From a virus (Duplodnaviria; Caudoviricetes), in IMG/VR virus record IMGVR_UViG_3300033069_001588, positions 37,450-101,449 of that record: a DNA stretch of 64,000 nucleotides; one strand, given 5' to 3'. The notes under the pieces are model-generated. The model was given only the letters and a program-made list of their open reading frames with translations. It did not search any database and was not told where the DNA came from. Numbering within the stretch: position 1 is the stretch's first letter; the number at the start of each line of letters is the position of its first letter. This document shows, piece by piece, positions 1 to 64,000 of the stretch. The position numbers were made by a program, and so were the translations under genes.

Positions 1-1
1 T

Positions 2-1435
2 TTTGTATCTAATCTTAGAATGTTCTTGTAAGAAATGAGCCTGGTCCACGAAATCTATAATGACAGAAAACTTCTTTCCAGGATACTTTCTAATAACTCT
101 ACCTACTCTTTGCAAAGCTTTAACTGTAGATTTTCCACCACAAGCTATTACTAAGCCAGATAAGCTAGGTATATCAACACCAATATCAAAAATCTTAGAC
201 GCTAAAACACAATCTATCTTGTGCTCCATTAAGTCTTTCTTGACTTTATCTCTCTCTTCCTGATCATTATTGCCATCAAGAAGAGCACAATTCATATGCT
301 CTTGAAACAACTCATATAAAATCTTACCGTGTTTCAAGCTGTTAAAAAGAACTAATGTTTGATATCCTTTTTCAACCATGGTTTTGGCGGCGTCCAGAAC
401 CAAACCATTTCTTACTTCATTTTCAACAACATACTTCTTGTAAACAGAAGGATAGACTTTATCCAAAAACAATGGATAAGGCGGCACAACTCTAAATCTA
501 ATCAAAGGCTGAGCCAAGAATCCTTGCTTAATCAATTGTGAAGCAGAGATATTAACAATGTACTTGCCTAATATTGATTCGATCAATAAATCGGCACCGT
601 CATCTCTCCAGGGCGAACCACTTAATCCATAAATGTGCTCTGCTTTAGATGTTTTGAAAATCTGTTGAATAGTATCGCAAGCCGACATATGGCATTCATC
701 AATGATGTGAACTTTAGTTTCTTTCATCATCTTATTGATTTCAATGTACTTGCTCTTTACAACTTCTTTCTCATCTCCGTTTTCATCCAGCAGAATATCT
801 TTCTTGTCCAAACCAATGGCTTGACCAACAGACCAAATGCTGGCAATGTTGATATCTTTGATAACACATTTGCCATCACCAATAATACCAATCTCTTCGT
901 CAAACACTTCGGAGAAAAATTCGTGAAATTGATAAAGCAAATCTTTACCAATTACATAGATTATGGTCTTCTTGCCCAATTTTGCGGCAATAAGAGCGGC
1001 GATCAGGCTCTTTCCTCCACCCGTTGCTACCTTAATAATTCCTCGATCATTGTTGTCAATGACCTTGAGAATTTCCATCTGATAGGGGCGGGGCTCCTTC
1101 TCTAATTTCTTCAAATTTTCTAATATGTGTCTCTCGGTGCCAATGGATTTAGCAGGGCGCTTATCAACTACTTCATAAGTTTTGCCAGCTTCGTCGTAGA
1201 ACGCTTTGACTCTTTCTAATAGTCCAGATGGAAAAAGCAAAGTGGGAGTCAGCAGTTTTTTCATGCCGTCCCACTTTACGAAATCGCCACCCTTGTTAAA
1301 AAATCCTCTGTAGGCAGCAGTGTGCTCTGCCCCTTGGACCTTGAATGACAAATGTTTATCTAATGCAAGAATGTGATTGACATCAGATTCTTCTGTAATT
1401 TGCGAATTGTTGCCTTTGATGATTATCTTAGTCAT
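2..1435 (-). CDS. uvsW: Superfamily 2 DNA helicase, T4 UvsW-like (runs off the window's left edge)
   Basis: Absent from the ORF track; manual translation from ATG 1435 gives Walker A VATGGGKS, motif II HIIDECH, motif III GLSGSPWRDDG, motif VI ALQRVGRVIR and N-terminal WDG as in UvsW. Confidence 0.85.
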   Translation of the reverse strand, partial: MTKIIIKGNNSQITEESDVNHILALDKHLSFKVQGAEHTAAYRGFFNKGGDFVKWDGMKKLLTPTLLFPSGLLERVKAFYDEAGKTYEVVDKRPAKSIGTERHILENLKKLEKEPRPYQMEILKVIDNNDRGIIKVATGGGKSLIAALIAAKLGKKTIIYVIGKDLLYQFHEFFSEVFDEEIGIIGDGKCVIKDINIASIWSVGQAIGLDKKDILLDENGDEKEVVKSKYIEINKMMKETKVHIIDECHMSACDTIQQIFKTSKAEHIYGLSGSPWRDDGADLLIESILGKYIVNISASQLIKQGFLAQPLIRFRVVPPYPLFLDKVYPSVYKKYVVENEVRNGLVLDAAKTMVEKGYQTLVLFNSLKHGKILYELFQEHMNCALLDGNNDQEERDKVKKDLMEHKIDCVLASKIFDIGVDIPSLSGLVIACGGKSTVKALQRVGRVIRKYPGKKFSVIIDFVDQAHFLQEHSKIRYK

Positions 1436-1472
1436 ATGGATACTGTAGTTAATATATAACCAGTACCCATAT
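1434..1472 (-). promoter_or_regulatory. 16-bp hairpin covering the helicase translation start, with TATAT in the loop
   Basis: Plus strand ATATGGATACTG-TA-GTTA-[ATATA]-TAAC-CAGTACCCATAT; arms 1434-1445/1461-1472 match 11 of 12 (G-U on minus strand), inner arms 1448-1451/1457-1460. Confidence 0.6.
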
Positions 1473-1491
1473 TTCAACAAAATATCAATTA

Positions 1492-1707
1492 TTAACTGAG
1501 AAGACTTGTAGAAGTTGCGAGTAGTACAGAATTAACTTGCATTTCATCCATGTTTTCAACATGTGGTACCACCGTAAAATTCTTTTCTACAACACGTACA
1601 TGTACATTATTTCCATCTGCCGATTCAGTATGAAAAGAATATAATAACTCTATTTCCGCCTCTTTATCAAATTCAGATAATTGGGCAATTAACTCTTTGA
1701 TCTTCAT
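1492..1707 (-). CDS. Small hypothetical phage protein
   Basis: GGAGA RBS before ATG 1707; MKIKELIAQLSEFD-type N-terminus common in small phage proteins. Confidence 0.65.
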   Translation of the reverse strand: MKIKELIAQLSEFDKEAEIELLYSFHTESADGNNVHVRVVEKNFTVVPHVENMDEMQVNSVLLATSTSLLS

Positions 1708-2350
1708 TATTTTCTCCCATATGACGGACCATGTTTGCTCCATCTATAATATTTTGTTTAGCAGAATAAGGTCTTAAATTTTCCAATGACCAACACTTCT
1801 TGAAATTTTCATCTTCCATAGAAGCATATGGCAAATCTGAACGTGGAATAATGTGATCTATATTCCATTTCCACGTAGATGAATCATTGTCTTTCCATAT
1901 TCTATGATCATAAATTCCTTGATTTTCCCAATTCATCCAAGATTCAAATTGTTTTTCCAAATGTAACTTCAATTCTTGAATTGTATATGGTAAAAATTTA
2001 GATTTCGAATTACCATTTTTAGAAGTATTATATTTTTTAAGAGATTTATTTATGACTGATGATATAATGCCATTTAACCTAAATACAGGGTCTAACTTTC
2101 TTCTCTCATTAACATAACTTCGTCTATTTTTAGCAACTGATTCTTTATTATTTTTCCTATATTTTCTAAGGTATTCTTTTAGAGAATCAGTATGAACCGA
2201 ATCATACTGATTCTTGTATTTTTTAATGTGATCGGAATTATTTCTTCTCCATTGATCTTTATACTGCTTATTGCAAAATCGACACCAAGTTTGATTTTTC
2301 CCAAAATCAAACTCATTTTTATCAAGATTACAACGAGAACAGTATTTCAT
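1673..2350 (-). CDS. Free-standing HNH homing endonuclease with N-terminal CxxC-CxxC zinc finger
   Basis: WNIDHIIP...WSLENLRPYSAKQN HNH-type core; CSRC/CRFC; ATGA overlap with tubulin stop; paralog of 31849-32388. Confidence 0.8.
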   Translation of the reverse strand: MKYCSRCNLDKNEFDFGKNQTWCRFCNKQYKDQWRRNNSDHIKKYKNQYDSVHTDSLKEYLRKYRKNNKESVAKNRRSYVNERRKLDPVFRLNGIISSVINKSLKKYNTSKNGNSKSKFLPYTIQELKLHLEKQFESWMNWENQGIYDHRIWKDNDSSTWKWNIDHIIPRSDLPYASMEDENFKKCWSLENLRPYSAKQNIIDGANMVRHMGENNEDQRVNCPII

Positions 2351-3714
2351 TTGCGACGATCTACAACTCCACCCATAAGCTTACCAAATGCGGAAGACTT
2401 GGCAGCGATTTTTTCCTTGATTTTTTGGGCGGCAGACACGGTGTCATTAGTTCCAGTATCCAACTGTAAAGTTAGGTTTCTGGATTCATCCTTAGTCTTA
2501 ACCTTGGATTGTAATTCTTTAGTCTCACTCTTAAGTTGCTCAACTCTAACAGAAGGCAAACCTAATCCGGAGAACATAGAATAAACTTTGACTGTATCTT
2601 CTGGAGAATCAATCACATACATACCCTTGAACACACCCTTTGGATTTCCACACAAATCATTGATCATGCTGCTAGCATAGTTAACACTAGATGCTGGAAT
2701 TTTTGACCAAACATTTTTGTTGGCGGCAATAATGAATCCAACATACTTTGATTGCTTAAGATCAAATCCTTCAGCCAAAAGATTTCCAGAAAGGTTGTTG
2801 ATAACAGCCTCAGCAATAGCGGTATCTTCTTGATAATTCTCTACAGAGAATTCTCCATAGACACTTAATCCTTCACCATCAATGAAGAGCTTTGACCATT
2901 CCATAGGATCCAATGCTTTGGTTGAAGATGGCATGGAGGAAAGAGTATTGAACATATCAATTGGGTCTACGATAGCTTTATTAGCTACACTGTAGAAATC
3001 CATTTGACCAACATGATGATAGATAGTTTCTATCTTGGCATTATCTACCACAATCAAATTATTCACTTTTTTGGATTGTGCCATCTTAGCCAATTTGGAT
3101 AAGGTTTCTAAAGCATTGCTTTTGGTTTGAGCATCTTCCGTGTCCATTGGTAAAACGGTAATAACTACCAATGGTTTGCCTAATTCTGACAATAGCTCAA
3201 CCAAAGTTTCGCATGAACCTGCGCCAGAGCCTCCACCCAAACTCAAGCATAATAGATTGACTTGAGAAGAGCTTAGCTTATCATTGACTAATTGTAAAAT
3301 CTCACCACGATGAGCTTCGGCGGCGGCTTTTCCAATTTCAATTTCCTTGGCAGCGCCACCCAAACCATACTCTAACAATAGCTTATTAGAATCTGGAATA
3401 TCAATAAACTTAAGATCCTGCATAGCGGTGTTTACTACTATTGAATCGTATCCAAGTTTGTAAAATGCTTCTGCAATTCTTGAACCAGCCTGACCAGAGC
3501 CTAACACTCCTAGTGCTAGACTTCTTTCCTTCTTTGAAACAATCTTAGATGCCATCTTTGCCTCGGCTTTTGCTTGATTTTCTTGTTGTCTTGCTTGACT
3601 TTTTGCTTTAAGTGCGGCTAATTTATCTTGTTGTTCTTTTTCTTCGTTGTTATCTGTCATATCATCAATCACTTCTTCTGGTTTGTCTTGTTGTATAGAA
3701 TGTTTAACTGACAT
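2347..3714 (-). CDS. Tubulin/FtsZ-superfamily GTPase (PhuZ/TubZ-like)
   Basis: GSGQAGSRIA (T1), VVNTAMQDL, GLGGAAKEIEIG, signature SLGGGSGAGS, VVDNAKI, T7-like LDPME; charged N-terminal extension and helical C-terminal tail. Confidence 0.88.
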   Translation of the reverse strand: MSVKHSIQQDKPEEVIDDMTDNNEEKEQQDKLAALKAKSQARQQENQAKAEAKMASKIVSKKERSLALGVLGSGQAGSRIAEAFYKLGYDSIVVNTAMQDLKFIDIPDSNKLLLEYGLGGAAKEIEIGKAAAEAHRGEILQLVNDKLSSSQVNLLCLSLGGGSGAGSCETLVELLSELGKPLVVITVLPMDTEDAQTKSNALETLSKLAKMAQSKKVNNLIVVDNAKIETIYHHVGQMDFYSVANKAIVDPIDMFNTLSSMPSSTKALDPMEWSKLFIDGEGLSVYGEFSVENYQEDTAIAEAVINNLSGNLLAEGFDLKQSKYVGFIIAANKNVWSKIPASSVNYASSMINDLCGNPKGVFKGMYVIDSPEDTVKVYSMFSGLGLPSVRVEQLKSETKELQSKVKTKDESRNLTLQLDTGTNDTVSAAQKIKEKIAAKSSAFGKLMGGVVDRRK

Positions 3715-3715
3715 T

Positions 3716-3973
3716 TCAATTCATCTCTTTCAAAAGGTCTGCCGTTTCCCTCTCCAAAAATCCCACGATTTCCAGAATTAACTCTTGCGGATCTTTTACC
3801 AGGTCTGCCTCATCTAATAGGAAATTTTTGAACTCATAACCTGTGTTAATTGTGAGTACCAAAGTGCCATTTTCCAACGTTAAAGCATGCTTACCTTTAC
3901 CGAAAGGACCATTCTTGATTTCTATACTATTATGCGCTATTTGTAATAGTTCAATTGCAGATTTTAAGGACAT
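3716..3973 (-). CDS. Hypothetical protein
   Basis: 85-aa ORF tightly packed between neighbours. Confidence 0.6.
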   Translation of the reverse strand: MSLKSAIELLQIAHNSIEIKNGPFGKGKHALTLENGTLVLTINTGYEFKNFLLDEADLVKDPQELILEIVGFLERETADLLKEMN

Positions 3974-4290
3974 ATTTCACTCTTAATTAAAGAATTGCAT
4001 TTCGTTGTTTCTATATATCGATCAAGTTGTTGAACTAATAAATCAATAAAAGGAACCACGATAGATCCTTCCAAATATGGTTGATCTTTGTAATTAAATT
4101 CACAAGAATCTTCCGACATTGGTTTTGATACTGTTATGTTAGTATCTTTAGCGATTAGCTTAAATATTCTTATAGTTTCTTCCTTTTTATTCTCATCATT
4201 ACCGATAGCTGCGGCTAGATTTTGCCAACCTTCAACTGATGATAAGGCGCGCCTTATCATATTAATTTTTGATTCATCATCTATTATCAT
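3964..4290 (-). CDS. Hypothetical protein
   Basis: GGAGA RBS 4296-4300 before ATG 4290. Confidence 0.6.
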   Translation of the reverse strand: MIIDDESKINMIRRALSSVEGWQNLAAAIGNDENKKEETIRIFKLIAKDTNITVSKPMSEDSCEFNYKDQPYLEGSIVVPFIDLLVQQLDRYIETTKCNSLIKSEICP

Positions 4291-4292
4291 AA

Positions 4293-4982
4293 TTATCTCC
4301 AAGTCTTACCAGAAACTATATTTCCTATTGTTGTTGCAGTAACATTATATTTCTTACTAAGATCCACTTTTGTATAATTACCAGTTTTCCACTCTTCTCT
4401 AATTTTCAAAACTATCTCTAGATTAAGTTTAGCATGAGGGTTATTTTCCCCGGCAACCCTATTTTTTGAAGATTTCCCTATCTTTTTCTTAGTTTCATCA
4501 GAATGTATTCTACCATAGAACGGGTTTCCAGATCCAGAAAATTTCTTGCTTAACTTATTTTTTGTATCTTGTGCATGTGTTTTGCCATACATTGGATTTT
4601 TCTCACTGCCTACTCGCAGGGACATTCTTTCTTTATCTTCACTGGATAAAATTACGGTATGTGTAGATCCACTTTTTTCGTTATATCCATATGTATCATC
4701 ACATGAATTATAAAAATTGATCCAATACAATTCTTTTTCACATGATTCATAATAATTATCAACTTTTTCGAAAACTTCAAAAGTAAAATTATTATGTCCT
4801 AATTCATTTATTGCTTTATGAATTTTTTGGACTTTTGATGATATTGGGTTAATACCAAAGGATAAATGTTGTCTTTTTCTATAAGAAGGTACTTTTGTTC
4901 TGCCAATATAAATCTTATTATTTACAGTATTAGTTATTTTGTATATGTAAAAGGTCTCTTCAAAAGGACAAATATAATTCAT
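4293..4982 (-). CDS. GIY-YIG homing endonuclease with NUMOD3-type repeats and C-terminal HTH
   Basis: FYIYKITNTVNNKIYIGRT, GYN, NPMYGKTH/NPFYGRIH repeats; ATG 4982 overlaps the upstream TGA (ATGA). Confidence 0.88.
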   Translation of the reverse strand: MNYICPFEETFYIYKITNTVNNKIYIGRTKVPSYRKRQHLSFGINPISSKVQKIHKAINELGHNNFTFEVFEKVDNYYESCEKELYWINFYNSCDDTYGYNEKSGSTHTVILSSEDKERMSLRVGSEKNPMYGKTHAQDTKNKLSKKFSGSGNPFYGRIHSDETKKKIGKSSKNRVAGENNPHAKLNLEIVLKIREEWKTGNYTKVDLSKKYNVTATTIGNIVSGKTWR

Positions 4983-5938
4983 TTCAAAAACCACTGATTG
5001 TTCAAATACCATTGAACCGTATCTTGTATACCATCTTTGAACTTGTAAGATGGTATCCAGCCCAATTCTCTAATTTTCTGAGAATTAACACCATGTCTGA
5101 AATCATGTCCAGATCTAGGATCGGTTATATGATTTATCAAATTATGCCCATATCCCACAGCATTACAAACTTTTTGAACCACCTCTATATTCGTTAATTC
5201 CTGACCGGCTGAAATGTTATAGATTTGATTAGGCTCACCTTTATTCAAGACTGTCAGAATTGCCGAACAATTGTCAAATACATGAGTCCAATCTCTTATC
5301 TGCAATCCCCGACCATAGATAGGGATCTTATTCTCATGCAGAATACCCTTAATCGCCTTGGGAATCAACTTTTCCGGCGTCTGGCGTGGACCATAGTTAT
5401 TGGAGCTTCTGGTAATGTTATAAATTAGACCATGAGATTGGTGGGCTGCTTTAACCAACATCTCTCCAGCAGCTTTAGTGACAGCATAGGGGCTTCTTGG
5501 ATTTAAGGACGAATCTTCGGTCCAGAGAGGATCATGTTCACTCTTTAACTGTCCATAAACACTATCTGTGGAAACATAAATTAATCTTTCTACTTTGTGT
5601 TTTAGACAAGCATTGATAATAACCTGCGTCCCCAAAACATTAGAAGTGACGAAAGAATTAGGGTCACTTAAAGATGAATCTATAAAAGTTTCAGCCGCCC
5701 CATGAATCACAATATCAGGCTTCTCGAATTGAAAAATGACATCTATGATATGTTGGTCTCTTATATCAGCTACATGAAAAGTATGATTCTTATTCCAATA
5801 CATAGAGTTAATGGCATTAGCACTTACTCTATCTAAACTAACAAATTGATATGGATGTTTTTCATAAATGGCTTTTCTAACGAAATTGCCAAAGATGAAA
5901 CCACAAGAACCAGTTATTAAAACTTTTTTCTTACTCAT
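4979..5938 (-). CDS. rfbB: dTDP-glucose 4,6-dehydratase-like extended SDR
   Basis: VLITGSCGFIF, TNVLGT, STDSVYG, YAVTK (YxxxK), SNNYGPRQ, EKLIP, RDWTHV. Confidence 0.8.
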   Translation of the reverse strand: MSKKKVLITGSCGFIFGNFVRKAIYEKHPYQFVSLDRVSANAINSMYWNKNHTFHVADIRDQHIIDVIFQFEKPDIVIHGAAETFIDSSLSDPNSFVTSNVLGTQVIINACLKHKVERLIYVSTDSVYGQLKSEHDPLWTEDSSLNPRSPYAVTKAAGEMLVKAAHQSHGLIYNITRSSNNYGPRQTPEKLIPKAIKGILHENKIPIYGRGLQIRDWTHVFDNCSAILTVLNKGEPNQIYNISAGQELTNIEVVQKVCNAVGYGHNLINHITDPRSGHDFRHGVNSQKIRELGWIPSYKFKDGIQDTVQWYLNNQWFLK

Positions 5939-6132
5939 ATTGCCTTTTCAAATCTGGGAACCCAAACACCATCAACCTCTACTTGTTCTAAAAACATTGA
6001 CAAAGGTCGAGCCCAATATTGATCTTTGAGATCCCTATAAACAACCATTTCTTCCAAAGTTTCAGTATGTTTAGCAGTTGCGGTTACTTCGTATAGTTTG
6101 CCTTTGTAATGCCTGTAAATTCCAAGTTCCAT
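5935..6132 (-). CDS. DUF1653-family protein
   Basis: GIYRHYKGKLYEV...HTETLEEMVVYR...WARPLSMF...RF. Confidence 0.85.
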   Translation of the reverse strand: MELGIYRHYKGKLYEVTATAKHTETLEEMVVYRDLKDQYWARPLSMFLEQVEVDGVWVPRFEKAI

Positions 6133-6137
6133 GTTTG

Positions 6138-7103
6138 TTATAGTCCTACTCTTAATCCCGCCATGACTGAAAAACTACCATCTGTACTAACAGATACAGA
6201 AGGCGCAATGTAAGTATTATTCATCAGCGGAATATGTTTACCAATATTATAAGCTCCAGGCGTTAGAATGAATTGTGGTCTTTGTGATACTACTCCTACG
6301 CCCACACCTACCTGTAATACAGAGAAATCTGGTGAAGTTTTGTATTGACCATAAGACATAATACCTAAGTTAAGGCTAGGAGTAAATTCTCCCTTCACCT
6401 TGCTAACATTAACTCCACCGTCGGCGGCAATAAACAATCTAGGATTCCACCAACTCCACTTAGCAGTTGGATACTCTTGTTTGGTTTCTGCCTTAGCTAT
6501 CTTAACCTCATAATCTTTGTTGTCAACAGTCACCACAAATTTATTATAAACGTATGTTCTTTGATTATCATCCGTCCCAATAACATTTGTTACTTTATAT
6601 GCTCTTGGGGAGACGTTAATATTCCATGGATTTTGTTGCCACGCAGAAAAACCAACCTGACCAATTGGTACTGGTGTGCCCGAAAAGTCTTCGTGGAGAT
6701 TCAATAATTGGGCGTTTTTTAGATAACCATAAGTATCTATAGTGGTAGGAGTAGGATTAACTGCGCCAGTTGAACTACTAGGCAAATTACCTACTACTTG
6801 CCCAGAACTCATCACTACTACCGTATTGGCTGCACTAATAGAGGCATGTAATTTACTCAAATCATCTTGAATAGCTTTTAGATTTATACCATTGTCTTTG
6901 ACAAATTTTTCAATATCATTTTTGGTGGCATAACCACTTTGTGAGCGCATGATATTGTTAGCCAATTCTTTTTGCTGAACAATTTGTGTTTCAATGGCTT
7001 GCTGACGAGTTGAGATTTCATTTTGTTTATAAATGATGAATCCTAGTCCAAGAATGACTAGGATTGCTCCGAGGGCAATTAATATTTTAGTTGATAGCGA
7101 CAT
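6138..7103 (-). CDS. Membrane-anchored protein: N-terminal TM, coiled coil, C-terminal beta-strand domain (possible spanin-like)
   Basis: KILIALGAILVILGLGFIIY TM; Gln-rich helix; alternating beta-strands ending FSVMAGLRVGL. Confidence 0.5.
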   Translation of the reverse strand: MSLSTKILIALGAILVILGLGFIIYKQNEISTRQQAIETQIVQQKELANNIMRSQSGYATKNDIEKFVKDNGINLKAIQDDLSKLHASISAANTVVVMSSGQVVGNLPSSSTGAVNPTPTTIDTYGYLKNAQLLNLHEDFSGTPVPIGQVGFSAWQQNPWNINVSPRAYKVTNVIGTDDNQRTYVYNKFVVTVDNKDYEVKIAKAETKQEYPTAKWSWWNPRLFIAADGGVNVSKVKGEFTPSLNLGIMSYGQYKTSPDFSVLQVGVGVGVVSQRPQFILTPGAYNIGKHIPLMNNTYIAPSVSVSTDGSFSVMAGLRVGL

Positions 7104-7153
7104 ATTTCATCTCTTTATGAAAGTTCGCTACCTCTATATCTTGTAGATAAAGA

Positions 7154-8017
7154 TTATTTTTGGATTGTAGGACACCAGTGAATAGTTCTTCCTTCTGGTG
7201 TTGACTCAGATTTTATGGGGTTGCCTAATGAATCTGTAGTCTTACCGTAAACCTTAAAACAGGAAGAATATTTGCCCTCATTACCGTATGCATCTTTGTA
7301 AGTAAGAAGTGTGGCACCCTGATGCTCATACGACTCTTTCATAACTTTTATGATTGATTCACATAGAGTATCAACTTCTATATTTGACATGTTTTTGCAT
7401 AACTTCCAAGGAGAAATCTTGGCATCATATAAAGCTTCTGCCCTAATGTAATTACCAACTCCCGCAAAGACAGATTGATCCAATAGAACTTGTCCAATTG
7501 GCTTCTTTGATTTTTTCAATTCGGCTTTTATCCAATCTGACCACTTATCTAATGGGGTTTGTAATGGATCCCAACCAAATTCTCCAAGCTTTTCTTTGAG
7601 TTCTTTCTCAGATGAAACGAATTTAATGGAGCCAAAGTGTCTAGGATCATTGAAATAAACATCACTAAACTTACCCGCATCATCATATAGTTTCATGGTC
7701 ATACAGATATGTTTACCAGGATTTGGAGACCATTGACCTGTCATACCAAAAGTACAAAACATATACCAGCCATTATCAAATTGCCAGTACATGAATTTGC
7801 CTTTAGATTTCACATCAACAATCTTCAAAGGCGAAACGACATATCCAATATCTTCTAACTTCCTAAAAGAATCCAGAAATTCTTTATAACCTTCTGCCTC
7901 TGGTTTATTGTATCCATATCTACTATCATCATCAAAACGAACTTTACTTACGTATTTGTTTTGAACTAATGGTTTTATTAGCTCGCTGCTAATCTTTACC
8001 TCGACCCCCTCTGGCAT
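7154..8017 (-). CDS. mutM: Fpg/Nei-family DNA glycosylase/AP lyase, zinc-less finger type
   Basis: N-terminal PEGVEV, KGKFMY, FGMTGQW, DPRHFG, H2TH GVGNYIRAEALY, C-terminal GRTIHWCPTIQ without four Cys. Confidence 0.9.
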   Translation of the reverse strand: MPEGVEVKISSELIKPLVQNKYVSKVRFDDDSRYGYNKPEAEGYKEFLDSFRKLEDIGYVVSPLKIVDVKSKGKFMYWQFDNGWYMFCTFGMTGQWSPNPGKHICMTMKLYDDAGKFSDVYFNDPRHFGSIKFVSSEKELKEKLGEFGWDPLQTPLDKWSDWIKAELKKSKKPIGQVLLDQSVFAGVGNYIRAEALYDAKISPWKLCKNMSNIEVDTLCESIIKVMKESYEHQGATLLTYKDAYGNEGKYSSCFKVYGKTTDSLGNPIKSESTPEGRTIHWCPTIQK

Positions 8018-8032
8018 AATATAATCTCCAAT

Positions 8033-8371
8033 TTAGAAAAATAATTTCAAATCATGAATACGAATCAGAAAACTGTCCAGCTTCTTCCGAACACTTTCTA
8101 TATGAGTCATTCCAGATAAATCCGGAGATCCGCATTTGTTCAATACGTTACACTTACCAGCAAATCTAATTTTGTAATTGTATTCGTATGTAGAATCATC
8201 TAAACGTTTAACGCTTCTTTTCAGTTCCAAAAAATTATTGTAATCAACATTCTCGCACGAATCAGAAGCCAATAAAGGTTTTATCCACATATCTTCTCTC
8301 ATAGAGGTGGAATACAATTTCCATTTACCAAACTGGAAACTGCCAACTTTTATAGTTTGCTGCTCTTCCAT
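8033..8371 (-). CDS. Hypothetical protein with C-terminal RxxDLxxFx motif
   Basis: 112 aa ending RIHDLKLFF. Confidence 0.6.
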   Translation of the reverse strand: MEEQQTIKVGSFQFGKWKLYSTSMREDMWIKPLLASDSCENVDYNNFLELKRSVKRLDDSTYEYNYKIRFAGKCNVLNKCGSPDLSGMTHIESVRKKLDSFLIRIHDLKLFF

Positions 8372-8373
8372 TA

Positions 8374-8589
8374 TTAACCTATGATGACAGATTTATTACC
8401 TTTTGAAATTCCTCTACTATTGATAACTGCAATACCTATTGTTTCTCTGACTGTAAATCCTATTTTGCCAGTATTTTTTTTGACGCGGAATTTACCATCA
8501 GATGTAATCACAAGGCGACGATGTGCTGCCAAATGAACCATACCAGGATCAGCGTGCAAAACAATTAATTCTTGTCTAATAGGTTCCAT
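8374..8589 (-). CDS. Small basic hypothetical protein
   Basis: 71-aa ORF filling the gap in a tightly packed operon. Confidence 0.55.
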   Translation of the reverse strand: MEPIRQELIVLHADPGMVHLAAHRRLVITSDGKFRVKKNTGKIGFTVRETIGIAVINSRGISKGNKSVIIG

Positions 8590-8592
8590 AAT

Positions 8593-9729
8593 TCATTCAC
8601 ACAAAGAAACAATTCTCTCAGTTACATTTCTCCAAGTATACTGAGGCAAGATTTCTTGCATCTTGGGAGAGAATTTAGCTAGATAATCATCGTAGTTAGC
8701 AATAACATCTTTCAATTTAGTTGCGCATTCATCAACATCTGGGGCAAATACTTTTGCATAAGCAGATGGCTCCCAATATTGCATTTTGATGTCAGCACGA
8801 ATCTCTTTTCCACCAATTAAAATGGAATTATCATCATTCATGTAATCCAGCTGTCCACCATAACGAGGTGCAACTACAATCTTGTTGGCGGCAAATCCCT
8901 CCAACCCAGGCATCCAAAAACACTCACTATTAGCCATGGTGATTACCATATCACAAGCATTGTAAAGACATTCAATATCTACAATGAATTTATCGAGAAT
9001 CTCTATGTCTCCATGGTTCTTGAATTTGGTTTTGAATTCTTTGTAAATCTCATCAAAATTAACTTCGAAAGAAGTTTTACTATTACGTTTTGAAATCTTC
9101 AAAACCAAACATACATCGTCATTTTTAGTGAACGCTTTGCCATAAGTTTTCAGCAAATTAGGAATGTTTTTTCTCAAATGCGGCTGGGCAATGTTGGCAA
9201 GTATCTTATACTTCTTTTTGGTTTTAAGAGGATATTTGGATAGGTTTTGAAATCTATCTAAATGAATACCATGTGGTATCATCACTTGATTCTCGGCAGG
9301 AATACCATTGTCCACGAATATCTTCTTCGAAAAAGAAGAAGAGGGTAATACTTTATCTACAGCTTTATAACATTTTGCAAAAGCTGTTGGTAATACCGTG
9401 GTTTCGTAGTTCCAAATACCAAATCTATTTTTGTTTCCTCTAACGAAATAGTGAGGAAAATTCTTCAAAGCAGTGTATGATAGTTGCATATCATACTTAG
9501 TGTCTAATTTGCCGCCGATTATAGATTGATAATTGTTTGCCGTAATTTGTGTAGATTCTTCTATAAAGCCTTTGAGATATGGTTTTAGATCTTCTGGAAA
9601 ATGTTCTAAACCATTAGTAGAAAACAAATCTACTTCATGTCCCAATCTAATCAATTCTCTAGAGATATTTTGGGCAACGATGCTCCACGACATGTTGCGG
9701 GAAAGAAATCCAAACCAGCAAATTTTCAT
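8593..9729 (-). CDS. Glycosyltransferase, GT-B fold (GT4-like)
   Basis: LIRLGHEVDL, YETTVLP, IPHGI, RKNIPNLL, ECFWMPGLEGFA (E-x7-E). Confidence 0.88.
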   Translation of the reverse strand: MKICWFGFLSRNMSWSIVAQNISRELIRLGHEVDLFSTNGLEHFPEDLKPYLKGFIEESTQITANNYQSIIGGKLDTKYDMQLSYTALKNFPHYFVRGNKNRFGIWNYETTVLPTAFAKCYKAVDKVLPSSSFSKKIFVDNGIPAENQVMIPHGIHLDRFQNLSKYPLKTKKKYKILANIAQPHLRKNIPNLLKTYGKAFTKNDDVCLVLKISKRNSKTSFEVNFDEIYKEFKTKFKNHGDIEILDKFIVDIECLYNACDMVITMANSECFWMPGLEGFAANKIVVAPRYGGQLDYMNDDNSILIGGKEIRADIKMQYWEPSAYAKVFAPDVDECATKLKDVIANYDDYLAKFSPKMQEILPQYTWRNVTERIVSLCE

Positions 9730-9775
9730 TTGATACCTATCAATATTTGTTCATAAATCATAAGGAGTACAAAGT

Positions 9776-10630
9776 ATGGGGAGACCTTCCAAATTAAATA
9801 TAGCACAACAAAATAGAATTATTAACCTTTATGTAAAAGATAAGTTGTCAACAAATAAAATTTCAAAAATGTTTGGCGTAGCAACGGCAACAATAAATAA
9901 TATCTTAACAAGGCATAATATACAACTTAGAAGTGGTTCAGAAACTAATAAATTATCAACAAAATTTACATTTACCACTATGAATGAAGAAAAATCTTTT
10001 CTCCTGGGATTAATATATGGTGATGGTTCAATTAGTAAGAGAAATGATTATATCAATATCACATCTGGTGATTTAGATTTATTAGAGAAATCTAAACTCA
10101 TTTTAGGAGATAAATTCAAAATTAGAAAAGTTGCCGATCAGAATTGTCATCGCGGCATTATCAATAGTCATAAATTATGTGAAGAATTATTTTTGCTTTT
10201 CAAATTAACAAATAACAAAAGTGATAAGCTTGCGTTTCCTAATCTAGAACCACAACTTTATCCATCTTTCATTTCAGGATATTTAGCCACCGATGGATGC
10301 ATAAATATTAACAAAAAAGACAATTTAATTGTATTATCTTTTTATTCTTGTTCTAAACAATTCTTAGAAGATTTGAATGTATTTTTGTGTGATAAAACAC
10401 AACAAAAATATCGAACCATATACGAAAGAAAAACTATCAAAGGTCATTTGGGTAAAAAACCATTATACACATTAGTTTTTAATGGTGCCAAAGCAGAAAA
10501 AGCACTTGAGTATATTTTTTCAGATAAAGATAAATCGATTAGATGTGATAGAAAATACAATATATATGAAAAATTCATTCAAACAAAGATTAACAAATTA
10601 AGCACTCGGATAAATTCGGATTCGGAATAA
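9776..10630 (+). CDS. Two-motif LAGLIDADG homing endonuclease with N-terminal HTH, antisense to neighbours
   Basis: SFLLGLIYGDGSI and FISGYLATDGCI; AAGGAG RBS; HTH LSTNKISKMFGVATATINNIL. Confidence 0.85.
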   Translation: MGRPSKLNIAQQNRIINLYVKDKLSTNKISKMFGVATATINNILTRHNIQLRSGSETNKLSTKFTFTTMNEEKSFLLGLIYGDGSISKRNDYINITSGDLDLLEKSKLILGDKFKIRKVADQNCHRGIINSHKLCEELFLLFKLTNNKSDKLAFPNLEPQLYPSFISGYLATDGCININKKDNLIVLSFYSCSKQFLEDLNVFLCDKTQQKYRTIYERKTIKGHLGKKPLYTLVFNGAKAEKALEYIFSDKDKSIRCDRKYNIYEKFIQTKINKLSTRINSDSE

Positions 10631-10845
10631 TTCTTACCTTCAAATAAGAATATGTTATCAACAACGTCGTGAATTAAAAATGGTACAGAATCAGAATTAA
10701 TAGTTCTATAATAATACGTATATCTATACACCTCTTCTTTGAAAATAGGTAATCCGAAAGCAATTTTTATGATTTTATCTATCCCTTCAATTTCTTTCAT
10801 ATCTAGATCAAATCTTTTATCAATAATATAAAAAATATTAGTCAT
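10579..10845 (-). CDS. Small paralogous protein (family member 1)
   Basis: Ends YSESEFIRVLNLLIFV. Confidence 0.7.
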   Translation of the reverse strand: MTNIFYIIDKRFDLDMKEIEGIDKIIKIAFGLPIFKEEVYRYTYYYRTINSDSVPFLIHDVVDNIFLFEGKNYSESEFIRVLNLLIFV

Positions 10846-11066
10846 ACAAAAATTAATAGATCCAAAATTCTAGAAAATTCCTTTTCCGGGAATTCTTTAT
10901 CAGAAAACAATACTTTTTGATTTTTCAGATCATGAATTATTGTACAATGTCTCTTATTAGAAGTAACACAATTATAATACACATATCTTTTATCCGAAGA
11001 CAAAAATGTATAAATTTCTTTGCTGAATTTATTGTTTATTAACTTGTACAAAGTAAAATAGTTCAT
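10842..11066 (-). CDS. Small paralogous protein (family member 2)
   Basis: Ends FPEKEFSRILDLLIFV; ATGA overlap with member 1. Confidence 0.7.
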   Translation of the reverse strand: MNYFTLYKLINNKFSKEIYTFLSSDKRYVYYNCVTSNKRHCTIIHDLKNQKVLFSDKEFPEKEFSRILDLLIFV

Positions 11067-11082
11067 GTCGAACCCTATATCA

Positions 11083-11322
11083 TCAGGTAAAAACTAATAG
11101 ATCGAGCAGCCTGCAAAACTCATCTTCAGAGTAAACTTGCTGTTCATACTCGAAAGTATTGTTTACTGTATTTTGTACGAAAAATGGTTTAGTATTCGGA
11201 GTTATTTTGTTAAAACTCTCCGTATAAACCATAATCAGCTTCTTGTCGTTTGGGTTAAAACCAAACAAAAAAAAATATGGCAATACTTTTTCCATCTTTT
11301 CTCTGACTTTTCCATAAATCAT
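11083..11322 (-). CDS. Small paralogous protein (family member 3)
   Basis: Ends YSEDEFCRLLDLLVFT; ATG 11322 preferred because the TTG at 11367 lies in a promoter/hairpin. Confidence 0.7.
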   Translation of the reverse strand: MIYGKVREKMEKVLPYFFLFGFNPNDKKLIMVYTESFNKITPNTKPFFVQNTVNNTFEYEQQVYSEDEFCRLLDLLVFT

Positions 11323-11330
11323 AAGTTTAC

Positions 11331-11375
11331 CCGCCCACCAAAGTAATTCTCGCAAATTACCTGTCAAGTGGGCGG
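11331..11375 (-). promoter_or_regulatory. GC-rich long hairpin with GNRA loop enclosing a sigma70-like promoter
   Basis: CCGCCCAC...GTGGGCGG outer arms; inner AGGTAATTT-GCGA-GAATTACTT; TTGACA (11367-11362), 16 nt, TACTTT (11345-11340). Confidence 0.65.
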
Positions 11376-11382
11376 AATTAAA

Positions 11383-14300
11383 TTACATTGGGGTTGGAGA
11401 TGGTAGATAAGGAACAAAGTTGGAACTATGAGCCAATGGAGGGGCTGCTCCAACTGGATTGTTGTAAGTCATTACCAAACGTGCCATCTTACATACCGCA
11501 ATATCTGAGCCGCTAGATGGAGACAAGTTCAAATGAACTTCGTATATAAAATTCGTTGCGCCTTCAGATAATAACGACTTAATATCATTAGATATTAATA
11601 ATGTTGGTACCATAGCTGTAGTTGATAAAATAGTTCCACTGCCATTGATATTAAGATAAGAAGCTGTTGCAATATTGAATAATTGAATTTGCGCCGTATT
11701 CAAACTGTTAGTAGTTTCCAATATTACTTCTAAATTAATACTCTGCAATCCTTCTAAAATATAAGAATCAAATCTAAATGGAAACGCCCCGATTACAATT
11801 GGGGTAGCGCTTCCATTTGAAAAGACTCCGGCAGTACCATATATGTATATTGGATTTTTATACATGAAGCTTGGATCTAATAATCCATATCCATCTGTTT
11901 TTGGAATTCTATCTGCATCTGAGGTACCATTAGAGAAAGGAATAACACCTACCATATCAAAAATGAATTGATAACTTAAACCGCTTCCGTTACTGGTTAA
12001 CACCGTTCCGAAAGTTCCCACATCATTTAATCCGGTACCGCCATGAATGATTGGTAATACTCCTGTTACATCGTTTTGTAAATCTACCAAAGCAGATGGT
12101 CCACCATCGACGGCTCCGCTAAATACGCTGATAAGCTTCAACATATTTTGCATCTTGCCGGAATCCACAAATAGTGTTTGATTATTAAAGCCACCTTTCT
12201 TCAAGAAAACGTTGATTTGAATCTTAGTACTTAGAGTTTGTAGAACGGCGTCTTGATACAAGTTTGTAAAGTTAAGTGTTAACAATCCAGTATTATAATC
12301 AATTGAGACGCCAATCTTACCATCTACAATAGCTCCACCATATCCATCAACACTTAATCCATTTGTATTTGGTGAGAAAGATTGTACTGCTACAGAGAAT
12401 CTTAGTTGATCATTGGTTAAAGCATCTGACTTAACTAATGAACAATCTGCAAATCTCATGGCGGGGAAACCTAAACGAGTTCTTCCGTCTCCAGCATAAT
12501 CAGCAATGAAATCATCCAAAACATTAATGGTGCGTTCGGATCCAAATAATCCATCAGGTATTTCTAGAACAATGGTTCCAACTTCAAAATCTACTTTATA
12601 GAAATTACCATCTGATCTATGTAATTCGCCACCTTTACCAATGATTAAGTTATTTGGAATAAATACATCTACTCGACCCTGATCAAAATCTGGTTGCGAC
12701 TCATATACATCAATAGTTACACCATCTACATGGCAACTATTGTTTTGGTATCCAGACAAGCTGGTAAAAACTGTGGGGGCGGCGCGGGGTCTACTGTTAG
12801 TAACTATAAGTGATTCATCCCATGTTAATTGTTTTTGAATTGACCAGGCTACAGAATTTAGATAGAAATCATGACCTGCAAAATATCCATCTGATAAGAA
12901 AATATCTGGGGCAGGATGGACAACTAAAGCTCTATCTATAGTAGCCGTAGAATAGTCATCCGCCCTATCTATAAACTCTTCTAATTTGAATCTGATAACA
13001 TTGAATCTAGTACCAATTTTTGTGAACGGATTGGTAGAAGGTCCAGGATAAGTACTAGTTGGAGATGAGGTTAATACGGCTCTATCTATATAGTTTTGTA
13101 GTAAATATCCATCTGTGTAAGTAACATGGAAATCACCATCAATATCTGCTCTCAACATTTGCATCAACACATCACCAGTCAAGAAAACTTTTCTGAGTGT
13201 TAAAACATCTGTCAAAGAATCTATAGAAGTGATATCAAATCCACCATAATTTTCTTGATTTGATGGTACTAGAAGAACAAGTTTGAAAGAACCTAAACCA
13301 ATAATTGTGCTAAAAGAAACGCTAGCGCTGGTGAATTGTGCCAATCTATTATCATTTGGATTGGCTACTAAAACTCCATCATTTCCGCTTGCTATTACCG
13401 CATTAGTGGCAGGATCTACCAACTGGAAGCTAATACCGAAAGCATTACTAAACGGAGCAGTGTAAGTATTGTAACTATTAGTAAAAGTAGTAGTAATACC
13501 ATCAGTGTTTACTATTGTATTGACTGGTAAACCAGTATTCAAATCATAATTTAGATATGTATTTAATAGATTCAAATCATTGACATCAATAATGCCATTA
13601 CCATCAACATCTCCTAAAATACATGACGCTAACTTAGCTGAAGCAATTCTAAAATAATTTCCAGTATTACTTGTGTGTGGGAAGATTTGAGCGCCGACAA
13701 AATCTCCATTTAGTAAATTGGTAATCAATCCGCTAACTGATGAATCAAACCTAACTACATCTGTTGAGTCATCTACGATTTTGATAATTAATTCATCATG
13801 TACCATAGTGGCAGAGTACAAATTAGAATTAACAATAGATGAAATAGAATTGAAAAATTTAATATTCTTGTCTGCAATTGCACCAACAATCAATGGCTCA
13901 GAAGCCTTTTCTAGATTGGTAATATCAATTGTATTTAGCAATTTGACATTTGGTACAAATTGTTGTCTGGATAAAATTGGATTACCTGTACGTTGATCTG
14001 GTACAGGAATGGTTTCCTCAGTAGAAGCCGCAACTACAGCTCTAAATACACCATTACCTGTGAATTGCAAATCTTCTAAAGAGTAATCCACAGTTGCCGA
14101 AGTATTTGGATCTTGAGCGGTTTTTGGAAGAACAACGCCATGACCATTCTCGTAGATTTGTCCGTCTGATACTTTTGCAGCATCAGTCCAAACCCTGAAC
14201 CACAAATCTTGGTCTGGAATATCTGCCCACAAAGTACCAGTAAAAGTCGTAATTCTGGAATCTGGAACTCTATCAGATCCAACGGCTATTAGAATGTCGC

Positions 14301-15384
14301 ATTTATTTGCAGAACCAGATCTCTTAATGGTTACAGCATAATAGTGTCCGACAGTTAATACATTTCCAGAAGCAACCAAAGTATTGCTAAATACAAAATC
14401 AACAGGTTGTGGCACAGGGCTTAAGATTATGCCAGAAGACTGCAATGTATTATAGTTGACACTCAATTGTGCTACTGGAATATTGGATGGTGAGAAATCT
14501 ATTGGTAGACTTGGTGCGATATCAGAAGCGCATTCAATAGTGGATTGTAGTGGGTAAATGCTTATTACTAAATCACCATTCCAAACCAAATCATTTTCGT
14601 CTCCTACATCTGTATTTCTAACAGAAAGTAGTAGGCTAACCTTTTGAATATTATTGGTGGAGGCAACAAACTTTTGTCCAATTTGAGTAGTCACATCTCC
14701 ATTCAACAAAACCTGATTATCCAAAGGGGCGGTAAAAATCCCCAAAGTATCTATGTTGTAAAATGGAAGAGCGGCACTTAGTAATGCCTGTAAAGAAAGA
14801 TATCCTTCCAAAAAGAAATCTCTGAAAAATAGATTTGGCTCAACATCTTGAGCAATCATCAAAGGACTTCTAGATAATGAAAATGGATTAGCTTCACGAA
14901 TAACAATTCTGCCACCCAAATTCAATGACAAGGTTGGATCGCCCACGAAATCATTGAAAAGAATAAGCAAAATGTTAGTGAAGTGTTTGTGACTAACTTG
15001 TATTTCATTGGTTCTAAAATAGAAAGTTTCATATTGTAGATTGCTTTCAAAATCCAAACCAATAATGCAAACTTTGATAGCCTTTTTGCCTGCAACTTGA
15101 GAGCCTGTTAACTCAATCTCAAGTTGATTTCCCAAATTATTATCGGCAGGCTGATGTTGTGCTTGAACGATTGTACCATCTAAAAAGCCCGTAGATAGCG
15201 CAGAATCAAAAATAACATTCTGTTCTAATACCTCTGGTAATACACCGGAACCAACATGGTTACCGATTATACCAGAAGTTATAGTATTGTTGTAGTCTTG
15301 CTCCAAAGTTAAATCAGTATCGTCAACCTGTTGAGCATCGAACCAGATATTTTGTGGAGCAGAAATTGGGCTTCTTTTTGTCAT
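11383..15384 (-). CDS. Baseplate/tail-fibre protein with split dockerin-like repeats
   Basis: Follows wedge genes; N-terminal WFDAQQVDDTDLTLEQ; GDVDGNGIIDVNDLNLLNTYL and ADIDGDFHVTYTDGYLLQNYI; fibre motif VTGVLPIIHGGTG. Confidence 0.7.
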   Translation of the reverse strand: MTKRSPISAPQNIWFDAQQVDDTDLTLEQDYNNTITSGIIGNHVGSGVLPEVLEQNVIFDSALSTGFLDGTIVQAQHQPADNNLGNQLEIELTGSQVAGKKAIKVCIIGLDFESNLQYETFYFRTNEIQVSHKHFTNILLILFNDFVGDPTLSLNLGGRIVIREANPFSLSRSPLMIAQDVEPNLFFRDFFLEGYLSLQALLSAALPFYNIDTLGIFTAPLDNQVLLNGDVTTQIGQKFVASTNNIQKVSLLLSVRNTDVGDENDLVWNGDLVISIYPLQSTIECASDIAPSLPIDFSPSNIPVAQLSVNYNTLQSSGIILSPVPQPVDFVFSNTLVASGNVLTVGHYYAVTIKRSGSANKCDILIAVGSDRVPDSRITTFTGTLWADIPDQDLWFRVWTDAAKVSDGQIYENGHGVVLPKTAQDPNTSATVDYSLEDLQFTGNGVFRAVVAASTEETIPVPDQRTGNPILSRQQFVPNVKLLNTIDITNLEKASEPLIVGAIADKNIKFFNSISSIVNSNLYSATMVHDELIIKIVDDSTDVVRFDSSVSGLITNLLNGDFVGAQIFPHTSNTGNYFRIASAKLASCILGDVDGNGIIDVNDLNLLNTYLNYDLNTGLPVNTIVNTDGITTTFTNSYNTYTAPFSNAFGISFQLVDPATNAVIASGNDGVLVANPNDNRLAQFTSASVSFSTIIGLGSFKLVLLVPSNQENYGGFDITSIDSLTDVLTLRKVFLTGDVLMQMLRADIDGDFHVTYTDGYLLQNYIDRAVLTSSPTSTYPGPSTNPFTKIGTRFNVIRFKLEEFIDRADDYSTATIDRALVVHPAPDIFLSDGYFAGHDFYLNSVAWSIQKQLTWDESLIVTNSRPRAAPTVFTSLSGYQNNSCHVDGVTIDVYESQPDFDQGRVDVFIPNNLIIGKGGELHRSDGNFYKVDFEVGTIVLEIPDGLFGSERTINVLDDFIADYAGDGRTRLGFPAMRFADCSLVKSDALTNDQLRFSVAVQSFSPNTNGLSVDGYGGAIVDGKIGVSIDYNTGLLTLNFTNLYQDAVLQTLSTKIQINVFLKKGGFNNQTLFVDSGKMQNMLKLISVFSGAVDGGPSALVDLQNDVTGVLPIIHGGTGLNDVGTFGTVLTSNGSGLSYQFIFDMVGVIPFSNGTSDADRIPKTDGYGLLDPSFMYKNPIYIYGTAGVFSNGSATPIVIGAFPFRFDSYILEGLQSINLEVILETTNSLNTAQIQLFNIATASYLNINGSGTILSTTAMVPTLLISNDIKSLLSEGATNFIYEVHLNLSPSSGSDIAVCKMARLVMTYNNPVGAAPPLAHSSNFVPYLPSPTPM

Positions 15385-15391
15385 CGTTTTC

Positions 15392-16306
15392 TCATTTCAA
15401 ATTATATTGTTTACAATACTTTCTAACAGTAATTCTAGAAACATTATATTTTTTAGCAATTTCAGTTAGATTTAATTTGTCTAATTCCACCGCTAATAAT
15501 TCTTTGGTTAAAATATTATTTTTTGAAATTTTATTATTCAAATGACATTTTAAACACCATGAATTATATTTCATAATAGAAGTTGGCGAAGTTTCCCATA
15601 TATGATTATTTCTGCACTTAAATTTCATTTTATAAGGATTATATTCATTTGACAAGCAAAAACCATTTTTGCTTGTAGCTACCGATATAATATCATTGAA
15701 TGTATATTTTGTTTTTATATGATTTGTTTTATATATTTCATTAATATCTATATTAATTAGATCAAAATTATTTGGTATATCAATTTTAAGTTTCTTACAT
15801 TCTTCTTTTATTACTTCTTTTAATCTATTTATTTTAGTCTTTTTGAATAATTCAGGAATAATAATTAATTTTACATCATTATTTTTACACATATCTTTTT
15901 TCAAAGAATCATTTTTTAGTAATTGGTTAAATGACTCTTTTGATTGATTAAATTTTCTATAATAATGTTGAGATCCATTATGTTCAAATGCTATTCCTAA
16001 TTTTTTACTATAGCCATCTAATTCAAGTGGATAATGTTTATACCCAATTAACCAATTTGGTTTAACGGTTGGAAACTCTGTTTGAAAAATTTTTTCAAAA
16101 AATAATCTACATATTCTTTCACTAATTGATTTTGAACATAATGGACACCACTGCCCTTGTTGTATTTTATTCCAACACATATAAAAATCATGATTATTAT
16201 GACATTTAAGATGTAATTTTGCTCTACTATTCTCATATGTAGATATCAGGTGTCCGCCTCTATTTTTTATTTCATTTAATACATATTTGAAAAATTCATT
16301 TCTCAT
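15392..16306 (-). CDS. PD-(D/E)XK (Vsr/EDxHD-like) endonuclease with zinc-ribbon repeats and HTH
   Basis: CHNNH...WCPLC and CRNNH...WCLKC; SERICR...ELDGY...IAFEHNGSQHY; C-terminal HTH. Confidence 0.78.
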   Translation of the reverse strand: MRNEFFKYVLNEIKNRGGHLISTYENSRAKLHLKCHNNHDFYMCWNKIQQGQWCPLCSKSISERICRLFFEKIFQTEFPTVKPNWLIGYKHYPLELDGYSKKLGIAFEHNGSQHYYRKFNQSKESFNQLLKNDSLKKDMCKNNDVKLIIIPELFKKTKINRLKEVIKEECKKLKIDIPNNFDLINIDINEIYKTNHIKTKYTFNDIISVATSKNGFCLSNEYNPYKMKFKCRNNHIWETSPTSIMKYNSWCLKCHLNNKISKNNILTKELLAVELDKLNLTEIAKKYNVSRITVRKYCKQYNLK

Positions 16307-19300
16307 AATGAATAAATACTCTACTATTGGCAGGTTTCAGTATTTTTATCAATTTCTCTAGAGCTTCTTTAGACTTTATACTACTATTAACTATACCTAA
16401 AGAATCTATTATATTTACTGAAAAATCAAACAAACCAGTTTCTCTGTTCTTTAATATAGCGAAATCAGTATTGATTGAAGATACTATATCAGAATTTAAT
16501 AAATACGTTGTAAATAAGTCTGCTGTTACAGGGAACACTACATCCAAATTGGAGGAGTAATTGACATCTATTGCCTCACCATACGGAGCATAGATAGGTC
16601 TAGACATATTGCTTATTCTCAAGTTATCCAACAAAGTGAATGTTGGGAACTGCTCATCAAATTGGGTTCCGATAAACAATTGATTAATGGAGTCTTTGAA
16701 TTTGATATTTCCCAGAGTGGCATAACCATCTCCTACTATAACAGATCCCATGATAGCTGGTGAAGTACCACAGATTAAATCAGTTCCAAATAGGACATTG
16801 TTATATTGGTAACCATCCAAGAACAATCTCATTTCATCAGTAGTTGGTCCGCTGTTTACGCGGTAACTAGCCTTTACTCTATGCCAAGTATTTCTAGACC
16901 AATACGTTGGTGCTCTTAATACATAGTCCTTGCCCGAAGCAGTAATAGCGAAGTTCATGTATCCCACTTCATCTTTGAAGATGGCTATGCGATCGCCTTG
17001 CAATCCCTTTGGCACATAGTTTACAGTCACATGTGACTTATGATAGGGCAGTTTTCTATTAAGTCTTACAACTTGTGTATTGATGTTTTGATTATTATTC
17101 TCTGTAGATTGATAAGTTACAACAACTGGTACATTGTTTGCTGGCAACAACCTTCCTAAATAGATAGTCTTCATATCTGTACCAATAGCGCCATCAACAA
17201 AATAATCCGTATTGGTTGGATCGTTGGCTATTTTAACAGTAATTACTTGTAGAATTGGATGAGAGACAACAACTGAGTTATTACCAACACTAGTGCTAGT
17301 TTCTTGTGTAGCATTTTGTGTATCAATTTCTATCTTTCCTCCGGCAAAATAATCTATACGGGGGTCTCCGCTCTTCAAATGAACGCTTAAAATTTGGTTA
17401 GCTGGCGCAGATAGCTTTAATGAAACACTGTTTGTACTTATTACATCTTCTGTTACGGCTCCGAAAGCATCAAAATAAAATCTCTTATGAGGATCATTGG
17501 ATGTATCAAACAATGGGCTCATCCAGAACTCTATGGTGCCTTCTTTTCTGGTATTCAAAATACCGTCATTGGACAAGATAATAGGCTCATCCAACAAAAC
17601 CAAACTATTTCCAAAATTCTCATTTACTACCAAAGAAGAATAGAAATGATTTTTGGTTGGAGTCGGGGAAACATAAAAGTCTGCTTGATTGCTGAATGGG
17701 AAGCTATCAAAACTAATCAACATCAAAGTATTAGAATCCTTAGTCAATGCTTTCAAGGAGTTAAAATCTTTGGTAATGGAGCGCTGATTAGTTGGAATGC
17801 TCTCTCCGATTCTAGTATCAGTTAGCATGACTGAGTATATTTTAACTTGATCCATCAATCCATGTAATTGTAGTTGACCATTAAAATCACTACCTACAAA
17901 TACCTTGGCGTTTATTGGATCCAAACTCATTCTCGTATAAGTGAAGTATTCAAACTCATAGAATCCCTTATTCAAGTAGTATGGTACTCCTGGCATATCT
18001 TTAATTTCGAAAGTAAAGAATCCATTTTGCAAACCGCTTCTATAAGCATTGACGTTGAGAATTTGATATGTTCCATTGCTAAAAACTGGAACGTCGCCAC
18101 CTAATGTTGGCTCTACAAATAAAGTCTTTCTATCTGAAGAAATACCAGTAATCAAATAGAAGCCCGCAGCATTTGATGGAGACGAAATGACTAAGTAGTT
18201 ATTTATGTCTAATGCGCTGAATAACTTATTATCATCTGTGACAGAATTAATGTCACTTTGATGCAAAGTATAACCATATCCAATTGGATAACTGAATCTA
18301 ACAACTGGTGCATAACCATCATTATTTTCTGCGTGAATAATAGAGTATTTTTCTTTCACTGTAACGGTACATGCTGCCCTGTTAAGCATCAATGGCTGAA
18401 CAACTACATTGACGAAATTAACAGAAAGATATTGATTTACAGAATCTAGTGTGCCATAATCATTGAAAGTAATTATTTCATTGGCTGGTCCACCAAGTGT
18501 AGTTCCATCAATAGTAACGTGAACGGCGGTTGAGAAATCTACATTGGTTCCAGCAATAGTGGCGCTTAATGTTCTGCCAGTTAAAGAAAGAGAAGGTTGA
18601 TCGACTACCAAATCAAAAGAAGTAAGTATGCCGCCTGATTCTGTTGAATTAGAAGTGCTGATAGAAGTATTTTGCAATATTACTTTTGTAATATCTACTT
18701 CATCCAATGAAATTGGTGCCGGCAATCTGGTCATCAAAATATTTTCAACGTCACTACTCCATACATAATAATTTCTCTTCACTCTTCTGTGATTTATTCC
18801 AAGTGTTCTTATAAGAATCAAATCATAAATAGTTACTTTATCAGAGATGGTTAGTATGTTATTGAAATTGACATCTTTAGATATGCTATAAGCCGGACTC
18901 AAAGCACGAACGCCTGGTATTTCCTGTTCTGTATCCACATTGTAGATAATGTATGGTGTATTGGTGATATTAACTGGCAATTCACCATTGATTATCAAGG
19001 CATTTCCAGATACTTGTAGAATAGTGTATACGTCAGTAACTGAGATGTCTTCTATCTTTAATAAATAACCTACTTGTACTTCTGCTGCTCCAAAATCTAA
19101 TGATGAAGAGGTGACAATATTAGAGCCAATGAAACCATTGATATCTGAACCAACTATAAATGAATGTATAGTTGACACCGCGATATTCGGAGATACATCA
19201 ATATCAGAAACAACGGTAAATTGAGTTCTGTTAATAGAGAATCTACCATTGGTCAATGTTTGTGGCATTGAGGAAGATAAAGTTAAATTCTGCCCGTCGA

Positions 19301-22300
19301 TTATTAATATCGTGTAACCGGAACTAGAGAATCCAACTTCATCTATATAAATTGTATTACCTACAAATATGTTGTATGAACTGAAGTTTATACTGGATGT
19401 AACAACTGGGCTTCCAGCATTGGTTTGCAAATCAGTCGAAGCAATTATGTCACCATTGGTTGAACCAACTATTTCTTCCGGGTTAACTGTTCTGAACTTT
19501 TCATGTAAATATGGTCTTAGTTTCTGTCCTGATTTTATGATATTAGGAACTTCAAAACCATCTACAAACAAATGTATTTCGTCTCTACCATTTCTAGTAT
19601 TCAACTTCCAAGACGCAGCTACATGATGTAAATCACCAGCTTTCCATCCAGACACATCCGCACTTACTATGTAAGGAATCTTGTCTTTATCGAACACTCT
19701 GAAATTCAAATAACCACTGATATCCTTAAAAATGGAAATTCTGTTTCTACTTTTCTCTTCTCCGGTATCCAAAATGTAATGATCAACATCTGAAACGAAA
19801 GTAAGACCTTCGTCAATTGGTGGTCCACCTATTATACTGAAACTAATTGTACTGGTTCCAGTAGTAATTTTAAGATTTGAGGGCTTTGGAATTACCAAAC
19901 TTTTGGCATCATAGAATGCGCCGCTAGAAGTAATTTTGAAACTGTAATTTGAACTGGAAGACGCAACATATCCATCAATAATTTCTACATACCATCTCAA
20001 GAAACTACCAGAAATATCTTTGTCATAGTAGATGAAGATTCCATCTTTGTTTTTATTTGGAACACCTACTGCATCACTTAGCTTAGTAAGTGAAAAAATT
20101 CCATCATTTATTACTGGATGATTTTCCCCGGCGCCAATAAAGACAAAAGCGGGGTTAACAGCATAACCATCTTTTTGAATATTGAAAGTCAAGGAAGCAT
20201 CATTATCCAAACCATTCCAGAATGGACTGATCCAAGTTTCGAAAGTTCCTTCTTCCAATCTAATATTAGAATTGAAAGGGAAACTAACTGATTGATCTGC
20301 GGAATCTAATAGAACACCATTATCATATTTTGCTGGAAGCAATTGAAATGAACCTGTGGTACTAATAGATTCCGGATTTAGTAGGCTGCTACCCAAAGAC
20401 CAATTTTGGAAAACAGATTCTATTACTTCTGGCTCGATATGAGAAATAGTTTTGCCTATATTCTTGATGGCTGTTAAAGTGGGTCCTTGAATAAAAGAAG
20501 TTAATGCTGCTGTCAAAGCATCACGATATCTTTCACGATTGAAATCTATATCGAAATTGGCTAATTCCGGAACATTTACCAATGTTCCGAAGTTTCTCAA
20601 CAAAGCATCTCTAAGTGCCCCAACCTTGTAACTAACAAAGTAACGAGTATTGGTTGGTAGATTCTTGTTTTTTCTAAAATCAATAACATTATCACCGTAT
20701 TCGTAGCTAAGAATAATTTCATCAGCCACATAGGTGTAATCAATATAGTATTCTCCTTTATTGTAATCTACAACAATTCTTGAAAGATCATTGATTGTAA
20801 AAGTAAAGGTTACTTCAACCAAATCACCAACTATAGGAGAACCAATACCTGGTAGGATCAACTTAACAGGATTTCCAGGAACTACGATTCCAGAACCATC
20901 CCACAAAGAAACAGAATCAGACACCCTAACAATCTGAAAAGAATAACTGATATTTGATGATAAATATGGAATATTCTGATCAACCATTACATAATAATCA
21001 GATCCATCAAATTGTACATTTTCGAATGATTGACCTGTCAATGAATCTACTTGGATATTAAATCCGCTACTGGTGCTAGCAAAAGCAAAATTCAAAGGTT
21101 TTGTGCTGAAGAATAAATCTTCATATTCAAACACCGATCTAACAAACTTAACTTGATTTGTTACCCCTGTAATAAAACTAGCATCTACAAAAGTTCCAAC
21201 AGCCTTATTACTTATTTGGTAAACAGAATTTGTATCATTGTTTAACGACAATTCATCAGAGTAATCTAAAGTCTGTGGAATAATAAAACCATCCCCGAAA
21301 GAATCGTAGGAGAATTTCTTATTCTTTTGATCCAAAACGCTGATTTGATAATAGATATCATCTACACTAATCAAGTGTGGGAACTGTGGAATAATGCTAT
21401 TATTTTTGTAGGAAGCCGTGCCAATGTTAAAGTTTTGCGGATTTGCTACGGCACAGTAAATGATACCATGAGTATAATCAACAAGGTACTCCCCTAAATT
21501 AGATAGCCTATTAATGTTGGTAGCTTCATCCAATTGTCTATTGAACCACTTTTCGGAGGAGAAAATAGTTACATCAGAAAATGTCAAACTAGTGTTGAAA
21601 AAGGAGGCAATGCCATCTTCTGTTCCATCAATAATAGAATTGTTAGCCAAGAATATTTTAATGACATCAAGCGCACCAGAATTGACCATAGAAGTATTGA
21701 CATACAATAATTCATTGATAACGTTATTGAAACTAACTCTTTCTCCAACCAATTGTTCTATAGCTGGTGGAGTATTGTATCTGAAATAAACTTTATCATT
21801 ATTCCATCTGTCTAATGTATAGATTTCTCCAGATGTTTCATTGTAGATTCTGAATACATTAGTGACGGGGGCATTTTGTACTCTAATAGCATTAGCAGCA
21901 ACTAGATTGTTTGCAATTCTTTCAGTCAAAACTTCTTGATGTATGTTTGCAACATAATCTACGCCTGGAACTAAAACTTCCTCGTAATTGAAATTAACAT
22001 TTCCTTGAGCAGTTCTCAAGTTTCCATTTGGCAATGTAACTAAATCCAACAAATCAGAATCATATACATAATCCTGTTCTGGCTTGTATGTCAATAGATA
22101 ATTATATGTAGCCAATGGTGGATATGGTCCCGTACCATCGTTGGTTAAATCGGCGCCATAAACATAAACTGTACCAGTAGTATAATCAACGCTGTATTGA
22201 CCTGGACTAAATGGAAGCCCATTTAATCTAAATGGCAATTCGTACAGGAACGCCGGATGTTTCGTACTTCCGGCAGCATTTGGATCAATGAAGGAAATTC

Positions 22301-23432
22301 CTCCAGTGGTAGTAATAATATCACCATTGAAATTCGTTATAGGGGCATGTTGTAGATTGAAAATATTAATAACAGGAGGAAGAACTTCTCTGGAAGAAGA
22401 CTTGACAGTAGTAACTGTTACCGTAGTCTCATCTACTACTCTGCCTAAATCCTTAGATTCATATTCCACTTGAACATTGAAAATATTAGTTAGGGAGAAA
22501 TTAGGATCCTCTAATATCTTGTCGCTTATTCTAATTTGATTATCAGATAGTAAAGCATAATCAAAAGCAAATTCTTGATCATATCTAGAATTTTTGATTT
22601 GATATCCGTACTTGTCAATATCATAAGTGTAAGTGGGATTTATGGTCAACAAAGTGAACACAATGCTATTTACTTTTGTGACTGGCGAAGCTGATAGTGT
22701 CAAAACCAAACTATTAATGTTGAAATAGCCCACTTGATCAGTTGAGCTGGGTTTCAATTGCTCTACATTATCTTGTTTTTGTAAAGTAATTGGGAAAGCC
22801 GGGAAATTGTCAATAGGAAATACCAAGTGAGCATTTGCGGTACTAACGCCCCTGCCGACTCTAGTAATTTCATATGCACATTCTTGATTAAGTCTATCAG
22901 TTGGACCACTTCCTCTGGTTTGTGGTTCATCAGTGACGGTGAAACTTAAGTAGTTTTCATTCTTAACTTGATTGATATCATATAAGGCTCTAGATAAAGC
23001 AATTGATAAAGAATCAATATACTTAGAGATTAATCCATTGCTATCAGCTAAATCATATAGATTGTCTTGGAAATATGATTTGAAGTATTCTCTTACAATA
23101 TTATCGGAAGGGAGTGGACCCGTAATTAGATATCTGTTTTGTACGCCATCTTCAAACATTTTAGCCTCTCCATTTACGGAGGTAAATGGATTGGTTGGCG
23201 TAGAGGAGAAGACAATGAAATATGAAGCAAGTGGCGTCAAAGGCTGACAGGTGATGCTGAGAACATTTCCAGTAATTTTAAGAATCAATGGATCTGAATC
23301 TGGTACACCTGTGGTTTCGGATATGATAGCAGCGTTAGATGTGACAAGACCCATTGTCAAATTTTCTGTGAAAGTGACATCAATATTTGAGCTATCATTT
23401 ATCTGTACGTTAACTATTCTAAGATTTTGCAT
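16296..23432 (-). CDS. Giant baseplate wedge protein (gp7/gpI-like core) with LamG-like domains
   Basis: Downstream of baseplate J; RERYRDALTAALTSFIQGPT core; C-terminal LKPANSRVFIHY; EGTFETW...HHVAASW...LFVDG and EGTIEFW...WHRVKASY...LFLDG. Confidence 0.7.
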   Translation of the reverse strand: MQNLRIVNVQINDSSNIDVTFTENLTMGLVTSNAAIISETTGVPDSDPLILKITGNVLSITCQPLTPLASYFIVFSSTPTNPFTSVNGEAKMFEDGVQNRYLITGPLPSDNIVREYFKSYFQDNLYDLADSNGLISKYIDSLSIALSRALYDINQVKNENYLSFTVTDEPQTRGSGPTDRLNQECAYEITRVGRGVSTANAHLVFPIDNFPAFPITLQKQDNVEQLKPSSTDQVGYFNINSLVLTLSASPVTKVNSIVFTLLTINPTYTYDIDKYGYQIKNSRYDQEFAFDYALLSDNQIRISDKILEDPNFSLTNIFNVQVEYESKDLGRVVDETTVTVTTVKSSSREVLPPVINIFNLQHAPITNFNGDIITTTGGISFIDPNAAGSTKHPAFLYELPFRLNGLPFSPGQYSVDYTTGTVYVYGADLTNDGTGPYPPLATYNYLLTYKPEQDYVYDSDLLDLVTLPNGNLRTAQGNVNFNYEEVLVPGVDYVANIHQEVLTERIANNLVAANAIRVQNAPVTNVFRIYNETSGEIYTLDRWNNDKVYFRYNTPPAIEQLVGERVSFNNVINELLYVNTSMVNSGALDVIKIFLANNSIIDGTEDGIASFFNTSLTFSDVTIFSSEKWFNRQLDEATNINRLSNLGEYLVDYTHGIIYCAVANPQNFNIGTASYKNNSIIPQFPHLISVDDIYYQISVLDQKNKKFSYDSFGDGFIIPQTLDYSDELSLNNDTNSVYQISNKAVGTFVDASFITGVTNQVKFVRSVFEYEDLFFSTKPLNFAFASTSSGFNIQVDSLTGQSFENVQFDGSDYYVMVDQNIPYLSSNISYSFQIVRVSDSVSLWDGSGIVVPGNPVKLILPGIGSPIVGDLVEVTFTFTINDLSRIVVDYNKGEYYIDYTYVADEIILSYEYGDNVIDFRKNKNLPTNTRYFVSYKVGALRDALLRNFGTLVNVPELANFDIDFNRERYRDALTAALTSFIQGPTLTAIKNIGKTISHIEPEVIESVFQNWSLGSSLLNPESISTTGSFQLLPAKYDNGVLLDSADQSVSFPFNSNIRLEEGTFETWISPFWNGLDNDASLTFNIQKDGYAVNPAFVFIGAGENHPVINDGIFSLTKLSDAVGVPNKNKDGIFIYYDKDISGSFLRWYVEIIDGYVASSSSNYSFKITSSGAFYDAKSLVIPKPSNLKITTGTSTISFSIIGGPPIDEGLTFVSDVDHYILDTGEEKSRNRISIFKDISGYLNFRVFDKDKIPYIVSADVSGWKAGDLHHVAASWKLNTRNGRDEIHLFVDGFEVPNIIKSGQKLRPYLHEKFRTVNPEEIVGSTNGDIIASTDLQTNAGSPVVTSSINFSSYNIFVGNTIYIDEVGFSSSGYTILIIDGQNLTLSSSMPQTLTNGRFSINRTQFTVVSDIDVSPNIAVSTIHSFIVGSDINGFIGSNIVTSSSLDFGAAEVQVGYLLKIEDISVTDVYTILQVSGNALIINGELPVNITNTPYIIYNVDTEQEIPGVRALSPAYSISKDVNFNNILTISDKVTIYDLILIRTLGINHRRVKRNYYVWSSDVENILMTRLPAPISLDEVDITKVILQNTSISTSNSTESGGILTSFDLVVDQPSLSLTGRTLSATIAGTNVDFSTAVHVTIDGTTLGGPANEIITFNDYGTLDSVNQYLSVNFVNVVVQPLMLNRAACTVTVKEKYSIIHAENNDGYAPVVRFSYPIGYGYTLHQSDINSVTDDNKLFSALDINNYLVISSPSNAAGFYLITGISSDRKTLFVEPTLGGDVPVFSNGTYQILNVNAYRSGLQNGFFTFEIKDMPGVPYYLNKGFYEFEYFTYTRMSLDPINAKVFVGSDFNGQLQLHGLMDQVKIYSVMLTDTRIGESIPTNQRSITKDFNSLKALTKDSNTLMLISFDSFPFSNQADFYVSPTPTKNHFYSSLVVNENFGNSLVLLDEPIILSNDGILNTRKEGTIEFWMSPLFDTSNDPHKRFYFDAFGAVTEDVISTNSVSLKLSAPANQILSVHLKSGDPRIDYFAGGKIEIDTQNATQETSTSVGNNSVVVSHPILQVITVKIANDPTNTDYFVDGAIGTDMKTIYLGRLLPANNVPVVVTYQSTENNNQNINTQVVRLNRKLPYHKSHVTVNYVPKGLQGDRIAIFKDEVGYMNFAITASGKDYVLRAPTYWSRNTWHRVKASYRVNSGPTTDEMRLFLDGYQYNNVLFGTDLICGTSPAIMGSVIVGDGYATLGNIKFKDSINQLFIGTQFDEQFPTFTLLDNLRISNMSRPIYAPYGEAIDVNYSSNLDVVFPVTADLFTTYLLNSDIVSSINTDFAILKNRETGLFDFSVNIIDSLGIVNSSIKSKEALEKLIKILKPANSRVFIHYEK

Positions 23433-23433
23433 A

Positions 23434-26400
23434 TTATCTAGTCTCTGTGTTGATAACTACATTATTAGGAGTTAGATATTCATCTTTTTGTGCCTGAATA
23501 CTCTGAACTTGACCTTGATTACCTGTCTTATTGAAATATAAGATTCTTGCTCTTGCAATACCATTAACAGCTTGTGCTACGTTAATCAACGTTGGTGCGT
23601 CAACAATTTGACCAAGTTTGGTAGTAGTCATAGCAGAGACTAACTGGTCTCTTAGGTTCTGCAATACAGTTGTTGAGGAAGAAAGGAAACTATCTGCAAT
23701 AACAACATTCATAGTCAAATCTGTTAGTACTTGTTTTGCTTGGCGCACCAACACATCCGCATTGATAGGTCTAGTATTTTCTATACTAAAAGTGACATCA
23801 GTGATGATTTTGTTGTAATTGTATCTGACTACAATCCTCTCATTTGGTTTAGGTCCAAGATAGTTATAGAAGACCTTGTATCTAGATCCCAAGCTGGGTT
23901 GTGTAAAGGAAGCTCCAGTGAATTTAGTAGACTGTGATGCCTTAAATCCGCTAGAAATATAGACCTTATTAATTGAAGAGAATTTCTTGTTAGTATATAA
24001 CGCACCGTTTCTAGTATAAGAAAGATTTTCAGAATCACCGTCAACAGTATAATAGAAGGTAATTCTAATTTTATCTCCTAACGTAGGTAGATTATGAGTA
24101 TTGGTATTCAGTGTATTGTTGCTAGTGCTTGGTAAGACTATATCTAGATTGTGAAGTGTCGGATCAGACAACAATTCATTAGCGTATAACAAATTATTCT
24201 GAATGGTAGTATTTTTTAAATCGTATGTAGTAAGTACTTGCAATACTTCGTCATTGCTAGCACTGGCTGTAATTACTTTTTCTAATTTGGTTATTCTAGC
24301 TACTTTTATGTTGTTAGGTATTGTCGTAGCACTTGAAATACTTAAAGCTTTTCTCAAAGCTTCAGAGATATTTAGCTTCAATCCAGTATTAGTAGCTGTA
24401 AAAACAATATCTTGAGCTTTGAATAAAGTAGTACCAGTGATAGTAATAACACCAGTGTTTACTACTTGATCAACTGTAATGCCGGTAATTTTGGTAGGAG
24501 TTTTTCTCAAGTTGTTAAAATTAAACAACATGACATAAACCTTATCATTTGTACTAGTAAAATTACTGACGGGCAAAAGTAATTTATTGTTGCTAACATC
24601 AATTACTCCGCCATAGTTCCAAACTTCTTTTCCATCTATCACTTTAATAATACAGATTTGATCGGCAGTAATCTTATCTACGATATTAGTGATAGTAAGA
24701 GTGTTTAATGTCAAATCATATCCAGTAATATCATATAATCCATTATTGAATACGTTAGCTGCTCCTGTGATGCGTACCTTTTTGTTTGTTAAATCCAACA
24801 GAGTAGAAAAAGATGTAGCGCTTGTTAAAGATGCTGTGGAACCATTATCTATTAACTGACCATCAGAGACTGTAAACAAAGCAATATCTGTATTTGGTTC
24901 TATTATAGAAAAGGTGACTGATGACTGAGTGGTAAACTTATTGATTGGTACGAAAAGTTTATTGGTGCCCGGGTCCACTTTCAAAGTATCTATTCTACTG
25001 CTGATTAAACTATTGTAGTAGCTGAATGGTTGGAATTTTCTCAAATCATAAGTATAGTAGATAACTAATACCTTATCTCCGACTGCTGGAGTGTGTACAC
25101 CATTCAAAACTAATTGATAATTTCCGGTGTTACTAACTATGACGCTACCCAAATTATCAGAATTCCATAGTTCTAAATTATCAGAAAGCCTAATTACTGA
25201 AACAATCTGTGATGGAGCTAATGAGAAATCGATAACCAAAGCAGTCAAGTCTATATAGAATTGATTGCTAGTGTTTTTTTGAACAGATTGGTTCTCTCTT
25301 CTTGACAAATTAACTGGACTAAAATTATTGAATCCAATATTGGAATTCAATATGAATCCGTTACCGATCCTGCTAATAGGCAATGCAGTGGTTGCCAAAG
25401 AAAATAGGTCAGAGATATTGGCAATGTAAGTGACTTTCAAAACAATCATATTGGCGGTAGTATTTACCAAAGAACTTGGAATAGTAATTTGGGTTCCGCT
25501 AGAACTACCGTTAATATTGGTGCCATGAAACACATCAGCACTATTTAAGATAACAGTTACATTATCACCATTTTGTGCCACCGTGTCGTTTGGTAGAATG
25601 ATAGTTGTGCTGTACACAATATTGATACCAGATACTACTGTAACATTGCTAAAACTTCCATTCCCTTGAGCCGTGGCGAACAATTCAGAATTATTATTCT
25701 TGAAAGTTATACTATCAACAGATTGCGTTGGAATTGCCAAATTGTTAATAGTAACGGATAACCTGTTGACAAAAATACCAGAAGTAATCTTAGAAACCAC
25801 CCCATTTATTTCCAAAAATGTTCTAGCATTCAATACCGTGCTAATTGGATGGCTGGATACACCAGTGAAAAATCCATTGGAAAGATCTCTTGTGAAAGAA
25901 ATTTTCTCATCATTTACTATTGATGCAAATCCCCAATCAATGCTATCGGTAACTGGTCTAGCATTTTGAGTATTGTACAAACCATCATAATCAGAGTACT
26001 GGTCATAGTTAACAATCCAACTATAATCTACCTGTAACTGATCGCTTGGAGAAGGCAAAGTGTTTCCAGAAATTTGTATTCTACCACTGGTATTAAAAGT
26101 TCCAGTATTATCCAAATTTTGATTTGTTACAATATACCTTTCACCTGTATGAACATTGAATACTCTTGTGACGTTAGTTGACGGGGTATGTAATAATTGA
26201 ATAATTGATCTATCAGAGGTAACAATACTGTTTTCATTGGTGATAGAGATATTTTGTTGTACTTGTGGTATGGTTAAAACATCTGTAAAAGTAACAGCAT
26301 CCTGTCCATTTAGTTGACCCTTAATAATATCTTCGCTGAATTTAATTTGATTATTAATCCAAACAAATGTATCAAATCCCCATGGGCTGCCGCCATAAAT

Positions 26401-27522
26401 ACCAGTATCTTTTACTAAATCATAATTTCCAGATACTCTACCTAATGAATCAACAGATTTTGGTAAGAAATTAGATCCACTACTTGAACCTGTAACTTCG
26501 AGAATTCCATTAATTGGTTGTATGGGTAGAATGCCATTAGCAAGATTATCAATTCTTTTTCTATTGATGGTTTTATTAGTATCAGTCGAAATTTGCCCAA
26601 GAACAACATTATTCTTAGAACTAGTTGGATCATTGCTATTACTTTTATCTATATAAATAAAACTATCTTTATTCTCTATTAAATTAGTTCCCAAAACTAC
26701 AACATCTACTTTGCCGCCCGAGCCCTCTGAAACAATAGTTCTAGAACCATCGCTATTTATTTTAACAATGGTACCATCTCTAGTCATTAAGGGATCGCCG
26801 GGCTCGACAACATAAGCATCAGATACTCCCGTGGTACTCAAAGCTACGTTCAAATATCCTAAAGAAGTTCCTACACTAGATCCACTAAATGAAGCTAAAA
26901 CACGATTTCTAAAAGATGCATCATTTTCTTGATCAGTTCCACCAGAAAATGGATTAACGTTTGTAACATTAGACACTCCTGGAGCTGTAGATCTAGAAAG
27001 AGAATAAGTTCCAATATTACCAGCAGAGCCAGCAGAAGTAGCTCTTAAAGTAACTTGTACGGCATATTGATCAGAAATACCAGCAGTAGCCAATTGATCT
27101 GCAAACTTACTAGCTACTGATTTGTAAAAATTGGCATTAGCTGGAGCTATCGAAACACCAGCAGTAACAGAATATGAAATACCATTGTTTGCAATAACAG
27201 TATCTCCTTGATTGATATTGATTGGGGCAGAAATAGAAGCAAAAGTTAACAAAGCCGTGCCTGTAGACGGAGTTGCTTGCCTTCTAACAATACCAAAATT
27301 CTTAGATAATTTGTCTAAATCAGATCCGACTACTAATCTTATGGATTGTTTACTAGACACATCACCAATTTGATCATAAAGTAGTGAAATTTGACTGGCA
27401 GGAGCTTCAATAAACAAATCTCTAGCAACTGTACCTTGTTTGGTATCCAAATCAGGTTGTGCCAGTCTAAAAAAGTCAACTAGACTTTGTATGATTTCAT
27501 TTGCAGAACGTATCGTGACCAT
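23434..27522 (-). CDS. Baseplate J / T4 gp6-like wedge protein with large central insertion
   Basis: GTVARDLFIEAPA, LDKLSKNFGIVRRQATPSTG, AGSAGNIG, FSGGTDQENDASFRNR; C-terminal LINVAQAVNGI. Confidence 0.88.
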   Translation of the reverse strand: MVTIRSANEIIQSLVDFFRLAQPDLDTKQGTVARDLFIEAPASQISLLYDQIGDVSSKQSIRLVVGSDLDKLSKNFGIVRRQATPSTGTALLTFASISAPININQGDTVIANNGISYSVTAGVSIAPANANFYKSVASKFADQLATAGISDQYAVQVTLRATSAGSAGNIGTYSLSRSTAPGVSNVTNVNPFSGGTDQENDASFRNRVLASFSGSSVGTSLGYLNVALSTTGVSDAYVVEPGDPLMTRDGTIVKINSDGSRTIVSEGSGGKVDVVVLGTNLIENKDSFIYIDKSNSNDPTSSKNNVVLGQISTDTNKTINRKRIDNLANGILPIQPINGILEVTGSSSGSNFLPKSVDSLGRVSGNYDLVKDTGIYGGSPWGFDTFVWINNQIKFSEDIIKGQLNGQDAVTFTDVLTIPQVQQNISITNENSIVTSDRSIIQLLHTPSTNVTRVFNVHTGERYIVTNQNLDNTGTFNTSGRIQISGNTLPSPSDQLQVDYSWIVNYDQYSDYDGLYNTQNARPVTDSIDWGFASIVNDEKISFTRDLSNGFFTGVSSHPISTVLNARTFLEINGVVSKITSGIFVNRLSVTINNLAIPTQSVDSITFKNNNSELFATAQGNGSFSNVTVVSGINIVYSTTIILPNDTVAQNGDNVTVILNSADVFHGTNINGSSSGTQITIPSSLVNTTANMIVLKVTYIANISDLFSLATTALPISRIGNGFILNSNIGFNNFSPVNLSRRENQSVQKNTSNQFYIDLTALVIDFSLAPSQIVSVIRLSDNLELWNSDNLGSVIVSNTGNYQLVLNGVHTPAVGDKVLVIYYTYDLRKFQPFSYYNSLISSRIDTLKVDPGTNKLFVPINKFTTQSSVTFSIIEPNTDIALFTVSDGQLIDNGSTASLTSATSFSTLLDLTNKKVRITGAANVFNNGLYDITGYDLTLNTLTITNIVDKITADQICIIKVIDGKEVWNYGGVIDVSNNKLLLPVSNFTSTNDKVYVMLFNFNNLRKTPTKITGITVDQVVNTGVITITGTTLFKAQDIVFTATNTGLKLNISEALRKALSISSATTIPNNIKVARITKLEKVITASASNDEVLQVLTTYDLKNTTIQNNLLYANELLSDPTLHNLDIVLPSTSNNTLNTNTHNLPTLGDKIRITFYYTVDGDSENLSYTRNGALYTNKKFSSINKVYISSGFKASQSTKFTGASFTQPSLGSRYKVFYNYLGPKPNERIVVRYNYNKIITDVTFSIENTRPINADVLVRQAKQVLTDLTMNVVIADSFLSSSTTVLQNLRDQLVSAMTTTKLGQIVDAPTLINVAQAVNGIARARILYFNKTGNQGQVQSIQAQKDEYLTPNNVVINTETR

Positions 27523-27532
27523 GTTTCCTCAA

Positions 27533-27964
27533 TTATATAGTAGAAACTTTAAAAACTGTAGTAATAGGTTTTAATCCTTTAGTTGTAGCTTTAATAACTA
27601 CATCAAACAGTCTAGGATCAATTTGGTTCCTTACTATAGATATATCTGAAATAAAATTAATTTGCTCATCAGCACTAACTCTCTGAAATGATTGCGTCTG
27701 TGCATTTTGTAAATTTTTCAAATTATCTAATGCGGTATTTAATTGAGATTTGGATACTTGTACCAAAATAGAAGTATAGTTGGGATTACCTATAATGGTT
27801 CTAGATAAAAAAGAACCATACCATGGTTGATATGGATTCGCTCCAGCCGTTGTTAAACAGATTTTAAGGATATCTTGAATCAATTTTTCGCTATCTACAA
27901 CAGTCTTTAAAGCACCGCTATTGACAACTAAATTACCGTTTTTTATCTTAAGATCAAATGACAT
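27533..27964 (-). CDS. T4 gp25-like baseplate wedge / sheath initiator
   Basis: DLKIKNGNL, KLIQDILKICLT, NPYQPWYGS; directly upstream of baseplate J. Confidence 0.85.
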   Translation of the reverse strand: MSFDLKIKNGNLVVNSGALKTVVDSEKLIQDILKICLTTAGANPYQPWYGSFLSRTIIGNPNYTSILVQVSKSQLNTALDNLKNLQNAQTQSFQRVSADEQINFISDISIVRNQIDPRLFDVVIKATTKGLKPITTVFKVSTI

Positions 27965-28025
27965 CTATAATTCTCCACTTTCAATAATGCGCAATTATAG
28001 ACAAATAGTAAAATATCAAGTTTTA

Positions 28026-29690
28026 TTATAAACCATTATTTTGAGATTGATCTTGATAAATCTTATCCATCAAGTTATAATAGTCTTTCACCGAAGAAAT
28101 AAAAGATTTCATAGCTTTTTGAATTCCTGGGCTAGATTGGCTTAATTGTAAAGAAATATTCATTCTTTTAATAGCATCATCATCCAAAAAACCTAACAAA
28201 TCATTCTTAGGCATAATATAAAGAGCCCCCATAATTGCTATAATATCACATAATCCCAAACCACTAAATTCGCCCATAATTATTTCTATCGTTCTTAAGG
28301 CATCGCTAGCTTTCTGTAAATCTACATTTCTTTTATTAGTTAAATCTTGTAATGTTTGAGTACTAGTATCTCCTAATGCTGTGCTAGAATCTGGTCCAAA
28401 AGTTGTCTTAAAGCTATCAAAAGAAAATCCGCCCACATCTGGAATACCTTGCACATTAGCAGTTTGAGCATTAATAGCATTGATTGTGGCTCTGATTTTT
28501 GCTTCAATGATTGCTTGATCACGAATAGTAATGAAATCACTAGGAACATTGGTAGAAAGAAATACACCCTGTACAGAGCATCCTCCTTCAGGACCAAAAG
28601 TAGATGGAACTGGAACCCAATAATATTTAGATTGTGCAGTAAAAATGGTAATTTGTGACTCTACTAATTTAGTCACCATCGCTCTAATGATATTGATAAA
28701 CTTTACAAATTGTGTTTGTTCGGCTAACTTATATACATCCCCACTGCTAATACTGTTGATAATAGCTTCATTTTGAATAGCAGGAATACTTTTAATATAA
28801 TCAATAACGGATTTATCAGCTGTTCCTATAGAATCGCCCTGATTAGCAACAGTAAACCTATCTCTAATAACTTGTTCAATAATTGGTCTATTAACAAATA
28901 CACCATCTTTGACCATCAAATGATTTTTAGTGGGTACAAATGGAACAGCTACAAGCTTAGACGCATCATTGACAGTAAAATCAATAACAGGATCTACTAT
29001 GAATGGCTTGATAATATGATTTCTTTGTGATTGTAATTTAGTAGGTGTGTTTCCTGAAACATCTACATATTCAATTAATTTTTTATCGTTGATACCTACC
29101 AAACTACTAAAATCAATTTTATATTGTTGGTTTTTTGGATCCATATCCAAAGCATCAGTACTATTAATTATAGGGGCAGCAAATTGTCTAATTTTGAATC
29201 CAGAAGACAAAGCCAAAGTAGCAGCATCAATAGAATTGGGAATATTGAAAATACTAGCTATACCTGTTACATAGCTTTCTCTTTGTAGAGACAAATTTCT
29301 AAACTTTGTTATTGGGCTAGCAGCAATACTTAATTTGGCTGTACTAACTGCTGCGCCAATAGTTCTAGATGAATCATAAACTATATCATGTCCCGGATTA
29401 TAGATCTTATTAGCACTAGAAACTACCGGAAATCCAATAATTCTAAAAAATGCATGACATCTACTTTCTTGCGGAGTTGAGTTAATAGTTGTTTGTTGTT
29501 TTAATCTAGCTAATGTGGGATCTCCAGCCCGAAATGCTGTGGTAGCCGCTTGATCAGATACTGCCGCACAATTGGTATAGCTCCTAACTTTATCTATGGC
29601 AGAGATAAAGTCGCTATAGACTTTATTGATATCAATATTGAAGTTCTGCGCATCTTGATAATTAGCTTGATTAGGAATTTGATCAGCCAT
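28026..29690 (-). CDS. Putative virion structural protein
   Basis: 554 aa inside the baseplate cluster; no recognised motif. Confidence 0.5.
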   Translation of the reverse strand: MADQIPNQANYQDAQNFNIDINKVYSDFISAIDKVRSYTNCAAVSDQAATTAFRAGDPTLARLKQQTTINSTPQESRCHAFFRIIGFPVVSSANKIYNPGHDIVYDSSRTIGAAVSTAKLSIAASPITKFRNLSLQRESYVTGIASIFNIPNSIDAATLALSSGFKIRQFAAPIINSTDALDMDPKNQQYKIDFSSLVGINDKKLIEYVDVSGNTPTKLQSQRNHIIKPFIVDPVIDFTVNDASKLVAVPFVPTKNHLMVKDGVFVNRPIIEQVIRDRFTVANQGDSIGTADKSVIDYIKSIPAIQNEAIINSISSGDVYKLAEQTQFVKFINIIRAMVTKLVESQITIFTAQSKYYWVPVPSTFGPEGGCSVQGVFLSTNVPSDFITIRDQAIIEAKIRATINAINAQTANVQGIPDVGGFSFDSFKTTFGPDSSTALGDTSTQTLQDLTNKRNVDLQKASDALRTIEIIMGEFSGLGLCDIIAIMGALYIMPKNDLLGFLDDDAIKRMNISLQLSQSSPGIQKAMKSFISSVKDYYNLMDKIYQDQSQNNGL

Positions 29691-31852
29691 TAGGAGCCAC
29701 CCATATCGCCCAAGTCCACCGCATCTCTTCTTGATTGGGTACCATCTGATTCATCACCGATTGGGGTAGAGATAACAGCAGGTGTAAATACAAATTGATA
29801 ATCTACAACTTGCAGTGTGTGTGTCAAAGCAGTTGTGTCATTTGTACAAAACGTGTTATTATCAAAAGAGATCATTAATTGTCCCGCCCCAGCATCTTTA
29901 CTAGTTAAATTAGCCGTAAAAGATTGATATCCATCGTACGTGAAGTTTGAGATATCACCAAAAGTAATATGCCCTTTAATTCTATCTGCTAAGTTAGCGG
30001 CAATATCGGCTGGAATTCCATTAGTTAATGAAATACCATTATTTTCATTGATATCAACTTTAACTACAATAGGCTTACTAGTAAATTGAGTTTGAGGAAC
30101 TGCTTTAAATGAAGATTTACAAGGATCATTTCCTATACCAATAATAGAAGAAAGAGCGCCAGTCGTATCATCTCTTAGTTTTTGCAAACATAATAAAGCT
30201 GTAGTTTGAAATTCTGCCACGCCTTGTGGTGTTAAGTTAGCTCTCAAAGCTGATAAAGCAGTTGATAAACATTGTTGAGTAGCATCAGGGTTTGGAAAAT
30301 TTGGCTCATTGAAAACATCTTTTAATAGTTGTGTTTTCAAAGCCACATCACCTGCTAAAGCATTATTAATAAAACCTTTAGCTAAAGAAAGATCGGGCAT
30401 ACAACCAGCAGTTACCAATTCTTTTGATAATAAGGTAGCCATTCCAGGTTTAAATGTATACTCAATGTTACTGAATAAATGCGCGTCACTTGGAGAATAA
30501 CTTGGACTAGCAGAAATATTATCTTCTTTATGGAAAAAGTTATTAAGAGTAGCTTGCTTTTTAATTGGAGTGATACTATCTGTATCAAATCCTTTTAACT
30601 TAGTTTTACCATCGTCTTCATAACCTTTACCACCTGCTAAGTTTAATACGCCATTTGATGAAATTTCAATAAGATTATTGTATGTATTAACGATTTGAGT
30701 TGGAATTGTTAATACAATACAATCTTTAAATCTAACATATCTAGCTACTCCAATACGTCCCCAATCTGCTGGATTATAGAATAATCTTAAATCTACTGTA
30801 TAAGCAGCTTGTTTAGCAGGAGTTTTTTCAGAGAAAAAAGAATCTGTTGGGAAAAAAATTGTTTTAAAGAATGGATCTGGACCATCATCTGTAGGTAATA
30901 CATCAAATGCATTAACAATATTCATAAATTGTTGAATTATTGTTTGCTGAGGATCGTATAATTGCCACACTTCATTTCTTAGTTGATAACTAAAAAAGAT
31001 TGGATCTGCTGGAGGTGGTAATGGAATTTCCACATTTGTTTTAACCCCAACTCCTCTTAAATATTGTAACTGACCTGTAAAATTAGTATATGGAGCATTT
31101 TTAATGAAAGCCGGACATACATCAGATGTGCAACAATCACTATCATCACATGGCGGAATAGCAAAAGCCATCCCTAAAATATCTTTGATAACTTGAATAA
31201 TAATATTGAAAATAGCTAATAATACAAATAAATTCTGGAATACACATAACATGGCTCCCAATTTCTTTGCAATTGCTAAAACAGAATTGATATTAGCTTC
31301 TTGAAACGCACTTATCAACATGAAAATATTTCTCAAAATAGCAGAAATAAACTTTAGAATTTGGGCAATAATATATTCAATCAATGCTATCAAAAGTAAT
31401 AACAAAGATATGATCATAATTATGATTGCAAAAATTGGAAATAATAACAAAAAAGCTGGAATGCAATCTGTAAATAGTTTAATAATTGCGGGTATTAATT
31501 TGAATGGATTAGCAATGGCACAAATAACCTCAATAATACAAACAATAATTTTCAAAATTGGTAAAAAGAATTTATATAGCATCAAAAATGGCATGAATTG
31601 ATCAAGCAATTTCATAATAGCATCAAAAATATCTTTACCGAAATTCAAACTTAATGTTGGTAGTAGCGCGCCGGGCGGAATTAATAATTGCAATGCGTTA
31701 AGAATACCTAATAAATCTTCTGGAAATCCCGCTGGAAATGGATTAATATTTGGCAAATCCAAAGCAAAAGGAACACCAAATCCAGGAATGGAAGGACCAG
31801 ACGGACCATCAGGAGGAGAAATACTAACATCGCTAGGACTACAGGGGCTCAT
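29690..31852 (-). CDS. Virion protein with long hydrophobic helical region and Cys clusters
   Basis: Pro-rich N-terminus; hydrophobic residues ~85-230; PPCDDSDCCTSDVCP; located between spike and gp25. Confidence 0.55.
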   Translation of the reverse strand: MSPCSPSDVSISPPDGPSGPSIPGFGVPFALDLPNINPFPAGFPEDLLGILNALQLLIPPGALLPTLSLNFGKDIFDAIMKLLDQFMPFLMLYKFFLPILKIIVCIIEVICAIANPFKLIPAIIKLFTDCIPAFLLLFPIFAIIIMIISLLLLLIALIEYIIAQILKFISAILRNIFMLISAFQEANINSVLAIAKKLGAMLCVFQNLFVLLAIFNIIIQVIKDILGMAFAIPPCDDSDCCTSDVCPAFIKNAPYTNFTGQLQYLRGVGVKTNVEIPLPPPADPIFFSYQLRNEVWQLYDPQQTIIQQFMNIVNAFDVLPTDDGPDPFFKTIFFPTDSFFSEKTPAKQAAYTVDLRLFYNPADWGRIGVARYVRFKDCIVLTIPTQIVNTYNNLIEISSNGVLNLAGGKGYEDDGKTKLKGFDTDSITPIKKQATLNNFFHKEDNISASPSYSPSDAHLFSNIEYTFKPGMATLLSKELVTAGCMPDLSLAKGFINNALAGDVALKTQLLKDVFNEPNFPNPDATQQCLSTALSALRANLTPQGVAEFQTTALLCLQKLRDDTTGALSSIIGIGNDPCKSSFKAVPQTQFTSKPIVVKVDINENNGISLTNGIPADIAANLADRIKGHITFGDISNFTYDGYQSFTANLTSKDAGAGQLMISFDNNTFCTNDTTALTHTLQVVDYQFVFTPAVISTPIGDESDGTQSRRDAVDLGDMGGS

Positions 31853-32388
31853 CTATTACCTTTAATAAAGTTTTCTTTAGCTGATAAAGGTCTTAAATTT
31901 TCAAGTGACCAACACTTCTTAAAATTTTCATCTTCCATATTAGTATATAACAATTTAGATTGTGGAATTATATGATCGATTTGCCATGTCCATGTTGATG
32001 AGTCATTATCATCCCAATTATTGATTCTATAGTGTCCATAATTATCCCAAGACATCCATGATTCAAATTGACGCCCTATATGTTCTTTCAAATCACATAT
32101 AGAATATCCCAAATATTCTAAAATGCTTTGTCCACTTTTTGAAGAATTAGATACTTTTAGTATATATCTAATTCTTCTGGATATATTACTTTTTAATTTA
32201 AAAATAGGATCGACGAGTCGTTTTTCTTTGGCTCTTACTTTTCTCTTTTCTTTTATGACGTTTTTATTATCATGATGATATTTGTTTGCTCGTTTCTTTT
32301 CATTTTCTATATTTTTATGATATCTTTCTCTGCTTTCTTTAAGTAATCTTTCTCTGTTCTTTTGATAATATCTTTGTTGAGGTGTCAT
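31849..32388 (-). CDS. Free-standing HNH homing endonuclease
   Basis: WQIDHIIP...WSLENLRPLSAKENFIKGN; paralog of 1673-2350. Confidence 0.8.
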   Translation of the reverse strand: MTPQQRYYQKNRERLLKESRERYHKNIENEKKRANKYHHDNKNVIKEKRKVRAKEKRLVDPIFKLKSNISRRIRYILKVSNSSKSGQSILEYLGYSICDLKEHIGRQFESWMSWDNYGHYRINNWDDNDSSTWTWQIDHIIPQSKLLYTNMEDENFKKCWSLENLRPLSAKENFIKGNR

Positions 32389-32407
32389 AATAAATAATTA
32401 TATATCA

Positions 32408-32767
32408 TCATTTAAAACCTTTTTCACCAGGTAATTTAGGCTCTAATGGACCTTTTACCAAATTGGATACTTGCAATGTTTTTTCCAAATCACTAATAAT
32501 CTTTTCCGCCCATACAGATAAAGATTGATCTATTTGTTCAATATTAGCACTATCCAAATCATGAAACGCCAATACTTTAGTGGCAATCCTCCATAAATCT
32601 TTATGAACCTCCTTATCTAAATTCAATGATGAATATTCTTTAGTTTCAAATTGTGGAGAATTACCAATAGCAGTATCTACTGCCTCAGCTAATTTTTCCA
32701 TTCCCTGTTCTCTAGCCTCATATGCTTGTAACTTTAGCTTATTATAAGTTCCTACTTTTAATCTCAT
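32408..32767 (-). CDS. Hypothetical helical protein
   Basis: 119 aa, ATGA-coupled to the spike gene. Confidence 0.6.
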   Translation of the reverse strand: MRLKVGTYNKLKLQAYEAREQGMEKLAEAVDTAIGNSPQFETKEYSSLNLDKEVHKDLWRIATKVLAFHDLDSANIEQIDQSLSVWAEKIISDLEKTLQVSNLVKGPLEPKLPGEKGFK

Positions 32768-34776
32768 AAAGATCCTCCAAATTCTTTTTTAACCATTCTT
32801 CCCTGTACAGTTAAAGTTTCACATTCAATAACAATATCTGCATCAGCAGTAATACGCATATTTTGCCCTGAATGAATGGCTAAATTGCTTGGAGTTAAAA
32901 TCTTCACTCCTTCATCATCTATTCTAATCATTGTCACTCTCAATCCAGAATTAAATACTCTAATATCTAATGCAGCACCGATATGTCCATTATTCTGCTT
33001 AACAAACCTACTATCTGTTGATACGCCCATACCGCCTATTTGAACAAATACGTCGCCATTCATAGATAAAGCGCCACTCATATTGTTGATATCTCTGCCA
33101 ACGTTAAGTACCATTCCTCCGGCTAAATCAGCCCATAAAGATTGCCTATCAGAAGTGTTAGCGCCAATGTTTAAATCCAAAGATCCGTCTAGGCTAATAG
33201 ATCCGCTGCGCCCACCAGCATTAGCTTTATCTCCGCTCATCGTAATAGTATCATTAGCTATTTTGGTTATTAATGGAATTTTAGTTACCGCACTTTTACT
33301 AAATATTGGATTTTGATCATCGGTTACATATTGCAAAAAATCAGGTTTTTGATGCGTGTAACATGTCGCCAAAATGTCATGGTAAGCTGTTCCATGTTTG
33401 ATATGAGATTCTGTAATCCTATCCAATGGGGCGCCATCGGAACCATCATCATCTAATTTAATAGAACCCCTGTCTTCAGCAAATGTGCCATCATTGATAT
33501 TAAAAGTAGAAGCTGCGAAACCATCTTGAAAAATATCTAAATTATCCTCTCTAAAGATTAATTTATTGGGATTATTATTATCTTCAGAGCCGAATGAAGA
33601 ATAATTTTCATATCTTGTCAGTAATGGAATATTTCCTGTTTCACTAGATGCCGGAACGTTCCATTTGAATACTCCTTCTTTATCAATATCAAAAAAGAAA
33701 CGACTTCTATTTCTAGCATAATCATCATTAGAAGTAATATCTGGTAATTTCAACTGTCCATTTTGACCTGCTAAATCTTTTCTAGCATTAAGCTCAAAAT
33801 GATAAGCAAGACTTTTTCTTTCTAAAGCTTTGATTAATTGAAATGATTTAACTTTATCTGTACTAGTTGATGCGCGAAGTGTATTTTGATCTTTTCCAAT
33901 AGGTAATGGAACTCTATTCAAATCTAAAATATTTCCAAAAATATCAACAACAGTTCCTTTAATAGTCTCCATTAAATAATTAGGAGCCGCCAAAGTTAAA
34001 CTTAAAGTATCTGATCTGCTTTTTCTACGATTTGGAAAAGTAAAAACAGTAGCAGGTGGTTTTGTGTTACCATACAAAGTGGATTCAAATAATTCATCAT
34101 TTATTTCTGATGAATATTGAAATTCATATACCATTTCCCTTTTCTCCACAAAAGGGGGATTTTTACCTGAGCCCGTAATAATAGGATTTGGACTGACCGT
34201 GGGATCTAGACCAATTATATAGAACTTGGAATCATAATTGTCATTTTCTAGCTTTGAATTCTGATCAAAATTAGTATTTGGCTTCAAGTCTCTTTTAACT
34301 AAACCATCAACTCTTCTTGATGCTTGAGTAAAATGGTTTTCATTGTAGAAATTGGTAGTTATTAAATTAGATTTTGAATTGATATGTATTTTATTATTAG
34401 CGCCACCAATATTGATATCATTATTTGTATTTAATGAGATTTTCGATTCATCAGTTGCTCTAACTAACAATTCTCCATCTGTTAAAGTAGGAACAGCTGA
34501 TAAATTTTCTGCTAGATATGAAACGAAATAGTATTGTCCACCACTACCTTGTCCTACTACGACTGGCGTACCAGGTATAGGTTTAGTTCCGATAAATAAT
34601 CCATTATTGTAAAACAAAGCATGTGGCGCAGGTACATCAATAGGTTGCGCTTGCCCTCTAATGGATGAAACAGTATTGAGCCTTATTTTAAGCAAACCTT
34701 TACTGGCATCATATCCAATAATGGCGCCAGTTCTTAAAAGACCAACCTGTTCATCGAAAACATGATTATTTACCAT
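32764..34776 (-). CDS. Baseplate central spike (gp5/gpV-like)
   Basis: N-terminal OB-fold-like region (GAIIGYD...PIPGTPVVVGQ); C-terminal beta-strand repeats (SISLDGSLDLNIG, AIHSGQNMRITADADIVIE); follows hub; ATG 34776. Confidence 0.7.
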   Translation of the reverse strand: MVNNHVFDEQVGLLRTGAIIGYDASKGLLKIRLNTVSSIRGQAQPIDVPAPHALFYNNGLFIGTKPIPGTPVVVGQGSGGQYYFVSYLAENLSAVPTLTDGELLVRATDESKISLNTNNDINIGGANNKIHINSKSNLITTNFYNENHFTQASRRVDGLVKRDLKPNTNFDQNSKLENDNYDSKFYIIGLDPTVSPNPIITGSGKNPPFVEKREMVYEFQYSSEINDELFESTLYGNTKPPATVFTFPNRRKSRSDTLSLTLAAPNYLMETIKGTVVDIFGNILDLNRVPLPIGKDQNTLRASTSTDKVKSFQLIKALERKSLAYHFELNARKDLAGQNGQLKLPDITSNDDYARNRSRFFFDIDKEGVFKWNVPASSETGNIPLLTRYENYSSFGSEDNNNPNKLIFREDNLDIFQDGFAASTFNINDGTFAEDRGSIKLDDDGSDGAPLDRITESHIKHGTAYHDILATCYTHQKPDFLQYVTDDQNPIFSKSAVTKIPLITKIANDTITMSGDKANAGGRSGSISLDGSLDLNIGANTSDRQSLWADLAGGMVLNVGRDINNMSGALSMNGDVFVQIGGMGVSTDSRFVKQNNGHIGAALDIRVFNSGLRVTMIRIDDEGVKILTPSNLAIHSGQNMRITADADIVIECETLTVQGRMVKKEFGGSL

Positions 34777-34780
34777 AGTG

Positions 34781-37700
34781 TTAGGATCCGCTATTCTGTG
34801 TAAACACAAGCCAACAGTCTACTATATAACTAAATAAGGCTTTTCTTATTTTATCAATATGTGCCGGAGGAGTAGCATCTGTAGAGACTGGTGTAATAGT
34901 ACTTATTGATACTTGATTGCGAGCAGCATCAATAGCTTTTTGACTTGGAGATCTTCTATCATTAACATCTTCTAGATTAACAGCTGTAATACTAACGTTA
35001 TTTGGAGAGAATGATTGATTTTTAATAGGACTATTAGGATCGCCAGATTTTCCAGTCAAAATGTCTTTTATATTGTTTGCAAAAGAATTCAAACCACTAT
35101 CTACTCCACCACCATCATGATAAATTCTTAATTCTACATTAGCTGTAACGTTATTTCCTTTGGTATTGTTTGCGTTAACAGTATAGGCAGCCGTAAACAT
35201 AATATTATTCAATGTTTGACTATTAAATGCGCTGAAAGAATTAGGCGGTGTACTTTGTGTAGATAAAGAAGCTGCGCCACCCACACTGGAAGGATCTTTA
35301 ATTACTACTCCCAAATTGTTTTCATTTCCAGAATTAGTTTGTCTTTGGATTGTATATTCGGCAATATCCCTATTATTGTAAATCATTTTACCAATAACAT
35401 CAAGTGTTGTTGGAATGTATTCTCCTGGAGAATGTCCATAAGACAAATCTAAAGTAGTAGTAAATGTGTTACCAAATCCAAAATTATGTCTGACTGCGGT
35501 AACATAGAACAGCATTTGTCTGTCTTGCAAAAAAACAACCTCTCCTGGCTGCATATATTCATTACCTGAAATAGTAACGTTTCCTCTAAGAATATTTTTT
35601 CTGTTACGACTTAAAATCATACTGGCATATGGCGCACATTGTGAATTAGGATCGCTCAAAAATGGAACTCTAATGGTAGCTGCATTTTTGAATCCATAAT
35701 TTCTCCATGAATCATAATCTACTGCTACAGCTGTTACCAAACCATTTCCATTATTTGGGAATGAATTTAATCCTTCTGGTAAGGCATTAGGAGCAAATGT
35801 ATTTAATACTCCTTGTACCTCAACCATAGTAAAATCGGGCGGATTAACTGAAATTTGAATACTTTTTATTTGTGCTCTTTTGATAACATATCTAGATCCT
35901 GAACCTGGACCATAATCATCATAAGTTTCATCTTCAATCATGTGTTCATATACTTCTGGAACATTGGAATTTCCAAAAATTCCAGGAGCTAATAATTGAC
36001 TGCCAGTTTGTAGACTTTGATCATCTAGTGATTTGAATTCTGTAGAACTCTTAATAGCAGAATAAAATAGTTTGATAGCTTTTTGTCTATCATGTATTTT
36101 TTCTTGTAATTCTTTAGTAACCTTGAACACATCAATAGTTTGACCAAGAGGAACTACAACATCTTTTTGACCATCAGAATTATTAGTGATATAATCTTTC
36201 TTATCTATTCTTTGACCCGATTTAGTTTGTATTCTATTTATTAAAATTTGAATGTAATTATTGTTTGAAGAAAATATATTTTGAACAGAATATCCTTGTA
36301 ATTTTAATCCTTGCGCCATCAACTGAGCAACTATAGATGAATATCTTTGTGAATTAGAAAAAACAATTTTGGTTGATTTAGCCTGCTTCAATAATAAAGA
36401 AGATAAATCTTGTACTGAAGTATTTAGTGGATCTGTACTAGAAGCTTTGATTAATTGATTAACATCAGTAATTGCGCCAGTATTGTCTGAAATAAAACTA
36501 AAGGAGTCTCCTGTGCCACTAGCTGCTCCGCTAGAGGCGATGAATTGCGTGGCAGAATTATCATTTCCATAATTTAAAATAGCACAATCTAACCTGATCA
36601 TATCTTCTATAATCTCAATTCTTTTTCTCAAAGTATCTATTTGATTTCCAAAAATATCTGATAAAAATTGTGGAAAGATTTGAATACCATAAGCTTGTTT
36701 CAAATACATCATTCTATAGAAAATTGAACTTGGCATTCTATTATACTGTGGCGGACGAACTCTAATGTGACCTTGAGTGTCTGCAAATACTTCTAGATTT
36801 AATAAGTCAGATGCTAAAATAATTTTATCTCTAACAGAATTAAAATCATTGTTATACAGTTTAATGCCATCTGTTAAAGATTGTTCATAAGCCAAAATAT
36901 CAAAATCTTTATCATAAAAATCATCTACAATAAATAGATTTTTATCTTCATTAGCTCTAACATTATAAGACATGCGACGAGTCAGATAATTCAATTGCCT
37001 TCTTAATTCTCTTCTAGTATTTGGATTAGAAGGATTTGAAGGTCCGCTAGCACTAAGGTTTGAATCTCCACCACTATCAAAAGTGGCATCTGGACCAGAA
37101 GCTGCTGCCAATTGATTGTAGTCGCTATCTGCTTGCTGAATGTTGTCAATATCGTTCTGAATAGATTCTTGTAAATTAGTTAATTGAGCTTTAACTTCCA
37201 AAAACTGCGGATTAAAACTATTATCAACGTCTGAAAATGCAGAAGCCGCACCAAATAATGAAGCATCTCTATTTAAATCAGCTAGTTTTTGCAACTTAGC
37301 ATCTAAATCTTTATTTTTTTGTACAATCCTAAATTGTGATTGCATAGCTAAAGCAAAGCTTTGCTCATCCATAGTCAAGTTTTTAAATGGAATAAAATTG
37401 CCCCATAAAGTATTATTCTTGACTAACTCATTTTTTAATGATGAAATATATGAATGTGCGGCATCCTGCTGACTTTGAGGATCTCTTCCAAATCCATCTA
37501 TATTAGCAGTAGCTTTCCAATAGTTAGCATAACTATATGGTTTACCAGTAATCAATAATGAAATAACATTCATTACATCTTGTCCAGCAAATGGTTCTTT
37601 AGCAATATTAGGATTACCTACTTTATTTGGATCATTCAAATCTAATGAATTACCAAATTGAACGAATACTCCAATACCTTCTTTCCATCTATAGACTAAT

Positions 37701-39694
37701 CCATCAGGAGCAAAAACTTCTTTACTTACATTTCCAGTATTAGGATCTACCAAAATACCTTGAAAGAAAGTGTCGCTTGTTATTTTTTGTCCTGCGGTTG
37801 GTCCAGCCTTAGCTTTTAACAGTCCTTTTTTATCTTGAGAAGTTCCAAGAATAACAATATTTTCATCCAACAATTCTGGCGTATCATTCTTAGCATTGCT
37901 AGTGATAGTATCGAAATTAGATTTGAATGGAGTTAATGTGTCATAAATAGCGCCGTTAAAAGAATCTACTCCAGGTTTGAAGTTTACCTTACCCTGATCA
38001 AAATAAGCGGTATTATCTCTACCATTAACATTGACAATAAACTTACCATCTGACCATGAATCAGTTGCATCACTTACTACTCCGGCAAAAACATGAGTAC
38101 CTTCCTTTTCATTAACAAACTGACCTCTCAAGGCAGTCCATAAATAATTAGGAAAATCAGCCCCAACATAAGCGGCTTTTTCGGCTTGTAAACTAATATT
38201 TCCGGAAGGATTAAATAATGCAGTAACAGAATTAGTTAAATTAGTAACTGTTTTATCCAGATTTTGAAGAACACCCAAACCAGTAAACATATTTTGTAGA
38301 CCTGATAACAGTTTATTATCATATCTACTTTTACTACTCATGTAAATATGTACCACATCCATAGGTTGAATAATCAATTGTCCGGAGAAATTAAATCTTA
38401 ATTTTTTACGAGCGTAATTGGTAGCTTTATTTGTTAATTGAAAAGCATTTTTGCTATTACCCAATAATTGCATTTTATTGAAAACAGAACTTATTAGATT
38501 AGAGAAAACCTTTAATTCTGTATCTGGAATTGCTTGTCTAATACCTCCATTATTGCCAATTCCTACACCTGGTTGAGTGTTTAATCCATCAAATCCTGCA
38601 ACAGCTCCGCCTTGTAAATATTCCGGAGAAACATCTACACCAGCCTCAATACCACCAAATCCACCATTATAAGTAAATACCAATTCTATTCCGATTCTAT
38701 CTAAAACAGCAGTAACTCTTTTTCCAAGCAAAGTATCCGGATCTATTTTTAATGAAATAGGGCTGGCATCACGTGCCGCTCTTAATTGATTCAATCTATT
38801 TTGAGCATCATTAATAGTTTGATCCGCTGATTGAGTTGCAAATTGAAAAATACCGTGATTGCTAAACATATTGGTAGCATCACTGATAGCTTTTTCAATA
38901 TCCCAATCTGTAATCAACATAGATTCATAGGGGTCGGTAATTGTCAAATTGAATGAGCCAGGATTTTTAATACCATCTACTGAAACATTAGTACTTAAGC
39001 TGGTAAAATTAGTGATTTCAATAACACCAGTTCCTTGACCAAATTGTGATTGAAATAAATTGGTAGCATCTGTTATCCAGGTAGTAGATTTATTGGTGGT
39101 ATTAAATCCATAAATTCTTCTCACCTTATCCATAGTCTGTGATAAGGCGGTGGCATCAGTAATTCCACCAGATCCCCCACCACTAATAGAATTAAATAAA
39201 CTACCACCAGAATTGCTATTGATGATATCTGAAAAAGTAGCAATGATAGGAAATAGTTGATCGCTGATGTTACCTGTGGCAGAGGTAACTTGTTGAATTT
39301 TAGACAATCTTTCCAATGCGGCAATAGCATTACATTTATTTTGGAACAAAAACTTCATGGCGCGATAATACAGTTTTTCATCTTGATCCATGAAATCAGG
39401 TCTGAAGTTTTCAGCAATGGAAGAAAACATTCTTTTCTTCACAAACACGGTAGCATTAGGTTCTTGAAATAGAACTTCTAATTGTTTAGGATCCGCATTA
39501 TATGGGTCAGTTCTTAAATAACCCTCTTCAATGTATCTACGCTGTGCTGATTGATCAAACTTGGATGCAAAATCGCCCAAAGTGCCGTATTTCATGTTTT
39601 GTCCAAGAACTACGGCATCCAAAGTATGATTATTATTTTCGCCTGCAAAAAATTGGCTATTAATTGCTCCAGCTAAATCGCCTAAAAAACCCAT
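34781..39694 (-). CDS. Baseplate hub protein (gp27/late control D-like), enlarged
   Basis: GSFNLTITDPY, HVFAGVV, LEVFADTQGHIRVRPPQYN, GNVTISGNEYMQPGEVVFL...FYVTAVRHNF...TTTLDLSYG. Confidence 0.75.
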   Translation of the reverse strand: MGFLGDLAGAINSQFFAGENNNHTLDAVVLGQNMKYGTLGDFASKFDQSAQRRYIEEGYLRTDPYNADPKQLEVLFQEPNATVFVKKRMFSSIAENFRPDFMDQDEKLYYRAMKFLFQNKCNAIAALERLSKIQQVTSATGNISDQLFPIIATFSDIINSNSGGSLFNSISGGGSGGITDATALSQTMDKVRRIYGFNTTNKSTTWITDATNLFQSQFGQGTGVIEITNFTSLSTNVSVDGIKNPGSFNLTITDPYESMLITDWDIEKAISDATNMFSNHGIFQFATQSADQTINDAQNRLNQLRAARDASPISLKIDPDTLLGKRVTAVLDRIGIELVFTYNGGFGGIEAGVDVSPEYLQGGAVAGFDGLNTQPGVGIGNNGGIRQAIPDTELKVFSNLISSVFNKMQLLGNSKNAFQLTNKATNYARKKLRFNFSGQLIIQPMDVVHIYMSSKSRYDNKLLSGLQNMFTGLGVLQNLDKTVTNLTNSVTALFNPSGNISLQAEKAAYVGADFPNYLWTALRGQFVNEKEGTHVFAGVVSDATDSWSDGKFIVNVNGRDNTAYFDQGKVNFKPGVDSFNGAIYDTLTPFKSNFDTITSNAKNDTPELLDENIVILGTSQDKKGLLKAKAGPTAGQKITSDTFFQGILVDPNTGNVSKEVFAPDGLVYRWKEGIGVFVQFGNSLDLNDPNKVGNPNIAKEPFAGQDVMNVISLLITGKPYSYANYWKATANIDGFGRDPQSQQDAAHSYISSLKNELVKNNTLWGNFIPFKNLTMDEQSFALAMQSQFRIVQKNKDLDAKLQKLADLNRDASLFGAASAFSDVDNSFNPQFLEVKAQLTNLQESIQNDIDNIQQADSDYNQLAAASGPDATFDSGGDSNLSASGPSNPSNPNTRRELRRQLNYLTRRMSYNVRANEDKNLFIVDDFYDKDFDILAYEQSLTDGIKLYNNDFNSVRDKIILASDLLNLEVFADTQGHIRVRPPQYNRMPSSIFYRMMYLKQAYGIQIFPQFLSDIFGNQIDTLRKRIEIIEDMIRLDCAILNYGNDNSATQFIASSGAASGTGDSFSFISDNTGAITDVNQLIKASSTDPLNTSVQDLSSLLLKQAKSTKIVFSNSQRYSSIVAQLMAQGLKLQGYSVQNIFSSNNNYIQILINRIQTKSGQRIDKKDYITNNSDGQKDVVVPLGQTIDVFKVTKELQEKIHDRQKAIKLFYSAIKSSTEFKSLDDQSLQTGSQLLAPGIFGNSNVPEVYEHMIEDETYDDYGPGSGSRYVIKRAQIKSIQISVNPPDFTMVEVQGVLNTFAPNALPEGLNSFPNNGNGLVTAVAVDYDSWRNYGFKNAATIRVPFLSDPNSQCAPYASMILSRNRKNILRGNVTISGNEYMQPGEVVFLQDRQMLFYVTAVRHNFGFGNTFTTTLDLSYGHSPGEYIPTTLDVIGKMIYNNRDIAEYTIQRQTNSGNENNLGVVIKDPSSVGGAASLSTQSTPPNSFSAFNSQTLNNIMFTAAYTVNANNTKGNNVTANVELRIYHDGGGVDSGLNSFANNIKDILTGKSGDPNSPIKNQSFSPNNVSITAVNLEDVNDRRSPSQKAIDAARNQVSISTITPVSTDATPPAHIDKIRKALFSYIVDCWLVFTQNSGS

Positions 39695-39696
39695 TG

Positions 39697-40548
39697 TTAA
39701 AACCCTGAATTAACACTTCCAGAAAATGATGGAGGTGTAGTGTATTGACTTGGACCATTGGTTGCGCTCTTTGCCCAAGGGAAGTAATTGACTCTATATC
39801 CTCTTCTTTGAGTTGCAACGAATGTCATTTGATATTCCATTAAGAAATTATCTGCCCTCTCATTAACAGTCATATTTTCAAAATAACCCCTGTATGCCCA
39901 ACCATTGTAGTACATTTCTACAGTAAATGCTTGTTGCGCCAAAGAGGGAATATTTTGAGCTGCCAGATTGCCATTAGGAGAACTTGTACCTAAAAGCCCA
40001 CCAACAGCGCCACCAATAGCTCCACCCACCGCACCACCAATAGCGCCTCCCACATTGGAAAAGACATTAGATAAGGCGGTTGCAGCATTGTTTGCAGCTA
40101 GGGTCAAACCAGTAGAATCAAAAGCATATTGTTCTGCTCTGTAAATTTCATATAGAACGTTAATACCTTCAATACCTGAACTGCCTGTAGTACCAGAAAT
40201 ATTGATTGTATCTAATTCTTCTCCCCAATATTGAAGCGTATATCCACCTTTAGTTCTATCCTTGTTAATTAGTTTTCTATGAGAATAACTGATAGAAGAT
40301 GGATTAACAAACATTCTTACTATTCCAAATTGTGGAACGAACCAAGTAATAGTGTTTCTTTTGAGTTGAGACTCTCTAAAAGTTGCAACCTTGCTAGAAG
40401 GCAAACCTGTGCCATCTGCTGAATAAGTAGCGGGCAAAAGAAAACCATCAGATTTGAACTGACTGGTTTGGTCGGCATTTAGAGGAGAAGCTCCATTCAA
40501 TGCATTTTGAACAGAATTGATACCATTGATTACATCACCTAATGACAT
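39697..40548 (-). CDS. Tail tube initiator / baseplate protein (gp48/gp54-like) with glycine-zipper insert
   Basis: MFVNPSSISY...RTKGGYTLQYWGEELDTINISGTTG; YRGYFENMTV; GGAIGGAVGGAIGGAVGGLLG; follows tape measure. Confidence 0.7.
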   Translation of the reverse strand: MSLGDVINGINSVQNALNGASPLNADQTSQFKSDGFLLPATYSADGTGLPSSKVATFRESQLKRNTITWFVPQFGIVRMFVNPSSISYSHRKLINKDRTKGGYTLQYWGEELDTINISGTTGSSGIEGINVLYEIYRAEQYAFDSTGLTLAANNAATALSNVFSNVGGAIGGAVGGAIGGAVGGLLGTSSPNGNLAAQNIPSLAQQAFTVEMYYNGWAYRGYFENMTVNERADNFLMEYQMTFVATQRRGYRVNYFPWAKSATNGPSQYTTPPSFSGSVNSGF

Positions 40549-40550
40549 GT

Positions 40551-42719
40551 TTAAGTCCTCATACCTACAGGGTTAACTGCGGCTGCCTGCGCGCCGCCTT
40601 CGATTTCTCTCTTACACTTTATACAATATCCATCTATATGTACTGTCAATTCACCTAACTTCCCTGGAGGTAGAGCAGCCACGCCTACTCTTCCGTCTGG
40701 ATTGCCAGGGGCACCCGGTGCGCCTGCTCTTTGTCTATTAGCACCCATAACTCCGGTAGCTCTATTAGCAGCAGCCCCAACTACATTAGCGGAACTTTGT
40801 TGTTTATCGAGAAGTATACGACGATCCCTTTCGTTCTTAAGAGACTGTTCTTGTTTATTTTGATTGATAGTTCTATCATGTATATTGAAAGTTTTTTTGA
40901 AAGAATCTTTATATCCTGATAAACTAATATCTGATATGTGTTGTGAACTTTTATCAACTTGTTGACGCAAATAATTGCCAGGGATCATAATTCCAGAATT
41001 GGGGGCGCCGGTTAATGCTAATTTAGCTTTTTTGGTACGATCTCCACTAGAAATAGACGCTTTTTCCATTTCATTTCTAATCCTTTGTCGTTGTATAGAT
41101 TGTTCTTTAGTAGAAAACTCTCCTGCTGGACCCACGCTTGCTCCAAAAATTTGTTTCATGGTTCCAAAATTAGTAATATCAGCATGTACTTGTAAACCAT
41201 CTAACTCCGAGCGTGCTTGTCCCCAATCTGTAGCAGATAATTGTTGTAATTGTGTTCCTCTAGTCATTAACTGTTGACTAAAATCTTTTGTCAATTCTTC
41301 GCCGCCTATTCCTTCTTGTCTTTTTCGTAACCCTTCTATAATTCTATGAGCCTCTGCTTCACTTCCCTTGCCAATACCAAATGATTGTAATAATTGCGTT
41401 TGTTTTGTTAGTTGTGCCGCTGCGGATTGACTTTTCGAAGCCTCTTCAACAGTAACCATTTTGCCGCCGCCAGATAATTTCTGAATTTGCTTAATATACA
41501 TATCCATAACTTCTGCGCTTTTACCCTTTCTCATCATATCTTCAATTTTATATCCGCCCATTAAACCTCCTGGTCCACCACTTTGAGCTGATAAAAATGC
41601 TCTTTGAGCCAGGCTCATTTGAGTTATTGATTTTGTCATATCAGTTACTATTCCAATAGCTTTATCTCCACTTAATCCTGTTGCTTTGAGTCCCCCCACA
41701 TAATTATTTAATATTTGTGTGGCACTTTCAGCATTATTTCCAAATATCATAAAATCACTTGATAATCTATGCAAAGCATCTCTCACAACATTAAATGACC
41801 CACCAAACTTATTATTTAATTCTGTCATTCTAGCTACAAAATTTAATGCATCATCTCCCGTTATATTGTAATTTTGATAAGCCACCTTCAAATCACCAAT
41901 AACTTCTTCAGTCTCTCGACCAGCGCCTTTTGCTAATTTTATAGCCCCTGCTAACATACTAAAACTATTGGAAGCGCCAGCATTACCTTTTATAATAGCC
42001 TGGATTGCACCCGGAATAGTTCCAAGTTCAACATAGTATTTATGTATTGTTTCTATCGGAAGATTAGTAGCCTTTTCAACATCCGACATTATAGCCGCCT
42101 GTTGGTGTAACATAGAATCTAATCCTTCTAGTTCCTGACCAGCAGCTCTATACATTTGTCCAAGTGCACCGGTTTTTCCAGCTAATTGCACCATAACATT
42201 ACTAGCTTTTAAACCATTATCAGCAGAATCAATAAATGCTCCGCCAAGTTTACTGATCATTTCGACAGGTCCGGATATAATTTGTTTTATTTGTTCAGCC
42301 GGAACGTGCGCCGCTTTTAATAAAGCTGTTATGCCACTTTTTGCGGTCTCTGCCGCAATGCTTCCAATTGGGCTATTCTTGACAGTATTAACTAAATCAT
42401 CAAATTGAGATCTAAATGTACTTAATGATTTCAAGTCAATACCAGACAAGCTTTCAAAATGTTTTTTAACTCCAACTAATCCTGTCGTCAGTAATCCCAA
42501 TGTCTGATTATTTTCTCCTATTTTATTTTTTAAAATATTCAATATATCAGTAGTTTCTGAAATAACAGAATCAAAATTAGAAAAAGCCGTTTTAGCTAAA
42601 TTAACAGAATCAATTTGCTCATCAATTTTTTCTTTTGTTTTTTGAGCAATATCGTTATATATTTTGGCTTTATCAATATCGTTATCTGTTGGGATTGATT
42701 CAATCGGTGGCGGTGGCAT
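40551..42719 (-). CDS. Tape measure protein
   Basis: 722 aa, Ala/Gly/Lys-rich and helical; directly after the chaperone pair. Confidence 0.75.
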   Translation of the reverse strand: MPPPPIESIPTDNDIDKAKIYNDIAQKTKEKIDEQIDSVNLAKTAFSNFDSVISETTDILNILKNKIGENNQTLGLLTTGLVGVKKHFESLSGIDLKSLSTFRSQFDDLVNTVKNSPIGSIAAETAKSGITALLKAAHVPAEQIKQIISGPVEMISKLGGAFIDSADNGLKASNVMVQLAGKTGALGQMYRAAGQELEGLDSMLHQQAAIMSDVEKATNLPIETIHKYYVELGTIPGAIQAIIKGNAGASNSFSMLAGAIKLAKGAGRETEEVIGDLKVAYQNYNITGDDALNFVARMTELNNKFGGSFNVVRDALHRLSSDFMIFGNNAESATQILNNYVGGLKATGLSGDKAIGIVTDMTKSITQMSLAQRAFLSAQSGGPGGLMGGYKIEDMMRKGKSAEVMDMYIKQIQKLSGGGKMVTVEEASKSQSAAAQLTKQTQLLQSFGIGKGSEAEAHRIIEGLRKRQEGIGGEELTKDFSQQLMTRGTQLQQLSATDWGQARSELDGLQVHADITNFGTMKQIFGASVGPAGEFSTKEQSIQRQRIRNEMEKASISSGDRTKKAKLALTGAPNSGIMIPGNYLRQQVDKSSQHISDISLSGYKDSFKKTFNIHDRTINQNKQEQSLKNERDRRILLDKQQSSANVVGAAANRATGVMGANRQRAGAPGAPGNPDGRVGVAALPPGKLGELTVHIDGYCIKCKREIEGGAQAAAVNPVGMRT

Positions 42720-42722
42720 TTA

Positions 42723-43085
42723 TTATCCTTGTTTCACAGGACGACGCTTCTTTCTCTTTACCTGCTTGGTGTTCTTTTGTTGTTCTAGTTGTTCGTTGAT
42801 TTCTTTGACCATTCTAGTAGATTCTTCGAACTCTTCATCAGTAGAGGCGTGTATATTACCTTCACCTATTAATTGCTTAACAGCTTCTGGGTTCCAGAAT
42901 GATGCTAATAAGTATGCGTGATTTTTAGCTAGTTCAGCATTTTCATTCTGATCTGCTAACCAGTTTTCATACATCCATATTTTTTGAATCGGATCCATGT
43001 CTACTATTCTAGGATCATCGGGAGTAGTCTTAAAAATCTCTTTACACAAAAACCATGCAAAGCGATGATCCGATTCGTGTATTAT
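42723..43085 (-). CDS. Tail assembly chaperone C-terminal extension (lambda T-like), reached by -1 frameshift
   Basis: Open -1 frame from 43085 (IIHESDHRFAWFLCKEIFK...) in frame with the TTG-started 108-aa ORF, which has no clear RBS. Confidence 0.8.
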   Translation of the reverse strand: MIHESDHRFAWFLCKEIFKTTPDDPRIVDMDPIQKIWMYENWLADQNENAELAKNHAYLLASFWNPEAVKQLIGEGNIHASTDEEFEESTRMVKEINEQLEQQKNTKQVKRKKRRPVKQG

Positions 43086-43750
43086 TTTTTTAAGTCTTCA
43101 ATTATCTCCTTTGCTTCCATTTCATTTTTTATGGAATATCTGTTCTTAGCGATGTCTGCCATCTTCAAATATTCATCATACAATCTATTAAGCAAAGGTT
43201 CGGGCAATTCGTCAATAAATGATAGTTTAACTTCTAGATCTTCTGATCCAACAAATTGGGAGAAACTGACGCCAGCAATTTCTACTAGAGAACGAGCTAA
43301 AAATTGTCTTCTGACTTCAAAAGGAGATTGAACTGTTCCATCATATTCTGATGCTGCCATGATAGCTTCACTCATTGATTTGCCGGAAAGAGTTTGTAAA
43401 ACAAAAACATTTCCATCAATTTTCACATCATGAGTAGTGCGCGTCATATTAAGAAGCATTTCAAGTCTTCTCTTGGCACCATCATTTAATTTTTCTTTTC
43501 CAGAAATCTTAGCTTTTCTAGCTTCTCTGAATTCTCTTTCTAATTCGGCAGGATCTTGTTCCGCTTCTTGAATTCTATTTTGAAAGCTTTGAATAGCAGA
43601 TTCATCTAGTGGAGGTAAAGATGCCCTTCTTCTAACCACTGGATTGACTATATTCTCGGGCGACATCCCACTTTCATCTGGAATATCAATTTCTCTCATT
43701 CCAGGACCACCAAACTTTTTGTTTCCTAAAGGACTCTCAAAACCAGGCAT
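43082..43750 (-). CDS. Tail assembly chaperone (lambda G-like)
   Basis: Between tube and tape measure; acidic; ends GAC TTA AAA AAA TAA. Confidence 0.8.
   Translation of the reverse strand: MPGFESPLGNKKFGGPGMREIDIPDESGMSPENIVNPVVRRRASLPPLDESAIQSFQNRIQEAEQDPAELEREFREARKAKISGKEKLNDGAKRRLEMLLNMTRTTHDVKIDGNVFVLQTLSGKSMSEAIMAASEYDGTVQSPFEVRRQFLARSLVEIAGVSFSQFVGSEDLEVKLSFIDELPEPLLNRLYDEYLKMADIAKNRYSIKNEMEAKEIIEDLKK
43085..43110 (-). promoter_or_regulatory. Programmed -1 frameshift signal: A-AAA-AAA heptamer plus upstream internal SD
   Basis: Seven As at 43091-43085 just before the stop; AGGAG at 43110-43106, 14 nt upstream. Confidence 0.78.
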
Positions 43751-43754
43751 TGTT

Positions 43755-44849
43755 TTATTTCTCCGTTTTTATATCTGTCTCCCATTTAATTATAACATTG
43801 TATCCCGCAGATTTAAGTGTATTTTCTCTCTTAATAGTTTTATCATATAAGTATCCGAAAGTTTTATTTACTACACTATTAACATCATTTAAATTATAAA
43901 CACTAGGGTTGCCATGCCAAAAATCACCATTAAATTCGTAGATGGTATTACTACGTGGATCATATCCATCTACTATAAATTTTTTATTGTCTATTTTTAT
44001 ACAATATTGTCTATTTTCAATATTAAGTGAATCTAGCCATAAAGTTTCTAATCTGGAAACTTTATTCTCTATACATTTTTGACAACCTTCTCCTCTTAAA
44101 TGAGAATTCGCTCTTTTGATAAAAAGCCCATGTTTTTTGCATAAAATGTTTATTTTTTTATCACCTTTAATATACCTTGTTAAGCTATAATCATATTCAT
44201 CATGGTGAATTTTATTTGCTTTTTTAATAAACTCTTCTTGAGTCATACTTATTTTAATATCATGAGAAATTTTACCACACCTAGGACATCCACTTCCTCT
44301 CAAATGGGTACCTATGGTTTGTTTAAATAAACCATGTAAATCACACGTTATTTTTATATTACTCTTACAATTGTTTACCATACCATGATCATAAGTATAC
44401 TTATTATTATGAATTTTATTTGCTTTTTCTACGAACTCTTTGTAAGATAATTTTTGGTCTTGTATCTTACATTTAGGACATCCTGCACCACGTAAATGAT
44501 TACTGGGAGTTTGTGACCATTCTCCATGTTCAGGGCAAATTATTTTCAATTTAATGTTACTAGCAATATATTTTGATAAAGAATAATCATATTTATTTTT
44601 ATGTTTAATGCGAGCTTTTTCCACGAAAAACTTATCTGTTAATCGACATCGTTTAGAAGAAATTATTCCACATTTACAACAGCCGCAGCCGTTCAAATGG
44701 TTATTTGGCTGCTGTATAAATTTCCCATGTATTTTACACAAAATTATTATTTTAGTATGACTATTTACATAATTTACTAACGTATAATCATATCTATCTC
44801 CGTGTACGGCGCGTGCCTTATTAATAAATTCTTCATGCAATTTTAACAT
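43755..44849 (-). CDS. PD-(D/E)XK (EDxHD/Vsr-like) endonuclease with four DUF723-like zinc-binding repeats
   Basis: 4 x F..KA...H...Y.Y...I.C..HG......HL.G.GC..C; C-terminal VDGYD...YEFNGDFWHG; GAGG RBS before ATG 44849. Confidence 0.82.
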   Translation of the reverse strand: MLKLHEEFINKARAVHGDRYDYTLVNYVNSHTKIIILCKIHGKFIQQPNNHLNGCGCCKCGIISSKRCRLTDKFFVEKARIKHKNKYDYSLSKYIASNIKLKIICPEHGEWSQTPSNHLRGAGCPKCKIQDQKLSYKEFVEKANKIHNNKYTYDHGMVNNCKSNIKITCDLHGLFKQTIGTHLRGSGCPRCGKISHDIKISMTQEEFIKKANKIHHDEYDYSLTRYIKGDKKINILCKKHGLFIKRANSHLRGEGCQKCIENKVSRLETLWLDSLNIENRQYCIKIDNKKFIVDGYDPRSNTIYEFNGDFWHGNPSVYNLNDVNSVVNKTFGYLYDKTIKRENTLKSAGYNVIIKWETDIKTEK

Positions 44850-44866
44850 TTTATACCTCTTCACGA

Positions 44867-44894
44867 AGAATAATCATTACTTTTATCGTGTCAA
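44867..44894 (-). promoter_or_regulatory. sigma70-like promoter for the endonuclease
   Basis: TTGACA (44894-44889), 16 nt, TATTCT (44872-44867), with an A-tract upstream. Confidence 0.5.
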
Positions 44895-44961
44895 TTTTTA
44901 TTAAAATATATAGCAATTTTATGATATAGGATTAGCCGGGAATGTTTTCTAAAGGAATAAA

Positions 44962-45879
44962 ATGTACTACGTATATAAAATAACAAACAAGATGAGCGGA
45001 AAAATATATATTGGACAAACAAATGATTTAAAATCAAGATGGCTAAAGCACTGTTCTGTTTCTAGAAATTCTAATTATAATCATCCATTATACAATTCTA
45101 TCAGAAAATATGGGATTGAACATTTTACATATGAAATAATTGATCAATTTGAAAATTTGGATGATTGCAATAAATCAGAGGAATTATGGATACAAAAATT
45201 AAACACGCAAGATAAAAACATTGGATACAATATTGCTTTTGGTGGAGATAACAGGACCATATCAAAAGAAACCAAAGATAAATTATCAGAAATTAATACC
45301 GGTGAAGGTAATCCATTTTACGGAAAAACACACTCTGAAGAAACAAAGCAAAAATTATCAGAATTAAAAATTGGTACAATGGCTTCTGACCAAACTAAAC
45401 AAAAAATGTCAAAGTCTAGATGTGGAGAAAATAATCCTATGTACGGAAAAAATCATACAGAAGAGTCTCTTAATAAAATGTCTCAAGCTAAAATTGGAAA
45501 ATATGATGGAGAGAATAACCCATTTTATGAAAAAACTCATTCTAATGAAACTAGATTAAAATTATCAAGAATTAATACTGGTAAAATTATACCACAAGAA
45601 ATCAGAGATAAAATATCTCAATCACTTATTGGTAAAATGAACGGAGAAAATAACCCCATGTATGGAAAAATCGGAGAAGAGAATCCCATGTTTGGAATAC
45701 CCCGCTCCGATGAAACCAAGAAGAAAATATCAGATAGTAAAAAAGGTAAAAAGATGTCCGAAGAAACTCGTAAAAAAATGTCTGAATCTAAAAAAGGTAA
45801 ACCATCTAATAGGTGGAAAAACAGATCAAAACAAGGCGCCACTGCTGCCGATATCGATCAAACCTGCGGCATCGAGTGA
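44962..45879 (+). CDS. GIY-YIG homing endonuclease with multiple NUMOD3-type repeats, antisense to the tail operon
   Basis: YYVYKITNKMSGKIYIGQT; GYNIAFGG; repeated GENNPMYGK-H-EE motifs. Confidence 0.9.
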   Translation: MYYVYKITNKMSGKIYIGQTNDLKSRWLKHCSVSRNSNYNHPLYNSIRKYGIEHFTYEIIDQFENLDDCNKSEELWIQKLNTQDKNIGYNIAFGGDNRTISKETKDKLSEINTGEGNPFYGKTHSEETKQKLSELKIGTMASDQTKQKMSKSRCGENNPMYGKNHTEESLNKMSQAKIGKYDGENNPFYEKTHSNETRLKLSRINTGKIIPQEIRDKISQSLIGKMNGENNPMYGKIGEENPMFGIPRSDETKKKISDSKKGKKMSEETRKKMSESKKGKPSNRWKNRSKQGATAADIDQTCGIE

Positions 45880-46524
45880 TCCTCTTCTACCATTAGAACC
45901 AGTATCAACCAATTGTTCGATATTAACAATACCATCTCCGCTGGTGATGTTAAGAACTCCGTTTGGACCTGCGCCCATGTGTAGAATTCCTCTTTCTCCA
46001 CCAACTGCGGCTGGTACGCCTCCTGGAATTGGAGAAGATCCACCGTTAAGTATGCTAAAGATATTTTCAGCTTCCCACTGCATAGAATCAGTGATAATCC
46101 AATCATTAGCTTGGTAAGTGTAATCTAGACCAGAAATCCAAACATTCTTAATAACAGTAGATATCTGACTACCTTGATCTCTCTTCTGCTTATCCAAGAT
46201 AACAATATCAAATGGATAAACTTGTGAAGCGGCATGCAAGAAGCCTCTACTAAATGCTTCGGTAATCCTTAATCTATCAAATCTAATTCTCTGGCAAGTT
46301 CCAGTGATGTTGGTAGAAGCAGTTGGTACTGAATCAATATGACCGTCAGTTCCAACTTCATCAATCATTCTAAGCTGTCTCTTCTCAGAGATAGCCATAG
46401 ATTGAATTGCTCCAACAGCAGTGTTGTTGACCAAAATGATTATATTTGTTGATAAGGCTGTACTGGTCTTGTTAACACCATTTGGTAGTGTTAGCGTAGA
46501 GCTAGTATTTGGTGCTGTAGCCAT
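45826..46524 (-). CDS. Tail tube protein
   Basis: Directly after sheath; VGAIQSM...EVGTDG...RIRFD...PFDIVI...IKNVWI; GGAG RBS. Confidence 0.82.
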   Translation of the reverse strand: MATAPNTSSTLTLPNGVNKTSTALSTNIIILVNNTAVGAIQSMAISEKRQLRMIDEVGTDGHIDSVPTASTNITGTCQRIRFDRLRITEAFSRGFLHAASQVYPFDIVILDKQKRDQGSQISTVIKNVWISGLDYTYQANDWIITDSMQWEAENIFSILNGGSSPIPGGVPAAVGGERGILHMGAGPNGVLNITSGDGIVNIEQLVDTGSNGRRGSLDAAGLIDIGSSGALF

Positions 46525-46538
46525 TTATATCTCCCTAA

Positions 46539-49301
46539 TTATATTTGTCCTACACTTACCTTAATGTAAATGAAGTTGACTGGATAGCTTGGTTGTACTC
46601 TTACAGAAATATTCCATTGTGTTGGATCTACATCATCTTGTACTACGTTTAGATCGGCGTAGTTAGTGATTAATCCTTGAGATACCAAAGAGTTTAACAA
46701 GATAACTGCGCGAGTATTTAATATTGCTCCAGTGTTTTTATCTTGTGGCAAACCAATGTAACCAGCGAAGCCAGCTCTTAACGTCTTAGCAACTCTATCT
46801 CTAATGAAAACAATAGAAATTTCTTGTTCCTCAACGAATCCACTTTGAGATGTAGTTAGTCCCCAAATGACTCTACCTCCACCTGCAACTGGCTGCAAAG
46901 TGCAAACACCAGCAGCCGCCAATTGTTCAAGTGTGGCTGTAGAAAGTGTTTTGTTTCTTAGGATTGTAAATCCAGATAATACTTTGTTTGTTAGTGGATT
47001 TTCAATTCTTACATCTGCTGATTCATATCCAGCAGCAGCGGCGGCAAGATAGAATCCATCAATCAAGACATTATCTGAACTTGCTTGTACCACAATCTGA
47101 TCAGGATAAAAATATACACATCTATAAGTATTACCAAATGCATTTGATACCGAATAATTTGCAAGATCTTCTATGTTTCCAGCCAGAACATCGGTAACAG
47201 TCTCTCCTTGAATTCCTTCTAGAACACCAATATCTTCTACGGCGGCTGGCTTGGCTCCGGTCAAATTCTCAGGTAACAATCCATTGATTGCTCCAATAAA
47301 TAATACTCTTTCTTTCTTATTACGAATATTACTCATAGACTTACAATGTGCGAGTGCATTTTGGAAAATAACAGAGATTGTTTGTTTTGGTAATGGTACT
47401 AAAATATCACATTCTACTACCTCTAAAGAAGCTAACGCATTAATCCATCCAGCATCGTAAAAAGATGCTTCCTTGGCATCAACTAATGTAACTCTCAATC
47501 CAAATCCAATTGGCACTACATTATGATTAATAACTACATAATTGCTAACATTACTTGAATCTAATACTTCATATCTCATACCAGTTTCATTAACAAGCGC
47601 CTTGCTAATTGTAATAGTATTGGTAAGACTATCGTATCCAATAATATCGTATAAACCATTATTATCGTCCGATCCATTAATTTGTAATCTGCGGGTAAGT
47701 AGATTAGTAATTGTACTAAAATCTACATCTGAAGAGTTTAAAGTTGCCGTCGCACTATCAACTAATGCAACCAAAGTACCATCAACACCTGAGGCGCCAC
47801 TAATTGGTAGTCCAGTAGAAACATCAATAACTTGGAAAGTTGCCGAAGATTCTGTAACAAAATCTGAGAAAGCCGCACGAGTTACATACAATTGACCGCC
47901 ACTAACCGCATCAATAGTGTAAGAGCCAATATTAGATACGTTAACGGCATCAATAATTTTTAAAGTTTTTCCAACATGAGAAGAATCGAATACAATAGAT
48001 GCATTAAATACGCCTTTGTCACTGAAAGCAGGATTTCTACCAACATAACCATCTTCCCCGGTTGCCATAACTGCTAAGCTTTGTACAACAGTATAGAAAT
48101 ATGAGAATCCGCCGGGCGCAGAAGTATCATCAAAGACGAACTGATTGGTAGTTGGATTGCCCGAAGTATCCAAGGTATAGAAGTCCAATTTATTAGGAAG
48201 AATCTGAGTTTCTACATTAGTAGAATTATTCTTAATAAAAAAATGGATATTAGAGTTAAAATCTGGAGTTATACCCAATGGTAGTGGGAAGATAAAATCA
48301 TCTTCATTTAGCGAAGCAGAATTTACAGCAGCCTCTAAAACGTAAGATTTTCTTCTTGGCATTGGCGGTGCGGCTTGAACTGTGATTAGGGCTGGCGCAT
48401 TGTTAGCATAAGCTAATTGAGCACCCAAAGCTAAATTGTTAGTCAAACTTGGGAATCCATGTCTAACAACTACATCTCCCATACCTTGAGTTAAAATAGG
48501 ATCATTCAAGAAAAGAGATGGAATATAGTTAGCAGTTAAAGAATCACTTCTAACTAATACTCCACTGTTAATTTTAACAATGAAAGCATCACCTTCTCTA
48601 AATGGAGAAGTAACTACAGACATAACTTGAGTTTCTGCAATAGAGAATCTCAAAATACCATTGCTTACAACTTGATCGTTGGCGACCCAAATAATTGGAT
48701 TACCATTTGCATCTAGTTTAGAACCAGAGATAGATCCAATGGCTAAAAACTTAGCAGTTCCAGCAACTGGTTGATTTAAAACATTTCTTTGAACAGACAC
48801 GCATCTAATAGTCCAGGTCTCTGGCGGAGCGTTAACGTCAACCAAAGTTAAATTACTAACTGTTCCTAAACCAACGTTAGTAGATAATGGAACATAGAAT
48901 GCACCGCCTTGGTCCACAAGATGTGCTTTTTGTAATTCAATTTTGCCAGAAGAAATATCAATTCTGTAATCATAACTATTACTAAATGAATTTGAATCAA
49001 TAAGTGACTCCAAACCAACTAATGAAACACCATTCTTAAATAATGTTGTTCTATTAGAGATTAATGGAAAGTTTGATAATTGGAAATGTCTACCGTCAGC
49101 GCCTGATATAGATGAGTAGGAAGAATTCAAACCGTCACTACCACCACCATTTGCTTGTGATACTAACGTTTCATCAGTTGAACCTTCACCTATTATAGCA
49201 GCAACACGTGACCCTCCAGGAATTGACGCCCCACGTGATGCAGTAATTACGTCAGTTGTTACGCCTGGTATTAAACCGGCTCCTCCAGGTTGATTTGCCA
49301 T
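46539..49301 (-). CDS. Contractile tail sheath protein with inserted domains
   Basis: N-terminal IPGVTT; ALAHCKSMS, LTNKVLSGF, LAAAGVCTL, EISIVFIRDRV, VQPSYPVNFIYI; AGAGGAG RBS. Confidence 0.9.
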   Translation of the reverse strand: MANQPGGAGLIPGVTTDVITASRGASIPGGSRVAAIIGEGSTDETLVSQANGGGSDGLNSSYSSISGADGRHFQLSNFPLISNRTTLFKNGVSLVGLESLIDSNSFSNSYDYRIDISSGKIELQKAHLVDQGGAFYVPLSTNVGLGTVSNLTLVDVNAPPETWTIRCVSVQRNVLNQPVAGTAKFLAIGSISGSKLDANGNPIIWVANDQVVSNGILRFSIAETQVMSVVTSPFREGDAFIVKINSGVLVRSDSLTANYIPSLFLNDPILTQGMGDVVVRHGFPSLTNNLALGAQLAYANNAPALITVQAAPPMPRRKSYVLEAAVNSASLNEDDFIFPLPLGITPDFNSNIHFFIKNNSTNVETQILPNKLDFYTLDTSGNPTTNQFVFDDTSAPGGFSYFYTVVQSLAVMATGEDGYVGRNPAFSDKGVFNASIVFDSSHVGKTLKIIDAVNVSNIGSYTIDAVSGGQLYVTRAAFSDFVTESSATFQVIDVSTGLPISGASGVDGTLVALVDSATATLNSSDVDFSTITNLLTRRLQINGSDDNNGLYDIIGYDSLTNTITISKALVNETGMRYEVLDSSNVSNYVVINHNVVPIGFGLRVTLVDAKEASFYDAGWINALASLEVVECDILVPLPKQTISVIFQNALAHCKSMSNIRNKKERVLFIGAINGLLPENLTGAKPAAVEDIGVLEGIQGETVTDVLAGNIEDLANYSVSNAFGNTYRCVYFYPDQIVVQASSDNVLIDGFYLAAAAAGYESADVRIENPLTNKVLSGFTILRNKTLSTATLEQLAAAGVCTLQPVAGGGRVIWGLTTSQSGFVEEQEISIVFIRDRVAKTLRAGFAGYIGLPQDKNTGAILNTRAVILLNSLVSQGLITNYADLNVVQDDVDPTQWNISVRVQPSYPVNFIYIKVSVGQI

Positions 49302-49465
49302 TATTTTTCTCCTCTAAAGATTTTCTCTATTGCTTTCGCAGAGCGATCCAACATAATTGAAGTCCTTTTACACTTTTATAGATTGTATCATTAAAATGTA
49401 TTAATATTCCTATCAGGATGGATATATTAGTGAGTTTTGTCTATTTATCAAGGTATTTAAACATC

Positions 49466-49488
49466 ATGATTTGTGTCACGCAAATCAT
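49466..49488. terminator. Inverted repeat after the tail-terminator gene (possible terminator or operator)
   Basis: ATGATTTG-N7-CAAATCAT 5 nt downstream of the stop codon; no clean U-tract. Confidence 0.35.
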
Positions 49489-49493
49489 TTAAT

Positions 49494-50321
49494 TTATAAT
49501 TCTAATAGTAAATCCGTGATGCTAGTTGAGGTATTGATAGTTAAATTAGCAGCTGGAGGGCTATCAGATTTTGATAAATTAGCAAAATTCATGGTAAATA
49601 AAATGGTATCAACCACACTGTCAACTGGTATTTCTCTACGCCATTCCGTTCTTATATCTAATGTTAAAGTTTGCCTAAATAACTTATCATTTCTATCATC
49701 TGTTTCAGATGGTGCGCCAATATTAATTGGTTTAACTATAACACCAACATCAACTAAAGTATCAAAATTAATTTCAGTAAAACACATTGCTATTAATTCA
49801 GACAGATCATCTCTTGATCTTAAACTTCTAGTCATAACATCAATTATAATTGATCCTTCCCAAGCCCCAGCTGTAATAAAAAATTTAGGTTTGCTGATTA
49901 TTTTTTGATTTCCATATCCATCTTCAAATATCATATTTTCATATTGAACACCGCTTTGATCTCTATTAATAGAGATTGGAACATATCTACTACCGCCACT
50001 TTTCACCAAAATGGCGGGATAGTAAATACCATCATATCTATAGTTTTCTCCAATAAATACGCGGGTGTTTAAATTGATAGTATTACTTAAAAATGGTTGC
50101 GCCCCTGAGCCAGATGGCAAATCTGCCCCAGGAGGAAGATCAGTATGATCAGTTGTGTTAGCAAAACCCCATTGATCTTTGGAATAATGGTAATAACTAT
50201 CTTTAGAAAAGAAATCTTTTAAAGTGGAAATAATAATCTCTTTTGGGTATACAAGCATGGAGGCTTGTATAATATTGTGAAGTGGAAACAAATCACTTTT
50301 GAAAAAATTTCCTGAACTCAT
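49494..50321 (-). CDS. Tail completion / terminator protein
   Basis: Directly upstream of sheath; YPAILVK, IIIDVMTRSLRSRDDLSELI, LTLDIRTEW. Confidence 0.6.
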   Translation of the reverse strand: MSSGNFFKSDLFPLHNIIQASMLVYPKEIIISTLKDFFSKDSYYHYSKDQWGFANTTDHTDLPPGADLPSGSGAQPFLSNTINLNTRVFIGENYRYDGIYYPAILVKSGGSRYVPISINRDQSGVQYENMIFEDGYGNQKIISKPKFFITAGAWEGSIIIDVMTRSLRSRDDLSELIAMCFTEINFDTLVDVGVIVKPINIGAPSETDDRNDKLFRQTLTLDIRTEWRREIPVDSVVDTILFTMNFANLSKSDSPPAANLTINTSTSITDLLLEL

Positions 50322-50330
50322 GAAATTCCT

Positions 50331-53300
50331 TTACCAACGATATTGTACGTATATGTTGCCAATAAATACATTTAAACTATTGCTGCTTTGCATACTTAGA
50401 TTAAATCTAACCATAGTGGTACCATTTTCTGTATTTTGATAAACATTTGTTGAAGGAGCAACTATTAGATTATCTAATAATGTAAACTGCAAGTTACCAG
50501 TATCAGAATCTGTTAATGATGTCACTGGATCTACAATAGATAATGTATACTGACTACTAGTTGTAGTCAAGGCGGTATTACCAACTGTTACAAATGCCTT
50601 CACTATTCTTGTTCTTTTGGGTATCAAAGTATATACAGGAATGGTCCATTGATAGTTGTCAAACAAACCACTTCCACTAACATATATTATTCTAACCGTT
50701 CCATTAGGATCATCTTGAGACCAAACATCTATTCCTCCTGGTACTGTACCAGAGAATACACGATGTGATGATCCATAGGTATGTTGTCCAGTTGAAACAT
50801 TAAAAGCTGTAGTTACAGTTTGATTTATATTTCTTTCAGCAATCCAATTTTTGGCATTTGTACTTACGTCATCCAATCTAATAACTTTATCAGTTGTCAT
50901 AGTTTGAGGAAGGATATCATTAATAAATGGAGAATCAAAGAAATTACCCATAATAACTCCTTTTGATTCAGCGCCATCCCAAGCACTGGGTGTTTCAAAA
51001 TTAGCAAATGCTACATAAGCAAAAATAGAATTGGTTCCTCTATAAATTCTATTGTTTTCTACAATACTGGTTTTTCCACCTAAAAGAATCAAAGATCCAT
51101 AATTAAAAGTCTCACCAACGCCCTTCAAAACATTATTAGTAATAGCACAAGAAGATTGACAATAAATATAACCTAAATTATATTTAAGAGAAGTTGGTGC
51201 AAAATTAATAGCATCCCAATAACCAGTATTAGTTATGTTACCTGAAATAATACAACAAGAATCATTACCTTCCCCTAATGTTTGAGTATTAACTAATGTA
51301 TGCTTGTTGGAACTAACAAAAATTGCATAACCAGAAGAAACATTAACCAAAGGAAATGCGGGGTTGTAAATAGCATTTGGTAAGTTTTCACCATAATTTA
51401 CTAAATATGTAGTGTCATAAGCACTTAAAGTATTATTTAGTATTCTTAAGGTTGAATTTTCTTCATATGCAATTCCAGTATGAATCCAATTACATTTATT
51501 TCTAACAATATCAATATTACCAGTTGAGTATTGTGTCTGATTAATAGACACACCAACAAACGGAGAAGAAATTCCAATTCTAGACATCAAGAAATATTTG
51601 CCTGTATTATCTAAATTAGCAATATAATGGCAAATATTATCACGAATAGTTAAACCAGTCATCTTATCATTAAATGTATTAACAACTGGAGACATAGATA
51701 TAATTTTAGTTTCTGATCCTACTAAATATCCGATAGTTCCACAGATGTTATTAGAAATCTCACAACCATGAACAGTTAAACCAGGAAATAACATAGCTCC
51801 AGATTTCAGCACTGAAGTAAGAATTATAGCTTGATTTTTATTGCAATAGTTGTTGGTAATAACAGAATTCAATAATGCTGGTTGAACTGCTGGTGGATTT
51901 ATAGTTGAAGCAGTGTTAATGATTGAAATAGCGGCTCTAATATCATCTTTAACACCGTTAACATTCAAATTCATAAACTTACAATTTTTGATTCGCAAAC
52001 TACTTAATACTGATACAAGTGTAGTTAATTCAAAATTGATAAAACTGTATCTATCATTTGAATTTGTTGCTGGAGCATAATTGAAAACAGCATTCTCAAT
52101 AAGAATATCATCTAATACTGTTGTTACGTGACCACAAATATATCCTTGACCACTGTTAACTAAGTTAAGTGGATCATATGATACGCCATCATATGAATCT
52201 GCTGTACTACCAGCATTAGGATTATATGTGGATGTTACAACAACATTAACTAACTTGAAGAAATTAGAATCGGTTATATCCACTAATTTGTTAAAGTTTC
52301 CACTAATTACTGAATTAGTAATAGAACAAATTGGAGAATTTACTAGAGTAAATACGTTTCCTGGAGTGACTGCGCCAGCAGAAATAACATAATTAGTTGT
52401 AATAACACAATTATCAACTTTAAAGTTAAGACTATTGTTTAAATAGAATACTGATCCCCTAAATACATTTACTGAATCGTATAGTGATGTAAATTGTACA
52501 TTTAAAGTACTGTCTTTAAATATAATGTTGTCACCATTCACAATATTGAATATTATATTGTTAACTGGTGCTGTAGATGGTACGTTTATAGTAATATTAC
52601 AGTTATCAAAAACAAGGTTTTTAACGTCATCTGGAACAAAAATATATCCATTAAAAATAATATCTAAGTTCTTAAATGTAATATTAGATCCCAATATTAC
52701 ATCACCATTCATTGTTAATAAAGCGTTATTAACACCATCAATTACTACGCTATTAGTAAAATCTAAATACATACGAGCAGTAATGGTAGCATTATCGACA
52801 TTTGCGCCCTTAACAAAAGCAGTACCATTAAACTTATTGTTGTATTTGATCCAATTAAATATAGCTTCTGGTTTTTTGAAATTTCCTTGAGCCTCATCTG
52901 AGGTTAATTTTAATGGAAGATTACTATCAGCGTCATTAATATATTTTCTGGCGTCTGTAACTGTTAAAGTAACAGTAGGAGATGTTGAAACTGTTACTAT
53001 TGAAGAAACAATATAAAGAGGTACTAAATCTTTTCTTTTGTTAATTATATCTGAAAAAGTGGATGCGTCAATGTAATATAATAAACCATTTACAACGTTA
53101 ATTGCTTGAAAACGCCTATTAGGATTAGTTGGTGTATTTTGCCACTGATCAAAATCTAATAATGGTATTGGTTGATATTCTCCTTTATCATTAACACACA
53201 ATACCCAATTAATATTATATAATGATCCAAAACTTTCTTTAATAGCAGGTATAGTTACAGTTTCATTATTAACAGAAATCAACTTCCCATTTACCAAAAC

Positions 53301-56237
53301 TAAACCACCATTCAAATAAATCTGATTTCCATTTGGATTCGTTAAGGTTCCAGGGTCTTGCAAATCAAAACCACGAATAACCCCATTAGAGTGTAACAAC
53401 TTTTCAGGCAAAGAAATAAAACCAAGCGCAGAAGTACTTAAATCCTTTTCACTGGTGTTACCAAATTGTCTTTCATCACGAAGATAATTAACAGTATTAG
53501 TAACATCATTTACTTGACATGTTCCAATCAACATTATCTCTTCATCTAAAGAAAGTGTTGGGAACAATTGAAAATCAATATATTGATCAACAAATCCAGC
53601 AATAGAAATATTGTTTTCAAATAATACATCGACGTAATCTATGTTTGTCTCATCATAGAATCTAGTAATTTGACCTAATTTACCAGTTGTAGTTGGTCCA
53701 TTATGAGTAGAAGTCAATCCATCATAAGATACCAAGTTTCCTACAAATATTCCTGTTAAATTATCCAAATCTACTATGTGTAACGTAATTTTATTAACAG
53801 TTCCAAATTGATATCCTCTTAATTTAGAACTAACTTTCATAATGTTCAATTTGGATAATTCAGAGAATGTATGCAATGGAACGTTATTAATATCGAAAGT
53901 TACCCCACTAGCATTTATTCTAGTTCTTTCATGCGTAAATGATTTTCCATTTTGATCAACATACACTTCAAAATGTCTCTTAAATGGACCAGCATTACTG
54001 AAATCTGTGGAGCTTTCTTTATTGAAAGATACAGAGCCAGCATTAAATCCAATTTCAACTACATTTCCAACTGCCAATGTAGCAGTTGGAGAAACACTGG
54101 TAGCGTGAACTGCATCATATACAGTAATATCTGTATACGGATCTACAGGGTTTGGCGTTGGGCATGGACATACTGGTATATTGAAAGTTATATCTTGGAT
54201 AATGAATCTACCAAAATCTACTAAGTTACCTTGTCCAGCAGATTGTACAACAAGAGTTTTGCCAACCTTCAATCCAGAAGTAGATAGATCTAATGGTATA
54301 CGATACGTAACTTGTACTCTACCATTTGGTGATGGTCCAGGGAATACATTAATAGCTTGTATAGTGGCATTCCAATAACCATCACCATATCCATCAACTA
54401 ATTGATCAATATCTAAAGCCAACTTATCTTTTTCGATACCATTGACATAAAAATTATTTCTCTTTAACGGCAAAAATATCTTAGTTGGAACTAAAGCAGC
54501 TTCAACTGATTCATATGATATTTGATACAACGGGCTTGCCCAATTTCCACCATTAACACCAAATCCTAATGGATCAATAGTAGATGTTCCAGCTCCTGGA
54601 AATACATCCACTACATTATTTGGGAAGTTAACTCCGGTAGCTAATGAATCATAAGTACCATCACTTCCAACAACTGCACTTACAATGGAAAAACCGGCAT
54701 TTCTATAAGAATCTGCCAACATAATTCCAAATTCACCCTGATGAGAAAAAGCAATAAATCTGTAATTAAAACCAACTTGTCTCATTGCGGCGTTTGTAGT
54801 TTCTACTACAGAATCTAATGTATAAAGACCTGGTGTTTTTCCACGATTACCAGTAACATCAATAGCTGGTAAAACCGTATATCCATCTTGCGGATGACCA
54901 GTTGTATATAGTACCAAATATAAAAGATAATGTGATGCATTTAATTGATCTGGATTGAATCCAATACCTAAAACTTGAGCACCATATGGACTACCAATAA
55001 TCAAACTTGGAATTTCATTGAATGAATTATTAACTGGCGCAATAGCTAATACACCATGTTTGTTATTGTTGAATAATGGTCTATCTATGCGCGCAGAAGC
55101 ATTTGTAGTATAAAATAGATTTTTACCATTTATTCTAACTACATACTTTTTAACACCGCCATTTTGTACATATTTTTTTTCTTTAATAACAAAACTTACT
55201 TCTACGGCGCCATAATTGACTCTAATAATGTCACCAATCTTGATCAAAGCAAATTTTTCATCAAATGAATTAGAACTTATTTCACTATCAATAGGTTTAA
55301 ATTCAATGATGTCATCACCAACATTAATATCATCTACTGGAAAACTACTAGAACCAATATTTAATAGATATGTAATAACTGCAGTATTTGTAATAATAGG
55401 TGACCCATAACCATCAGCAACCAAACTTGATGATCTTGATGATCTAGAAATACCATTTGTATATAGGTTTTGTATTCTAGTGCCTAATAAAAAGATACTA
55501 GAACTGTCTACGAAATCAGCAAATTGTTGCAAATCTTGAGCAGTTTGTGGAACTGTTGAAAATCTACTTGTATTTAACCAAATTCCACTAGCAGTATGAC
55601 CATAATTAGCAGGATATGTAGATCCATCAATAGTTGTAATTAATTGTGTGCTACTGCCACTGCCATCTAAAAATTGATGGACCAGCAATTCATGATTCAT
55701 GTCATTAACTAATGTATATGAATCATGATTGTCTCTTAAACCATTAAATCTATTGAATAGATATTTAGACGAATCACTACTCACATCTATTTGATTTAGT
55801 TCATGCCTATAGATAGCGCCTAAAAGATGTGGTTCTAATTTAATTCCTGTTAAAGAAATCCAACTTAAACTAGTATTAATGCTACTTGATATGTCTTGAA
55901 TATAGTTGAATAAATCTTGTGTTCTGTGATCTAGTCTCAATTTAGATTCTGGTATTTCAGCAGAATTAGAAATTTGATCATTAGTGATTGGTAAAGTAAC
56001 CAATCCCAAACTAGTAATAGCAGATGATTTAATTGAACCATCTGGTTCTAATGAGATACCTAACCTTTCAGAAATAGAATTAGTTGTACCAGCACCACCT
56101 AAGCCTAAATACTGTTGTGTATTAAATGCTGCATCACGCAATGCATTAATTGCTTCAGCCCCCAAATCCTGAATATTATCGTTAATTGGAGGTAAAGTTG
56201 TATCATCATCAAAATCGTTTGGGAAATTGCTACTCAT
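50331..56237 (-). CDS. Giant virion fibre/spike with C-terminal pectin-lyase-like beta-helix
   Basis: N-terminal NFPNDFDD...AEAINALRDA; Asn-ladder repeats NITFKNL, NLVFDNCNI, NIIFKDSTL, FKVDNCVI, ISNNIC, IRDNIC. Confidence 0.65.
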   Translation of the reverse strand: MSSNFPNDFDDDTTLPPINDNIQDLGAEAINALRDAAFNTQQYLGLGGAGTTNSISERLGISLEPDGSIKSSAITSLGLVTLPITNDQISNSAEIPESKLRLDHRTQDLFNYIQDISSSINTSLSWISLTGIKLEPHLLGAIYRHELNQIDVSSDSSKYLFNRFNGLRDNHDSYTLVNDMNHELLVHQFLDGSGSSTQLITTIDGSTYPANYGHTASGIWLNTSRFSTVPQTAQDLQQFADFVDSSSIFLLGTRIQNLYTNGISRSSRSSSLVADGYGSPIITNTAVITYLLNIGSSSFPVDDINVGDDIIEFKPIDSEISSNSFDEKFALIKIGDIIRVNYGAVEVSFVIKEKKYVQNGGVKKYVVRINGKNLFYTTNASARIDRPLFNNNKHGVLAIAPVNNSFNEIPSLIIGSPYGAQVLGIGFNPDQLNASHYLLYLVLYTTGHPQDGYTVLPAIDVTGNRGKTPGLYTLDSVVETTNAAMRQVGFNYRFIAFSHQGEFGIMLADSYRNAGFSIVSAVVGSDGTYDSLATGVNFPNNVVDVFPGAGTSTIDPLGFGVNGGNWASPLYQISYESVEAALVPTKIFLPLKRNNFYVNGIEKDKLALDIDQLVDGYGDGYWNATIQAINVFPGPSPNGRVQVTYRIPLDLSTSGLKVGKTLVVQSAGQGNLVDFGRFIIQDITFNIPVCPCPTPNPVDPYTDITVYDAVHATSVSPTATLAVGNVVEIGFNAGSVSFNKESSTDFSNAGPFKRHFEVYVDQNGKSFTHERTRINASGVTFDINNVPLHTFSELSKLNIMKVSSKLRGYQFGTVNKITLHIVDLDNLTGIFVGNLVSYDGLTSTHNGPTTTGKLGQITRFYDETNIDYVDVLFENNISIAGFVDQYIDFQLFPTLSLDEEIMLIGTCQVNDVTNTVNYLRDERQFGNTSEKDLSTSALGFISLPEKLLHSNGVIRGFDLQDPGTLTNPNGNQIYLNGGLVLVNGKLISVNNETVTIPAIKESFGSLYNINWVLCVNDKGEYQPIPLLDFDQWQNTPTNPNRRFQAINVVNGLLYYIDASTFSDIINKRKDLVPLYIVSSIVTVSTSPTVTLTVTDARKYINDADSNLPLKLTSDEAQGNFKKPEAIFNWIKYNNKFNGTAFVKGANVDNATITARMYLDFTNSVVIDGVNNALLTMNGDVILGSNITFKNLDIIFNGYIFVPDDVKNLVFDNCNITINVPSTAPVNNIIFNIVNGDNIIFKDSTLNVQFTSLYDSVNVFRGSVFYLNNSLNFKVDNCVITTNYVISAGAVTPGNVFTLVNSPICSITNSVISGNFNKLVDITDSNFFKLVNVVVTSTYNPNAGSTADSYDGVSYDPLNLVNSGQGYICGHVTTVLDDILIENAVFNYAPATNSNDRYSFINFELTTLVSVLSSLRIKNCKFMNLNVNGVKDDIRAAISIINTASTINPPAVQPALLNSVITNNYCNKNQAIILTSVLKSGAMLFPGLTVHGCEISNNICGTIGYLVGSETKIISMSPVVNTFNDKMTGLTIRDNICHYIANLDNTGKYFLMSRIGISSPFVGVSINQTQYSTGNIDIVRNKCNWIHTGIAYEENSTLRILNNTLSAYDTTYLVNYGENLPNAIYNPAFPLVNVSSGYAIFVSSNKHTLVNTQTLGEGNDSCCIISGNITNTGYWDAINFAPTSLKYNLGYIYCQSSCAITNNVLKGVGETFNYGSLILLGGKTSIVENNRIYRGTNSIFAYVAFANFETPSAWDGAESKGVIMGNFFDSPFINDILPQTMTTDKVIRLDDVSTNAKNWIAERNINQTVTTAFNVSTGQHTYGSSHRVFSGTVPGGIDVWSQDDPNGTVRIIYVSGSGLFDNYQWTIPVYTLIPKRTRIVKAFVTVGNTALTTTSSQYTLSIVDPVTSLTDSDTGNLQFTLLDNLIVAPSTNVYQNTENGTTMVRFNLSMQSSNSLNVFIGNIYVQYRW

Positions 56238-56272
56238 TTTATCACCGTATATTTAAGTGAATATAACTTAAC

Positions 56273-56692
56273 TTATTCTTTATTGATTGATTCACTAACA
56301 CGTTTTACTAAAGCATCTGCCGTTGGGTCTTCAACTGGAACAGTTCCTGGAGGTAAAGATGCTGCTAACTTTTGATTAAAGAATGCTTTTACTATCCTAT
56401 ATAATAAAGTTGACAATAAACCGGCTACCAAACCAAAAACTAATCTACCACCAGCCGCAGAAATACCCTCTGGATAAGGATAATTTTTGATTAAAATAGC
56501 AGAAAAAGATCCTAAAATTACTGGCGTGATTGGTAATATCAAATCATTCCATAATTTAGATTCTTTAGCCATAACTTTAACGTTAGCTAATAAGTACTCA
56601 ACAACAGTTCTTAATACAGATGTTACTGCTACTATGCTTAAACTAAAAATTATAAACTGCCAACTCATCAATATTTGCAAAATATTATCCAT
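56273..56692 (-). CDS. Three-TM membrane protein, holin-like
   Basis: Three hydrophobic segments, charged C-terminal tail; GGGAGA RBS before ATG 56692. Confidence 0.55.
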   Translation of the reverse strand: MDNILQILMSWQFIIFSLSIVAVTSVLRTVVEYLLANVKVMAKESKLWNDLILPITPVILGSFSAILIKNYPYPEGISAAGGRLVFGLVAGLLSTLLYRIVKAFFNQKLAASLPPGTVPVEDPTADALVKRVSESINKE

Positions 56693-56746
56693 AGATTTCT
56701 CCCTATGGGTATGCAAAGTAATTAATATATGATTTACTAAATCATT

Positions 56747-58066
56747 TTAACAATCTAATGATTCTACATTAAAATCTGATGAAATACTCCCATTATAACA
56801 ACTATCTTCTTTTACAACAAATGTAGCTGTTAATATATAATTTCCTATGCTTGTAGTATGATTTGGAATTGTTACTGTTACAGTAGTTTCCGTACCATAA
56901 CCTTCAACATCAAATGGTCCGAGTGTAATTCCATGTCCATCTCTAAACAATTCTAGTATAACTGTACCTATTAATTCTCCTGGAGGTGATATTGAAGAGA
57001 TTTTAATATCATAATTTGTATCAACACCAATACAAAGGCTGGAAGGACCAATTATTACTGTAGTAGTGTCAAAAATACTAGGAGATAGTGTCAAACTACC
57101 TGATGAACTACTATTAGCATAACAATATCCATCACTAATATAATTAGCAGTAACATTCCAAAAAGTTCCAGGATCAAATGTATTTCCAAGAACCAAAAGA
57201 CTAGCGCTACCATCAACAATCTCTGTTGTTCCAAGATCCATTGTGGTGTAACCATCAGTGCAAGTGAATTGCACTGAACCAACAGATGGCGGCGGAAGAA
57301 GAGAAGCAATTGTACCAGAAATTAAAGTAATATTTTGATGAATACAGAATATAGGATTATCCGATATGCTGGCAACTGTAGTTGTTACATCATTCGAAAT
57401 AGAATGTAAAGTTTTTCCTAATATTCCGCCAGGAGATTCGCTAGAATTCCAACATCCATAACCATCATATACGGCTTGTAACCAATAATCATATCCATCT
57501 GTAGTAGTAAAAGCAGGAATTATACTGGTAGCATCACCCAAATCATTTAATGTTGCTGAGGATAATTCTACAAAATTTATATCATCACTATACAATATAA
57601 ATCTTACTGAGCCAGATGGAAGTGGTCCAGAAACTGGTGTAACGTGCGCTGAAATGAACATTGGTTGAGCATAACAAAAATAAAGATTATTTACTGTAAG
57701 AATAGTAGTAGTTGTAGTGGTCAATCCTATATTGTAATTTGAAATATCACTAGTGCTTGTTTCAAATAAATTATGAACCCCACTATAGATAGCTATGTAT
57801 TTTCCTAAAGACACGTTAAGAGTAGTAGATATAACTACCGAACCCGCCGTTAATGTTCCGGTAGCTAATACAGTTCCACTTACAGTATTAATAATTGATA
57901 CAGTTCCTGTAGGAGTAGGTCCTCCACCAGTGTTATTTGTTACTGTTACATGAAAAGTTATTGTATCTCCACAATTAGGTAAAGTTGGAGATATACTAGT
58001 AATTGTCGTCGTAGTACGGTAAATATTCAATCTACCAATATACATTAAACCTCTTCCTAATGGCAT
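56747..58066 (-). CDS. Bacterial Ig-like (Big_3-type) repeat protein, probable virion surface protein
   Basis: About four repeats TTT(T)...(P)SG/TG-S/T-V-x-F...G-A...Y/W..TA.Y. Confidence 0.75.
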   Translation of the reverse strand: MPLGRGLMYIGRLNIYRTTTTITSISPTLPNCGDTITFHVTVTNNTGGGPTPTGTVSIINTVSGTVLATGTLTAGSVVISTTLNVSLGKYIAIYSGVHNLFETSTSDISNYNIGLTTTTTTILTVNNLYFCYAQPMFISAHVTPVSGPLPSGSVRFILYSDDINFVELSSATLNDLGDATSIIPAFTTTDGYDYWLQAVYDGYGCWNSSESPGGILGKTLHSISNDVTTTVASISDNPIFCIHQNITLISGTIASLLPPPSVGSVQFTCTDGYTTMDLGTTEIVDGSASLLVLGNTFDPGTFWNVTANYISDGYCYANSSSSGSLTLSPSIFDTTTVIIGPSSLCIGVDTNYDIKISSISPPGELIGTVILELFRDGHGITLGPFDVEGYGTETTVTVTIPNHTTSIGNYILTATFVVKEDSCYNGSISSDFNVESLDC

Positions 58067-58067
58067 A

Positions 58068-59396
58068 TTATCCTTGTGACATTGCTAGTTGTATAATTAC
58101 TAACCAGTTAACAGTATTAGTTCCAGAAAATCCTGTGTAAACTTGTAAATTATTTCCAGATGTAGTAATAGTTGGAATTGTCCAACTTGCGGCAGCTCCA
58201 GTAGTTGTTCTAGCATCTGCATTAGTGACACTGCCCATTGCTATTGGACTTCCAGTTGTTCTTAAGTAACCCATACTTAAGTTAAATTCGGCGCCATCAG
58301 CAGCGCTTGTAGCTTTACCCGTAAAGATAACATCAATTTTAATTGAAGTATTATCTGGTATAGCAAAAGAAAATGCCAAAGCAGCCGCTCCAACAGAAGA
58401 AGTTACATATGAACGATATGTATAAGTTTGCTGTCCGGCAGATCCCCAGATACTAGGATTTGGGATAGACCCGACTGAAAAATTATCTCCATCCGCTTGT
58501 TTTACCCATAGCTGACCGCCAGATGAATATACAATTGTTCCATTCAATGGATTTCCAATTGTTGGTGGGGTTACGGTATCTCTAACATACATTACAAGAT
58601 CACCTGTATTGGCAGGCATATCCAAATTTGTTAATGGTCCATTATGTAACAATGACAATACTCTGCGATTAGCTGCTATTTCTGTTGCTTCCAACATAGT
58701 AGTGCCGGCAGAATCCAAAGCTAATGTTACTCCGCCTTTTAATCCTCCAGAACCTGGACTACCACCAGTAATAATTGCATCTCCTCCATTTTTGGAGGAA
58801 CCTGAAGCGCTCTGTGCTCTTACAGTAAAATCTGCTCCATGATTTAATACTGTTACCGATTGAGAAATAACAGGAATTATTCCATTGATCCAAGTTAATC
58901 CGCTTGAAGATACTCTAGTAGATCCTAAAACGCCAGTTAATCCAATAACTTGCTGTATAGCGTTAGTACCAGCTAAATCCCCACTAGCACTAAATGCATT
59001 AACAGCCGGTGATGGCATCCAAGAAGAGGATCCTCCATCCCATGTCAAAACGTCTCCGCTACTTGGAGGCAATGTACTAACTGATCTGCCTTGTATTTTA
59101 GTTACTAATACATTGGTAGCAGTTCCACCAATATCTCCATTTAATTGAATTATACCCTTACTAACAGTAGTGGCATCATCAATAACTGGAGGTGTTACAA
59201 TAGTAGTTAATCTTTCAATAGCTTCTTGTACATTTGAAACTACTTGAGACTCAATAGTTATCAATGGTGATAAATCTATTTGATCAGCTTTGTGTCTAAA
59301 ATTAGCACCATCAACGTGATTTTGAAAATCAAATCTATCGGTGGCTAATCTGCCAACATCTTTTTTATAATTTGGTACGGGAGGTATATTAGTCAT
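58068..59396 (-). CDS. Fibre/whisker-like virion protein
   Basis: DDATTVSKGIIQLNGDIGGT fibre repeat; GDVLTWDG; Gly-rich segments. Confidence 0.65.
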   Translation of the reverse strand: MTNIPPVPNYKKDVGRLATDRFDFQNHVDGANFRHKADQIDLSPLITIESQVVSNVQEAIERLTTIVTPPVIDDATTVSKGIIQLNGDIGGTATNVLVTKIQGRSVSTLPPSSGDVLTWDGGSSSWMPSPAVNAFSASGDLAGTNAIQQVIGLTGVLGSTRVSSSGLTWINGIIPVISQSVTVLNHGADFTVRAQSASGSSKNGGDAIITGGSPGSGGLKGGVTLALDSAGTTMLEATEIAANRRVLSLLHNGPLTNLDMPANTGDLVMYVRDTVTPPTIGNPLNGTIVYSSGGQLWVKQADGDNFSVGSIPNPSIWGSAGQQTYTYRSYVTSSVGAAALAFSFAIPDNTSIKIDVIFTGKATSAADGAEFNLSMGYLRTTGSPIAMGSVTNADARTTTGAAASWTIPTITTSGNNLQVYTGFSGTNTVNWLVIIQLAMSQG

Positions 59397-59895
59397 TATG
59401 ACCTTCCATTTTGTATTGTTTAACTAGCTGTAAAATTTTTTTGCTCAATATTTTTATCTTCTTATCATCTTTATCTATTTGCGCTCTAGCAAATTGCTGT
59501 AAAACTTTCATTTGAGCAGGTTGAAAAAACCATTGTACCAACGCATCATCTATGTGTACATTAAAATGTTCTTGCAATAACATTTTAATATTTTTTGTCA
59601 TTTTTTCTCTGTAATCTCTAACTATTTTATCTATTTGTTCTTGTTGAGACAATGGTGGATTTTTTTGTAAATGTTCCTGACGCTTTCTTTCCTGCTCTTC
59701 AAAAAGCTTATTTTTTATTAATTCTTCCTGTTTTTGTTTTTCAGTGATTCTTTTAATATACGCTTTATACATGGGATCATTGCGATTTTTTCTAAAACGT
59801 TCATTCATTAATTCGCGCTCAGCTTTTTCTTCTTCACTTTCTGCCAAGGATAAAAAACTATCAATATTCTTAATAAGCTCATTTATTTTTTTCAT
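59389..59895 (-). CDS. Charged coiled-coil protein with shared N-terminal leader
   Basis: MKKINELIKNIDSFLSLA then a K/E/Q-rich helix. Confidence 0.65.
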   Translation of the reverse strand: MKKINELIKNIDSFLSLAESEEEKAERELMNERFRKNRNDPMYKAYIKRITEKQKQEELIKNKLFEEQERKRQEHLQKNPPLSQQEQIDKIVRDYREKMTKNIKMLLQEHFNVHIDDALVQWFFQPAQMKVLQQFARAQIDKDDKKIKILSKKILQLVKQYKMEGHND

Positions 59896-60652
59896 AGTTA
59901 CCCTGATGATTATATATCCTTATTATCTTAGCTACAGAATTATATTTTAAATTAAATTGTATTGCTAACTGTTTTTTAGTATACAAGCCTGTCAAATATA
60001 ATTTGACTATTTCATTTTTAATTTCAATAGGAATACGAAAAGAACGGTCTTGATTTTTAGCTGCTTCACTATTTCTTTTTTTATGTTCTTCTGTTAGAGA
60101 GCCTCGTAATCTCATGGATTGGAAATTGGACATTTTTTTTCTTGTTTCATCACTAACAGTTTTTCCAAATCTTCCGTTGTTTTCACCAGAATTTGCCACG
60201 GAAATTTTTTGTCTAACTTCTTTAGTAATAATTTTTCCTTTATGGCTTTCTGAGATCTTTTTATTATGTTCATCAGTATGTTTTCTACCTAGCATTTTTA
60301 ATCTTCTTTTTTCTTTACTTTCTTCAGATACATTAATCGCGCCATCACCACCCGAAGTCAAGTTGTATCCATAATTTTTATCTTGTGTTTTTAACATAGA
60401 TATCCAAAAAATCTCTTTTTCATTAACATTAATTTCATTACATACTTCAATAGTTTCCAAGAGAAAATTCTCTTTTCCATATTTTTTTATAGCTTTGTGG
60501 ATAATTTGAAAATGATTATCTGATTCTGAAAATGTTTCAGAGATCTTAACGTGACGGGCAAATCTAGAAATAACGTTTTTAGTTTTTCCAATATACATTT
60601 TACCATTAACTTTATTTGTGATTTTATATATATAATGTAGGGTCATATTCAT
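59879..60652 (-). CDS. GIY-YIG homing endonuclease with NUMOD3-type repeats and HTH
   Basis: HYIYKITNKVNGKMYIGKT; GYNLTSGGDG; start likely ATG 60652 or 60646. Confidence 0.88.
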   Translation of the reverse strand: MNMTLHYIYKITNKVNGKMYIGKTKNVISRFARHVKISETFSESDNHFQIIHKAIKKYGKENFLLETIEVCNEINVNEKEIFWISMLKTQDKNYGYNLTSGGDGAINVSEESKEKRRLKMLGRKHTDEHNKKISESHKGKIITKEVRQKISVANSGENNGRFGKTVSDETRKKMSNFQSMRLRGSLTEEHKKRNSEAAKNQDRSFRIPIEIKNEIVKLYLTGLYTKKQLAIQFNLKYNSVAKIIRIYNHQGNYEKNK

Positions 60653-60671
60653 ATAGTAAAATATTATTAGA

Positions 60672-62249
60672 TCACGGTAATATAATTGTATGATTGTGCC
60701 CAAGCACCTTTTGCACTACACCCCCAATTATTGGATGATTATGACCTTGATTAACGGCAGTTGTTTGATTGATTTGATTAACAGAGATTATCTTTTCGTT
60801 TATTACAATTTCGTGAACATGAGGAGGAATTCCAGGTACAAAACCAACGGTAGTTGATAATTTTGATGGAAACATTGATGTATTTCTAAACACTCTGATT
60901 TGATAAGCTGGATCAAACTTTCTAATTCTCATAACTCTAAATAATTGACCACCTTGTTGATTCAAAATAGTATTGTTTCTAGTTACAGAAATGACTTCAT
61001 ATCTAAATTCTTCATTATCATCAATATCAAATAAAATTATGATATCTCTAGTTTTGATCGTAGGAACTGTTAAAGTCCATAAATTCAATGGAAATTCTGA
61101 TTCCATTCCAGCTTCATACATTTTAGTTTGTTCATCTGTTGGGGATGGTCTAACCATAATTCTGCCATCTGATTGTCTTGGATTAAAATATTGTTCGTAT
61201 CCAAAGACAAACTTGGTACCATAGCATAGCGGACATCTGTCATCAGGATATTCGCTACTAGCCAAGTAACAAGAACAAGTAATACCAGTTTGAACTCTTT
61301 TAATCAATACGGCTGGTCTACCAGTAACAGATAACTCAACTTCTTGTCTTTGATCATTATGATCTTGCAAATTGAATCCTCTCAAAATATTGTAGTTACC
61401 ATAACCGTCTATGCAGCCCATTTCTCCACCAATATAACTTCCTACACAGGTACCATTAAGTAAAAGTACCGGATCGGTTCTGTGATATCCAGCATAATCG
61501 TACATTGGAAAATTTACATTAGCGGCATCGGAAGCTCCAAGATCAGTAGATAACAAATCTTTAGTTACTTGATGATAGCCATCAATTAAAGTATATGGAT
61601 AATTAGGGTATTCAAATCTAGATTGACATACAAAAATTCTATCAAATAGAGAAGATTCATCAATGGTAAATTGAATAACTGTCGGATCCCAAAATGTGAT
61701 GCCATCAAAACCAGCCGTAGTATGTGATCTAGCAATTGAGTTATTGTAGCCCCTTTGTAATAGATCTGTCAATATCAAATTCATATTGACGACATCTATA
61801 GAAGAATATTGTATTAATTCTGCACCAACTTTAATTACACCGCTTGGAGAAAATCCACTCACATCCAATAATGGAATAACCAAGTCAGTTGCAGAAATAT
61901 CTTGTCTTAAAATGCTGAAAGGGTATACTCTCAAATTATCATAAGCAACGGGCAATTGATTCAAATCGAATGCTAATGGATCATATTCAACTGGTCTAAC
62001 GCTAAAGAAATATTCTTGACCGGGAACTAAATCAATAATATTGGCTTCTAAAGTTCCATCTATGGAAACATATTTAACACCATCAGTGAAAACATTTTCT
62101 TTAATGGTGGAATAATAAAGATGATATGCTATTTGATTGGTTTTTATTGTTGGATATGCTTGGAACCATTTCATGTTGATGGTGTACCCGTCGCCCAAGC
62201 TTTGGATGTGATCTAATCCGGCACGTACAGGATTAAGATAATATGGCAT
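60672..62249 (-). CDS. Neck/head-closure-like protein with N-terminal FN3-like domain, CxC-CxxC zinc motif and His-rich tail
   Basis: KWFQ...YHLYY...DLVPGQEYFFSVR; TCSC...RCPLCYGT; PHVH...GHNH...GHNH; GGAG RBS before ATG 62249. Confidence 0.55.
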   Translation of the reverse strand: MPYYLNPVRAGLDHIQSLGDGYTINMKWFQAYPTIKTNQIAYHLYYSTIKENVFTDGVKYVSIDGTLEANIIDLVPGQEYFFSVRPVEYDPLAFDLNQLPVAYDNLRVYPFSILRQDISATDLVIPLLDVSGFSPSGVIKVGAELIQYSSIDVVNMNLILTDLLQRGYNNSIARSHTTAGFDGITFWDPTVIQFTIDESSLFDRIFVCQSRFEYPNYPYTLIDGYHQVTKDLLSTDLGASDAANVNFPMYDYAGYHRTDPVLLLNGTCVGSYIGGEMGCIDGYGNYNILRGFNLQDHNDQRQEVELSVTGRPAVLIKRVQTGITCSCYLASSEYPDDRCPLCYGTKFVFGYEQYFNPRQSDGRIMVRPSPTDEQTKMYEAGMESEFPLNLWTLTVPTIKTRDIIILFDIDDNEEFRYEVISVTRNNTILNQQGGQLFRVMRIRKFDPAYQIRVFRNTSMFPSKLSTTVGFVPGIPPHVHEIVINEKIISVNQINQTTAVNQGHNHPIIGGVVQKVLGHNHTIILP

Positions 62250-62985
62250 TGGGTTCTCCATTTTTAGTAATTATGTTTTCCAATTCTATGTATTTTTCAT
62301 ATTTTCTATCAAGGCATAATATATTACTGTCTCCATACAAAAATTTCAATATTGAATGTACATTATTATTTCCAGTATATTGAAGAGAGCCTATACCACT
62401 ATCTTGACCAATGATTTTGGTTTCAGTAGGAATTTCACAATTTTTGAACAGTACATCATGAAATGAAGTTAAAAACTCTTTTGTTCCACGAAGATGTAAT
62501 CGAGCTTGCGGCGTTTTTCTTAATTTACCATTGCTATACTTTTTATCAAATCCTATACTTCCATCACCATCAAAATATCCTGCTAAAAAACTATTAATGT
62601 ATTTATGATTCTTAATATGATCTGGCAAGTTGTATGTTAATGATTTATTTGAATGTATTCCAAACTTTTTCAAATCTTCTATATATTCTGGAGAATACAA
62701 TAATAGAGTATAACTTATACTATCATTATACTTAAGGTTTCTTTTACTATTTTTTATTACTCTTTTGTACAGTTTATGATTTGATTTTATCATATTTTGT
62801 ATTTTTTGAAGATGTGATTTATCATTTTCTTTTAATGATATTCCAATGTCATTATGCTTTTTGTTTCGAGAATCTATTTTCTCATAGATCCATCCATCAG
62901 CAGCTATAAATCCTGCTAAATAAAATGATTCACAAGTCTCTTCTTTGAAAAAATCTTTGTTGAATGTATGTTTAGTATATCCCAT
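62233..62985 (-). CDS. Two-motif LAGLIDADG homing endonuclease
   Basis: FYLAGFIAADGWI and FLAGYFDGDGSI; NKSL motif. Confidence 0.88.
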   Translation of the reverse strand: MGYTKHTFNKDFFKEETCESFYLAGFIAADGWIYEKIDSRNKKHNDIGISLKENDKSHLQKIQNMIKSNHKLYKRVIKNSKRNLKYNDSISYTLLLYSPEYIEDLKKFGIHSNKSLTYNLPDHIKNHKYINSFLAGYFDGDGSIGFDKKYSNGKLRKTPQARLHLRGTKEFLTSFHDVLFKNCEIPTETKIIGQDSGIGSLQYTGNNNVHSILKFLYGDSNILCLDRKYEKYIELENIITKNGEPNAILS

Positions 62986-63002
62986 ATTACAATACTATGA
63001 TA

Positions 63003-63938
63003 TTACCATTTTTCCATTTCTTTCCATAATAATTTGGCGGCTAATTTCCATTTATGTAGAGCATTGTCTTTTAAGTATTTAAAAAAATCTATTGGATTTG
63101 TAGATATGAATTTAGAAAAATGTAAAATTTTTCTCTTATCATTTTGTGATATTTGATAATTTGATGATAGATCTTTTAAGATATTTTTATACAATGTATT
63201 AGGTAATCCCAAAGCAGCTTTACATAATTCTATTTTATTATCTTGATAAATAGTACGAGATTTAATAATCCTTTCTAACAACATAAAATTATGTCTTAAA
63301 GAAGGATAAAATTCTGTATCTTGCTTATCATGTGGCAATGTAACCTGCCAAAACATATCTTCTGGCTCTCTATATTTTTTAGGCGGCAATCCAGATACAT
63401 CTGGATCTTTTTTACCCTCATTAATAAATCTATTTAAAGAATCTTGAATATAATGTGTTAATTCATGAGCAATGACTTCTTTTAACCAATGCACTATTTG
63501 TTTAAAACCATCAATGGAATCAACGTCTGGCAATATTACTTCCATTGAACGTGTAGAAGAATCATATGTGCCGCCATGTTTTACAGTCCAACTATTTGTT
63601 CTAGTATTAACAGTAATGTCATCTAAAATAAATCCAGTTTTATCTTTTATATTTTTCACTATTTCATCATATTTGGATGACTTAAAATATCTCAATTGAT
63701 ATAGAGGAATATGAAATATCCTATATCCAGCATTAGGATGTTGCCCATTATCTTTTCCTAAATATTGTTTGGCATAATTTATCAATTGTTCATCTTGTGT
63801 ATTTGCAATAACATTTTTTGCAAATAAAGAAAACACAAATTCTGATATTTGATTAACTGAACTTTCAGGAAGCTGAACTAATCCCGCCAGTTTTTCGAAA
63901 TATTCGCATCTACTTAAAATTTCACTTATTTTATCCAT
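63003..63938 (-). CDS. Zincin-like metallopeptidase with shared N-terminal leader
   Basis: GGTYD...VIAHELTHYIQ (HEXXH), downstream E in DTEFYP; ATG 63938 starts MDKISEILSRCEYFEKLA. Confidence 0.65.
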   Translation of the reverse strand: MDKISEILSRCEYFEKLAGLVQLPESSVNQISEFVFSLFAKNVIANTQDEQLINYAKQYLGKDNGQHPNAGYRIFHIPLYQLRYFKSSKYDEIVKNIKDKTGFILDDITVNTRTNSWTVKHGGTYDSSTRSMEVILPDVDSIDGFKQIVHWLKEVIAHELTHYIQDSLNRFINEGKKDPDVSGLPPKKYREPEDMFWQVTLPHDKQDTEFYPSLRHNFMLLERIIKSRTIYQDNKIELCKAALGLPNTLYKNILKDLSSNYQISQNDKRKILHFSKFISTNPIDFFKYLKDNALHKWKLAAKLLWKEMEKW

Positions 63939-64000
63939 ATTAACTCTCGACAAAAACTTGGGGACTATATTATTAGGGGAAGTAGTATATGATCTGATCA

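Follow-up and report, generated by a model that had tools for sequence, protein, structure and literature searches.

The question raised by this locus is why two otherwise unrelated proteins of a large phage begin with a similar short run of amino acids. The window analysed here is a 64,000-nucleotide stretch of a caudoviricete genome (IMG/VR record IMGVR_UViG_3300033069_001588, positions 37,450 to 101,449). Its complementary strand carries a gene (63003..63938) for a zincin-like HExxH protein of 311 aa, from an uncharacterised family of viral proteins, and orf168 (59389–59895), which encodes an orphan Lys/Glu-rich helical protein. Codons 1–18 of orf168 (59842..59895, complementary strand) specify the N-terminal helix MKKINELIKNIDSFLSLA and those of the HExxH gene (63885..63938, complementary strand) the N-terminal amphipathic helix MDKISEILSRCEYFEKLA. 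As the initial annotation described, the two align without gaps, with M1, K3, I4, E6, F14, L17 and A18 identical (7 of 18 positions), hydrophobic residues at positions 7 and 8 and an acidic residue at position 12 in both, and the bodies of the proteins are unrelated, no similarity beyond the N-termini being seen with BLASTP. We tentatively favour the view that this segment is a docking helix, which would bring accessory proteins to a partner common to them, perhaps so that they are loaded into the virion, and which is probably not a propeptide.

The locus and the HExxH protein

The locus is anchored by p529 (60672..62261, complementary strand, as are the other genes of the locus), a conserved protein of the virion or tail module, which is represented in 28 related viral loci with 51–94% identity. 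The gene order in relatives is a DUF4157-like gene before p529 and, directly after it, the gene for p442 (58068..59396), a conserved tail-fibre-like protein with a weak match to the Pfam DUF5907 repeat. Between p529 and p442 the present genome encodes a GIY-YIG/NUMOD3 homing endonuclease (59879..60703; NUMOD3 1.3e-13 and GIY-YIG 3.7e-6 in Pfam, PHROG 314 4e-42), which is missing at this site in most relatives; orf168 overlaps both of its neighbours, with its start inside the end of the endonuclease gene and its stop inside the beginning of p442. A second homing endonuclease, of the LAGLIDADG type (62233..62985; Pfam LAGLIDADG_3 1.3e-9, PHROG 4645 4.8e-36), is located between the zincin gene and p529. 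Neither orf168 nor the zincin gene was found in the five complete relatives searched, and the gene of a close homolog, P0001, also adjoins an endonuclease-like ORF. orf168 and the zincin gene are accessory genes inserted next to homing endonucleases in a contractile-tail module, in which the tail sheath (46539–49301) is encoded on the same, complementary strand as a J-like baseplate-wedge protein (23434..27522), in one operon-like block. The host genome, of roughly 450 kb, is of the virulent type and belongs to an uncultured clade of 430–480-kb phages.

The sole match to orf168 among 5.8e9 proteins was orf168 itself, and tblastn detected no homolog in 29 related loci or in 5 complete relatives. 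The Atlas model of the protein is helical and gives no usable match; an acidic stretch, ESEEEK, comes after the N-terminal helix. Elsewhere in the window, a small ORF (1492–1743) has an internal-Met start with MKIKELIAQLSEF, an N-terminus common to PHROGs 5861, 22847 and 20907, which by eye resembles that of orf168 at least equally well.

The ATG at 63938 as the start of the zincin gene is backed by P0001, by the family alignment and by the sequence GAGAG, located 5 nt before it, with the caveat that the reading frame is open as far as the contig end (63998). The family comprises 220 representative clusters (E ≤ 1e-3), and about 60 stand-alone homologs start with the helix. Among 22 aligned homologs, F14, A18 and G19 of the helix region are invariant and P24 is also conserved, as are, without exception, H158, E159, H162, Q165, E209 and F210. 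The putative zinc-binding motif HELTH (63453..63467) occupies residues 158–162, and the invariant E209 is a candidate for the third zinc ligand. In the AF2 model (pLDDT 86.8 overall) HELTH is placed within a long helix (142–172) that follows a four-strand sheet (70–76, 107–114, 123–126, 131–136), the arrangement expected of a zincin (gluzincin-like) metallopeptidase, with HExxH in an active-site helix after a β-sheet. The model makes residues 2–17 helical at a pLDDT below 50 and detached beside the confident body. Foldseek with this model gave a best E-value of 0.44, its weak rows including zincins such as lethal factor and selecase, and matches with VIA-align (Z ≤ 6) were confined to the C-terminal helices. 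The Pfam search matched no family, PHROG 38692 matched weakly, no PDB sequence relative was found, and the phage collection searched yielded no cultured relative; the look-alike clusters in the Atlas are more than 90% viral.

Relatives of the zincin differ in what precedes and surrounds the domain. In fused relatives the helix is internal, in a linker after a small HExxH domain resembling DUF4157/eCIS_core. A 173-aa protein encoded in the relative G001 matches the N-terminal ~150 residues of two such fusions, P0013 and P0119, with 45–46% identity (E 7e-39 and 4e-44), its C-terminal tail matching the beginning of the linker helix in both. The head domain of P0119 scores 24 bits against a Pfam eCIS_core cut-off of 22, being the sole fused relative to pass; the 173-aa protein falls below the threshold. 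A stand-alone small HExxH (DUF4157-like) gene is located directly upstream of p529 in 5/5 complete relatives, and in locus L002 such a gene is found upstream of a zincin homolog. Here the region upstream of the zincin gene is cut by the contig end, and a DUF4157-like neighbour is predicted from the relatives. The zincin-type domain is also embedded in proteins of 1000–3400 aa, sometimes in two or three copies (P0057, 3381 aa; P0122; P0016, three copies; P0022, two copies), in the company of a poly(A) polymerase head, topoisomerase IB, 2H phosphoesterase and M23 peptidase. Copies deep in these giant proteins keep only K-x-A-G...P-P, which argues that the helix is an optional front piece. The proposal of the initial annotation that the HExxH protein is an injected protease effector finds support at the level of its family, which is of an effector type (fused to DUF4157/eCIS_core-like heads and contained in giant multi-enzyme proteins); this makes delivery with the virion plausible.

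Recurrence of the N-terminal helix

When all 5050 pairs of 18-residue N-termini drawn from the 101 N-termini of the 101-kb contig were scored with BLOSUM62, the orf168–zincin pair ranked second with a score of 28. Shuffled sets of N-termini reached a maximum of at least 28 in 11% of cases; judged on its own, the pair therefore falls short of significance. The strict regular expression offered earlier as a genome-wide signature matches just these two proteins in the contig and nothing in a complete 446-kb relative. A 119-aa ORF at 32408, cited as a weaker instance, does contain GMEKLA (residues 22–27) and yields no match to the helix profile described below (P 0.3).

The evidence for a wider pattern comes from that profile, 15 columns built from 60 outside zincin homologs. 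It scores orf168 at 15.6 bits (shuffle P 2e-4, or ~0.02 when corrected for 103 N-termini). At a threshold of 10 bits or more, matches were found at 3/103 N-termini of this contig against 0.03 expected from column-shuffled profiles, and at 6/680 N-termini of the complete 446-kb relative against 0.22 expected; internal windows reached the same score in 1/1134 and 1/4360 cases, respectively, and 0/300 profile shuffles equalled the observed match counts. Nearly all matches start at residue 4–6. In the complete relative, 5/8 matches of at least 12 bits start at residue 4–8, a range that makes up 2.6% of the scanned positions (binomial by hand, ~6e-7). A rough consensus for the motif, which begins at residue 4–6, is h-h-x-[KR]-x-[DEN]-x-F-[EYFL]-[KRS]-h-A. 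A short N-terminal helix motif therefore recurs on unrelated proteins of this phage clade, in fixed register to Met1, as the idea of a modular leader had implied.

The other carriers lie far from the orf168/zincin locus; among them, genes A, B and C are in a non-structural region, next to a release-factor-like gene and a dUTPase-like gene. The family of gene B has a nearly invariant N-terminal module of 32 residues and diverged bodies; the module is joined to different bodies in G002 and occurs as a tandem duplicate in G005. In an hhalign comparison, columns 4–18 of the gene-B family align with columns 3–17 of the zincin family and with nothing further (P 0.004, probability 8%). In gene C an acidic linker, variable in length, comes after the conserved helix. 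Carriers of the helix include both enzyme-like proteins and small acidic proteins. The J-like baseplate-wedge protein (PHROG 6, 1.7e-36, residues 2–274) scores 12.1 bits on the profile but is probably a look-alike rather than a carrier, so part of the enrichment could reflect a general tendency to N-terminal amphipathic helices.

This last point bears on a simpler account, doubtful in our judgement and yet a serious contender: that orf168 opens with an amphipathic helix of a generic kind, composed of residues favoured in AT-rich gene starts (K, N, I, E, L, F), and that the likeness to the zincin carries no common function. The frequency with which shuffled sets match the pair speaks for coincidence, as do the failure of the strict motif to find any further protein, the MKIKELIAQLSEF N-terminus, which looks as much like orf168 or more so, the score of the J-like protein, and the want of orf168 homologs in which conservation of the helix could be tested. 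It is opposed by the profile score of orf168, by column shuffles that keep composition and yield far fewer matches than observed, and by the rarity of hits in internal windows, which are rich in amphipathic helices. If the motif were only such a generic helix, what would remain of the finding is a pair of orphan accessory genes adjoining homing endonucleases.

Proposed explanations: docking, head targeting and gene-start capture

The docking reading assigns to the helix, most likely, a role in protein–protein contact: it would remain on the protein and bring changing accessory proteins (the zincin, orf168, a peptidoglycan-binding protein and a PHROG 4301 protein) to one common partner. The best candidate for this partner would be the DUF4157-like protein of the contractile-tail module, and by analogy with eCIS cargo the accessory proteins might thereby come to lie in or on the virion for delivery. 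Against this stand the P of 0.11 for the pair and the low hhalign probability, the position of carriers A, B and C in a non-structural region, and the contrast with eCIS loading described below. The fullest version, in which a clade-wide system uses the 15-residue N-terminal helix to address accessory enzymes to the DUF4157-like tail protein, so that they travel in the virion and are injected together with the DNA after eCIS-style loading, appears unlikely as a whole.

The role originally proposed for the 18 residues, that of a T4-type capsid-targeting sequence, would have them bind the scaffolding core and load the protein into the prohead, where the prohead protease would cut after ...LA. 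The T4 prohead protease follows an L/I-x-E rule, and both L-A-E in orf168 and L-F-E in genes A and B fit it. The mixture of enzyme-like and small acidic carriers is reminiscent of Alt, the internal proteins and gp67/68. The motif keeps a fixed register to Met1, the zincin helix is detached in the AF2 model, and T-even internal proteins have a like pattern, with only the capsid-targeting sequence conserved (PMC3012670). Nevertheless, this explanation is improbable. The zincin has L-A-G at the supposed cut, and its helix, which is the first helix and is conserved across a large family of viral proteins, continues unbroken into an invariant A-G...P-P turn that is part of the fold; the residue after the motif varies among carriers (G, E, T, V, I), no protease site common to them was found directly after it, and the conserved module of gene B extends 14 residues past the cut. 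A leader bound to a free N-terminus is at odds with the fused relatives, in which the same helix is internal. Head targeting fits poorly with two genes that lie in the tail module, not in a head module, and that are missing from the five complete relatives; Peptidase_S77 and Gp23 were not matched in the three genomes searched (G000, G001 and G003), in a search to which the control genomes were silent as well.

Very unlikely is a capture of gene starts, in which recombination driven by homing endonucleases gave orf168 a zincin-type first helix without selection for a tag: both genes (and that of P0001) abut endonuclease genes or an endonuclease-like ORF, and in P0002, the zincin homolog of L002, the protein's own helix is preceded by a duplicate of ~14 residues from the start of the next gene (YYLNPVRAGLD), but the 5' coding and upstream DNA of orf168, the zincin gene and the other carriers is dissimilar, the other carriers are far from the locus, and the L002 duplicate is written in different codons, so even that event is old.

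Comparison with known systems

Shared terminal tags load anti-defence proteins of T4 into the head and toxins into eCIS particles. Should the docking helix prove to be of this kind, it would add a third, helix-based type of tag, in an uncultured clade of 430–480-kb phages, and would provide a simple sequence rule for listing the delivered or co-assembled accessory proteins of that clade. It would also offer the first way into the function of a large family of viral HExxH proteins that is uncharacterised, and would link a phage tail module to the DUF4157 cargo logic of eCIS.

The capsid-targeting sequences of T4 internal proteins IPI–III and Alt are likewise short N-terminal motifs, shared by accessory proteins of a large myovirus that are otherwise unrelated and quickly exchanged (PMC3012670). 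In contrast to them, the phage helix described here is not followed by a conserved protease site and can be internal; its motif spans ~15 residues, which in one family belong to a module of 32 residues; and a T4-type head protease or capsid gene was not detected here (the control being silent too), two of the carrier genes lying in a tail module.

A second parallel is offered by the DUF4157/eCIS_core domain ('PVC-metallopeptidase') of eCIS, a small HExxH domain fused N-terminal to, or adjoining, a variable effector in a contractile-tail cluster; DUF4157 is located N-terminal to, or beside, eCIS toxins (PMC8213781). The same layout is seen in the fused relatives P0013 and P0119 and in the neighbouring genes of L002, and the zincin gene lies within a contractile tail-like cluster, with its sheath and baseplate wedge. 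The host, however, is a ~450-kb virulent-type phage genome and not a bacterial eCIS operon, one fused relative alone passes the Pfam cut-off, and the neighbour is not visible in this contig. eCIS cargo requires N-terminal sequences for its loading, and the known loading sequences are disordered and longer than a 15-residue helix (bioRxiv 10.64898/2026.05.27.728243). In AlgoCIS these disordered loading domains are upstream of DUF4157, which is dispensable for loading (bioRxiv 10.64898/2026.05.27.728243), whereas the phage helix is downstream of it in the fused forms.

The third comparison is with multi-enzyme proteins, in which a zincin-type domain is likewise embedded in chains of 1000–3400 aa. 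Iyer, Burroughs and Aravind reportedly described such polyvalent proteins of phages and conjugative elements in 2017. Unlike these, the domain in this phage is a stand-alone protein of 311 aa with an N-terminal helix of its own.

Genomic setting of the two genes

The window is the final 64 kb of a 101,449-bp IMG/VR viral contig with a G+C content of about 33% and a CheckV completeness estimate of 24%. For the conserved virion/tail-module protein p529 (60672-62261, minus strand), 28 relatives were found on viral contigs, including several complete genomes of 430-480 kb, so the contig is part of a jumbo phage genome of about 450 kb. No cultured relatives were found in 50,697 phage records searched by megablast and tblastn with the region, p529, the HExxH protein (hereafter zincin) and the homologous protein P0081, and a related-locus search with P0081 among viral contigs gave no match. 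The contractile-tail module is a minus-strand block at about 11 to 64 kb of the window that includes the tail sheath (46539-49301, minus strand) and the baseplate wedge (23434-27522, minus strand). A search of this contig and of the complete relatives G001 and G003 for a protease and a capsid protein of the T4 type, run without a working positive control, returned no match.

The genes for zincin (311 aa, 63003-63938, minus strand) and for the Lys/Glu-rich orf168 (59389-59895, minus strand) are accessory. In 28 relatives, the gene for the tail-fibre-like protein p442 (58068-59396, minus strand) directly follows that for p529, and orf168 together with a GIY-YIG endonuclease forms an insertion between them; the related contig L002 has the endonuclease at the same position without orf168. 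No homologs of orf168 were found in protein databases, related loci or complete relatives. Zincin is absent from the five complete relatives, and in the window a LAGLIDADG endonuclease separates it from p529. On the 1.5-kb contig of P0001, the closest zincin homolog, the next ORF (L062:1207-1470) has a FYGDFWHGNP stretch similar by eye to a Vsr/endonuclease-like motif; here again the zincin gene adjoins a nuclease-type mobile gene.

In L002, the zincin homolog P0002 begins with MVYYLNPVRAGLDHVQ, which duplicates the N-terminal sequence of the following gene product (p525, MYYLNPVRAGLDAVR; L002:7443-7490 and L002:8388-8430), and the p529 of the window starts in the same way as p525. The two copies use different codons (Arg AGA vs CGT), so this duplication is either old or maintained at the protein level. 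The element GATATATAAT precedes the ATG of both orf168 (window:59908-59918) and a 179-aa ORF at 31849-32388 (window:32396-32406) by about 13-23 nt, and TGATATAT and GATATATA show a 14-15-fold enrichment upstream of G001 ORFs. The GATATATA-type motif is enriched yet rare and is uninformative on timing; inserted or accessory genes may use these elements as a promoter.

A recurrent N-terminal helix

The initial annotation described a leader shared by zincin and orf168, and its alignment was reproduced: the N-termini are identical at 7 of 18 positions with no gaps, and the bodies are unrelated. P0001 and the family alignment both support the ATG at 63938 as the start of zincin, whose reading frame is still open at the contig end. 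When all 5050 pairs of N-termini from the 101 ORFs called on the contig were compared with BLOSUM62, the zincin-orf168 pair ranked second with a score of 28. The best pair reached at least 28 in 11% of trials with two types of shuffle, which leaves this single pair, taken alone, within chance.

The case for a shared element comes instead from a profile of 15 columns built from 60 outside zincin homologs, with the zincin of the window left out. In a six-frame scan of the whole contig, the sequences ranking after zincin itself were genes A and B, followed by orf168. Gene A (start MVDTKSILRKANLFEKIA) and gene B (start MVDTKALLKKAELFERLA) are small, adjacent genes outside the window, at the very beginning of the contig; gene B encodes a peptidoglycan-binding-domain protein and is truncated by the contig end. 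Of the 103 N-terminal windows of ORFs called on this contig, 3 scored at least 10 bits vs 1 of 1134 internal ones, as opposed to 0.03 for column-shuffled profiles. In G001, which has neither of the two window genes, the figures were 6 of 680 N-terminal vs 1 of 4360 internal windows (shuffles, 0.22), and none of 300 shuffles reached the observed count. Five of the eight G001 hits of at least 12 bits begin at residue 4-8, positions that make up 2.6% of all (hand binomial, ~6e-7). The shuffle P was 2e-4 for orf168 and at most 1.5e-4 for genes A, B and C and a 716-aa protein. The recurrent N-terminal helix motif is thus real against the family profile, the part of the shared-leader claim that stands. 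The match of the baseplate wedge is probably a look-alike only; neither the 161-aa ORF (contig 17386-17871) nor the 119-aa ORF at 32408, to which a weaker form of the leader had been ascribed, matches the profile.

The family of genes A and B carries an N-module of the form ..KAELFEKLALYGDRKSFLxxLAQ (G000 contig 1-264, minus strand, outside the window; L037:15702-16385; L056; L057). In the gene-B family residues 1-32 hardly vary and the remainder has diverged, and several of the diverged bodies in the two-gene family have a peptidoglycan-binding domain. The gene-B module sits atop a 238-aa body in G002, G005 encodes a 287-aa protein with two tandem copies of the motif, and a degenerate DNA pattern for the module matched only two contigs, both of the same clade. 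The gene C family (PHROG 4301, about 216 aa; L037:14207-14857 and orthologs, alignment A5) retains M-N-x-x-[KR]-h-h-[KR]-h-h-x-h-F-Y-S-L-A and, behind it, an acidic linker whose length varies; the combination recalls ...SLAESEEEK of orf168. Its AF2 model (pLDDT 52.5) was too poor for a structure search. Between the gene-B and zincin families, hhalign aligned only columns 4-18 with 3-17 (P 0.004, probability 8%). Genes A, B and C are located in a non-structural region. The DNA upstream of the carriers shows no similarity, which places their resemblance at the protein level.

Gene C has an invariant SSGSSRIVY...IIK.AKN.KG stretch and a C-terminal LIDAGLT that by eye resemble the glycine loop, catalytic lysine and DFG-like motif of a kinase. 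A 382-aa ORF of G001 (L037:11157-12305) by eye looks like a class-1 peptide chain release factor with a GGQ-type motif (..SGAGGQNVNKVESAV..) and adjoins a small zinc-ribbon family with similar C-terminal ends. The C-terminal tail (..KIAAKSSAFGKLMGG..) of a tubulin-like protein (window:2347-3714, minus strand) scores 10.2 bits, here and in G001. Small ORFs end in ...LKAFW, ...MKCFW or ...EKFEKLKAFV (L037:19204-19765; G001 152895-153377), and one such tail scores 9.8 bits on the N-terminal profile, so N- and C-terminal tags may be related helices. An 83-aa ORF (window:1492-1743, minus strand) probably starts at its internal Met13 (MKIKELIAQLSEF...); residues 13-40 match PHROGs 5861, 22847 and 20907 from their position 1 onward.

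The zincin family and its front piece

Two proteins are close homologs of zincin (60% and 36-40% identity), and no Pfam family matches it; a profile search retrieved 220 representative clusters at E<=1e-3, and more than 90% of its Atlas look-alikes are viral. Foldseek and VIA-align gave no clear solved-fold match and a PDB sequence search was empty. In 22 full-length homologs H158, E159, H162, Q165, E209 and F210 are invariant, as are F14, A18, G19 and P24 at the N-terminus. About 60 homologs start with the common pattern M-x(3-5)-h-L-x-K-x-D-x-F-Y-K-x-A-G-h-h-x-x-P-P, so the supposed leader of zincin continues directly into a conserved turn, with no boundary after LA. A double-glycine bacteriocin leader was considered and dropped because the conserved pair is A-G and is kept in internal copies of the domain. 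In the AF2 model of zincin (pLDDT 86.8 overall), helix 2-17 falls below 50, so it is not confidently packed onto the body.

The zincin domain is also embedded in long proteins, at times in two to three copies, with fusion partners that include a poly(A) polymerase head, topoisomerase IB, 2H phosphoesterase and M23. Conservation in the internal copies is limited to K-x-A-G...P-P, and some stand-alone members begin exactly there, which makes the helix an optional front piece. It is retained in P0013, P0044 and P0119, downstream of an N-terminal domain of about 150 residues.

Rival readings and a candidate docking partner

The generic-helix reading, in which the resemblance of orf168 is coincidental, is a serious rival: orf168 has no homologs by which conservation of its helix could be judged, and on the other side stands its shuffle P. 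Shuffling of gene starts also occurs at the zincin locus, where the first 14 residues of the neighbour recur on the L002 homolog as a copy, but it leaves the distant carriers unexplained. The mechanism proposed initially, a leader cut after LA that sorts cargo into the head in the manner of T4 internal proteins, is not supported: no shared cleavage site lies behind the helix, the A-G of zincin belongs to the fold, fused relatives have the helix at an internal position and nothing links either gene to the head.

We favor a reading in which the helix would be a docking element, the candidate partner being a conserved DUF4157-like protein of the tail module. In each of the five complete relatives examined, the gene for this 173-aa HExxH protein (HEITHWLQ...NPFEQEG; L003:5253-5774 in G001, also in G002-G005) sits immediately upstream of p529. 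The protein shares homology with the eCIS_core/DUF4157-like head of the fused P0013 and P0119: the G001 protein is 45-46% identical to the N-terminal domain of fused relatives (E 7e-39 and 4e-44), its C-terminal tail aligns with the beginning of their linker helix, and the P0119 head exceeds the Pfam cut-off for eCIS_core (PF13699, formerly DUF4157). The Logan contig L002 also has the small HExxH gene, there upstream of its zincin homolog, and on it a 366-aa protein (L002:5474-6574) joins a DUF4157-like small HExxH domain to an N-terminal part with IIDGHHRF that is ParB-like by eye and has no Pfam match. Docking on the DUF4157-like protein would put the carriers in or on the virion. DUF4157 is described as one of the core domains of eCIS, located beside eCIS toxins or N-terminal to them (PMC8213781); in AlgoCIS, a disordered N-terminal sequence is required for cargo loading and DUF4157 is dispensable (bioRxiv 10.64898/2026.05.27.728243).
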